A stretch of DNA of 64,000 nucleotides from the NCBI RefSeq assembly GCF_964213995.1, contig NC_135814.1, forward strand, positions 59,830,001 through 59,894,000, in the 5' to 3' direction. Of this stretch, positions 1 to 64,000 are shown in pieces. Each line of letters opens with the position of its first letter. Positions within the stretch are counted from its first letter, which is position 1. The translations under genes were made by a program, and so were the position numbers. Below the pieces are notes generated by a model, which made no database searches, was not told the DNA's origin, and worked only from the letters and a program-made list of their open reading frames with translations. Source of the DNA: Mustelus asterias. Taxonomy: Eukaryota.

Positions 1-359
1 CCCTCTTACTTTTGCTCATCTTCCTCAGAGATTAATGGCAGTCCCTCGGGGCAGAGGTCTATTCAGGCTGCCAAATGACCTGGAGAGGGAAGAAGATAAA
101 TGAGTAGCAGGGACAAAGAGTAACATTTGCTTAATCTCAAACAGCGATGCAACACATGATGCAGGATGCAGATGTGGTGATCTTTACTCACTGCATCTCA
201 TGTATCTTTCCCAGTCCCTGCTTACAGATTTCCTCGACCCCTTGCTGAAAGTGAACTCCTATGAAACACACTATCCCTGGAAGTGACTTCAGCCTCTTCA
301 TTGTAACCAACCTAGCCCCCTGTTGACTTCTTAGAAATGTCGTCAACAATGAGGAGAAT

Positions 360-1090
360 GAAGCACACCTCAGGTGACATAGACAGACTGGTGAAATGGA
401 CAGATTATATTTCACAGAGTAGTGTGAAGTAATTAATTTTGGTAGGTCGACTGAAGTGAGGCAGTAAAGGGTTACAAGAACAAAGTCATATTGAGATATG
501 TATACAAATATTTTACCACCAGAACAAGTTGAAAAAACTCTCAAATGGCATTTGGAATTCTTGGCTTTATTAATAGATGAATAATGGCAATGAATCTTTA
601 TAAAACATTGCTTTGACCTTAGCTGGAGTATTGTCTTTGATTCTGGGCACACTCCAGGAAGGAAGGCAAGGTGTAGGAGAGATTTACTGGAATGATATTG
701 CAGTTGAGGAACTTAAGTTATGTGGAGAGACTGGTGAAGTGGGGTTGTTCAAAATCATGAATCATTTAGACAATACATACGGGAAAGTTGTTTTCTGTAG
801 TAGAAGAGTCAATAACTAGAGGCCATAAATTTAAGATAATAAGCAAAAGATTTTGAGACAACATGGAGGAAAAAATGCATTGAGAATGCATGACCAAAAA
901 GGGCTTTAAAGTAGATTCAGTAGTAACTTTCAAAATTATTGGGTAAACACTTGATGATGACAAGGGTCAGAGAGACTGAGCGGGGGAGGAGGATCAATTG
1001 GATGGCTCTACCACAATGCTGGCGCAGGCACAATTGGTCAAATGACATCCTCCTGACCTCTTCCTGTTGAAACATTCTATGATTCTATAT
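360..1090 (+). mobile_element. Degenerate CR1 LINE 3' fragment
   Basis: Decayed CR1 RT C-terminal and 3' motifs (gtgtgaagtaattaattttggtagg, actagaggccataaatttaagataat, ttctatgattctat tail). Confidence 0.6.
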
Positions 1091-1096
1091 TGTCAG

Positions 1097-1450
1097 CCAT
1101 GGATTAGTAGCATCCTCACCTCTTGAATTTGAAGATTATTGCTTCAGGTCATGAGCACAAAAATCTAAGTTGACATTCCAACGCAGTACTGAGGGAATGC
1201 TGTACTGACCGAGGTGCTGTCTTTCAGATGAGATGTTAAACCAAGGCCATACCTCAGGTGGACGTAGGAGACTTCGCCCCCAGCATCCTGGACAATATTT
1301 ATCCCTCAATCAATATCACATTGCTGTTCATAGAATCTTGCTGTGTGTAAATTGGCTGCCACATTTCCTACATTACAACAGTGACTACACTTCAAAAATA
1401 ACTCATTAGCTATAAACTGTTTTGGGTTGTCCTGTGAAAGGTGTTATGTA
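1097..1450 (+). mobile_element. Deu-domain SINE (SacSINE1/AmnSINE-like)
   Basis: Core gcagtactgagggaatgctgtactgaccgaggtgctgtctttcagatgagatgttaaaccaaggcc recognised as Deu-like. Confidence 0.6.
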
Positions 1451-2330
1451 CACACACATGTGTCCCTTGGAGACCGTAATTACTTTTAAAATTGATTCTT
1501 GTTTTTCTGTGGGTTACTTGCCGTTATTAAGGAACCATCCAAAGTTGTTCTGATTGTTAAGTTTCAAAATTATTTTACTTCATTGTAATTAGTTCTGTGC
1601 TGTTTCTTATTATGGCAGTTTATGGTCAAGCTTCAAATCTTTGGAAGCTATCATTCTGTTGGCTGTTCATTCCCCAATCTTAGTCAAAACTCAGCAGTCC
1701 TATTTTTGTTTTCTTCCCCATCTTTGGCGATCTTGCTTGTTTGCATCATCCTTTCTGTTCATTCCCAAATAAAGGTTGCTAAATCTCTGACCTAAAAGAT
1801 TTGATTCAAAGGTTTCTAATCTGAATCCAGGTACTTATTACTTTATTGCAGCAATAATATTGGAACTGAAACAAACACCATTAATATCTTGTTCTAAATG
1901 TTGGTACAGTATTTGTTCTCACAATGCATATATTTAAACATTTTATGTTTTGAAGATACTTTGATATTCAGCAATAATCAAATTGTATACTTATACCTAA
2001 TGCATAATTGAAGTTATTTTGGTTTGCTAATTATATTATCATCAGATAATTAGAATAAACCTGTGACTGCAAGAGATATTGTCACAAACAGCCCTATCAG
2101 GTTAACTGCTTGTTTATTATTCATAAACCTGAACACAACAGACGTGCAAAAAGATACAGTGCAGTTCAAGGAGAAGTTCTACTGAAATGGCTGACAATAA
2201 TTCCAAAGTTACTATCGTTTCAAATGTTTTTTATTCCCTGCCATAGTTTGATTGCTTAGAATTCCAGAATCTTAATTTCTCTAGTGCGAGACGACTGTAA
2301 CAAACCGGGTAAGGCTTTTGTTTGTTGGAA

Positions 2331-2541
2331 ATGTTTGCTGCTGCCACAAAGAACTTTGTGAAGCAGGTTGGAGATACGGGCAGGCTGAAACCTGTTCCTG
2401 GTCTGAGTGAGGCTGACCGATATCAGCCACTCAGTCTAGTCACAAAGAGAAAGAAATCCTTCTTCTGGAAAAGAAAGAAATATAGCTCTACACCATTCAC
2501 TTTGAAGGACATTCTTGTTGGAGAAAAGGAGGTTTCTGCAG
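2331..2541 (+). CDS. PJVK: PJVK first coding exon (211 nt coding)
   Basis: ATG at 2331, [15 protein letters not shown]...EKEVSAG, donor G|gtaat; probable acceptor ctag at 2281-2284. Confidence 0.95.
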
Positions 2542-5500
2542 GTAATATGTTTATTTGATTTATGGGAAAATTATTTGGGCATTTTGCAGGAAACTGTCAT
2601 TACAATACAGGCAGTCCTCGACTTTACGATATTTGAGTTACGATGTATGGCATTCCAACATTTATAAATTAACACCCCATTTCAACTTTACAATGTTGGT
2701 TTCAACTTTAAGATGCCACATCAGCATGTTCATACATGCACATTGACATTCTGTGCCATCCATCTGTATGACTGGACAGGTTAAACCATCTTTAAGTTGG
2801 AGACTAATGTTTTATCCTGTTAGTTTTTTGGCACAGCTATCACAATTTTAATGTGTTATTAATACGCTTACATTGTATTTAATATGTGCTCAGGCTCGCA
2901 GAAGTTCAAGGTTAAGGCAGCTGATAATGATCGAACAGCTTCATTATATCCCCCACACTGACCAAGGAACTTGCGTTAGGTTGTGCAGGCATCAACAGTC
3001 ACCTAAGCGACTTGACAGGGCAAGAGATGAGAGCACTTAACCCTGCTGTGAGTGATTTCCGGCCTTGGTTCTGGAACCAATGCCCTGTTTGTACAGTTAA
3101 AAGCAAAATACTACAGATACTGGAAATCTGAAATAAAAACAGAAAATGTTGGATCCGGCAGCATCTGTGGAGAGAAACAGAGCTAACATTTCGGATCTAA
3201 ATGACCCTTCTACAGAACCTTATTTGTACCATTGTTCCTGTGGGAAAATCAGTTCCAACTTACGATGTTTCAACTTACGTTTTTCGGAACCAATTGTGCC
3301 GTCAGTCCATGGACTGCCTGTGAAATCATTTTGACTAAATAAGCTGCTTAAACTCTACCCCAAGTCCTAATGAAATTTGTGATTGTGTATTATGTTTGTA
3401 AGATTGAATACCTGGCACGTAAGAAATGAAGAAAGGCTATTTGGCTATTTTGCTTGTTCTATAATAATTTTTTTTGTGTCGGTTATTCAGAAGGAAAATA
3501 GCTGTTGTTGATGGAGGCCGGTCATTTCAGGCCCAGGACATTGCTACAGGAGTTCCTTAGGTTATTGGCCCAACCATGATTCAGCAATGACTTTCCCACC
3601 AACATAAGTGAGAAGTAGGGATGTTTGCTGATGGATTTCAATGCTCATTGCAACTCCTCAGATACTAAAGTAGTCTGTGCCCATATGTAGAAAGACCTGA
3701 ACCACAATCAGGCTTGGGCTGATATGTGGCATGAATGTAACTTGCCACCAGTGCCAGGCAATGACGAACTCTAACAAGAGAGAAATTAACCACTTTCCGT
3801 TGATATTCAATGGCATCAGCAGTGCTGAGTCCCCCACCATAAACATCCTAGTTGATTGTAAACATAACTGAACCAGCCATGTAATTACTGTGGCTATAGG
3901 TATTGATCAAAGGATTGGAATTCAGTGGGGTTAACTCGTCTCTTGATTCCCTGAAGCCTGTCCAATATCTATAAGTCATAAGTCAGGAGTCTGATGGAAA
4001 ACTCCCCATTTGCCTGGATGAGTGCAGCTCTAATAACACTTGACGCTTGATACCATTCAGGACAAAGCTTGAACAGCACCCCACCATCATGTTAAACATT
4101 CACCACCCCTCCCCACCCCACACTGTGGCAGCAGTGGTGTACCATCTACAAGGTGCACTGCAACAACTCACCAAGGCTCCTACAGTACCTGCAAAACCTG
4201 TGATCTCTAACACTGAGAAGGACAAAGACAGCAGGTACATGAGAATACCAGCAAGTCCCTCTCCAACTCTCACGCAATCATAGCTTAATTGGAACTATAT
4301 CACCATTCCATCACTGTTGTCATAACTTCTGGTTTGAGGTAGTTTAACTGTGAAGAATGGGGTGGAGGCGGGAACCTAATTTAAAATGGGGACAGGGGAA
4401 CTTAATTTAAGATAGGTAAACATTTGGTGTGAATGCAATTACAATTCAAGGAATGCATTATTATACATAAGCGTATTAATAACACATTAAAATTGTGATG
4501 GCCGTGCCAAAAAACTAATTGAAGGCTGGACAATGTTGACTTAAAAGGTCAAAGTAGAATGGTAAGCCATAAAACAACAAATGTACAAACTTAAACCATG
4601 GGTAACCTGCCTGTGGGCCTTTTGGTGGGCCGTAATTTTCCAGCTGTTCACACCCTGCCGCTGTTAGAAACATGGATGGAGGATTTGGTGCTCAGTTTAA
4701 ATGGCATGAAGGGCTTCATCAACAGCAGGGTGAAAGGGGCATCCCACCTGCCACCAGAACCAGCACCATCCCTCCTGATTAAATGGCACTTCCGAGCCAA
4801 ACTCTTCATAAGGTAGGACAGAAGATTCAGGCCTATGTTTTTACTCCTGTATGATATGTTACAGATACTATGCAAAGTTAGTTATTTTATTTGGTTTTTA
4901 TTTTATGAATAATTTATTGGTTCATCACTTCCTTTATACCCCAGGCTTTATGTTTTATTGTAGTGACGTTATAGTGATGGTATTTTACTAGTTGCCTATC
5001 ATTCTTAAAACATTAATTGTTGTAAGATGTGTGTAGTTCAATAGGTCTCATGAGGAGTTCCTAAGTCTTGTATAGTTTAACAGAAAGTGTTTTTTTAACT
5101 ACTAGTAACAATGTAAATATATACAGTATAAGGTCTAAGCTAAGAGCTGTCCCCATACTTACATCTACACACATTTCTGTCCTGTACAAGACTATCCTCT
5201 AGACTAGGGCCATGTATCTCTTTACATCACAGTGTGGGCAGTACTGTACCCAGTTCCACATTAACCCTTTCCATGCCAAACCCTTATACCACATTAATAT
5301 AGATTATATTTATGACCACAAATTTTCAGAACACTATTTATCTTTTATTACAAAAACCTCACTTCTTAGTCAAATTGTTTGCCTCCTTCCACTAAATTAA
5401 ATGAGTTTCTATAAAGTGGATTACCACTTTGGGGATTGTTAATTTAACAGGTGTAATCAATAATCTGAGTTTCATAGACTGATTGCATCAGTACATTACC

Positions 5501-8500
5501 TACATCCAAATGTGTGGTGGATTAGGTTGGTTGGCCATGCTAAATTGACCCTTAGTATCAGGGGGACTAGCAGGGTAAATACATGTGGTAATGGGGGTAG
5601 GGCCTGGGTGGGATTGCTGTCGGTGCAGGCTTGATGGGCTGAATGGCCTTCTTCTGTACTGTAGTGATTCTATATGTGCTAAAATAAATATGAATTTATG
5701 TTGAAAATATTACTGGTAAAGATAATGAAAATAATCAGGCATTTATTTCCTGTTTCATAGGGGTCTCTTCATATCAGCTACTTAATTATGAAGATAAGTC
5801 AGATGTTTCCTTAAGTGGGAAACTCGGAAATCATATTATTCATGATGTTGGATTTAACATTGATGGATCGGACTCTGTGGCAGTGAAAGCTTCATTTGGA
5901 ATAGTAACAAAACATGAAGTAGAGGTTCCATTACTTCTCCGGGAGATCATTAACAGGTAATTCTGCCATTTTCCATGATTCTTATCTAGTTGTCAACATA
6001 TCATGAAAAATACATATCATTGAAACAGTGGGAATGACAATTGAGCATCATAAGTACTTAGGGACTTAGACTGAATAGCTTCTGAAATTTGCATGAAATT
6101 GCGTTGCTTGATTAACCAATGTACGTTCAATGTAATCTGGTGTTGTTAAACTTCTTACAATGTAATACAGGCAGCATGCCTACTTGTGCTGCATGCTCAT
6201 TTTAATGATTGCTGCATTCAGCCAGTGCTAACTGTGCTGTTACTTGGCTGCGTGTGTTAGCATGGGGCTCTGAATCATAACTTTTTTAGCACCACTTAAC
6301 AAGAATCTGCACTGCTTAAAGTTGTGATGCATTGTGCTGGCTTTCATGCAGGAAGTGAATATTGCATGGAAACAGTGAAGAATGGCACATCATGAGAGAA
6401 CAGGTTCCAAGGTTTTTTGCTATGCACAAGAGACCTTGGTGTGGGTTACAGAAAGTGTCAGAAATTTCCTCTATCTTCATGGGGCCAGGAGGCCCTCCCA
6501 ACATGTACTTAATAAGCAGTAAGAGCAAGTAGCCTTGAAGGTCAATACCAAGTGTTAAGATGAAGTAAAATAAAAAATGATAAAATAGTAAAAGAAATAG
6601 AGGAACAGTGACATGTAGGGCTTCGATATTAAAGTAGAAGGATTCCTAAATCCTTCTTCAAAAGGCTGAAGAAGATGGGATATGAGATCCTCGATAACAT
6701 AGATTGTACCAAAGCCCAAATCAAGGAGTTAATGCAAAACCTGTACAGATTATTCGTTAGGCCTTATCTATGTTTTAGTTCCAGAAGATCAATTCATGGG
6801 AATTTTCCAGGGCAATACCAAGAATGAGAGATTTCAGTTCTGAGGAGAGACTCAATAAACAAATTATTTTCAACTCAGCAGCAAAGACTAAGAGTGGCTC
6901 TGATAGAGCTATCAACATGGTGGCACAGTGGTTAGCACTGCTGCCTAATAGCTCTAGGGATCTGGATTCGATTCCAGCCTTGGGTGACTGTCTGTGTGGA
7001 ATTTGCATGTTCTCCCCGTGGGTTTCATCTGGGCACACTGGTTTTCTCCCATACTCCAAAGATGTGCAGGTTGGGTGGATTGACCATAATAAATTTTCCC
7101 TTAGTGTCCAAAGGTGTGTAGGTTAGGGGGATTAGTGGGATAAATACATGAGGTTACGGGGATAGGGCAGGGGAATGGACCTGGGTGAGATGCTGAGTCA
7201 GTGGGCTGAATGGCCTCCTTCTGTACTGTAGGGATTCTATTATGATTCTATGAACATGATGACGATAAATAGGGGAAAATTATTCCTACTTTTGATTTTA
7301 TTTATTATTGTCACATGTATTAGCATACAGTTAAGTATTGTTTCTTGCGCGTTATACAGACAAAGCATACTGTACATGGAGAAGGAAAGGAGAGAGTGCA
7401 GAATAAGTGTTACAGTCATAGCTAGGGTGTCTAGAAAGATCAACTTAATGCGAAGTAGGTCCATTCAAAAGTTGGGTGGCAGCAGGAAAGAAGCTGTTCT
7501 TGAGTCGGTTGGTATGTGTCCTCAGACTTTTGTATCTTTTTCTTGACAGAAGAAGGTGGAAGACTGTGTCTGGAGTGCATGGGATCCTTAATTATGCTGG
7601 CTGCTTTTCTGAGGCAGCGGGAAGTACAGACAGCGTCAATGGGCGGGAGGCTGGTTTGAGGATGGACTGGACTTCGTTCATGACCCTTTGTAGTTTCTTG
7701 CGGTCTTGGACAGAGCAGAAGCCATACCAAGCTGTGATGCAACCAGAAAGAATGCTTTCTATGGTGCATCTGTAAAAGTTGGTGAGAATTGTAGCGGACA
7801 TGCCACATTTCCTTATTCTTCTGAGAAGGTAGAGGCATTGGTAGGCTTTCTTAACTATAGCGCTGGCATGGAGAGACCAGGACAGGTTGTTGGTGATCTG
7901 GACACCTAAAAACCTGAAGCTCTCGACCATTTCTACTTTGTCCCCATTGCTGTAGACAGGGACATGTCCTCCACTACACTTCCTGAAATTGATGACTATC
8001 TCCTTTGTTTTATTGACATTGAGGGAGAGATTATTGCCGTTGCACCAGTTCACCAGATTCTCTATCTCTTTCCTGTACTCCGCCCCGTCATTGTTTGAGA
8101 TCTGATCCACTACGCTCTTGTCATCGGCAAACTTGAAAATTGCATTGGAGGGGAATTTTGCCCCACAGTCATGGATGTATAAGGAGTATAGTAGGGTGCT
8201 GAGAACACAGCCTTGTGGGGCACCGGTGCTGAGGATGATCATGGAGGAGGTGTTGTTACCTACCTTTACTGTTAGTGGTCTGTGGGTTAGGAAGTTCAGG
8301 ATCCATTTGCAGAGAGAGGAGCCAAGCCCAGGCCATGGAGTTTGGAAATGAATTCTGGAGGAATACTGGTTTTGAAGGTTGAGCTGTAGTTGATAAACAA
8401 GAGTCTGACATAGGCGTCTTTGTTACCTATCCTGTTCCAGGATTGAGTGCAGGGCCAGAGAGATGGCGTCTATTGTGGACCTGTTGCGGCTGTAGGTGAA

Positions 8501-11500
8501 CTGTAGTGGATCCAGGCAATCTGGGAGGCTGGAATTGATTCGTGCCATGACTAACCTTTCGAAGCACTTCAGAATGATGGATGTCAGAGCCCCCGGATGA
8601 TAGTCATTAAGGCATGCTGCCTGGCTTTTCTTTGGTTTTGGGATGATGGTCATCTTCTTGAAGTAGATGAGGACCTTAGATTGGTGTAAAGAGAGGTTAA
8701 AGATGCCTGTGAATACCCCCACCAGCTGGTCCTCACAGGATCTGAGTGCTCATCCAGGTACTCTATTCGGGCCAGTCGCTTTCCGTGGGTTGACCTTCGA
8801 GAAGACCTCTTTGATGTCTGCAATGGTGACCCCAGATACAGGTTCATCTGAGGCTTCCAGGGTGGAGGGTGTGCTCTTGCTAACCTCTTGCTCAAAATGG
8901 GCTCATTGAGCTCATCAGGGAGGGGTGCAATTGCGCCGACAATTTTACATGCCTTCATCTTGTAGCCTGTTGTGTCTTGCAGATCTTGCCATAGTTGGCG
9001 GGTCTCGGTGTGGCTAGCCTGGGACTCTAGCTTGGTCCGATACTGTCTTTTGACATTTTTGATGGCTTTCTTTAGCTCATATCTGGCTTTCTTGTATAGG
9101 TCAGGGTCGCCTGACTTAAACACCTCAGACCTGGACTTCAGCAAGCAGTGGATATCCCTGTTCAACGCTGCCCCATCAAACTTCTCATGGCCCGATTGCA
9201 GCTCCCCGTCCATTCGTGGGCTGGCTCCAACCCCCACCATCCCGGACCGCTCTGATCTCCAGCCCCCGCTCCCCAGCGGTGACCACCACCTCCCACCCCG
9301 ATCACTGGCCTCCCTCCAGTCCCAACAGATCCCCATGCAGAGTAGCAACGGGACTCCCCACCCCCACCGATTGCCCCTAGGGCCTGCCCCCTAGGCTCTG
9401 CCCCATGCCCTTTGGGCAGTTCCAAGGTGCCCCCGGGCATGAGCACTTTTCCCCTTGGGCTGTACCAGGGGGCACAGGCTGGCACTGCCAGGGGCACCAT
9501 CCCCCCCACCGCCCGACCCCCTAGGGGGCCCTGATTGCCCTCCTTCACTCTAGCGGGGTCACCCCGCTACCTCTAGCAGGGTCACCCCGCTACCTCCCTG
9601 AAAGTGGAGAGCTAGTCTAAAGCCCACCAAAGTGAAATCGTACTGGCGGGATGGGAGATGCTAGTGGTCCTGGAGACTTCAGTCCCGCGCCCGCTAATCA
9701 CATTTTAAAAACATTAAAATAAGATTTAAATCACTTACCTGCTGTTCCCGTCAGTTTCCAGCAGATATCCGGTGCTTGGAGATGTGTGCGGCGGGAACGC
9801 ATGCGTGAATCCCACGAATCGGCCCACACGATTAGGCGCACGGGATGGGAGAATTGCCCCTGTATTTCTTATTTAAATTCATGTGTATGGAGGACGGGTG
9901 AAGGAATGGGACTAAGTCAGAGCCAGCACAGGGTAATGAGCTATACTGTAGAATTCTGTGATATGGGATTTCTAACTCTTCCTCTGTTTGATATCTCCAC
10001 AGAAAGATTGATGTGGAACATTGTCTCGTTCGCCAGATGAAAGAAAGTCGGCGTGCGGTGCTGTGTGTTGTCATGGAAAGCATCCGCACAACTCGGCAAT
10101 GCTCACTCACTGTGCATGCGGGAATGAGAGGAAAAACAATGAGAGTAAGACTCTGTAAATTTTGATTGCATTATAGTTAATGATGTGGTTGGTCCAAAAA
10201 TGTAATTACATAGAATTAATTCATTTTGCATAATTCCAGTTACATCCCAAAACTTTTTTTAAAATGCTGCTTTCAGTTGGCAGATGAAATATGTAATAAC
10301 AAAGAATTTAAGGAACAGGTATTTATCTGTGAGGCAGACAGATAAAAGTATATTGAAGATTAATTGTATAATCACTGTAGAGGCTGTTGACTTTTCAAAA
10401 TAAATTTGAACTTCCCAGTGAATTGCTGAAAGGATGTCACAATGGGATTTCATGTTCCAAGACTACTTCTGTGATAAACAAACTAAAAGCACTACTGGCT
10501 CAACACTCTGTTTGTAAGCAGCTACAGTACTGAGTTTCCCCTTTTACTTTAACAAAATCGAAAGAAAAACTTCACAGATATACTTTATGGGCGCGATGTT
10601 CCCAGCCCACATCATTATACGAGTAGCGCAGCGGGCTGGGAAATGTAAGCGGGAGGCTTTCCTGGGCCATTTTTTATGGTGTAATCAGACCCATGTGGGA
10701 AAACAGCGTGAGGCTGATTACAATATTTAAATTACAATATTTAAATCTTTATTTCCATGTCATTAGCGAGCCTGGGACGGTATCGCCCAGGCTCGCTAAT
10801 GTTTCCCACCTCACCGGGGGAGGTTCCTACCAGTGGGGATTAAAGCTGGTCCCCGTCAACGGGGGATTACCGCTGCGCACTGTGCCACAGCCATCAATGG
10901 GGGAAGGAGGGAGCTGGGCGATTGGGGCTGGTCATGGCAGGGGTTTGGGCTGGCCATTGTGGGTCAGGCTGGCTATGGGGGAGTGCGGGTTTGATCGGGG
11001 AAGCCGACGATCGGGGAGGAGGGGGCGGATATTGGGGATGCCATCGGGTGCTTAAGATTGGGGGGCCAGTGCACATGTGCCGATCTCCCTCCTGCTGATG
11101 CTGGCCTCTTGGGCGGGATTTGGCCCCACCACCACCTACTACAGTGAATCCCCAGCCGGAAATTCATGTGACTAAGTACACCCAAAAAACAGATGGGAAA
11201 ATCTCCTTTTTCCTGCGTGGTAGGCATTTTTATTTTAGGAAAATCATCCCCAACGTATATATTCAACTTTCCAGGAAGCCGTTCAAAATGATTCTCCGCT
11301 CCAAAGGGTTAAATTCTGTTCTTTTCCTTTCCCAACCTGGTAACTTTTAACCCCAAACTATATTCCACCATGAGAGTTTTATTGGAGATTCCTCCCTGTA
11401 TCTAAAACTAGATGAATTTTCCAATCTCATGCGAGTCCTACCAAATTTTGACTTTTCAATTTGAGGGTGAACTCCAACCTGCATCCCTGCGTAGTTTTGG

Positions 11501-14500
11501 CCTCCAGCTGTTCTCTCCTGGATCCTGGGAGATTGGCCAGGTCTGTGTTTCAGGGATATTTTAGAAACCTTCCGCTCTCAAAACGCATATCCATGACAAC
11601 ATTAATCACATGGACCTTTTATTTAGGTAGAAATGCTGATTATCTATCCTTGAGAACCCAACTCACTACCTCAGAATTAAATGGGCAATTTAAAGCATAA
11701 TTGTTTAAAACTTGACATTCTCAACACATTTTTAGGACTTTGTACAGAACATAATTCCATAACCATCATATTTGTAACAATTAGTTTATTTTCTGTGATA
11801 TTTCTTACACGCACCCACTCTAGTTTTTCACTTTCTGTTTCTCCTTTACCCTGCTTCCTCTCTTCATACACCTCATGCACAATTTATTTTTTGTTCCTCT
11901 TGCTTATATTCATTTGGCTCAGACGCTTTCTCTTCCTTTCTACTTTCTTTTGTAAATCTCCTTCAAATTCCACCCCCCCCCCCCCCCCCCCCCACCCCCC
12001 ACAACTCATTCAAGAGACGTGCTAATGCGTTCATAGAATCCTACAGCACAGAAGGAGGCCATTCGGCCCATCGAGGCTGCACCGACCACAATCCCACCCA
12101 GGCCCGCTCCCCATAACCCCACGCATTTACCCTAGCTAGTACCCCTGACACTAAGGGGCAATTTAGCATGGCCAGTCAACCTAACCTGCACATCTTAAGA
12201 CTTATCTCGATAGCCACATGAACAGACTGGGAATAGAGGGATATAAATGGATGGTCTAGTTAGGAACACATGATCGGTGCAGGCTTGGAGGGCCGAAGGG
12301 CCTGTTCCTGTGCTGTATTGTTCTTTGTTCTTTGTGGGAGGAAACTGGAGCACCCGAGGAAACCCACACAGACAAGGGGAGAACATGCAAACTCTACACA
12401 GACAGTGACCCAAGCCAGGAATCAAACCCAGGTTCCTGGCGTTGTGAGGCAGCAGTGGTAACCACTGTGCCACCGTGCAGCCCCATTGATGAGAAAGGAG
12501 CTGGAAGTTGGCGGTGGGGTAGTAGGCTGAGGCTAGTGTGCTGGAAGACGGGTAGAGAATGGAGAACCAGATATAGATGTTTGGAGAAGAAGAGGACTGG
12601 AACAAATTCTGCAGTCCATCTCTCCAGTCCCACAAACTAATACCGCAATTGCGCACTCCTTGAAATTACTATTCAATACTTTTATTTTTTTAATCGATTT
12701 CCTCCACTGCCTCTCTCTGCAGTTAATGCCACATATTCAGCACTTTGTGTCCTTAAATCTAAACAATTTGTACATCTTGTTAAATTTGAGCCATTTCTGT
12801 AAGAATTCTGCATCATTCAATACCATCTCCCGTGAATCTTCTTTCTCCTTTCCAAAGTAAAACAATCAGGACTGCACACACTGCTGCTCTAGATCGAGTT
12901 ATACAAGTGCCTTGCATAGAATCATCAGGGGCCTGTGAGATCTATTTTCTATCTCTTTTGCTATAAACTTCAAGATCCTATTAGCTGTGAAAAGACCGGT
13001 TGTTACTTGAGGGGAGTGAGATGTCTGGCACTGGCATTGGAAGGATGTGAGAAAGGTAGATTAGACAACATGCAAGATTTGCACAATTAATTAATTGTTC
13101 ATTTTCAATTATAATTCATATTCTAACTTATTGCAGTGTAATGGTATTATAAATTTACGCTTTGTGCTTATATTAAGACTTAGTGAGGTTGATTTTCATC
13201 TCCAGATCCAATCTGTCTTGTGCTGTTATAACACTTATCTGACCCTTAAGTATAAATAGCATTCAGATTTTTCCTTTTAATCTGATTTGATGATAAGGTG
13301 CCATCTTCTGTGGACTCCAATACTGGAATTCTCTGTGAACGACCAGCTTTACTGCTGATCCTAAAATAATATACTTGTTTGCGTATATTGCAACAGTGTT
13401 TGTTTGTAAAGAGATATTATTGCTCGGAATTGCATGGAGAAAATAGCACAAATAAAAGGTTTTCATACTTTTGATAAGAATCAAATTCAGATATTTCAGC
13501 ATTTATGTATTTAATTTTGGTCTGTAAACGTAGATAGATAGTTCTGTTTATAATACCCATTCTAGTTTCAGATTGATGATGGACGGAATCATAAAGGATG
13601 TGACAAAGCCATTGTTATTCCAGCTCATACAACAATTGCATTTAGTGTGTTTGAACTCTACATTCATTTAGATGGGCATTTTGGTAGGTAACGTATTGTC
13701 TATATTCCTTTAAAACTACTTTTAGTTAATACTGAAGAATTCTTCAATGCATAAAAACAAATTACTGCAGATGCTGGAATCTGAAACCAAAAGAGAAAAT
13801 GCTGGAAAATTTTGGCAGGTCTGGCAGCATCTGTAAGGAGAGAAAAGAGCTGATGTTTCAAATTCAGATGACCCTTTGTCAAAGCTCAAATTCTTCAATG
13901 CACCCTTAGATAATTTCTGTGATTACTAATTAGTTGCTTCTGTTTATTTAGTTTAAATACAGAACATAGCTGATTACTGATACTTGCACTATAAGGTATA
14001 AATCCAGAACATTATTTTAAGAGCTTTAAAAAAATGTTTTTCTGGTCACAAAATGGTGAAAATGTGTTATCCTTTTTGAATTCATACATTCTCAATGATT
14101 GAATGAACCATTTGCCAGTTGGAGGCTATGCAGGCTGATCAGTAGTAAGAAAATTGCATTTATAGTTAGGCAGGATGAAGCAAGATCATTTAACCAAACT
14201 GCATTTATATACTTTTAGAACTTTGTGTTACATCTGAATCAGAAGGTGGGTTCGAAAAAGAACAAATATCAGAGCAATTGGGTGGTTTAATGAGCCGATT
14301 CTCAGTGTGGAAGCTGCGACGATGCTTTTCGGATTTCTTTTATGGCAGTCCATTCAGATCTGGTAAGTCTTCCCTCAAATACTACAGACTAACAACACTG
14401 TATTGTAAGAGAAATTTAAGTAAAACTCATAGAAGCCCCATATATATCTTGTACTTACTGATGTAGAATGTGCACAGATTTTTACCATGACAGAGAGGTT

Positions 14501-17105
14501 CTCCATCATGCTGAAAATTCCAAGAATGTTTGAAATTTCTCTTGCCTCTGAACTTGGCATTTCCTGTCATCCCAAGGGGCAGGACTGGGACCAGGTTGGG
14601 GTTCATTTATGTGTGATTCGTGGTGGCAGCTTGCTATTTAAATCACCAGTTTCTTCCGCTGAAGTGGGACTTTAAAAAAGTGTTATTCATTCATGGAATG
14701 TGGGCATTGCTGGCTAGGCCACCATTTATTGGCAATCCCTATTTGAACAGAGTGGTTGTTGGGCCGTTTCAGAGGGCCTTTAAGAGTCAGCCATATTGCT
14801 GTGGATCTGGAATTATATGTAGGCCAGACCAGGTAAGGATAACAGATTTCCTTCCCTAAAGGACATTAGTGATTCAGATTTTTTTAATGACAGTCAACAA
14901 TGATTTAATGGTCATCATTAGACTTTTAAGCCCAGATTTTTATTGAATTCAAATTTCACTATTTGCCATGATGCGATTCAAATCCAGGTCCCCAGAGCAT
15001 TACCCTGGTCTCTAGATTAGCAGTCCAGCAACAATATCACTATGCCACAGCCTCCTCAAGAACAGGAATGTGGAATCTGGAGTGTGTAAATGTAATTAGA
15101 TAAGAGGAGGTTTTAACTGGGTGGATTCGATGGGATAGCCAGGGTACTCCTTTGGAGAGGTAAGGTATGTCTTTATATGGAGTCTGAGGACATCTTTGAG
15201 AGAGGTAATGTTACCTTGGGGAAAGGTAAGGCACCTCTTTGGGATTGTTAAAAGTGAATATCATTATGCACTTCCTACACGCAAAATCATTGGAATGGTA
15301 AAGCTGCCAAAGAGTTGTCTAAGCTTTCAAACCATTGTTCAGCTGTCAATCAACTGTCAAAGTGTCAGAGTTGTCCAGCTATCAAGGAATTGTCCAGCTG
15401 TCAAGGAACTGTTAAAGAGCTGTACAGCTATCAAAGTTCTCAAAGCTATCCAGGAAGTGGCGGAACTGTCCAAGGATATGAGGTGAGTTGACATAGAGGG
15501 AGTAAGGACAGAGGGTGGTAGGTGTAAGTTGGCATAGGGAGCATAGTGGCCAAGGGTGGGTGGGTTGTCATGAATGGGGCATAGGGAGTATGTGGGAGTG
15601 GGTATGAGCTTGAGTTATGTCTTTCATTTTACTATTTTTTTATTTAAACACAGATTACCTCCCAGCGTCAAAAGCACATCCAACATCATATTGGTACAGG
15701 TGCTGTAGAGGTGTTCTCAGCATGTGCCACTAGGCTCTAGAACAATAAGGGGCCTAATGCTGGTAATATGATTCCATCCAGAAATTTGGTTGCCCTAAAT
15801 GGAGCAGGCAATGAGTTGTTTTGTTCAGGATAACTTAGCCTATATGCAGCTCAAGTTGCCATTAAAGGGACGATTGGTGACCTTCAATAAAAAGATAAAT
15901 GAAAATATATATTTATTGCACTGTTTAACACGCTGTTCCTCCCATTGCTTGCCCCTGGCCTCTGCTCAGTCCCTATCCCCTGCTCAGTCCCTATCCCAAT
16001 CACCTCCCGCCAAGCCCCAGAACCCATAAAAGGTTTACTGTTGGGCATTGATCCCCACTTTGTCTGCGAGTTGTCCAGGGACACGCAGTAGATATGTTTA
16101 GCTTGTCAGTCTTATTAAAATGTTTTGAGTCTATTTTACCCCATTGAGCCAGAGTTTAAATTAAACCTTTATTGAGCTCTTATGGGCCAGAATGTTTTGA
16201 TGCAAATACATCATTGATGTTACCTACTTTAACTTACAATTAATATTTTAAATAGAACTAAGCTTGTGATTTTTGCATGTGAGCTGCAGGAGATTTCACT
16301 TTTGCTATTTTGACAGAAAGTCTGATATTACCCCCCAATTGCAATTGCATCTATTGGAAGCATCCATTTTAATATATATCTGTGCTCACCAGGTATACTT
16401 AACTTCCTAACAGCCATTTTTCCTGATAGCTTTTTAAAATTGTGCAATTCTGTTTCTGCAGCAATGGGAATAGCCTTCTAGTGATAGTGAGAGGTGCCTA
16501 GATGGCAGGGAGTAGCTGTGTTGATGGGAATGAGACCGAATGTTATTTGCTTCACCTCCCCTGTGAATTCCTGCTCCATGTGCTAGTTGTACTCAAAGTG
16601 CTGTTCAATATAAATTGCTGGCAGAAACTTAATTTTGTTCCTTACTGGAAAATATTGCTATATGGAACACCAGTTGGCAGTGCCGTTTTATTGTTAACAG
16701 GTGCCTTTTCCAATACTGTCAGAGGTAAAATAAAGCCACAGGTTTCTTGTGATAAATTGATCTTTTCAGTGAATGCAAATTTTGTTATTGTATCTTTGAA
16801 CAGATGAAAAGATGTTGGACGATGTCAGAAACTCGGATCTTTATTTGGAGGATTTAGTTGCTGACTATTATGAAAAGGCTACCAGCATGACTGATATTTC
16901 CACTAACTACCTGCGAGATAATGCACACACGCGGGTCAATCTCCTCAACCATAATATCTCCAAAGGACCCTGTACCCTTTGTGGCATGGGAAGTTCCCGA
17001 AGAGAGACTGTATATGGGTGCCTTGAGTGTTCATTCAATGGGCAGAAATATGTGAGACTGCATGTTGTGCCGTGCTTTGATTTGTGGCACAAAAGAATAA
17101 AATGA
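2331..17105 (+). CDS. PJVK: Pejvakin (gasdermin family), join 2331-2541, 5761-5956, 10003-10144, 13566-13683, 14219-14362, 16804-17105; 1113 nt, 370 aa
   Basis: Begins [23 protein letters not shown] and ends in a Cys/His-rich tail ...CTLC...CLEC...[14 protein letters not shown]. All junctions are GT-AG and phases are consistent. Adjacent to FKBP7 as in human. Confidence 0.96.
2608..3320. mobile_element. Non-autonomous Tigger/Tc1-mariner-type DNA transposon
   Basis: TIR CAGGCAGTCC at 2608 (preceded by TA) and GGACTGCCTG ending at 3320; contains a nested PLE end at ~3099-3218. Confidence 0.7.
3500..4320 (+). mobile_element. Degenerate CR1/L2-clade LINE fragment
   Basis: Collinear with 23530-24530 (for example cctgtcca..atcta.aagg/tca.aagtca.gagt). 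Confidence 0.6.
5761..5956 (+). CDS. PJVK: PJVK coding exon 2 (196 nt)
   Basis: tttcatag| [17 protein letters not shown]...[21 protein letters not shown] |gtaatt. Confidence 0.95.
6917..7250 (+). mobile_element. HE1-type tRNA-derived SINE
   Basis: tggcacagtggttagcactgctgcct (A box), gattcgattcc (B box), CR1-like tail; many copies in the window. Confidence 0.85.
7285..9163 (-). mobile_element. Rex1/Babar-type non-LTR retrotransposon, 5'-truncated and disrupted
   Basis: RT motifs [49 protein letters not shown] split over several ORFs. Confidence 0.9.
9165..9862. repeat. GC-rich interspersed element (probable non-autonomous transposon)
   Basis: Abrupt GC-rich block ending gggagaattgcccc; similar in style to the block at 10588-11165. 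Confidence 0.45.
10003..10144 (+). CDS. PJVK: PJVK coding exon 3 (142 nt)
   Basis: ccacag| [47 protein letters not shown] |gtaaga. Confidence 0.95.
10588..11165. repeat. GC-rich interspersed element (probable non-autonomous transposon)
   Basis: Begins gggcgcgatgttccc; GC-rich island inside an AT-rich intron. Confidence 0.4.
11973..12000 (+). repeat. Poly(C) tract
   Basis: ~28 nt of C with one A interruption. Confidence 0.9.
12032..12478 (-). mobile_element. HE1-type SINE interrupted by a + strand LINE 3' fragment (~12196-12330)
   Basis: SINE sequence breaks at ctgcacatctt and resumes at tgtgggaggaaac. Confidence 0.75.
13566..13683 (+). CDS. PJVK: PJVK coding exon 4 (118 nt)
   Basis: ttctag| [39 protein letters not shown] |gtagg. 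Confidence 0.94.
14219..14362 (+). CDS. PJVK: PJVK coding exon 5 (144 nt)
   Basis: cttttag| [22 protein letters not shown]...YGSPFRS |gtaagt. Confidence 0.92.
16804..17105 (+). CDS. PJVK: PJVK last coding exon (putative zinc-binding C-terminus)
   Basis: gaacag| [33 protein letters not shown]...[14 protein letters not shown]. Confidence 0.95.
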
Positions 17106-17973
17106 AATATATTTTGGTGTGGATCAGAGTTCTGGATGTGATATCACATTTGCAAGACTACATTAGTACTTGTGTAGCACTTTTCATTTTTTTTAAATCA
17201 GCAAGTCGATTTGATTTTGTGTAAAAAAAAAACTTTCCATTGCAAATTTGTAGTTTTAAAGTATAGTGAAATGGTGTAAAGAACTAATTCTTGGGTCTAT
17301 CCATCAGCGAAAGAACATTACTGTGAATTTGTGATGTCAATGTGTTTTGGGGGATCATGCTTGAAAGTTATCATCCACCTTTGTATGGACTGTGTAAACA
17401 GTTTCATCTTCCTGTTGTGTTTTTACATAATTAACTGCAATGAATATCAGTAGTTGACTTGTTTAAAAGGATTAATAATTCATTAAAGAATCAAATTGCA
17501 AACACATGAAGGTTTATTGAGTTAAAGTGTTAAGCTGAACAAACCCACATCAGGTGGACCAAAGTGGAAGCATGCAGGGCATTTTCCCTTGGCAGGTCAC
17601 ACTGACATGTTTTCAGTTTAAATGAGTTTGCTGTTTAAATGTCTGCGCCAAATATAATTTTCCCATTAATTGCTATTTTCATGGTAGTTGGTGGGTTCCT
17701 GAAGGCTGCAGCGACTACTCCAGGTAAGTTAGTTTGTGAACCTTTGAGAAGCCTGCTGCAGCGTTGGAAACTTTTTGACAGCTGAGTTTAAAAGCTTTTG
17801 CTAACTCAATTAAATGCTGTTTGAATAGTTATTAAAACACAATAATCATGGGGCTGTTTCCTTAAAACGCAAGAGAGCATTAATTTGACCAGTCCAATGT
17901 AAGGGTTAAGATGCACCAGAGTACTTTATCCAGTCGATAAAGCCTGCTTCTGTATTCTTCATATTGTAGAATC

Positions 17974-18126
17974 AGTGAGCGTAAATTTTGATACCACATC
18001 TTTGAACAGATGAAAATATGTTGGACGATGTCAGAAACTTAGATCTTTATTTAGAGGATTTTTTGCTGACTATTATGAAAAGGCTACCAGCATGACTGAT
18101 ATTTTCACCACTAACTGCGAAATAAT
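17974..18126 (+). pseudogene. Partial tandem duplicate of the PJVK last-exon acceptor and 5' part, frameshifted
   Basis: Aligns to ~16767-16922 (tctttgaacagatgaaaa.atgttggacgatgtcagaaact...gctgactattatgaaaaggctaccagcatgactgatattt); a 1-nt deletion gives TGA at 18093-18095. Confidence 0.9.
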
Positions 18127-20264
18127 TAATGCCCTAACATTTGCTGAGCCTTTGAAATACTCTTCCAATACACATTAATTAGAGAACCAAAGGTCAAATA
18201 ATCACAAGTCTTTGAAATACTCATGAAATAATATTTTTAAAATCAGCCTATGAAAATGTATCAAAGTCTCAATCTGTCAAACACAGCCAAATATCCTGCT
18301 GAATAAACCTTTAATACACAACCTTGTGCAAATAAACAAACCAGCATTGAAAAACCACAGAAACTTATTGCAAGCTCATAAAATTGCCAAAGCTAGCAGT
18401 CCCCATCAAGCTGCGCAAAAAAACTCCCTTCAGGGCTGAATCAATTAGTGATTCTTGGAGGTCATCTGTTCATTCAGATGCCTGGCCACCTGTTTGGTGA
18501 TAGATGCCAGATGGCCAAAGAAAAAGGGTTAAAGATGCCTGGAAGGTAATTCTACAAAAGATTGAAGCCACACATCAGCTTTGGCTGAGGTCTAGAAGGA
18601 TCTTGCTACAATTGGTAAAATAAAAGCTCAAAATTGTCTCATTTCAAAGGTAATGAATGATTGTGACCATTGCATGGTTCTTTGTTATTGTGGACAGCCT
18701 AAGGCAAACAACAGACAAATCAAGAGATTAAAATAAAATAACTGGTGCATGGTAGGATTACTTGCTGAAAAGGAGTTTATTCCTGGAATTGGAATTCTGT
18801 ATAAGTTAATGAAAGGGGCTTAAGGTTTATTTCATAATTGGGAGTAATGATCACCAAGATAACCATAAGACTACAAACTTTCTTCAAGATATCTATATTG
18901 TAGGAAGATAATCTGAAGCTATGGACAAATTTAGCATGGATGACATGGATTCAGCCCAATGATGGTAGAACTGGTGGGAAACCGATGTAAGCTCTCCAAT
19001 ACATACTCAATTATGTCTAAGTGCAATGAGTGTGCAGCATCAGCCTTCCATAGAGTTAAGCCTCCAGTAGGGAAGAAGTTCAACCGCTGCGATCAAGCCA
19101 ATTGGAGACCTATCCATAGCTGGCAGTGTGAAATTTAGTGAAGTCTTCACTAAGAATTACTGCTAAATCATTAGACAGGCAAGTGTGGACATGGGCTATG
19201 CGTCATGGGGAAAGTGGGGGAGGCGGGGAGGGTTGGTCACCAAACAAGAGTAGTTGTATACAAAGGCAGGAGGGGTATTAGCAGGCACCCCCTCCCTGTT
19301 GCCATTCATCCAATTGGCCATTGTGCCTTCACAGACATTAGGGAGCCTAATTGCAAACCCACTAGTATTTTCTGAATGGCCTGCAGGCACAGGAGACCTG
19401 TACAAGTTTGCCCGAATCTCTGAACCACCCAGTGGACACAGGAATAATGGCTTTTATGTGGCTCAATAATGAGTTTACATGGTCAGTAGGGTATCCTGTA
19501 TCATTTATTCCTGCACTGAGTAACTGGGGAATGGGCCACATGGTCTTTCCTGTGAATTGTATGGGGCCACCTGCCACCTAGACCTCTCTGGTGGACTCCA
19601 TTAAATTCCAAAATAAGCGTGATGGTTATCCAGAGGAATGTGTGACTCCACCCACTATTGCTTTAGGTTGTCCAAAAAGCAGATATAAATATACAGATTT
19701 TTGCTTTGACAAAAGTAGCAATTAAACTGTACCTGACCATGCAATGCACCACAAATGACAGCTTAACCCTCTCTGTATCAGCATGTACATGAAATTGTTA
19801 GGGATAAAAATACAGCTATTCAACTATAGTGTACTTCACTCACTCATGAGAAAAACAGGCCAAGACTTTGAGTTTCAGACAATGCCTTTATTAGAACTAT
19901 AGTACAGGTTGGCCCCAGGGCTCCAACTAGTGGTTCATCAGGGAGAGCCTCGATCCAGGAATTAATCAGGCATTTATAGTTAACATCCAGTTACAAGAAA
20001 TTAGCATATACCAATTAAAGATATACATTTGCACAGAAGTTGTATCTATATCCACTTACACCTATCAATTAGGTTTTTAGGGAAATACTTATTACATCCT
20101 TACTTACTGTGGAAAGTGACTCATTAATAAGTCATTGAAACTTAACATTGGCAATGATTATTGTTTGTAAATGATCAATGAACAAAGCGGATAAATGCAA
20201 CATTGGGTGCCCATTGTTCCAGTTCAAAGAGGACTGGTGTAGTATAAGGACAGGAAATAGCTAT

Positions 20265-20900
20265 TATTAGAGTCCCAAAGTATATTATGAAGCCAGACGA
20301 GACCCTAACGAGTTTTCTATTTTGACATACATGTGAGGAAAGGATGCTTCACTCCAAGAGCAATTCCACTGAAATATTAGGGATCTTTTTATTAAAACAA
20401 GCTTTATTCATAACACAATTTAAGTATGACTCTAACAAAATGAAACAGCTTAACTCTTAACAATTGAACACTCTTTAAACATGAAAAGAAACAGCTCTAA
20501 TCTCTAACGTATCACTATTTCAGTTCCAAATAAGTAACATCCTTCTTAGACATAAAACCCCCTTTTAAATATAGTTAGCAATCACTCATATACTTGCTAT
20601 GAGTGTAGACAGCCTTAGAGTTTTCAGAGGTATATAGAGCTTTCAGAAGCCTGCAAAACTCTCAACTTCAACCAGAACAGCCAAACTCCACACCTTTCTG
20701 CAAAAGCCTTTTTCTTTCTCTGCTTCAGATCCAGGATTGCACATAAACCACAATATCACATGACCCTGTCAATCACTCTAATCTGAAGTCTCAGGGGAAT
20801 TCAAGTAAACAAAAGTCCATTAACTCAACTTAACATAACGTAAGGTTGAAATGAGTAATTATTCTACTCTCCCAGTATCTGAACTGCATTCCTCCCAGAC
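20265..20900 (-). mobile_element. LTR-like repeat (solo LTR candidate)
   Basis: Reverse complement of 20270-20420 aligns with 45455-45600. Confidence 0.5.
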
Positions 20901-21269
20901 ATACTGACTACCTGTAGAAAAAAGCTGAACTTTGCACACTTAGGATGTATAAATTGCTAGGTAAGTCGGAAAACCAGAATTTGAACTGGCGTGGACAGAA
21001 ATTATTGGTCTTAGACACAAATGGTTATTACTTCTGGGCATAAGAGTAGACATGGTAACTTGTGTGGGTATACATAATATGGCTGGAGACTAATCTTCTT
21101 GCATTTAAACTAATTTGTCTAGTTACCTGGCAGGTGATAAGATCTATTTGGAATTGTAAATTACTTCCCAAACACTGGGAATCCCAACCAATTGGTGTCA
21201 ATCTGAACCTTTTGCGATTCTAACATGATTATCCTGTCCTCACTCAGTGATCTTTGTACCTTGGTGTCA

Positions 21270-21283
21270 GTGCCCTCTAGTGG
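21270..21283 (-). promoter_or_regulatory. CTCF consensus site
   Basis: Minus strand CCACTAGAGGGCAC matches CCASYAGRKGGCRS at all 14 positions. Confidence 0.6.
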
Positions 21284-21778
21284 TTGTATCTGGCATTCAC
21301 TCATTTTATCCAAACCTCATTTATGCTTACCTGGCTGGGGAAGTCTCCTCCTATTCCCATGAGCAATTATCCTTAAAAGGGGCTGCACTTACTCAGGGAC
21401 CATCACCTTGCTATACTCCTTGAACTTCGTTCTCTTCAGCAGGCAAACCTGAAGATGGTGTTTTATCAACAAGTTTCGGATCCACTTCTGTCCATTAAAG
21501 AAAGCAACTGTGTTACCAATTATATTGAAGGCAGAAAATATGCTTTCTTTTGGTTGGCAGATTTATGGGGCCCCAAGCAAAGGACTGGCTGAACAATACA
21601 AAGGACAATTTTATTTTCACGATCTAAGTTCCCTTAGCTCCTGCATCTTTTCACACCCTAGCTTGCATTTTCTAACGGCAATAATTAGTTATACAATTTC
21701 AATAGTTACAACAAGTAGCTAACAAACAGTCAATATGCAAAAATAAGGCATGAAATTACAGCTGATTATTTCAAAACA

Positions 21779-21784
21779 TTTATT
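21779..21784 (-). terminator. Candidate FKBP7 polyadenylation signal AATAAA
   Basis: tttatt on the + strand ~245 nt past the stop codon. Confidence 0.55.
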
Positions 21785-22029
21785 TTAATTGTCAGTGTAC
21801 AATCCAATATTTTTAAAATACGAACACTGGAGTGATCCAGTTCCACAGTCTTTGAATTTTAATCTCAATATTAGGCTTAAGATAACTTCTATGTATCAAA
21901 AGGTCAACATTTTGACAAAAATATTTTGTATTCTGAAGTAACAAGGCAAGTATTAAAATATTCAAGTAGTATTACTGAAAAAGCTGTATTTTAGTCAGGT
22001 TGATACGAAACATCTTAAGAGCACAAATG

Positions 22030-22191
22030 CTACAGCTCATCATGCTGAAAAACATTGTACTCCCTGGCAGAAATGTAGCCATCTCCATCATGATCGTTTT
22101 TTAGGAGTATATCAGTGAGGACACGATCTTTGTAATTAGGATCTTGGTTCCTAGAATCTCTCTTAAATTCCTCTTGCAAATACATGTTCAG
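22030..22191 (-). CDS. FKBP7: FKBP7 exon 4 (162 nt coding)
   Basis: tttcag| [12 protein letters not shown]...[24 protein letters not shown]. Confidence 0.95.
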   Translation of the reverse strand: MNMYLQEEFKRDSRNQDPNYKDRVLTDILLKNDHDGDGYISAREYNVFQHDEL

Positions 22192-25100
22192 CTGAAATTA
22201 ATAAAAGGAGAATTTATTTCAAATCTGCTTTGAAGTGAGGCAATTGTAGATCTTGTAAGAATGACATGAAAATCAATTTGATCAAATTTTTCAATAAAGT
22301 AGAAAGTTGAGGGTAGTGCGGCCAAGGGTAGTGTAGTAGGTGAAGTACCACACAATAGACTAGTGAGCAAAATTAAAGCCTATGAGATTAAAGAGATAGC
22401 AAGGTGAATGATGTGGTCTTGTGGTACAGTAGGTAGCATCGCTGCTTCTGAGCCAGTCCACCCCAAGACTTGGTGACTAAGGAAGGTGCGTTCATAATCT
22501 GGCCAAATAGGTTAAGCATCAAACTGCAAATCCTTCCAACACATACCATGGCAGGCGGTAAAAGCAGGACAGATTCCTTGTAGCCATGTAATAGAACAGA
22601 TTTCTTGTTAGTCATGTAATAGAAAGAAAGTTCCCTCCCATCATTACCCATAGCCCCAGCCTACAACACACATGTAAAATGCTTACCAGAATTTGGACTA
22701 CCCGAGTGAACTGTAACACACACAGGGAAGTTTTTTTTATTCATTCTTTGGACATGGGCGTCACTGGCTGGCCAGCATTTATCGCCCGTCCCTAGTTGCC
22801 CTTGAGAAGGTGCTGGTGAGCTGCCTTCTTGAATCGCTGCAGTCCATGTTCTGTGGGTTGACCCAAAATGCCGTTAGGGAGGAAATTCCAGGATTTTGAC
22901 CCAGCGACTGCAAAGGAACGACGATATATTTCCAAGTCAGGATGGTGAGTGGCTTGGAGGGGAACTTGCAAGTGGTGGTGTTCCCTTTTATCTGCTGCCC
23001 TTGTCCTTCTAGATGGAAGTGCCAGACCAGGCAAGGACAGCAGCTTTCCTCACCTAAAGGACATTAGTGAACCTTGACTTCAGTTTTGCTAGTTTTGAAG
23101 TGTGAATATGAAATTGGTTAAGGAACAGAAAATAGAATAATGTTGAACAGTTGTAAGGGACAGAAAAAATATTAATGGTGTCTGGTCCCCGAGGAGTCAG
23201 ATTTTGACCATTGCTCTTTTTGATATAAATTAGTGATCAAGGCTTGAATATACAGGATATAATTTCAAAACTTTGTTATTTCATAGGAAAGTTGGTGAAG
23301 TAAACAATGAGGAGGATAGTAACTGATTGCAGGATGAGCTCATCAGCAAAATGATGGAAAGTGTTATTGACAGTGCTATCAAGTAGCATTTGCTCAGCAA
23401 TGATTTGTTCACTAATGCTCAGTTTGGGCCACCAGGATCTGACGCATTTGCTGTCTTGGTCCAAACATGGACAATAGAGCTGAACTGAAGTGAGAGTCAC
23501 TGCCCTTGACATCAAGGTTGCATTTGACAAGTGTGGCATCAAGGAGTTCTAGCAAAACTGAAACCAATGGGAATCAGGGGAAAACTCCCCACTGGTTGGA
23601 GGCATACCAAGCATCAAGGAAGATGGTTGTGGTTGTTGGAGGTCAATCATCTTGGTCCTAGGACATCACTGCAGGAGTGGGGGTGCCCTATGCCCAATCA
23701 TTTTTGCCCGCTTCATCAATGACATTCCTTCCATCAGAAGGTCAGAAGTGGGGACATTCAATGAAGATGACATGATATGTGGCACGATTTGCAATTGCTT
23801 AATTAGTGAAGCAGTCCGTGTCCACATACAGCTAAACCCAGACAACATTCAGGCTTGAGGTGATAAGTGGCAAGTAAAATTAGCCACAAAATGCCAGGCA
23901 ATGACCAAGAGAGAATCTAGCCATCTCCCCATGACATTCAATGGCATTACCATCACTAAATCCCCAACATCCTAGGGTTACCATTAACCAGAAATTAAAC
24001 TGGACCAGCCATGCAATACAAGAGCAGGTCAGAGACTGGGAATTCTGCAAAGAGTAACTCCCTTCCTGACTCTCCAAAGCCTGTCCACCATCTACAAGGC
24101 ACCAAGTCAAGAGTCAATACTCTCCACTTGTCTGGATGAGAGCAGTGCTCAACACCATCCAGGACAAAGCAGCTCTCTTAGTTTGCAGTCCATGCAGAAA
24201 CATTCACTCCCTCCACCACTGATGCAGTGGCTGCAGTGTGTTCCATTAACAAGGCGCAGTCCAGAAATTCAGAAACTTTGACAGCACCTTCCAGACTCAT
24301 GACATAGGAACACCACCACCTGCAATCACTCATCTCCTAACTTGGAACTATATTGTCGTTCCTTCTCTGTTCCTGGGTCAAAATCCTGGAACATCCTTCC
24401 TAACAGCATTGTGGATGTTCATTCAACATATGGCTGCAGCAGTTCAAGAAGACAGCTCACCATCACTCTCAAGAGCAGTAAAGGATGGGCAATAAATGCT
24501 GGTCTAGCTAGTGAAACCCACATCCCATGAAAAAGTAAGACAAAAATAGACTGGTAAAATGGGCAGATGAAATTTAATGCAGAGCAGTGTGAAGTGATAA
24601 TATTTTGGTCGGAAGAATAAGGACACTTAATGGTACCAATTTAAAGGGAATGCAGGAAAAGAGGGAGCTAGGGGTCTATATATACACATCAATCTTTGAT
24701 GGTGGCATGACAAATTGAAAGCTGTTTTTAAAAAATCATATGGGTCCTTGACTTTATTAAGAGAGTACAAAAGTAAGGAAGTTATGCTAAACCTTCATAA
24801 CTCTGGTTAGCCTTCAGTCAAGTATTGTGTTCAATTCTGAGCACCACACCTTTAAGGAAGGATGTCAAGGCCTTGGAGAGGCAGCAGAAAAGCTTTATTA
24901 GATTGGCAGCAGGACACAGATTTAAAAAGGTGATTGGCAAAAGAACCAGAGATAACTTGAAGAAACTTTTTTTGTTTAAAATATGAGTTGTGGTTTGAAA
25001 TGCACTGCCATAAAGTTAGTGGAAGAAGATCAGGAACAGGCACTATAGGCTGAAATGATTTTAGTTGAAATTGCATTATGTGCATCACGGTGATAATGCT

Positions 25101-28100
25101 TGAAATAGAACATTATCCATTTTTGGCATGCAGTCGCAGTGCAAAGCATTTGCCTACAGATAGACTTTCACTTTAGTACCAATGTGATATAGTTACTTAC
25201 ATGAATCAGTTCAAAATGGCAATGTCTCGCTTTCAAAAAATTTAACACAACATTTTTCACAAGAAGAACGGGCTTCAAATATTTTCATAACTATAACCAA
25301 CCCTTCCAAAAAAAAATATTTACATACCTCATCACGGGAAAGCTTTTTATCACCATCCAAATCAATCAGTTTAAAAGATTCCACACTCCTTGGCCCCCGT
25401 CTCACAGCATAGAGTTCAATTTCGAAAATCAGGGTTGAATTGGGCGGTATCTTTTCTGAATAGAAAACCAAACATTATTTCCCTTTTATGTAAAGGTATG
25501 CTTGGTTTACATCTGGCCTTCATTTCCCCCATAAGTACTACAATTTCTGTTGTTTCGTCCTTCATCCAAATGGACAGGGCAGTTGAGCCTTATATTTGTC
25601 AAAGAAAATGGTGCTCATGCCTGATGCCTGAGATTTCTTCAGAATTGTTGTTGTGCAAAATAACCCAACAGATAGCAAGCAATTCTGACCTATTGAGGAA
25701 TCTATGTGCTACCTAGGAACGGCATACGAATTTGGGGGCCAGTGTTCTGCTCTAACCAATCTGGATTACTATTCCCATATTGAAGACAGACATTCAAATC
25801 ATGATTCTCAGGTAGTAATTAAAGTTTTAAACATGTTCTTTAATGTAATAAGTAAGACTGAAAAACTGTTTCCTGACTCAAACAGGTACTGTGCCTTTTG
25901 ATCCCTCACCACAGCCACATCCTATAACTTCAGTTATCCCAGTGATGTCCTGTTTGCACAGAGAAAGCTCTGTCCATTTTAGTTTAATTTCCCACCATGC
26001 TAAGTATTGTCAAGAAACTCCTTCTGTTCAGTTCTACCATTTTGATAGTTATCAGGAGGCCAATGGTCCACTTGGTCTTTTGGCTAAGTTCAAGCATCAG
26101 ATCAAGCCTGAGATGTGGTGCAATGTCTTATGTTGTCAGCTTGGATCTTGTTTGCCTCTCTTGTGGGAACCATGGATTGGATTCAACTGGAATTCGAATT
26201 CGGTTTCTGGAGAAAGGATTGGATTTGGGTTTTCCTGTCCACTCTGAGCATAGGCTTTGTCATTTTAAGGGTGGAGTAAAACATTTTTTAAAATTGCAAC
26301 AAGTCCATGTCTTTAGTACTTGGCCTTATTTTGGAGATTGTACAGGACCTTGTAAAGGAGAGAGGCCTCAGAGTATAGGAATTTCCTCCTCAGAGATGTT
26401 GTTGTGTTTATCACCTAACAAATAAGAAGCAATCCTGACCCATTCAGGAAATCATATGCTGCTTAAGAATGGCATGAGTTTGGGGACCAGTGCTCAGTTG
26501 TGACCAATTCTGGATTCCCATATTAAAAGACAAATCTTGATAGTCAAGTACTAATTAAATCAATGGTTATTGGTGCAGAATGACAAGGCAAAGGTCTTTC
26601 AACAGCATGATTTCCCACTTGCCCCATGTTAACTTTTGATATGCCAATTCTTCAAGATTAGTATGCTGACTGCTCACTTCCATGGGGAAAGTGAGACCTA
26701 TCTTGCTGTAGGTTGTTGCTTGGTCCACCAAAGTCTAACCTTTTCTTCCCCCTTCTTTTAGTATCTGTCACCTTACAAAACCCATTTTAATCTTCCTGCA
26801 CTACTCACTTTTGGAAAATTGCCTACTCTAGACCCATCCTTCCAACCATGGCATTATTATACTGACATTGATGAGTTCTATTTTCATGGAAAACATTCTT
26901 AACACAAATCCATCACCTTGATTTTTATTATTAGTGCTTATTACTTTAGTAATGCTGATGAGGTCTCATTTACTGTCAAAATTACCAAAGCACTGACATG
27001 CTTTCCTTTTGACCCACACAATCTTTAAAGTGATTCTTCATTTTTATTTGGTCAGAAGTCTATTATTTTTATTAATATTAGTGAAGCTAGTAATTCCAGG
27101 ACCAACTTTGAGTGTACGTACCGTGTAGAAATAAATACATGCACTCTACTCTACACCAGAGGTTCATCTTTCTCAGCATGCATAACTGCCCAAGTTATCA
27201 ATGGATTATGTAGATGGACAAGCTTCTTCTCATGAACTGTACAAAATTTTAAACAGTTAAAAGTGAGGCATTACCAATTAGTCAAGGCAATACAGAAGAA
27301 TATATTACATGTAAAAAAGTAGTAAATAATATTGTTAGGTTCATGCACAATTAGTTCTATGCCCAAAACATTCCAAACATTCCTTTAATAAACAATAAAA
27401 GTGCAGGAAATGCCACGGTATTAGATTATATTTTCTTCCAAAATAATCTGAAGAGTTTTGAAATAATGTTCATGCTGTTGGCCAAAATCTTCCACTGTTA
27501 AGTAACATGCATTAAATCATTGTTGTTTCACAGATGAAATTCATAGAACACAAGTGTGTATGTTAATGACCATGTCATACATTCAATGTTTATCTACAAG
27601 TTAAACTGGAGAGACTTTGTGTTATTTGTATTACATTAATGAGGCTTCAATAACAAATTTTAAAAATAAACAGGAAAAACTGTTAAATTGAATTTGAATA
27701 TTACCTCTGCCAATTACTCCATATCCCAGGGAAGGTGGTATAAGTAACTTCCTTTTTTCTCCTTCACACATGTCAGTCATACCAATGTCTAATCCTTTTA
27801 TCACTTGCCCAACACCAAGTATGAACCACTTAGGGTGGCCTTCATTGTCTGTACGACTGTAGGAATATGAAATGCTTTCTTCAATTAGCTAGGTCATAAA
27901 TCTTTCAACAAATCAAAATACAGAATTACAATTATGAAAGCTGTTTTGCAGAGAAGTTGGACCACCTAACCAAAACATAAAGTAAAAGGACAATATTTCC
28001 CCCCATACATAATCCAAATATGACATCCTTAGGACACAAAGCAAGTTGAAAATGTATTCAGGACATTTCTTCATTTGAATTTGTTATACTGAAATGCACT

Positions 28101-31100
28101 TCAGAAATTAATGTACATTGGAGGTGGCTGCCATCCTTCTCAATCCATAAACTAAGTTACAGGGTCAATAAACTAAGTTATATGATCCCTTACCATAGTC
28201 ATGTCCCACAACTTTATTCAATCTTCCTTTCCAACCCTCTGGTGTCCCAATTGTGCAGCAAAAGCACACTTTGGTTTACTTTCTAACAATGCTAAGATAT
28301 TGTAAAGATTTTCTTGTTTAGTTCTACCATTACAATAGTTATCAGGAAGCCAATAATCCATGGTCAGCTTGTGCACATCCCTAATATTGCAGCAGAACAG
28401 CATATTAGTATAATATGAAAGCAAATTACTACAGATGCTGGAAATGAAATTAAAACAGAAAATTCTGGAAAATCTCAGCAGGGTCTGACAGCATATGTGG
28501 AGAAAGAACAGAGCTAAGTTTGAGTCTGAATGACCCTCAAAGACTCATTCAGACTCTTAAAGTTAGCTTGGTTCTTTCTCCACAGATGCTGTCAGACCCG
28601 CTAAAATTTTCTAGCATTTTCTGTTTTTATTGCGATTAGTACTTAGCCTTATTTTAAAGATTCTACAGGACCTTGTAAAGAATGAACATTCCACAGGGTG
28701 TAAGGATTTCCCCCTCAGATGTTGTTTCTTACAATGACCCAACAAAAAACAAACAATCCTGACCCATTGAGGAAATCGTATGCTACTTAGAAATGGCACG
28801 AGTGTGAGGACCAGTGCTCGGTTGTGACCGATTTGGATTACTATTCCCATATTAAAGCCAGACATTTAAATCTTACCACATCTCAACCTTAATAGAATTA
28901 TGACTTAAACGCAAGTTTAGAAGTTTTAAAAGTTTATTTACTGGTGTCACAAGTAGGCTTACATTAACACTGCAATGAAGTTACTGTGAAAATCCCCTAG
29001 TTGCCACACTTGGGCACTTGTCCGGGTACACTTAGGGAGAATTTAGCATGGCCAATACACCTAACCAGCATGTCTTTTGGACTATGGGAGGAAACCGGTG
29101 CATCCGGAGGAAACCCATGCAGACACGGGGAGAATGTGCAAACTCCACACAGACAGTGACCCAAGCAGGGAATCAAACCTAGGTCCCTGGCACTGTGAGG
29201 CAGCAGTGCTAATCACTGTGCCACCATGCCGCCCTTACAAGTAGATATTTAATTATAATTTATGCTGGGATTGCCTCTGGTAATTGCTCCATATCGAGAG
29301 TGTAAGTGTTTTTTAAACTGTTTGCTAGTCTGACGAGAAAGGTCTCTATTAAGAGCAAAAAAAAACTTTATCCGAATACAAGCTTCACTCTAAAGAATTC
29401 AGAATCGTTTTCAATGACTACACAAGGTATAAATGACCTGGAAGTATATCTAGTTATATTGCTTCATGTTTCAATAATACTAAACAATAACATTTACAGT
29501 ATCTCCATTTTATTTATAATATTAAATATTGTTCTTCATACCATCATAATGAAAGCTTCTTAGCTGAAAAATGGTAACTGAACAATTCACGCCAATCTGT
29601 TCAAAATGGTCAATCAGGTGACAGCACAAAATGGAAATTCACCTTTATTTCTTTGAGAGTGAATGATAAAACTTAAGAAAAATGTTCAATACATAATATA
29701 ATCCGCATTAGAAACTGGCCTAATCTCATCAAAGATCATGCCTGGCTATCATTGGTTTTTAATGAGCGATATTGAAAAAGAAACTTTAGAATGATAAGAA
29801 AAGCAAAGAGAAAAGTGTACATAGCGATAATAAACGTAAACAGTTGAACAAGTCAAAATAAATAAATCAGAATAAGAGGAGAAAGGGATGACAGTGATTA
29901 AAGATTAAAGTGTTCTTCAGTTTACTTTAGGTACTAACCTATTAATGTTTTGTTTTATTACTGTAAAGAAATACAAACTTGTATTCAGTATCAAAATGTC
30001 AGCTCAAAAATACAGGTCAGCTGAAGGAGGCTGAATTTCTGTCATCTTCAAAGTAAACATGGGTTAAAAGATATGACCACCATAGCTAAAAAATTAAATC
30101 ACATTGACAAAATAGGCCAGAGCTGAATGTAAGAATGCAAAAATTGACGCACCAGAGCAGCTTAATTTCATTTTCCTAAGGAAAACTTACAGAAATATTC
30201 TTAAATTAAAAACAAAATTACACTACAGTATCATCATATTCAGCAGATTAGGAACTTCAGTTTAAGATCGCTCACGCAGGCTGCTTGACATCACAAACCT
30301 TTATTCAATTGAGAAAATAAACAGAGTCAAGCAGTGCAGACAGTTACAATCTCCCTGATTAATAAAGAGAAGAATTTGATTTTCCTCTTGGAGGAATAAC
30401 TCCATACAACAATCGTGTGACAATTATCTCGGGGAAATTTGAGGAGAAACTCACAGAAGATCGATTGAGTGGCATCTGCTGCTTGGTTTCAGAGTCAGGG
30501 TGGCCTGACCACAGTTAGCCTGGGACTGCTACTTACTGAAAACCTTATAGCACAAGATGTATTTTGTAACCTGTGTTATACTTAAAATCTGTGTACATTT
30601 GCAAAGACAAGTGAGTGTGAAGGAATATCGTATTGTCGTCAAACCTTTTGTGTTTAATACATTTTTTTGTTGTTGAAAGCTATTTGGCAGCCCTCTGGCA
30701 CTGTTCATCCACATTTTCTTAAAAAAAGAAAAAGTTATAGTCTTTTGGATCAGGGTCCAATTAGACCATAAGACACAGGAGCAGAATTAGGCCACTCGGC
30801 CCATCGAGTCTGCTCTGCCATTCAATCATGGCTGATATTTTTCTCATCCCCATTCTCCTGCCCTTTCACCATAATCCCTGATCCCCTTATTAATCAAGAA
30901 CCTATCTTTGTCTTAAAGACACTCAATGACCTGGCTTCCACGGCCCTCTGCGGCAAAGAGTTCCACAGATTCACCACTCTCTGGCTGAAGAAATTCCTCC
31001 TCATCTCTGTTTTAAAGGATCGTCCCTTCAGCCTGAGGTTGTGCCCTCTGGTTCTAGTTTTTCCTACTAGTGGAAACATCCTCTCCACATCCACTCCAAC

Positions 31101-33358
31101 CAGGCCTTGCAGTATCCTGTAAGTTTCAATAAGATCCTCCCTCATCCTTCTAAACTCCAATGAGTACAGACTCAGAGTCCTCAACCATTCCTCGTACAAC
31201 AAGCTCTTCATTCCAGAGATCATTCTTGTGAACCTCCTCTGCACTCTTTCCAAGGCCAGCACATCCTTCCTTAGATACGGAGCCCAAAACTGCTCAGAAT
31301 ACTCCAAATGGGGTCTGACCAGAGCCTTATACAGCCTCAGAAGTATATCCCTGTTCTCGTATTCTCGCCCTCTCGACATGAATGCTAACATTGCATTTGC
31401 TTTCCTAACTGCTGACTGAACCTGCACATTAACCTTAAGAGAATCTTGAACAAGGACTCCCAAGTCCCTTTGTGTTTCTGACTTCCTAAGCATTTCCCCA
31501 TTCAGAAAACAGTCTATGCCTCCATTCCTCCTTCCAAAGTGCATAACCTCACACTTTTCCATATTGTACTCAATCTGCCACTTCTTTGCCCACTTTCCTA
31601 ACCTGTTCAAGTCCTTCTGCAGCCTCCCACCCCCGCTTCCTCAATATTACCTGTCCCTCTACATATCTTTGTACCATCTGCAAACTTAGCAACAGTGCCT
31701 TCAGTTCCTTCTTCCCAATCGTTAGTGTATATTGTGAAAAGTTATGGTCCCAGCACTGACCCGAGGCACATCACTAGTCACCGGCTGCCATCCTGAAAAA
31801 GACCCCTTTATCCCCACTCTCTGTCTTCCACCAGTTAGCTAATCCTCTATCCATGCCAGGATCTTGCCCTTAACACCATGGGCACTTAACTTATTTAACA
31901 GTCTTCTATGCGGCACCTTGTCAAAGGCCTTCTGGAAATCTAAATAAATCACGTCCACTGGTTCTCCTTTATCTAACTTCCTTGTTACCTCCTCAAAGAA
32001 CTCTAACAGATTTGTCAGACATGACCTCCCCATGACAAAGCCGTGCTGACTCAGTCCTATTTTATCATGCACTTCCAAGTACTCTGCAATCTCATTTTTA
32101 ATAATGGACTCTAAAATCTTGCCAATGACCTAAGTCAGGCTAACTGACCTATAATTTCCCGTCTGCTGCCTCCCTCCCTTCTTAAACAGCGGTGTTACAT
32201 TAGCTACTTTCCAGTCCTCTCGGACCCTCCCTGCCTCCAGCGATTCCTGAAAAATCACTACCAATGCCTCCACAATTTCCTCAGCTATCTCTTTTATAAT
32301 CCTGTGGTGTAGTCCATCCGGTCTAGGTGATTTATCCACCTTCAGACCTTTCAGTTTCCCCAGAACCTTCTCCTTAGTGATTGCCACTGCACTCACCTGT
32401 GCCCCCAATTCTCCTGGAGCTCTGGCATCGCACTGGTGTCTTCCACCATGAAGACTGATGCAAAGTAACTATTCAGTTCCTCTGCCATTTCTTTGTTATC
32501 ATTCCAATTCTGGGAGCTCCAGTCCAGTAGTAACACCAACTGGGATTGGAGCAACTCCAATAAATAAAGCTCAATGCAAGTTCGAGGAAGAGGACCTTAT
32601 CCTTCAATCGGGCATTTACAGCCTTCTGAACTCAACATTTGAGTTCAACAAATTCAGACTGTAATCTCTTCCCCCATGTTCTTTGCAGGTTTTGTTCTTG
32701 CAGTCCTGTTTCTTCCTTATTTTTGCTTTTGGACTGCCTCTGTTCATCATTCTGCCATTCACACCTCACCTAGGCACATATTTTGTCTCTTTCATCACCA
32801 CTCCCAAATGGCATAATCTTTTTGTCAAATAATCTCACCTGCTCCCCATTCATCACAGATCTTCCTTATTGCATTCCCATCCCACCCCACCCTTACATGT
32901 GCCGTTCCAACTTTTCCCAGTAATGATGGAAGGTCATCAGCCTGAAACTTTAACTCCTCTGTTTCTCTCACCACAGATGGACCTCAGTGTCTCATTTCAG
33001 ATTTCCAGCATCCGCAGTATTTTGCTTTCGAACATGAAATACCAACTTGGCTTTAGGGAAAGGTGCAGAATGGAACTGGCAGAAAATGTACAAAGTAAAA
33101 TCCAAATTTGTCATTTCCCAAGTAAAGTAGAAGAAAACACTGACAGGCGACTAACCTGCAGTAAACTTTGGAGCCGTCTTTTGCCAGGAAGCCATCGTAA
33201 TGAGCATTAAGCGCATCTCCACGTTTGCTCTTCACAGGACAGTTTTCTGGCTTGTACAAAACTTCTATCTTTACTTCTTCCGCGTCTTCCGCGCAAATGC
33301 CGTCGAAGAGAACAGTGCAAACCAGCGAGTAAAACAGCAAAGCGCTATGTCGGTACAT
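22030..33358 (-). CDS. FKBP7: FK506-binding protein 7 (ER peptidyl-prolyl isomerase with EF-hands), join complement 33358-33156, 27856-27705, 25455-25328, 22191-22030; 645 nt, 214 aa
   Basis: Signal peptide [27 protein letters not shown] domain ([21 protein letters not shown]...[21 protein letters not shown]...[13 protein letters not shown]), EF-hand loops [12 protein letters not shown] and [13 protein letters not shown]-terminal HDEL. Confidence 0.96.
22735..24540. mobile_element. Cluster of CR1/L2-clade LINE fragments
   Basis: ORFs with RT-like [15 protein letters not shown] (+, ~23500) and [13 protein letters not shown] 3' motifs in both orientations. Confidence 0.7.
25328..25455 (-). CDS. 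FKBP7: FKBP7 exon 3 (128 nt)
   Basis: tattcag| [42 protein letters not shown] |gtatgt. Confidence 0.95.
27705..27856 (-). CDS. FKBP7: FKBP7 exon 2 (152 nt)
   Basis: cctacag| [50 protein letters not shown] |gtaat. Confidence 0.95.
28939..29233 (-). mobile_element. tRNA-derived SINE (HE1-related subfamily)
   Basis: Minus strand ggcggcatggtggcacagtgattagcactgctgcctca...; similar copies at 46295-46572 (-) and 61215-61490 (+). Confidence 0.8.
30764..32476 (-). mobile_element. CR1 LINE (RT region and 3' end)
   Basis: ORFs [71 protein letters not shown]; tcttatggtct tail. Confidence 0.95.
33156..33358 (-). CDS. FKBP7: FKBP7 exon 1 (203 nt coding)
   Basis: ATG at 33358-33356; ends KVYC-AG|gttag. 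Confidence 0.94.
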
Positions 33359-34030
33359 GCTGGAGATGAGGTTGGTTAACGAACACCGCCGTAAACCGTC
33401 AGCTGCAGCTCGAGCTCTGCTGCCACGTCGCAACGGGCCACGTAACCCAGACAACGGACTTCGGGGCGGGCGACCCTCACTGTCATTGGCTCCTCGAGCT
33501 GTCAATCAGCGACCCCACCGCCCAATCCCATTCGTGCGCGAGACAAGCCCGCCCCAGCTCGCGGGCGGACGGGCAGTTCTGCGGCTGCGCGGCCACTGCC
33601 TTTTCTGATCGTTGTTGCTGGTGGCCTCCCTCCCCCCCTTGCGTTGTTAGGGTGGGAGCTTCCGGTGCCGAAGGTGGGGGGTCGAAGGTCGGCAGGCAGG
33701 CAGGGAGGGTGGGTAGCCTGGTTGTCGGGATGGTACTGAGTGAGGGATCCACTGTGTCTGAGGCCGGGGCCACGGGCGAACCGAGGCCCGCGCAGCAATG
33801 AAAGCGAGAGCGCGGGCCGGACTGGATTGGGCCACTTGGGGGGGTTTTGCTGCGGCCTGGATGTGAAGGCGAGCTGATGCTGAAGTGACGCCGGATCGGA
33901 AGATGTGAAAATGGAAGGGATCCTGTACAAGTGGACCAATTACCTGACGGGTGAGTGGGGAGCAGGCCGGGGCTGGGTGGGTGTTGAAGGTGTCCATCTC
34001 CCGGGCTGTAAGTGAGGGGGATCCGTGCGG
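33280..34030. promoter_or_regulatory. CpG-island bidirectional promoter of FKBP7 and PLEKHA3
   Basis: GC/CpG-rich against an AT-rich background; the two ATGs are 552 bp apart head-to-head; CCAAT boxes at 33485, 33522 and 33826; GC box at 33463-33470. Confidence 0.88.
33911..33950 (+). CDS. PLEKHA3: PLEKHA3 exon 1 (40 nt coding)
   Basis: aaaATGG context, [14 protein letters not shown]|gtgagt. Confidence 0.95.
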
Positions 34031-37000
34031 TGGCAATAATAAATACCCAGTCAATAAGTTATGGCGAAGAGCGAAATACAATGCGTGCGCTGGAGAGCTG
34101 GAAAACGGGAAATACTGGACACGCTCAGCACGTTTGGCAACATCTGCGGAGAGAGAAAGTTAATGTCTAAATGTGACGAACTAGTCAGAGCTGGGAAAAG
34201 TTAGGAATGTAGTTGTTCTTGAGTAAATGAAAGTGAGGGTTTTGGGAAGATAACATGAACAAAAGTGAGTGGAAAAAAGGAAAGATTAAATGACAGTAGA
34301 GTTGGTACAGGGATAAATTAAGTGATAATAGTGAAGGTAAAGGAACGAAAGATGTGTCCAGAGGAATTGGGAATGGTAGACTGAACCCCCCTCCTAAAAG
34401 CAGAAACAAAAAAAAAACAATCTCTACATAGAAAAAGGAAACAAAATAGGAGCAGACGTTATGGTCTGTAATTGTTAAATTTAGGGTTGAGTTGGGAGAA
34501 CTGAGAAGTGCCAAATTGAAATAAGAGGTGCTCTTTTTGAGCTTTATTGGAACATAACAGAAGGCCAAGGATGGAAGAGTCTGCCTGAGAGCATGTGGAG
34601 AACTAAAATGACAGGTGACTGGAAGCTCAGGACATGCTTGTGTACTGGATAGAGATAATCCACAAAGCAGTCAATCTGACTGTATTTGGTCTCCCCAATG
34701 ATGAACAGATCTATTTTGATCAGTGAATGTAGTAATTGAAATAAGTATATGTAAACATGAAAAGTGTGTTTGGAACTTAGGATGGTGAGGAGAGAGGAGG
34801 TAAAAGTGCGAGTGTTGCATCTCCTGTGCTTGTGTGGAAAGGAACCATGCCAAGGGAAGGAGCTGTTGGTGGTAATTGAGAAATACACAAGTGTATCATG
34901 GTGGGAATGGTTCCTCCAAGTGCAAAAAAGAGAGGGTGGGGAAGATTTGTTTCGTTCTGTTATACTTGAAATAGCAGAGGATGATCTGTTAAAAATGGAA
35001 GCCAGTGAGGTGAAAGGGAAGAGAGGGGCTCTATCTTGGATGGGGGGGCGGGGGGAAGAGGAAGGGATGAGAGTGGGAGTGTCGGAAATTGGACAGACAA
35101 GGCCAAGAACCCTGTCAGCTATTGTAGGGCTGGACGGTGTGCAGGTGATCGCTAGCTGTGGAAAAAGGAAAATATCAGAAATTATCAATTTTGCTTCCAA
35201 TTTCCACCCCACACTCTCCTTCATATCGTCAATTTCCAACACTTCCGCTTTTTGACTTCTGTCTCCTTTTTAGGTGATAGACTTTATAAACCCACCGACT
35301 TCCATAGCTACCTCAACCACAATTCCTCTCACTCTGTTTCCTGGAAGAACTCCATTCTATTATCCCAGTTCCTCCAACTGTCGCATCTGCTTCAATGATG
35401 CTCCCTTTCCAAACTGCACTTCTGGCGAGTCTTTTTCCTGCGCCAATGTTCCCTCCCACACTGTGCTTGACAGGGCACTTAACCATGTGCAATCCATCTC
35501 TTCTCACCTCTGCCCTCACCCCTTTCTCTCTTTTCCATAACTGTCCCCTTTATCCTCACTTTCCACCCCTTCGCACTCAAAGGATTAACCCATGCTAATT
35601 CTGCCAACTCCAGCATGATGCTGCCACAAAATTCATCTTCCCCTCAAAACCCTGTCAGTATTCCGTAAGAATTGTTCCCTCCATGACACCCTGATCCCCT
35701 CCTCCATCATCCCCAACTCCTTGTCTCCTTGCCATGGTGGATACCTTCCCTTGCAATTGCATAAGGTGTAACACCTGCTATTTTACCTCCTCACCATCCA
35801 AGGCACCAGAAACTCCTTTCAGGCAAAACCGTGATTCACTTGCACCGTCTTCAACTTAGTCTACTGTATTTGCTGCTCTCAATGCCGCCTCCTCTACATT
35901 GGGAAGACTACACAGACTGGGTGACTGATTTGTAGAACACCTTCGCTCAGTCGCAACCATGACCTTGACCTCCCTGTCACTTGCCATTTTAACTCACCGC
36001 CTTGCTCTCAAACCCACATTTCCGTTCTTGGCATGCTGCAGTGTTCCAGTGAAACGTAATACAAACTGGAGGAATGGAACCACATCATCCGATTTGATAC
36101 TTTACAGCCTTCTGGACTTAACATTGAATTCAACAACTACAGACCACAAACTCTCTCATAGAATCCCCACTGTGCAGAAGAAGGCCATCCTTCCTATTAA
36201 GTCTGCACTGACTCATCGCATTTAATTTTGAACTCTGGGCAATTTGGCCAATCAACCTAAGTGCACATCTTTAGACTGTGGGAGCACCCAGAGAAAACTC
36301 ATGCAGTCACAGGGAGATAAGCAAACTCTACATAGACAGTCACCCGAGGCTGGAATTGAACCCGGGTCCCTGCGCTGTGAGGCAGCTGTGCTAACCACTG
36401 TGGCACTGTGCTGCCCACCCCATTTTGATTTTTTAAAAAATCTTACTTTTTTCCCCCAACCCCCTCTCCCCACAGAGGCATCTGTAACTTGTTATAGTTT
36501 ACTTGCATAGAGTACTGATCCTTGTTCTGCTATTAACACATTCTGCTATCTTACCTTCTGCCACTATTAGCACTTTCTATAGTCTTTAACACGACCATTA
36601 ATCTTTGTATTGTGTCTATGGCAACCTTGTCAAATATCACCTGGGCTCCCACCTATCCCTGACCTTTTCTCCAACAGTAAAACATCCATCACATTTCTAT
36701 CACTCTTCAACTCTAAAGAGGAGTCATACGGACTCAAAATGTTAACTCTTTCTCTCTCCACAGATGCGGCCAGACCTGCTGAGTTTTTCCAGAATTTTCT
36801 GCTTTTGTTTCAGATATATTAGAAGCATTGATACAGAAAGTTTCATCTTCAGAAACCATGTAGCAGAGGGCAAATAATTAGGAGAAGAGTACTTGCAGGG
36901 TGTGAGGAGGTGTGGCCGAGGTAGCTGTGAAAATCTTTTGGCTTATAGTGAAGATCCATTGATGGCCTACCCTCCGAAATGGAGACTGAAGTTTAGGAAT

Positions 37001-40000
37001 GCAAGGGTTAGAAATGCACCATCTGAAGATGAAAGAAGGTCAACTTGGTTCCGAAGAAGAGTCATACTGGACTCGATGTTAACTTTGTTTCTCTCTGCAT
37101 GGATGCTGCCAGACTTGTTGAGTTTTTTCAGAACTTCCTGTTTTTCTTTTAGATCTCTGCATTCACAGTAATTTGCTTTTATGTCCCAGAGCTTACGAGG
37201 AACCAGGCCATTTTGGACCTAGTAATGTGGAATGAAACATTCATTAAAAACCTCTTGGTAAAGGTCCCTTTTGGCAAGCATGATCATAACATGACTGAAT
37301 TTCGCATTCAGTTTGAATGAGAAATGTGGGCTGCTGCACCTCGGATATGTTGGCCAACTGACATTCTGGACAAAAATACTCAAATTTCATACAACAATCT
37401 CCTTTATTGTACCTTGCCAGGTTACCACAAAAGTATCAAGACTCCACTATAGAGTATCAAGAGCTCTATTACACAAAGTATCAAAACTCTCAGCTTGGAC
37501 CTAAATACAACCCATTAAGAGGCGAGGTGATCAGTCTCATCTCTCGGTGGGTTCTGATGTCCTTTCTGAGTCCCAGACCCAGGGTGGTGCTTCTTTCCAT
37601 TATTGTTCCTGTAGGTTGTCGCTCTTGATGTTTCTTTGTCTTTCCTTTTTATCTGGTACTGATCATGCTGTTAGTCACATACTGACAGGCACTGCTGAAT
37701 CACTGTCTTTAAGTCATGACTGCTCAGGGAGTTGTGTTTATCTCAGGAAGTCTTGTTTCTGAGCACTTCCACTCACAGGGTCTGTGTTCAATCACTGTCC
37801 ACCAGAGGCATTGCACAGCATTGTCTCACATGAGGTGATTGCCCAATCAACAATTCCTGTTCCTTACTGCAGATCACAATTCTTATCCCGATGCAGAGTT
37901 AGCCTTTTGAACCAATAGACTTTGCTGGTGTCTTCATGGATACCCGCCAGGGTACAGGGCCATAACTAATATTTTAAACTTAAATAAAGGCAATTACAAG
38001 GGTATGAAGACAGAATTGGCTAAATTGGACTGGGTAAATAGGTTAAAGGCAAGACAATCGAGAAACTGTGGCAGACATTTAAGCAGATCTATTCATTTGA
38101 GGAAGAAAGACTCCAACAGAAGGATACACCATCCATAGCTAACCAAGGAAGTTAAGTGTGGTATTGAATTGAAAGGAAAGGCTCACAATGCTGTGAAGAT
38201 TGATGGAAAGAAGTAGGCAGAGAAACCAGCAAAGGATTCCTAAAACAAAATGGAAGGAGAAATTGGAGTGCAAGAGAAAACTAGCATGAAAAGGAAAAAG
38301 ACAGTATAAGCTTCTACAAGTACAACTACTGGATCCTGTATTCAGGATGCTCGGGACTCGACATGTTATGGATTTGGGGATTTTATCGAGTTTGTTTTAC
38401 CATGCATTTACAAAACATGATGAAAGTATGAGAAATAAACATTAAAAGGCTTTTATTTACTTTTAGTGTTTAATTAATGTGTTTTATTTTCGTAAATTGC
38501 ATCTCAACCAAAGAAAAGTTAATTGCCGTGCGGGCAGAAGTTGAAGGTTCAGATTCCGTTGTACTACTTTTAAACATGTCCTGTAGTTTAAGTTGGTTTA
38601 AACAGGTGGGCCTTTCTTTCAAAAACAGCTCTTCTTTTCTGTAGACCCACATAATAAGTGGCTCCATAACAAAGCCCTTTTACTCAATCCCATGAATCAA
38701 TTCATACATTCATAAGATATAGGAGCAGAATTAGTCCATTCGGCCCATCGAGTCTGCTCTGCCATTCGATCATGGCTGATATGCTCCTCATCCCCATTTT
38801 CCTGCCTTTTCCCCATAACCTTCCAATCCATTACTAATTAAAAATCTGTCTAACTCATCAAATTTACTCACTGTCCCAGCAACCACTGCAGTTTGGGGTA
38901 GCGAATTCCACAGATTCACAAACCTTTGGGAGAAGTAGTTTCTCTGTTTTAAATTTGCTACCCCTTATCCTAAGACTATGACCTCTCGTCCTAGAATGAC
39001 CCACCAGTGGAAGCAACTGCTCCACATCTACTTTATCCATACCTTTTATCATCTTGAATACCTCAATTTGATCTCCCCTCATTCTTCTAAATTTCAGAGT
39101 ACAATTCCCCTGTAATGCTTATACATTTGTCAGTAGACACTTTATTTCTGTTTATCCAACACATTACTTTCATCATTATCACTCTTGTTCTGTTTATTTT
39201 TATTTATGACCGTATCACATATTTCACTGTCAGTGAGGAAGGAGGTGAACTAGAGCACCATTGTCAATGTTCAGACATTCCTCAACCACTTCTTCTTCTA
39301 AGCTCAGCACATGATAAATCCTTTGCATATCTTCAATTTCTTTTCTCCTCAGACATGCAAAAACCACTAAAATCAGGTGCAGTTTCACAGTCACCATTTT
39401 AAAAACCACAAGTTGTGCCATCCATTTATCAAAACACTTTGGGATAGATTGGTCCTTCACAACGTTCCTGAGTGCATTTTTTGTGTTGAATTATTTCTGG
39501 AATTCCTTAAATCCCAAGCCTCTTGCGCACTGTGAGCTCTTTGCACATTAATTCAGCCTTGGACCCAAATGCCCGCAGAATTCCTTGATCCATGGACTGG
39601 ACAAATAAGTTCCAAAAACATTGTCCCGGACGATGAGTTCTGCAGTGGGATGTGCAGCACATTATCACAGAGTAACATACTCTGAGTTCTGGCTTCAGGG
39701 ACAAAATGATTCTCGTACCAATCAAGGAAAATTGGTCTAGTCATCCATATACACTTATTGGCCTTATAAGAAACAGAAAAATTCTTGATCCCCTTGAAAG
39801 ATCTAGGATTCTGACTTTTACCAATAACAAGCAACTTACACCTGTGGGTGACTGCTGCATTTGAACATAGTAAGAAGTTTCACAACACCAGGTTAAAGTC
39901 CAATAGGTTTATTTGGTAGCACAAGCTTTCGGAGCGCTGCTCCTGTGGCTTGTGCTATCAAATAAACCTGTTGGACTTTAACCTGGTGTTGTGAGACTTC

Positions 40001-43000
40001 TTACTGTGCTTACCCCAGTCCAAAGCTGGCATCTCCACATCATGGCATTTGAACATCCCAGTATAGTAAGCCATTTGTTCCTTAGAATCTTTGAATCTCG
40101 TTGGTGCTGTCTCACCCGCAGTTACATCAGTTTTCTTGGGAACATGCCTCTAATATAGAGGCCTCATCAGTATTATACACTTACTCTGCTGTTAGACCTT
40201 CTGATATTATTGTGGAAAATGCATCTAATTATGCCTCTGCAGCTTGATTGGCACCTAAAGCTTTTTGCATGGATACTTTCAATGGACAAACACCATAGTG
40301 TTTTTAAACATTTGTTATACCACCTTAGCAAGTATTTGCATGGTGTTGTTAAACGTGGCTCTTCATGGAACACTTTCACTTTGCCACATAATAACTTGGC
40401 CCACGGAAATGATCAAATGGATATTTCTAGCTTCGACGCTGCCTGATTCACTTAGTTGCACTTAGTCTGAATGGACAGTCTTGACTGATGGAGTGTTCTC
40501 CTATTATCCATTAATTAGGATAAATCACTGGCAGCATAAGCTTTAAGAAACTTCTTTTGTCTCTTTAACTCCTAAATGGTCGATGTACCAGCACCATACT
40601 CTTCACTTTTCACCGAAGCATTGTTCTTTACCCAAATAGTAACTCCATTTTCTGCTGATTATTTCTGCTTGCCTTTTTGACATGAAACCAGCAATAATAA
40701 AGGCTAGAACTACAGAGAAACACTGTGTACAGGTAATTGATGTGGCAACCAATAGTACCATTAAATAAAGTGAGAGCTTGACAAATTAGTCTGCACATCA
40801 TATTTAAATTGCTAAACATGGCGACACTGTCAAATGCAGCCGATTTTTCGGGATGCCAGATAAGGGGTCCAGTCCCTGTATATAAAAAGGGAAAGTGTAG
40901 TTAAAGTGAGCATTGGTCCCTTTGATGATAGGACAGTGGAATTAATAATGGGAAATGAGGAAATGGCAGAGGGTCTATTCATCTTCATAGTCAAAGACAC
41001 AAAGCGTTTCCCAAGAATAATAGAAGATCAAGAGGCAAGGGGAGGGCGGGACATAAAGCAATCCATATACTAGAGAAAAAATAATGAGAATTCTAATAGG
41101 ACTTGGGGTTGACAAGTGCTCTGGACCTGATGGCCTGCATCCTAGCGCCTTAATGGAATTGGTTGCCGGATACATTGGTTGTAATTTTTGAAAATCCTCT
41201 AGATTCTGGAAAATCCCAGCAGATTAGAAAACTGCAAATGTAATACCTTTGTTAAAGAAATGAGGAGACAGAGAGCAGGAAACTATAGGCAAGTTAGCCT
41301 AATGTCTGTCATTTGGGAAAATGGTAGAATCCATTATTAAAGAGGTAGTAGTGGGACATTTGGAAAATCATAATACAATCAGGCAGATTCAGCATGGTTT
41401 TGTGAAAGAGAAATTGTGTTTGACAAATTTACTAGAGTTCTCTGAGATGTAACAAGCAAGGTGGAGCAAGTGGAACCAGGGGATATTGTGTATTTGGATT
41501 TTCGAAAGACATTCAATTAGGTGCCGCATTGAAAGTTAGCATGGATGGAGGAGGGCTGGCTAACAAGCAGGGAACAGAATATAGGGATAAATGATTCATT
41601 TTCAGGATGGTAAACTAATGAGTGGAGTGACACAGGGAGGATCAGTGTTGGGGCCTCAGCTATTTACGATCTACATTAATGACTTGGATGAAGGGACTCA
41701 TTGTACTGTAGCCAAATTCGCTAACAATATGAAGATAGATAGGAGAATACAAAGAAGCTGCAAAGGAATATGGATAGGTTAAATGAGTGGGCAATAATTT
41801 GGCAGGCGGAGTATAATGTGAGAAATTGCTGTACACTTGGGTGGAAAGAATAGAAAAGCAAAATATTTGAATGGGAAGAAGCTGCAGAATGCTGCAGGAC
41901 AGAGGGATCTATGTGTCCTTGTATGTGAAATGCCGACATGCTGGCCCAGGAAGAGATTAGGAAGGCAAATGGAATGTTGACCTTTCTTGCAAAGAGGTTG
42001 GAGTATAACAGTAGGAAAGTCTTTCTACAACTACAAAGGCATTGATTGAGACCATACCTGAAGTGCTGTACAGTTTTGGTCACCTTACTTGCATTAGAAG
42101 CAGTTCAGGGAAAGTTCACTTGGTCGATTTCTGTGGTAAGGGGTTGGTCTCAGGAGAAAAGGTTGAGCTAGTTGGGTCTGTACTGATTGGAGTTTATACG
42201 AATGAGAGGTGATCTTATTGAAACATAAAATTCTGAGGGAGTTTGAAGGTAAATGCTGAGAGAATGTTTCCCCCTGGGGGAAACTTTAATTTAGGGAGTT
42301 TTGAAATAAGGGCTCTACCATTTAAGATAGAGATGAGGATTGTTTCTCTCAGAGGGCCATTAATGTTTGTAATTCTCTTCCCCAGCAAGGCTGAGTTAGC
42401 CCGATTTTTGATCTACAAAGGAATCCAGTGTTATGGAAGGGCAGGCATGCAAATGGAGTTAAGGCCACAGTCAGATCAGCTGTGAATTTATTGAATACAG
42501 TAAGAGTTTTAACAACACCAGGTTAAAGTCCAACAGATTTATTTGGTAGCAAACACCATTAGCTTTCGGAGCGCTGCTCCTTCGTCAGATGGAGTGGAAA
42601 TATGATTTAGCATCCAGGCCAATTTTTTGAATGGCAGAGCAGGCTCAAGGGACTGAATGGCCTACTGCTCCAAATATGTTTTTATATGAACTTCTCCGAA
42701 CAGATTAACTGTCCCATTACTCTGTTTCTGTGACCTTATTGTGTACAAATTGACAGCCTATATTTTTTGGTTTTTTTCCAAAGACAATTGCTGGAATTTT
42801 ACCGCCCCACCTGCCACAAAAATCCGAACAGGCGAGGGCGGAAAATGGGAAGGTCTGTTGACCTTGGGCAGGATTTTCCAGTCTCGGGTCAAGTGAGGCT
42901 ATAAAATCCCATCCAATTTGTTACATTACAGAAGTAGTTCAGTGGCTGTGAAGCACTTTAGGACCCACTGAAGTTGTGAAAGTTGTTATATAAATGGAAA

Positions 43001-46000
43001 TGCATTTTTCCTTTGATAGAATTTTTGAATTCATGTTTAATTTTTTGAAATGGAGTGAGGGATTTTAAATTCTAAAATAAAGTATTTTCTCCCTAACTGC
43101 ATATTCCAATCTAATCTTGAATAAGGCAATAGTCAGGGATGCTGCTACTAAACCACTGACAACAGTATACTTGAGGGATCATCAGTTGAGTTTTTCACTT
43201 GTATTATTTTTCAAACTGGACCACATTAGCTTCACCCAATATGACCTCTGAACTTACTGTCACCATTAAACTTTTTTTTAGAATGTACGAAGCAAAGTGA
43301 GGTATATTTGTCCTGGGAACAGAGTCCTTTTCTATTTCAGATTCCAGTGCTGGTATCAAATACACTCAGGTCGGGGTGTAACACATCCAGTTCCAAATTA
43401 TTATTTTCCGAAAAGATATTTACCCTGATTTGAAGTCATAGAGGTTTACAGCATGGAAACAGGCCCTTCGGCCCAACTTGTCCATGCTGCCCTTTTTTTT
43501 AACCCTAAGCTAATCCCAATTGCCTGCATTTGGCCCATATCCCTCTATACCCATTTTATGCAAGTGTAACATTTCCATTTTGGAGTTTAGAACTGTGTAC
43601 ATATCCCAATTGCCTGTCCAACATATTTCACATAGGAACTTACAACTGGCAGAATACTTTTAAATCACCTTTTCTTAGATTTGAGTCAGGTTGCTAACAT
43701 TTTGTTACCTTTACAGGGTTTACAAAGGGTTACCTTTACAGCACCTAATCCTACAGTAATTCATGCTCTGCTACTCAAGGATGTAACCCACATGTACATC
43801 AATGACATTTAATATTTAAGATTTTTTTTTAGTATTACTGTTCAAAATTGGGACCAGAATAGCCTTTTACCTTCTAATCTATACAGGCCAAAATAATTGG
43901 GTAGGATTAGTTCCAAAGGAAGTGAAAGTTAACGAGTTCCTGACCTGTGAATGTTGTTGCTTCAAAAAATTAGTTCTAACCAGGCTTTTGAATTGCTATT
44001 TCTCTCTCCTAGGTTGGCAGCCTCGTTGGTTCATACTGGATAATGGCATACTTTCCTATTATGATTCTCAGGATGATGTTAATAAAGGCAGCAAAGGAAG
44101 TATCAAAATGGCTGTATGTGAAATTAAAGGTAAAGAATAACCTATTTCCCAAGTCAAAATATCATAAATGAAAGTATACATTTCTTTCCATACTCCGTGT
44201 GACATATTACTACTGTGGGATCTTCATTTTAGAGTGCTTTAAATTCTGTGTTTTAGAATTTAGGGCAGGATGCTTTAAGCATTGGTTTAATTCACATTTA
44301 CTGAAGGTTCGTCTTCAGAAAACCAAAACCTGATAATTTATCAGATAGCTTGTAAATTGTTGTAGATTGCTAACCTTTTTAATGGAAGTTAGAGTACCAA
44401 TTGTAGTTTTTAATTACAAATTTCCAAAAAAATTATCTTAAGTATTTTGCATTTGACATACCACTAGAATATTTCATAAGTTATTTTTCTTTAAAATTAG
44501 TACATCCAACAGACAGCACACGAATGGAGCTGATTATTCCCGGAGAGCAGCATTTCTATGTGAAATCAGTCAATGCTGCTGAAAGGCAGAGATGGTTGGT
44601 GGCACTAGGAAGTTCAAAAGCATGCCTGACAGATACCAGGACTAAAAAGGAAAAAGGTAACATTAACTGCAAACAAGATTTGTAACACACAATAGAGGCA
44701 ACTGTAAGCTCTCTGTTGTAACTTTGTTTTCCTGATAAACTGTTGTGCAAATAATTAGGTTTTTCTGGTTGCCCTTACACTATTTCTTATGCCCATTTTA
44801 GTGAATGTAACTAGATTTTTAAGCCATTTGGAGATGATTATATGAAAATGTCCAAAGTCAGCAAATCATTGATAGTGCCCACTAAACCCATTGTGATGAT
44901 AGTGTGCTATTGGTATATTTTATGTTTAAGGGGAATGTTTTAACATTCGGCTTTTTTCTACAGGTAGTCGGTGTATCTGGAGGGAATACAGCTCAGATGC
45001 TGTAGGAGAGTAGAATAATTTCTCATTGAGCCATGTAGTGTTTACTTACGAGAGCTAATCGAGTTTTGTTTATAAATGAAGTATTCCCCGAGGGTTTTTA
45101 ATTAGGTTGATTGGCAGAGTCATGCGATAATATGGTAAATGAGAGGAGCTAGGTTTGTAGCAGAGGAAAACAGCTTTCAGTTTTGGTTGAGGTTTGTTTT
45201 GAAGACAAGTTTTCTATAAGCTGCTCACTCACTCCACAAAAATCTCTCTGAATGCTTCAAGGCTGTTGACACTGATAGCAAGTATATTTATGTTCCTAAC
45301 TATTTAAAGTGGAATTTTAAGCCTGTAAGAGAATGTTGCATATTTGGAACTGAAACAGTAATAAGTTAGAAATTAAAGTTGTTTTCCTTCATTTTTAACT
45401 ATTGTTCAACTCTTAATAGTTAAGCTACATTGTTTGTTAGTTATACTTGAACGGTGTTATTAAATAAAGTTTGCTTTATTATAAAGCATCCCTAATTTGT
45501 CAGCGGAATTAATCCTGGAGTGAAGCATCTGATCCTCACATTTATGCCAAAATAGAAAAGTAGTTGGGGTCTAGTCTGGCTTCTTAATGTAATTTGGGAT
45601 TCTGGTCCAGGACCCTAACACCATGCTGATTAGGAAAATAAAAGTAAATGTAACGATTATAACCTTTTAGATATATGTTCAAAAATATCAGTTGCTGTCA
45701 GAAAGTTACTGATTTTTGTTTTGTAAATTACACAAAGTTGCAAAAAAAGCTGAAATAGACTGGTGTTGGTGCTGCACACTCTTTCCTTATCAGTCCATTC
45801 AAATCAATCCATTCACTCTTGCTGAACAAACTGATACTGAGCTCGTTCGTGTAAATGTGGCAAATGAATCCATTGCCTTACCTGTAAATTGTGCGCTTTT
45901 ATTTGAATTCTCTAGAAATCAGTGAAACCAATGAGTCTCTCAAAACTAAGATGTCAGAACTTCGGTTGTACTGTGACTTATTGATGCAGCAAGTTCATAC

Positions 46001-49000
46001 AATACAGGAGTCTGTCAGACAAGACCAGCCGAGTTTCTCACCCTCTGCTGAGGTATGATGTATCAGAAGATATACTGATAGATGTTAGATTTGGTAAACA
46101 TGTAATTAAATTTCCTACTCTCGTGGATGTACAGTGGACTGTTGGGCCATAATCAGAAGCTCCTGAGTCAAACTGCCTTATTGTCAGTCTATGACTTTCT
46201 TTTGTTGACAATTTTTTTTTTTGCTATATGTAAATCATTCTACCAGGTCATCGAAATGCATAAAAGCTACGATATAAATGGATCACAAGTCCAAAGAAGT
46301 TTATTTAGTAGTGTCACAAGTAGGCTTGCAATAACACTGCAATGAAGTTGCTGTGAAAATCCCCTAGTTGCCACATTCCAGCACCTGTTCAGGTATACGG
46401 AGAGAGAATTTAGCATGCCAATATACCTAACCAGCACATCTTTCCATCTTTCGAGGAAACCCACACAGACACGGGGCGAACGTGCAAACTCTGCACAGAC
46501 AGGGCCAGGAATTGAACCTGGATCCCTGGCGCTGTGAGGCAGTAGCACTAACTACTGTGCCACCATGCCGCCCATTCATGTTGGTGCTGATCCTTCATCC
46601 AAGGGAAAAAGTTCTTTTTGCATTTACGGAACTTGTACAATGTCCCTTCATCCACCTGTCAAATATAATCTTGAATGTTGACAGTTTGTGCCATAACCAC
46701 CTTCTCTGGAAGTGAGTTCTATAACCTCACTATCTCTATGAATATTATACAAAAGAGTAGATGCTCTCTTCTGTTTTTCTGCTTACTTCATTATCAGGTT
46801 AAAGTGTTTATCTATAAGACCATAAGACCATAAGACATAGGAGCGGAAGTAAGGCCATTCGGCCCATCGAGTCCACTCCACCATTCAATCATGGTTGATT
46901 TCAACTCCATTTACCCGCTCTCTCCCCATAGCCCTTAATTCCTCGAGAAATCAAGAATTTATCAATTTCTGTCTTGAAGACGCTCAACGTCTCGGCCTCC
47001 ACAGCCCTCTGTGGCAATGAATTCCACAGACCCACCACTCTCTGGCTGAAGAAATTTCTCCTCATCTCTGTTCTAAAGTGACTCCCTTTTATTCTAAGGC
47101 TGTGCCCCCGCGTCCTAGTCTCCCCTGTTAATGGAAACAACTTCCCTACGTCCATCCTATCTAAGCCGTTCATTATCTTGTAAGTTTCTATCAGATCTCC
47201 CCTCAACCTCCTAAACTCCAATGAATATAATCCCACGATCCTCAGACGTTCATCGTATGTCAGGCCTACCATTCCTGGGATCATCCGTGTGAATCTCCGC
47301 TGGACCCGCTCCAGTGCCAGTATGTCCTTCCTGAGGTGTGGGGCCCAAAATTGCTCACAGTACTCCAAATGGGGCCTAACCAGTGCTTTATAAAGCCTCA
47401 GAAGTACATCCCTGCTTTTGTATTCCAAGCCTCTTGAGATAAATGACAACATTACATTTGCTTTCTGCTACAACTTTGTGAATTAATGAACAGTTACCCA
47501 GCTAAATATAACTCTCTAAAATAAACAAAGGCTGAATTCTTATTCCAATAATACAAGTTGGGTAAAGTGCTGCTCCATATTTCATAACTTAAAAACATTT
47601 TGCGTGGAATCTATAAATTGGTTCAAGCTTTTAGGTTCCTATGTAGCTTAGTATTTGGATAACTACAGATACACAACAGCGATCAATTGTGCAGTCTACA
47701 TTTAAAGTATGTTGTGAAATCTCTACATTTAAATAACATTTTTGTTTGTTTCATAGAACATGAATGAAGCCTCATCCTTGCTCAGTGCCACTTGCAATAC
47801 CTTCATTACAACTCTTGATGAGTGTATGAAAATAGCCAATGCCAAGTTTAAACCAGAAATGTTCCAATTCTCTGTCACTGATCCACTTGTCTCTCCTGTA
47901 TCACCATCACCTGTTCAGATGGTTCGGGTATGATACTATAAAAATATATTTACTAATGCTTTTGCAATTTGTCTACTGCTATTTCTCGTAAAACTTTGTC
48001 TTTTTCATGACTTGCACCTGATATAAATTGAGTTGTGATACAAGCTTAATTTAGATGATTTTAAAGTTGGTAACTTTCATTTTGATATTGCAGATGAAAC
48101 GATCCATTAGTCATCCTGGTACCATTCTTTATGATAGGTAAGTTAAAGGAATTATATTACTGGTTATAGATTCAAATTATATTTGGGTACTGGTAATTGT
48201 GATCGTTAATGATGAGACCTTTTTAACTATAGTATTTTCTATCCCAGCATGTCGGTATTGTCACTGATGCAATATAAATATGTTGTAGAATGTGCTGGCA
48301 ATGATAGAGTTCTTAATTCCTCAGTATAACTGTGCCCCTACATTGTTAGCACAAAGCTGGTCACAATTGATTTGAATGCAAGCAAGGACAGAACAGGATA
48401 TCAACGCTAGTGATGTTTAACATCTTAATTTTTAGCTTCTAATTATAAAAGATTCTATTTTAATGTAGTTATGGGTTTGGACTTTGTATTATTCTGGCTG
48501 CCAGTCCGTCACCATTCAGCAGTTTGACTTATCTATTTTATACTTGGATGATTACTTTCCTGAACATGTTTTGTGTCGAAATTAAATGTTGTCTTCAGCA
48601 GGAAACTGAACACTAATCACCAAAAGGAAGCAATTATTGTGACACCACATGGCGAAGAACACAGGAGAATATGGGCGTATTCAGGTGCTGAATCATGCGG
48701 CGATAGTGTTCTTGAACATGCAGAAAGTAAGCAAGCAAATCGATCCCTTCTTTATTAGAAATAAATCATAGAAACCCTACAGTGCAGAAGGAGGCCATTC
48801 GGCCCATCGAGTCTGCACCGACCACAATCCCACCCAGGCCCTACCCCCATATATTTACCCACTAATCCCTCTAACCTACACATCTTAGGATTCTAAGGGG
48901 CAATTTTTAACCTGGCCAATCAACCTAACCCGCACATCTTTGGACTGTGGGAGGAAACCGGAGCACCCGGAGGAAACCCACGCAGACACGAGGAGAAGTG

Positions 49001-52000
49001 CAAACTCCACACAGACAGTGACCCGAGCCTGGAATCGAACCCGGGACCCTGGAGCTGTGAAGCAACAGTGCTAACCACTGCGCCACCGTGCCGCCCCATA
49101 GATAGATAGATACCCTACAGTGCAGAAAGAGGCCATTTGGCCCATCGAGTCTGCACTGACCACAATCCCACCCAGGCCCTACCCCCATGTCCCTACATAT
49201 TTACCCACTAATCCCTCTAACCTACACATCTCAGGACACTAAGGGGCAATTTTAGCATGGCCAATCAACCCAACCCACATGGCAGAGCACATGGGCGGCA
49301 CGGTAGCACAGTGGTTAGCACTGCTGCTTCACAGCTCCATGGACCTGGGTTCGATTCCTGGCTTGGGTCACTGTCTGTGTGGAGTTTGCACATTCTCCTC
49401 ATGTCTGCGTGGGTTTCCTCCGGGTGCTCCAGTTTCCTCCCACAGTCCAAAGATGTGCGGGTTAGGTTGATTGGCCATGCTAAAACTGCCCCTTAGTGTC
49501 CTGAGATGCGTAGGTTAGAGGGATTAGTGGGTAAATATGTAGGGATAAGGGGGTAGGGCCTGGGTGGGATTGTGGTCGGTGCAGACTTGATGGGCCAAAT
49601 GGCCTCTTTCTGTACTGTAGGGTTTCTGTGATTTCTATCTTTGAAATTTCTTTGAGGTTTCTTTGAGAAACCTTAGGTGTAGATCTTTGTATAAATTGTC
49701 AGTAAAGCTTGTCCTTTTGATACTTCCAATCAAGTATCAATTACTTGTTTAGAAATGTCTGTGGCCATGGTGCATTATCAGTTTCCTGCAGCTTTGACAT
49801 AGTTGAGCATGCCATCTTTCTCCAACACCATTCCTCCATTATCTCGCTCTAGGTGAAACTGCCTTGGTTTGGTTTCACTCTCCAATTGTAGGTAGAGCGT
49901 ATAAAAAAACTTCTTTACCCTCCACTGCACCATCCCATGTCTATCCACGTGCTGACACTTGTTGACACTTGCATGCTAATGTCATTCAGCTCCTCCACTG
50001 CACTGCCTCTGTGCTGTTAACACAGTAAGAGTTTTAACAACACCAGGTTAAAGTCCAACAGGTTTATTTGGTAGCAAATACCATTAGCTTTCGGAGCGCT
50101 GCACCTTCGTCAGATGGAGTGGGAATGTGCTCTCAAACAGGGCACAGACACAAAATCAAGTTACAGAATACTGATTAGAATGCGAATCTCTACAAGCAAC
50201 CAGATCTTAAAGATACAGACAATGTGGGTGGAGGGAGCATTAAGCACAGGTTAAAGAGATGTGTATTGTCTCCAGACAGGATAGCCTGCAAGTCCAGGAG
50301 GCAAGCTGTGGGGGTTACTGATAATGTGACATAAATCCAACATCCCGGTTTAGGCCGTCCTCATGTGTGCGGAACTTGGCTATCAGTTTCTGCTCAGCGA
50401 CTCTGCGCTGTCGTGTGTCATGAAGGCCGCCTTGGCGAATGCTTACCTGAAGATCAGAGACTGAATGCCCATGGCTGTCTGGAGACAATACACATCTCTT
50501 TAACCTGTGCTTAATGCTCCCTCCACCCACATTGTCTGTATCTTTAAGATCTGGTTGGCTGTAGGGATTCGCATTCTAATCAGTATTCTGTAACTTGATT
50601 TTGTGTCTGTGCCCTGTTTGAGTGTTCTCTTCCTGTTGGGGAGCACTTCAGCGGTCACGGGCATTCGGCCTCTGATATTCGGGTAAGCGTTCTCCAAGGC
50701 GGCCTTCGCGACACACGACAGCGCAGAGTCGCGGAGCAGAAACTGATAGCCAGGTTCCGCACACACAAGGACGGCCTCAACCGGGATATTGGGTTTATGT
50801 CACACTATTTCACATAAATATTTCTGCTTTTTTCCTCCTGAGTCTTTATCATGCGATCCTAGAATCAGAATTTATGTCACACTATTTGTAACTCCCACAG
50901 TTGCGTGGACCTGCAGAGTTTCACTGGCTGTCTTGTCTGGAGACAATACACATCTTTTTAGCCTGTCTTGATGCTCTCCCCACTCCCATTGTTTTGTTTC
51001 TTAAAGACTGGATTAGTTGTAAGTATTCGCATTCCAACCATTATTCATGTAAATTGAGTCTGTGTCTTATAAGTTCTGTTTGTGAACAGAATTCCCACTC
51101 ACCTGAAGAAGGGGCTCAGAGCCTCGAAAGCTTGTGTGGCTTTTGCTACCAAATAAACCTGTTGGACTTTAACCTGGTGTTGTTAAACTTCTTACTGAGA
51201 GCACATTCCCACTCCATCTGACGAAGGTGCAGCGCTCCGAAAGCTAATGGTATTTGCTACCAAATAAACCTGTTGGACTTTAACCTGGTGTTGTTAAAAC
51301 TCTTACTGTGTTCACCCCAGTCCAACGCCGGCATCTCCACATCTGTGCTGTTAGACAGATTTCTAAATATTGAGGACATCAAGGCCTATGGGGATAGTGT
51401 TTGGAAAATGGCTTTGAGGTAGAAGTTCAGCCATGATCTAGCTGAATGACAGAACAGACTTGAGAGGCCAAATGGCTGATTCCTCCTATTTTCTATGTAA
51501 GGACCCATGTTCTCACATACATATTACTAGGTTATATCGTTGCATGGTTCAGTATCATGACCGAAGTTTATATTCACTTTAATTGAATAGAAGCATTCTA
51601 ACTATTTTGGTTCAGTATTTAGCAGGGTGCTAGATCAGGTAGACATTTGCTGTGCACTGGGCTGGCCTTTAAAAATGGTGCCTGGATCATCGCTTTGCTG
51701 AGTTGATGATGGGGTAAGCGAATCAGAGGATGCCCGCCAGCAGTACGATGTAGAACCCCCACCTGCCTGCCTTTTTCTCAAAGTCCCACACTATTGCAGA
51801 AAAAGCCACCATTGGCACCTCAATGGCCCTTTTCCTGCCTGATGTTAGAGAAAATCTCGCCCAATGTTTTCATTTATAGGGAAGAGCATAACTAGAGCCT
51901 AACAATGTAAGATAGCCATCAAGAATTTCAACAGGAAATTCAAAAGGAATGTCTTTACCCAAACAGTGGTGAGAATGTGCTACTACATAGGGAGTGGTTA

Positions 52001-53140
52001 AAATGAATAGTATACATGCATTCAAGGGGAAGCTAGACAAGCATAAGAAGAAGAAGGGAATAGAGGGTTACAAGATAGATTTGGATGAGGATAGATGGGA
52101 GGGGGCTCAAGTGGAATGTAAATGCCAACATGTACTTGTGCCAAATGACCTATTTCTGTGCTGTATATCCTACGTAAGTCTATGTAAACCATGAACAAAA
52201 TCAGATGAATGAAGCAAATTTAATTTCACAATTGTATAACTTCTTAGAATATACTATTGAACTGTTTTTTCTGAAATGGAAATGATATGGTGATTTTGAC
52301 AGATGTTTAATTTATTTTAAGGATGGGACAGAGTAGAACACAGTGGACTGTTTCCAGTGATTGTGATGATTAGATTGAGGAGATATAGGTATAAAAATTA
52401 AATGTAAGGAATTTAGTATAAAATGCAACACTTTTTGAAGATGATGAAACTGTAGAACACAAGGAGAAACCAACTCAACGTTCCTGAATAGTTTTGGCAA
52501 ATGATTGAAGGTACAGAAATTTGGAAGCAGGGAGGGCACATTGGATCGTGTCCGTTGACTATCAACACTGATTAGTTGGGCTGAGCGAGCTGTTTATGTA
52601 AACGATTGCTTGACATATGACCCTGTTAATAATTCGCTGCTACTTCACAACATTCAATGAACATAAAATGTAGGCAGATATCTAATAGTACAGCTGCTGT
52701 TGGATGTACTTCAAAGCATGCTGCAGTGGGTTTAAATTGCCCCAATGATTAAAACTCAGCCACTGGTCATGTAGGCAGGACTTTCACTGAAACATTGAAG
52801 AAACTGACTTGGCCTATCTGTGCTTTGCAATAAGTGCACCTTCTTGGCTATGTGCAAGGCAAAACTAAGCCAAAGTGGAGGATTTTAATATCTGTTTACT
52901 CTCTCTCTTTTGAAGTTAGATGCTTGGAAGTAATATTTGTGGAGGTAAAATGTACACTTTGAACCAAGATGATAAACTTTTATCTTTCAACCATTTACAG
53001 AGACTGCTCAGATTTCTTGCAGTTCCTCACCGACTGCAAATGGTGAATTCCCTCCAATGGCCATTCCAGAAGAAAATATTGCAAACTCGAGGAATAAATT
53101 ATCTGAGACAGAGAGTCCTTTTGTTGCACTTTCAAGTTGA
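33911..53140 (+). CDS. PLEKHA3: Pleckstrin homology domain-containing A3 (FAPP1), join 33911-33950, 44013-44129, 44501-44656, 45916-46052, 47757-47921, 48094-48137, 48599-48726, 53001-53140; 927 nt, 308 aa
   Basis: PH domain [36 protein letters not shown]...[13 protein letters not shown], then [19 protein letters not shown]; GT-AG junctions in frame; head-to-head with FKBP7. Confidence 0.95.
34066..37160. mobile_element. Old Penelope-like element fragments in inverted arrangement (GIY-YIG remnant)
   Basis: FIIGETK.S..DCF in ORF 34544..35242 (-) and the mirror-image ctctacattgggaagac...gtagaacacctt at ~35890 (+); pLTR-like ends at 34090-34190 and 36710-36815; a SINE is inserted at ~36157-36417. 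Confidence 0.7.
38323..40878 (-). mobile_element. Tigger/pogo DNA transposon remnant with decayed transposase
   Basis: ORF 39553..39834 [14 protein letters not shown]...[24 protein letters not shown] (DDE_1-like); TA dinucleotides at 38321-22 and 40879-80; degenerate TIRs. Confidence 0.8.
39869..40044. mobile_element. Short Penelope-like insertion (inverted ends)
   Basis: aacaccaggttaaagtccaa... followed by its inverse; 12-bp target duplication gcatttgaacat at 39857-39868 and 40045-40056. Confidence 0.85.
42498..42625 (-). mobile_element. Short Penelope-like end carrying a hammerhead ribozyme
   Basis: Same terminal sequence as 50023-50120; ttgaat repeated on both flanks. Confidence 0.8.
42556..42592 (-). 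ncRNA. Minimal type-I hammerhead ribozyme
   Basis: CCAT-CTGACGA-A-GGAGC(AGC)GCTCC-GAAA-GC-TA-ATGG. Confidence 0.75.
44013..44129 (+). CDS. PLEKHA3: PLEKHA3 exon 2 (117 nt)
   Basis: cctag| [38 protein letters not shown] |gtaaag. Confidence 0.95.
44501..44656 (+). CDS. PLEKHA3: PLEKHA3 exon 3 (156 nt)
   Basis: attag| [51 protein letters not shown] |gtaac. Confidence 0.95.
45030..45620 (+). mobile_element. LTR-like repeat (solo LTR candidate)
   Basis: Internal AATAAA, ends ...accctaaca; homologous to 20265-20420. Confidence 0.5.
45916..46052 (+). CDS. PLEKHA3: PLEKHA3 exon 4 (137 nt)
   Basis: tctag| [31 protein letters not shown]...SPSAE |gtatga. Confidence 0.95.
46817..47466 (-). mobile_element. 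Young 5'-truncated CR1 LINE
   Basis: Uninterrupted 183-aa ORF2 C-terminus ([19 protein letters not shown]...[14 protein letters not shown]), tandem cttatggt tail. Confidence 0.95.
47757..47921 (+). CDS. PLEKHA3: PLEKHA3 exon 5 (165 nt; alternative donor at 47927)
   Basis: tcatag| [36 protein letters not shown]...[10 protein letters not shown] |gttcgg or VR|gtatga. Confidence 0.92.
48094..48137 (+). CDS. PLEKHA3: PLEKHA3 exon 6 (44 nt)
   Basis: ttgcag| [16 protein letters not shown] |gtaagt. Confidence 0.9.
48599..48726 (+). CDS. PLEKHA3: PLEKHA3 exon 7 (128 nt, NAGNAG acceptor)
   Basis: cttcag|cag ...[23 protein letters not shown] |gtaagc; divergent, but phase-compatible with its neighbours. 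Confidence 0.8.
48765..49637. mobile_element. Cluster of three HE1-type SINEs (two minus, one plus)
   Basis: Full copy 48765-49097 (-), partial copy 49107-49280 (-), full copy 49292-49637 (+). Confidence 0.9.
50081..50117 (-). ncRNA. Minimal type-I hammerhead ribozyme
   Basis: CCAT-CTGACGA-AGGTGCAGCGCTCC-GAAA-GCTA-ATGG. Confidence 0.7.
51100..51136 (+). ncRNA. Minimal type-I hammerhead ribozyme (variant 2)
   Basis: CAC-CTGAAGA-A-GGGGCTCAGAGCCTC-GAAA-GCTT-GTG. Confidence 0.7.
51214..51250 (+). ncRNA. Minimal type-I hammerhead ribozyme (variant 1)
   Basis: CCAT-CTGACGA-AGGTGCAGCGCTCC-GAAA-GCTA-ATGG. Confidence 0.7.
53001..53140 (+). CDS. PLEKHA3: PLEKHA3 last coding exon (140 nt)
   Basis: tttacag| [25 protein letters not shown]...PFVALSS TGA; resembles the mammalian NG...IPEE...SS C-terminus. 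Confidence 0.85.
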
Positions 53141-56100
53141 AAACATGTGAATTAAAATGGATTAAAAAGATGCTCACTCCGCTGATATTGCTATGCAGTT
53201 ACTGCTGGCATTTAGGTATTCCAATAAGGTGAAATGGATCTGCAGTTTCCCAATTAAATGACTTTCTCTGCACTTTACTACATAAAATCAGAAAACTTGA
53301 CAAGCTTACCTAATCTGATTTCTATTATATATTTTCAGCAAATTACAACTGTATTTTCTACACTATATTGTGGAATCTGTTGTTTATTGATGGTCTGGTC
53401 TAGAACTTCTCCACACATAGCAAGGTGTCATTAAAAGTTGGTCACAACAGTGATACTTGATTGAAAAAATGAGGATATAACATGTGACAGAACACAGCAG
53501 TGCTAGAGGCGTGTACTTTTGTGACTGTTGCCAGGACAGGTTTGATACCATGAATTGAATCCTTGGGGTTGTACATGTCCATTGTTTGCACCTATCTATC
53601 CAGGAGGGATGTACATTCTGGAGCAATTGCTGTTAAATGTTGATCTTTGTTTAGACCTTTTATTTAATTTGGTGTTTGTACATTTTGAATGGAATCTTTG
53701 TTACATACATCAGTGCTGTACACTGTCTTAGGATGAGGTTTGGATTTTGCTTCATCTTTTCTAGTAGCAGCCAATTAGTACTGGTTATACCAGAACTCAA
53801 ATACTTGTAGAAACAGCTTCCAGAACACGACATGGTTAAAACTAATGTGTTCTGCACTATATTATAAAATCTTTTGTAAAAGAGACACGAGTAAATTCTT
53901 CCCGATTCAAAGTGTATGCAGTTTAGCGGAGATGGTAAACGTAGTGTATTTTATATCCAATAAAAATAGATTAATGAAAGACCATGGAAACCCAGAAACA
54001 AAATGTTACTGGCAACGACATAGATGTAATCTTTATATGATCGTCTCCAGCTGAGGTAAATAGTAGAGCTTTTCTTTGAAATTGATGTATCTATGATAAT
54101 TTATTTATCTGAGATAGAATTAATGTGTTATTTTCCAGTGGTCAAAAGGCGTTATAGTTCAGAACTATTTTTCTTCTTACTGTTTCCTTCCCTTAACCAG
54201 TTGTTTTCTGCTTATTTGTAGAGATTTAACTGGCTGTGCAATTCAAAGTTCTTGCATTTCTTTATCTGTTGCGCCTTTTTTTAAGCAGTGAGGACTTAGA
54301 TATTTCAGAGGAGTAAAATGTAGCTCTGTCCAAAATGTTGTCTAGACAAGTGCATTTAAATTAGAACAAAATGTAGTTTTGTAAAAAAAAATTAGAACGG
54401 CAATTCATTTATCGTCCAGTTAGCCAAAAACAAATTCAGTTCAAGAAACCTCTTCTACCTATTACTTCATTTGCTTTATCTTTGCCAATCAGTTTTGTTT
54501 AATTGTTTAGTTTATTCTACAAATCTGCCTCTTCCAGTCTGAAAAATGCCATTACGAAAGTGGGGGAGAAATTTCTTATTTTAGCAAACAAGAGGAAACA
54601 AAATTGTGGACATAATCTTTGTTCTGCTGCATATGGAACTAAAATTCAGATTAATAGCACTCCAGTTCTTTGAGATCACATCTTTCCTTCTTGTTATAGG
54701 TTTAAATTATCAAAATATTTGAAGCTGTGATGTGCGTATTTTATCTAATGATTGACAGCCCAATTTGGATAATATAAACTTATGAGCAGTATGTATAAAT
54801 TCTATTTCAAGCATGTTAAGCACTATCTGAGAATAGTATATCCTTAATGTCATAACTCCTTGTGCAAAGTATAGCACTTTAATCTCCAAAACTCTGTAGC
54901 AAAGTTCAGAAATTGCCTAATCTTGGTTCATTAACCAACTCCAGCTTTTAAAGGTCAAGAAAGTATTAAGCAAGTAAAAATGTTAGCATTTACATGCACC
55001 AGTAAATAATGGAGTTGATAGAACCAATTGGTTACATATGGATGTAAATTGTTAACCATGCCATCATTTTGTGCTGTGTATGTTTTTTCATAAAAAGTAC
55101 TGTGAATGTTAAGAGTTTGCATGCAAAATTCCATTGTTAAAGGAACAGAATTTTATATCAAGCAATATCTTTGAAAATGCATCAGTTTGGGTATTTAAGC
55201 TTAAAATACATGATTTTGCAGCTTGGCCAATAATTTAGTGACTTTATCCAGTGAAAAACTGAGTCTCATGTCAAGATGTTTGGTTTATGTTACGTTAACT
55301 AGCCTCCTGCTGAAGCAATGATCAGGATGGTACAATTGAGCTTGTGTTGCAGAAGGGAAAAATTAATCAGTATTTCAATTACCAACTGCTGTTGACCTTG
55401 CCTCTCCTTTTGTTAGCTCACACATGTAGATGTGGGGAAGATGGAATCAAGCTCAAATCTGGTATCTCCCACTGCCCAACCCAATGTTTCTTTTCCCACA
55501 TCTAATGGTCAGATAGTCTGCTAACATTGACTGTTTTGGTTCACATGTAAATAATAGCCACTTGGATAAGGTATTTGATTGAACCCAAAGCTCATCATCA
55601 GGAAGGGAGGGAAGAAAGTAGACGGAGAAAGAAAATTTCCCATTTATTTGTGTCTTAAAAGATGTAGCACTAAGTTCTATTAGTGACATTTTTCGCTATT
55701 AAAATTTAGAATGATAGAAAAATTACCACACTTTTTGAACCTTGATGCTTCTCAGTAATATAGTTTAACAATTTAAAGTTTAGTACATTAGATTTGGAGA
55801 TTTAAAAGAGGAAGAGAACTTCAAAAGGAAAGATTTATGTAATGCACTATAGAGTAGGCATTTTGAAGTATTATAATCCTAATTAATGGGTAATCCTGAG
55901 CCATTAAGATCTCAACGTGGTTGATTTATGATGTTAACATGTACAATGTTAAATTTTGCTTTCAGTGAATGTAAAATAGCTTACAGGAGATGGATTTTGC
56001 CATGTCTGTATGTCCATTAGGATGTGCTGGTTCGGCATGTGAAATGGGTTTCATTGCTGATCACTATCTGCTATCTTTCAATTACATTTCTTCATATAAA

Positions 56101-57930
56101 GAAATTAAACTTTTATGAAAATACTTTTGGTCAAGCTTGAAATGTTATTTGCATTGAGAAAATAACGAGGGAAAACACCTCCCCTTCAGAGGGGTATACA
56201 CAATCAAAGTTGTTGCTCTGCTGATTAGAGGTGATTGAATATTCCAACAGTCTGTACTGTAATATATTCAATCAATTATGCTAATTATGTTTAACCAACA
56301 GACTAGATCTTTTACATGTTAGTAGAACTTGAAGAGACTAATTAATAGTAAACAGTGACATTAAATGCTATACTAATAGTTTGAATTAAAGTTGAGTTCT
56401 GAATGTTAAGCTTATGTGGGAGAGGGGTGTACTGTTAGTATGTTGATTTACTACTCACTTTGTCAGTCACATTGATAAGCTCAGTGGTGAGATTTATATA
56501 ATCTGAATAAATTTTTGCAATTCTCATTAACTATTGAACTTTTTTGTATAACCTTATAAAATAATTTGTAACATTGATAGAAAGTATTTGTTATCTCCAA
56601 AACCAAATATTGAATCCTTGATTACTGAACACCCAAATCTTGGTTGAGCAGTTCTATCAGTAAAACACAAATAGCCACTGTTTTCCTTAAAGAACTTCTC
56701 CAATGTATCACAGCATCTATAAATTAGAATATCTGTCTTGGTAAATGATTTTCCCAGGTCTACTGTGTACACCTTCCAAAACTGCTCCTTATATTGACTA
56801 TATATGTAGACTGAATTAGTCACAAATGGCATACATTTTACCAGCAACCTTTTAGATCAACATGTAATTTGTAATTATAATTGAGCAGTCTTGGAAATTT
56901 TCCTTTACCAACTCTTGAGCATATGCTCACCAGTGCCAAATTCTACCTGTACACTTTGCTAAACCACATTTGACGCTTTATTTTTGAAGTGTACCATTCC
57001 AGACCATATTTGAATCTTGCATATATAATGAATCATGTACAGATATAGTATTTAACTACACTGAAAAACAGGTCTTAAGTGCATTTAAATTCCTTTAGTC
57101 CCCATGCTGATGCAAAGGATGGGATACTGAGGATATATTGTGTGAGATAAGATGATCCTGTTCTTTAACTCAACATTGAAATTTGGGAAGTCAGTATATT
57201 CAACTATAGCAATAATACCTAGAAAATAAAGGATTGAAACGTGGAAGCATTTTGATTTCTCTAAACTGTTTTCTGAAGTCTGAGAACATTCTGAATAGTT
57301 ATGTTTAAGATTGCCACAAACATTTAAGTTTGTTTAAGTATTACTCTTTAATATATTCCTGTTATGACAGAAGTCCATTAATTAATGCAACCAGAAATCT
57401 ATGAATCTTGTTATAAGAAGGCATTTGAATATCTTAGAACAGAACGCAGTATGGCTTAAAAATACTTTTTAAATTGAGAAATTATATCATGTTGGATAGT
57501 TATCTTTAAACATTTGGGCTCTATTCAATGGCCAACAGAGACCTGTGCCAATTAGCCAATGCTTTTAACTTTTCACAAGTACTAAAAGACTACCAGATGT
57601 GGTTGTTAAAGAAGAGGTATGTACTGTAGGAATGTAGGGATTTAGGTCTGGATATGATGCATTGTTCAATTGTGATTAACATTTTTTGTGGCTCCAATTT
57701 CTTGCTAAATAAAATCAAGCAAGCCTGATTTGTTTAATCAGTTGGACCAAAATCTACATTCAGGTGAATTAACTAGTTTTTTTATAACTAAAGAGAAAAT
57801 AATTGGGTTATATATATAAACACTGAAGGGAATACTTTAAGATTTTTTGTATACTTCATTGAACGTTTTAATAGTCCTCAACACTGAAAACATGATCTGT
57901 ATTGTAAGAATAAAAACTTGCTATTGCTAC
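53141..57930 (+). other. Probable long AT-rich 3' UTR of PLEKHA3
   Basis: ~5 kb nearly free of the repeats that fill the introns; AATAAA at ~57708 and ~57909. Confidence 0.45.
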
Positions 57931-58659
57931 TTTGTCTATGGTTTCTTACCTTGTTCCCTACCTGAATTTTAATTGATCAAAATAAAATGGGAAAACATTC
58001 CTGAGACTGCAGAGCTTATATACTTGTGCATAATGAGCAACATGCAGTGATGCACCTAATTTTGAGTTAGAAAGCCATAAATATAGGGGGTTTACAAATA
58101 TTGCTATTCTCAAAGTTGAAGCTTATGGGTTTATTAATCTAATAATGCCCTAACCCTCTAGATTGAACAGTACAGCAAAGATGATTGTCAGCACCAATAT
58201 GCATCATCTGACTCGTGCTACTGTAAATCTCTTCTGTGTTCTCAAAAAAGGTTTGCTCGTGACGCTTTCATCTCAAAAGTCTAGTCCTAAATGGTTATGT
58301 ATGTTTTATTGTTGTGTTCTCCCTGGAGCATAAAATCTAGAAAAGAACAAAATAATTCAATACTAGTTTAAAATAATAGCAATATGGTGTCCTTTCTGAT
58401 GGTGATCATTTGTGTGTGAACAGAATATTTATTCCAAAACCAATACCTAAAGAAGAAATGCTTGATGCCTAATAGCATTCTGATACTACAGTCCCGTGCT
58501 TGCCAAGGTAGCAAATGCTTGTGAATTCATCCATAGAAAAGACTTTTACTGTTGAAAAACTTTTTCAGAAGCCTGAATGTGATGGTGACCGGAAATAAGT
58601 GAGCAGGCCTGAGAGATTTAAATATATTTTGGCACGTGGACTTTTTTTTTCTGAAGAAA

Positions 58660-59730
58660 CGTCATCCAGCTGATACTTTCCTGGTTCCATTCTTATCCAT
58701 CTAATTGTAGCCAGAGTATCACTTGCCAAGCTCGACTGGCTGCTTCTGCACCGCTATCTCTGATGCAGCCCGAGGATCCATTCTTGGCTCCCTTCTCATC
58801 TAGGTGCCGCTCCTTGGCAATTTCATCTGAAAACACAGCATGAGTTTTCACATATATGCTAATGACTTCCAGCTCTAACTTTGCCACCATCTTTCTCGGC
58901 TCCGTCACTGTCATTGAATTATTAGTTTGTTAGATGTCCAGTAACGAATCAGCAAAATTTCCTCCCAATTCTATTGAGAAAAGCAATGTCTTCAGTTTCC
59001 ACTACAAACTTTGCTCCCTCACTACCAATTCCATACCTCTCCCTGGAAACTGAGGCTGAACCAGATTGTTTACAGCCTTGGAGTCACGTTTGACCACATA
59101 CCCGTACCATCACTGAGACTCTTATTTTCAGTTCTGTGACAGTGTCTGATTTCACCCCTGCCTCAAATCATCTGCTGTTAAAACCCTCATCCATGCCTTT
59201 GTTACCTCTACAATAGACTAATGAACTCCTGGCCCACCACCCACATGCTATTATCCTCCATTAAATTTGCTCGACTGATTGTGGCCTTACCTGAACCAAT
59301 TTCCATTCACTTACCACCCCTGTGCTCTCTGATGTACTCCCAGTTCAGAAATGCATTAATTTTATCACCATTGCTCTCCAATCCCACCATGTCAGTACCA
59401 CCCCCCTCCCCCAACTCCCATTTCTGTAAATTCTCCATCACAATTGTCCAAGATTTTGATTCTCATTCTGGCTGTTTGAAATCCTTGATTTTAACTGCCC
59501 ACCATTGTGGTTAGGCCTGCAACAGCTGAGACCCTTAACTCGGGAATTATTTTCCTAAATGTCGTTGCCTCTCTACCTCTCTTTGCTCCTTTAAAATGTT
59601 TCTTAAAGGTTACCTCTTTGACTAAGTTTTTGGCCATCTCCGCTCATGTGGCACCATTTGACATCAGGCCACCTAACTTCTATGTCAAGCTCCTTGGGTG
59701 CTTTTGGTATATTAAAGGTGCAAAATAAAT
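58660..59730 (+). mobile_element. Degenerate L2-like LINE 3' region
   Basis: tatgctaatgacttccagctcta (YADDxQL-like), aaaccctcatccatgcctttgttacctc, attaaaggtgc..aataaatac tail. Confidence 0.6.
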
Positions 59731-62452
59731 ACAGGTTTGACAGCACTGGGTTTTCAGTTATGCTGTCCTTTCTCTGGTAGTCGACTCCTGTTCCAATTTC
59801 TAACTGCACATTCCCTGACTTTGGAGTTGCCGCTGCTGATCCTTGGTTTGATCACCACTTTCGGATTCAGAATGCAGCAAGCCTTTATGTGAATAATTCA
59901 TGTGTTGTTTCTGGCTGTGCTGTACTCGAATACCTTAAGTGCCTAGAAAAGTTTCAGGATGCATATAAGATGCTCTAGGGCACATGTTGTAGTTGAATAA
60001 GCCTTATTATATCTGTTCACCTCATGCTGCATCATGCATGAATGAAGGATTCAGCCCTGATCACCAGTTCACTAATCTAATACTGAGCTTTGAGTCATGA
60101 GGGCTCCATAGGTGAATTATCACAGAGAGTTAGTGTTCCCCAAGGATGTGCAATGGGTTATCAACATTGCATAGTAGCTTCACACCAATAAAAGGGAAAT
60201 TCTGCATATGAAAAAGGATTTGAAGTGACGACTGCATCAAAGGACAAGGGCAACAAACACATGGGAGCACCATCACCTGCATCTTGCTGTTCAAGTCACA
60301 CACCATTCTGCTCCTTCATTGCTGGACCAAAATCATGGAACTGCCTATCTAATAGCACTAAAGGGGTGCTTCCACAACATGGACTACAGCGGATAAAAAA
60401 GGCAGCTCACTACCACCTGCTCAAGCAATCAGGGATGTGTAATAAATGCTGGTCTCAGTCACGAACCAACAGAACTGGATAACTGTTCTGGGAAAAAAAC
60501 GACATGAACTGAGAGGATTGGTGACTTTGATCCTGACAGGTTAATCTGACATAGATCACTTTATGTTATTGAGAAGGATCCAGATGCACAGTGGTTTAAA
60601 GCAATGGTAACATGGCCTGACACAGTTAATTCCCCTAAAGGAAGTGAACTGGTTAAGTTGTATTATGACCAGAGATGAGTACGATAAATGAGGGAAACTT
60701 GCAGCTTGTGGAATAGGCTTGCTGGATCAGTTTACCTGTTCTCGTCCACAATTGTTTTTTATTCCTATGGTAATTGCTGATTTTGAGATGCTGGTTGTGG
60801 GAACAAGATTCCATGCTATCAGAGTACCTCAATATTCTATACAGTCTGTGGGATCAATGCATGTTTGGTTAAGATCTGAATGTGAGTTAAAACTGTTTTC
60901 TGCTAAACGTGGGATTTGCAAGCTCTGTCCTATACAATCAAGTACAAAGTATGAGCATCCCTACAAAGAAGGATGGCAAAATGCTATAGTAACCACTCAA
61001 ACATGTCTGATGATTTTGAATATGTAACCAAAGGCCTGATAACAATAACCATGTTCATTCTTGTCTCTGAAATGTGTAGTGCAGAACTCATTGCTGCAAC
61101 TTCTCAGAAATAGGAATGCCCTTCACAATTAATAAATGTATAAATTAAAATTAGAGACACTCATGATTACTGAAGCAACTGTTTTACTTGCATGTAATTT
61201 ACATTCAAAGCAGTGGTGGCACAGTGGTTAGCACTGCAGCCTCATTTTGATTCCTGGCTTGGGTCACTGTCTGTGCGGAGTCTGCACGTTCTCCCCATGT
61301 CTGCGTGGGTTTCCTCGAGGTGCTCCAGTTTCCTCCCACAGTCCGAAAGATGTGCTGGTTAGGTGCATTGGCCATGTTAAGTTCTCCCTCAGTGTACCCG
61401 AACAGGCACTGGAGTGTGGCGACTAGGAGATTTTCACAGTAACTTCATTGCAGTGTTAATACAAGCTTACTGTGACACAAATAAATAAACTTTAAACAAT
61501 AAGGTTATTTTGTAGCAACTGAAGCAGGATTGGAACAGGTGTGGGGCATTTAGCCCCTTAAGTTTCTTTCCCCCATTAGATAAGATCATAGCTGTTGTGT
61601 ACCACAATTCCATTTTTCGATCTTAGTTCTGTATTCTTTCACTGGCAACAAATTAGGGAGAGAATACAGAGAAGGGCTGTGACAGAACATAGGCAGATTA
61701 TTAATAAACTTGTAGAATGAGTATATAATTGGTAAATGTACCTCAATATAGATAAGTGGGAGATGGGAAGATCACGTACTCATTGAAAAAAGTCTAAATG
61801 GGATAGAGGAGCAGAGAGGCTTGGGATACAGGTACAAAGGTCATTAATTAGTGATGCAGATTTAAAACATAACATACCCTGTGCTTTTTAAAAAATTATG
61901 TTAAACTTGTGTAGAACCTTGGTTGGACCACACATGGCGCGGGGTAAAAAGTTCTGGTTGCCACATAATTAAGAGGATATATGGGCACCGGGAAGGGTGA
62001 AAGAAAGCTTTATCAAGATGATACTAGAATGGAGGTGTTTTACTTATTAGGAAAGATTGAAGAGGCTGAATGTTGAAAAGATAAAACTTAGGGGTAATTC
62101 TGTAAGAGGTCGAAAGTGTTTAATAGGGTAGATGGAGAAGATGTTTCCAGCAAGGCGGGGGGAGGGGGGGGGGCAAGACTAGGGTCAATCAGACCAAGCT
62201 CAAGAATGTCCTACCAAGATACCACCAACATGTCTCCTGTTCCACCAGAGGCCTAAACATCCTAGACCACTACTACACAAATATCAAACATGCCTACCGC
62301 TCTATCACCCGCCCACACTTTGGCAAATCAGTCCGCAAGGCTGTGCTCCTGCTCTCAGCTTACAAGCAAAAACTGAAACGGGAGAATCCGTCAAAGAAAG
62401 CCATGCAATGTTGATCTAAGGAATCTAATAATCTCCTGTGGGACTGCTTAGA

Positions 62453-62800
62453 AGTTTAACAACACCAGGTTAAAGTCCAACAGGTTTATTTGGTAGCAAA
62501 AGCCACACAAGCTTTCGGAGCTCCAAGCCCCTTCTTCAGGTAAACTTCTTACTGTGTTTACCCCAGTCCAACGCCGGCATCTCCACATCATGACTACCAT
62601 CGGCACCGCAAACTGCCGGCTCCAAGTGGAGAGGATCTCCAAGAAGATCGCGCATATCAACACAGACACCTGAAGAAGGGGCTTGGAGCTCTGAAAGCTT
62701 GTGTGGCTTTTGCTACCAAATAAACCTGTTGGACTTTAACCTGGTGTTGTTAAACTTCTTACTGTGTTTACTCCAGTCCAACGCCGCCATCTCCACATCA
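62453..62800. mobile_element. Short Penelope-like insertion with two hammerheads (62506-62541 minus, 62666-62704 plus)
   Basis: Inverted pLTR ends; target duplication gg(a/g)ctgcttaga at 62441-62452 and 62801-62812. Confidence 0.85.
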
Positions 62801-63033
62801 GGGCTGCTTAGAGTCAGCAGACTGGTCAGTATTTAAAAACACTGTGACTGGCATGAATGAGGGCGCCGCTACAGTGTCTAACTTCATTAGTAAGTGTGTA
62901 GAAAACTATGTGCCAAAGAAGCAAATCCGCATGTTTCCCAACCGGAAACCATGGATGAGCAGGGATATCCACTGCTTGTTGAAGTCCAGGTCTGAGGCAT
63001 TCAAGTCAGGTGACCCTGACATATATAAGAAAG

Positions 63034-63408
63034 TAAGAAGTTTAACAACACCAGGTTAAAGTCCAACAGGTTTATTTGGTAGCAAAAGCCCAGATTGCCT
63101 AGATCCATTACAGTTCGCCTACCACCACAACAGGTCCACAGCAGACACCATCTCCCTGGCCCTGCACTCAACCCTGGAACACCTAGATAACAAAGACACC
63201 TGTCAGACTCCTATTTATCGACTATAGCTCAGCCTTCAACACCATTATGTCTATGAAACTCATCTCCAAACTCCGTGGCTTGGGGCTTGGCTTCTCCCTC
63301 TGCAACTGGATCCTGGCTTTTGCTACCAAATAAACCTGTTGGACTTTAACCTGGTGTTGTTAAACTTCTTACTGTGTTTACCCCAGTCCAACGCCGGCAT
63401 CTCCACAT
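63034..63408. mobile_element. Short Penelope-like insertion enclosing a captured Rex1 segment
   Basis: Inverted ends at 63034-63090 and 63315-63408; duplication catatataagaaag at 63020-63033 and 63409-63422. Confidence 0.85.
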
Positions 63409-64000
63409 CATATATAAGAAAGCCAGGTATGATCTAAGGAGATCCATCAAAGAAGCCAAAAGACAATACCAGACCAAGCTAGCATCCCAGGCTAGCCACA
63501 CGGACCCCTGCTGACAATGGCAAGGTCTGCAGGACATAACAGGCTACAAGATGAAGGCATGTAAAATCGCCAGCACCAACGCACCCTTCCCTCATGAGGT
63601 GATGAGGGAATGTATTCTATGTCCGTTTTGAGCAAGAGGTCAGCGAGAGCATGCCCTCCACCCCGGAAGCCTCAGATGAACCTGTATCTGAGGTCACCAT
63701 TGCAGATGTCAGAGCAGTCTTCACAAAGGTCAATCCTTCGAGAAGACCGGCCCGCATGGGGTACTCAGATGAGCATTCAGCTAGTGGGGGTTTTTGCAGA
63801 CATCTTCAACCTCCCTTTACAACTATCTGAGGTCCCTATCTGCTTCAAGGAGACGACCAACATCCAGGTACCAAAGAAAAGCCAGGCAGCGTGTCTTAAT
63901 GACTATTGCTCTGACATCCATCATTATGAAGTGCTTTGAAAGGTTAGTCATGGCACACTCAATTCTGGCCTCCCAGATTGCCTAGATCCATTACAGTTCG

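Follow-up and report, generated by a model that had tools for sequence, protein, structure and literature searches.

Two minimal hammerhead motifs lie in tandem within an intron of a shark gene, and the question that this locus raises is whether such a pair might cut the host pre-mRNA, as a first-pass annotation had proposed, or whether it records the activity of the mobile element that brought it there. According to the data reported below, the hammerheads of a young and abundant Penelope-like element (PLE) probably process the element's own RNA, the tandem pair being a nested insertion that likely does not cut the transcript of the host gene, PLEKHA3, to a relevant degree. The locus itself is ordinary; it is the family that matters, since it makes in vivo cutting by PLE hammerheads open to direct testing. 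In the following, "window" indicates the whole 64,000-nt stretch of Mustelus asterias DNA that was analysed, and published systems are cited from portions of the respective papers.

Hammerhead motifs and host gene

A pattern search of the window confirmed all six of the previously proposed copies of the motif, with the CUGANGA/GAAA/UH core in type-I order (Table 1). Each copy consists of stem I, CUGANGA, an extra A, stem II, GAAA, GCU, H and stem I again. The combination of AGCU-H, extra A and GAAA is kept in 6/6, in agreement with the description of helix III as a palindromic AGCU and of an additional A after A9; the seven looser CUGANGA..GAAA matches found elsewhere in the window all lack AGCU. 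The stems needed some correction: GGAGC/GCUCC, given as one of the two stem II variants, is right for the 42556 copy only, the copies at 50081 and 51214 being GGUGC/GCUCC with a U-U mismatch, and the CAC/GUG form of stem I does not extend to the 62506 copy, which reads UAC instead of CAC. Since both A-type copies in 50020-51353 share the same U-U, the mismatch was already in their template.

With the Rfam hammerhead covariance models, no match at E<=5 was obtained within the 64-kb window. Genome-wide, the pattern CTGANGA-N-N12-17-GAAAGCT matched 155,085 times versus 90 for the reversed pattern, i.e. far above chance, with about 42 cores per Mb. Judged on their sequence, the motifs are minimal type-I hammerheads of PLE pLTRs, a kind already known.

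The host gene was identified by protein comparison, the matching named proteins being shark PLEKHA3; all eight coding exons were mapped to the + strand, and the gene is intact. The + strand tandem pair does lie in sense in intron 7, between exons 7 and 8, as had been stated, and five further cores or PLE ends occur in or near PLEKHA3.

Table 1. Coordinates (window positions) of the hammerheads, PLE insertions and host exons.
Feature	Positions	Strand	Remarks
CUGANGA starts	42588(-), 50113(-), 51103(+), 51218(+), 62539(-), 62670(+)		window pattern search
Single short end, A type, carrying hammerhead 42556-42592	42494..42604	-	PLEKHA3 intron 1, antisense
PLEKHA3 exon 7	48600..48725	+	protein mapping; end approximate
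Left target-site duplication, 12 bp, of host subfamily-A insertion	50008..50019	+	empty site is a perfect CTG-N16-CAG
Subfamily-A inverted arm	50020..50473	-	GIY-YIG C-terminus, 3' UTR, hammerhead, short end
Minimal hammerhead, A type, antisense to PLEKHA3	50081..50117	-	U-U in stem II
Subfamily-A forward arm, 5' part	50475..50622	+	98% identical to 50132-50279 reversed
Nested single-armed subfamily-B insertion (youngest)	50623..51195	+	GIY-YIG C-terminus, 3' UTR, hammerhead, short end
Minimal hammerhead, B type, sense to PLEKHA3	51100..51136	+	predicted cut after 51133
AATAAA hexamer in conserved pLTR block	51152..51157 (second at 51263)	+	in sense within intron; candidate signal only
Subfamily-A forward arm, 3' part	51196..51341	+	hammerhead and tail end
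Minimal hammerhead, A type, sense to PLEKHA3	51214..51250	+	U-U in stem II; predicted cut after 51246
Right target-site duplication	51342..51353	+	paired with 50008..50019
PLEKHA3 exon 8, coding part	53000..53140	+	protein mapping; start approximate
Two-armed B-type insertion	62450..62800		hammerheads 62506-62542(-), 62667-62703(+); ~9 kb past PLEKHA3 stop codon
Two-armed B-type insertion, no hammerhead	63032..63410		both arms start 3-4 nt 3' of predicted cut

Some further features of the window were recorded. The centre of the 62.5-kb insertion (62541-62666) holds a pLTR end and the initial 76 nt of the PLE ORF, joined directly to the hammerhead, as in a template jump out of the 5' region of the element itself. 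In the other two-armed PLE insertion, the middle is filled by ~220 nt of LINE-like sequence (63091-63313, resembling 8413-8525). A fourth fold-back PLE insertion, of C type and absent from the first-pass annotation, lies at 39862-40046; one of its arms begins at the predicted cut and the other has half a hammerhead. Outside the PLE copies, an FKBP-type exon, presumably FKBP7-like, is located on the - strand (33053-33952) in a head-to-head arrangement with exon 1 of PLEKHA3 (33911); a long inverted repeat at 28462-28617, weak on several miRNA models and under their gathering scores, is probably a MITE-like or fold-back repeat; and a tRNA-like match on the - strand (46497-46569, 34.5 bits) is likely the head of a tRNA-derived SINE.

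Origin of the tandem pair by nested insertion

The element previously delimited at 50020-51353 has to be shortened at its end, which takes in the right target-site duplication. On sequence grounds, the tandem pair is a nested insertion, i.e. a B end that landed within an A copy, and not an evolved dimer: the B arm sits between the split halves of the A forward arm, so that the tandem consists of the B hammerhead followed by the host's A hammerhead. The two subfamilies are ~81% alike. The stretch 50620-51197 is identical at 577/578 positions to an intact element found at another locus (L041); since the B piece thus belongs to a dispersed young family, the tandem pair is recent.

We then checked how often this arrangement recurs. 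The exact nested junction was found 9 times genome-wide versus 19,286 empty host sites, the number expected at random being ~0.3 (a hand estimate, based on ~100,000 short ends). An antisense tail arm at 75-1,115 nt is present in seven of the eight other loci, which indicates that these are independent landings; this arm is ambiguous at one locus (L061), and the window's nested copy is without it. The pieces inserted at the nine loci differ in length and subfamily, and both hammerheads are found at the junction in only two of the nine. Because the inserted pieces vary in this way, the idea of the tandem pair as a spreading composite or retrozyme unit was rejected.

The recurrence at one position can be explained by the target preference of the family, whose motif lies there: the A-type pLTR carries a CTG-N16-CAC directly 5' of its hammerhead. 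The target-site duplication is 12-13 bp long in 82 of the 123 paired insertions. After removal of the 17 at loci selected for tandem or junction, CTG-N16-CAG was centred on the duplication in 33 of the remaining 106 insertions, and the N17 spacing in 9, with 0-4 for most other spacings; where the duplication measures 12 bp (36 sites), conservation of the inner TG and CA positions is 83-91%. A tendency of PLEs to settle within or next to earlier copies has been described (portions of PMC6765202). As a separate observation, many insertions were seen at the same few positions within other LINE families (L070, L088, L090, L091, L125, L145-L147), and the LINE positions hit repeatedly carry CTG-N16-CAG-like sites, according to their recurring flanks.

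The Penelope-like family and its intact element

The attribution to a young PLE family is supported both by the identity with the intact element of L041 and by the many identical copies: a 461-nt piece of the insertion has 100% identity at at least 41 places (among 632 candidates, 40 scored), and a 42-nt block 3' of the motif has 114,886 matches genome-wide. The L041 locus holds a complete element, composed of a pLTR, an 893-aa frame starting from ATG, a second pLTR and an inverted arm, with one hammerhead in each pLTR (at 3578 and 6675, 3,097 nt apart) around the ORF. The 893-aa protein matches RVT_1 in Pfam (E=3e-10); Pfam gave no match to a GIY-YIG domain in this protein, in which the motifs DKG, YIDD, VVYLIRC..YIGET and R..EH were recognised by eye or regular expression. 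A C-X4-C-X2-C linker is located between RT and EN at residue 754.

The resulting architecture is that of a single ORF, with RT followed by a C-terminal GIY-YIG, together with pLTRs, an inverted arm, a one-sided tail and a target-site duplication; the insertions, with 3' ends facing outwards on both sides and a 12-13 bp duplication, lack poly(A). This layout suggests a Neptune/Nematis type, and of the two we prefer Neptune for a shark element, on account of the vertebrate distribution of that clade.

Moreover, an internal duplication (50809-50870) follows the ORF stop directly in the youngest subfamily, B, and is lacking in the others; a further subfamily (L054:3286) differs in stem II, has a bulge in stem I and leaves no more than 7 nt between the cut and the shared block; and related pLTR sequence is also present in three further organisms among the contigs searched.

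Variation and constraint in the motif

From 212 sampled ends, 169 copies with a readable motif were retrieved, 138 of which passed all core and stem checks. The extra A is present in 168/169. Position H17 is U in 96, A in 64 and C in 9 copies, and never G. Stem I closes with C-G in 92 copies, with U-A in 70 and otherwise in 7, so that the covarying stems claimed for the motif can be upheld for the closing pair, even though the stem I/stem II covariation reflects few evolutionary events. Stem II position 3 is A-U, G-U or G-C across the recurring variants, with pairing kept, and the same variants keep the G10.1-C11.1-type G-C closing pair of stem II, replaced by G-U at 62666. None of the recurring variants has lost a catalytic position, and the changes at N7 and H17 and in loops and stems are of permitted kinds.

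It had been suggested that a functional motif should be recognisable by excess conservation or by covariation across genomic copies. Covariation was seen in the stems; excess core conservation among the copies was not found, the mismatches per site being 0.012 in the core versus 0.006 in the adjacent pLTR block, a comparison biased by the use of that block as search anchor. A core no better conserved than the block would be expected of dead copies.

Folding of the tandem pair and effects on the host transcript

A double hammerhead is formed by exchange of halves, each copy contributing its 5' half to pair with the 3' half of its partner (portions of PMC4209133). In the mixed B/A pair of PLEKHA3, the stem I closing pair of the outer core, at the 51246 cut, would be a C-A mismatch, while stem I of the inner core could form U-G, A-U and C-G, and this inner core could form and cut at 51133. 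Constrained folding placed the mixed-pair double hammerhead 21.5 kcal/mol above the ensemble, with pairing probabilities of 0.001 for stem II of the A copy, 0.015 for the AGCU cross helix and 0.000 for both the inner and the outer stem I. The same energy model disfavours the homodimers too (-18.1 for the double hammerhead versus -37.6 for the unconstrained dimer, and -20.5 versus -33.9), penalising any hammerhead core; thus, the result for the mixed pair is relative evidence only.

That the sense pair folds as a double hammerhead, cleaves the PLEKHA3 pre-mRNA in intron 7 and affects the host transcript appears very unlikely to us. The sense orientation, the 115-nt core-to-core spacing of the copies at 51100 and 51214 (as first described), the complementarity of the AGCU/AGCU helix, the three pairs possible in the inner stem I and the weak in vitro cleavage of dimer and trimer constructs of the Schistosoma minimal hammerhead (portions of PMC4209133) would all suit such an activity; they are set against the nested origin of the pair, the outer C-A, the U-U of the A copy and the low pairing probabilities. 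Furthermore, the activity of minimal hammerheads is low even as dimers (same portions of PMC4209133), that of the Anolis hammerhead required the element's protein (portions of PMC11167929), and PLEKHA3 is intact in a genome with so high a density of cores and with five more cores or ends in its surroundings. The working dimer of the first-pass annotation is not supported, given its nested origin, the failure of the cross-paired stem I at 51246 and the strongly disfavoured fold, and the tandem pair likely cuts PLEKHA3 pre-mRNA to no meaningful extent.

An effect on the host, if any, might come instead from the sense AATAAA hexamers or from a pLTR promoter, through premature polyadenylation or an intronic start. 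The two hexamers (Table 1), the words resembling TATA and Inr on the 5' side of the B hammerhead and the clustering of arm boundaries near them (see below) are compatible with this explanation; we regard it as improbable, as the insertions lack poly(A) and exon 8 is present in the annotated shark proteins that match the window.

Insertion ends at the predicted cut

If the ribozymes process the element's own RNA, its insertions may preserve a trace. Genome-wide, the predicted cut is the exact starting point of 1,148 B ends (counted with three non-matching bases directly before it), versus 363 that begin one base upstream (+1); 42,469 B ends continue past the site, as about 95% of them do. The peak of the B ends coincides with the scissile bond and not with the edge of stem I. 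Among the first 30 cut-site junctions, 23 are very short fold-backs attached to the other arm. The partner arm is longer, crossing the cut, in 3 of 25 cut-site ends versus 11 of 15 control arms (p=1.4e-4), the controls being unselected arms ending 6-32 nt further upstream, with two control insertions counted twice.

Hand tallies of 100 rows each were carried out among 2,239 matches for A-type ends, 2,556 for the cut site and 2,916 for a control interval 11-20 nt 3' of the cut; two rows of the first tally and 12 of the second were dropped as internal deletions or other subfamilies. The control interval has a single-position peak of 22/100 rows versus 13/100 at the cut site, which implies that position peaks also arise from microhomology and that the cut-site footprint stays suggestive. 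At A-type ends, the excess is broad, from -1 to +2, with no sharp peak. For 204 unselected ends, the interval from -5 to +9 was only slightly raised, at 0.66 versus 0.44% per nt, with 0/29 in purely random stretches.

Boundaries cluster more strongly at 30-46 nt on the 5' side of the cut (38 of the 166 arms at risk). In B-type pLTRs, this cluster coincides with a word that we take to be Inr-like, ~30 nt after one that we take to be TATA-like, and it likely corresponds to the transcription start.

As a whole, the sister copies across the genome would record ribozyme cutting of the element's own RNA, for which the ends are suggestive, and we lean towards the view, drawn from genomic copies, that the hammerhead cleaves a minority of element RNAs in vivo.

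A possible cycle and its alternative

The following scenario can be depicted for the element. The TATA/Inr-like site, located 5' of the upstream hammerhead by a few bases, would serve as transcription start. The two hammerheads that end a transcript, or those of separate transcripts, might then swap strands via the AGCU palindrome; dimer formation would probably be assisted by protein, and a minority of the RNAs would be cut. Most templates would be uncut or religated, because most arms run through the site and a few percent stop there. A dimeric endonuclease would cut both DNA strands ~12 nt apart, and both DNA ends might prime reverse transcription; this two-ended priming and the protein assistance are proposed by analogy with PMC11167929 (in the portions compared). 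A circle may also form, as proposed in the corresponding portions of PMC4209133.

More tentatively, and somewhat short of an even call, the ends may represent a fossil record of the full cycle, with a dimeric GIY-YIG, the CTG-N16-CAG target, a 12-nt stagger, both ends priming on one RNA and two stops corresponding to the RNA 5' ends (cap site and hammerhead cut). If true, this reading would amount to evidence for cleavage by a minimal PLE hammerhead in vivo; self-targeting beside the hammerhead, in turn, would repeatedly place two ribozymes in tandem, which would offer retrozymes a way to arise.

The function of PLE hammerheads has been called unclear (portions of PMC8557442), and they might instead be structural or vestigial (protein-binding, promoter-proximal or simply riding along), without in vivo cleavage, the peaks deriving from RT stalls and microhomology. 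This explanation would account for the B ends that run through the site and for a control peak equal in height to the cut peak; Naiad PLEs thrive without canonical hammerheads (portions of PMC8557442), and Anolis RNA-seq gave no reads at the cut in the portions of PMC11167929 considered. We hold it to be doubtful, since the catalytic positions are all kept in the recurring variants while the others vary as allowed, and since the B peak falls at the scissile bond, mostly in fold-back junctions, and the other arm rarely crosses the site. Against processing of the element's own RNA, which we nevertheless prefer, hammerhead mutants of the Anolis Poseidon element were without effect on insertion in vitro (portions of PMC11167929). 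With a young family, an intact ORF, ~155,000 cores, a defined target and more than 1,000 ends at the predicted scissile bond, the question is directly testable, and the element is a candidate for the biochemistry of a Neptune-type integrase with sequence preference.

Comparison with known systems

A literature search, with Repbase and subscription papers outside its scope, found no earlier report of a shark PLE hammerhead, a CTG-N16-CAG target consensus or a genomic cleavage footprint; sharks are not among the taxa named in the main text portions of PMC4209133 that were compared, and the supplements of that paper and of a 2026 preprint (in which one chondrichthyan was sampled) may already list shark motifs. 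A domesticated intronic hammerhead of the amniote kind, which would be conserved across species at a single locus, was considered and rejected, as the B piece matches a dispersed young family at 577/578 positions and the pair is accordingly recent.

The closest ribozymes are the minimal hammerheads of PLE pLTRs described by Cervera and De la Pena (2014, PMC4209133), who recorded them in fish PLEs of the Xena, Poseidon and Neptune types. On a sequence basis, the shark motifs have every defining feature given in the portions compared: type-I topology with no real helix III, palindromic 15.2-16.2, an extra nucleotide between 9 and 10.1, G10.1-C11.1 and a short helix I. In both cases there are several consensus families with covariation, the copies are mostly single and on truncated PLEs, and pairs occur on opposite strands. 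Helix II is 5-6 bp long in the shark versus 7-8 in the Schistosoma motif. The 155,085 shark cores are far above the 4,000 of coelacanth and the 9,000 of Xenopus in the same paper and comparable to the 126,247 canonical motifs of axolotl (portions of PMC7229834), with descriptors that differ among the studies.

As for the element, the C-terminal EN+ PLEs Neptune and Nematis (Craig et al. 2021, portions of PMC8557442) share the single ORF with RT and then GIY-YIG, the CX2-5CxxC linker, the pLTRs, the inverted 5'-truncated arm and the one-sided 30-40 bp tail; Neptune elements are described as biased to microsatellites, whereas the target of the shark family is a spaced palindrome, CTG-N16-CAG, with a 12-13 bp duplication. 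The Anolis Poseidon PAc (Frangieh et al. 2024, portions of PMC11167929) is alike in the two RT start sites bounding the tail, the cleavage and extension of both DNA strands, the predicted dimer, the cut in its own pLTR and the protein-assisted hammerhead. It differs in preferring an AT-rich ATT site and in an ORF that begins inside the hammerhead, the shark ATG being located ~100 nt 3' of the cut site; for PAc, a trace of cleavage in vivo was not found, according to the portions compared.

The nested arrangement recalls Pen2a in Pen3 of Adineta vaga (portions of PMC3846280), a PLE within a PLE, in opposite orientation, with target-site duplication and tail; there, too, the Penelope pLTR has a TATA and an Inr-like TCACT, likewise present in the shark pLTR. 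Unlike that case, the shark nested site recurs at one position, which the target motif accounts for. Finally, the non-LTR retrozymes (portions of PMC7229834 and bioRxiv 10.64898/2026.07.22.740005) also have tandem type-I hammerheads derived from PLE pLTRs; according to these sources, they are head-to-tail repeats of one unit, whereas the shark pair joins two units of two subfamilies and does not spread as a unit.
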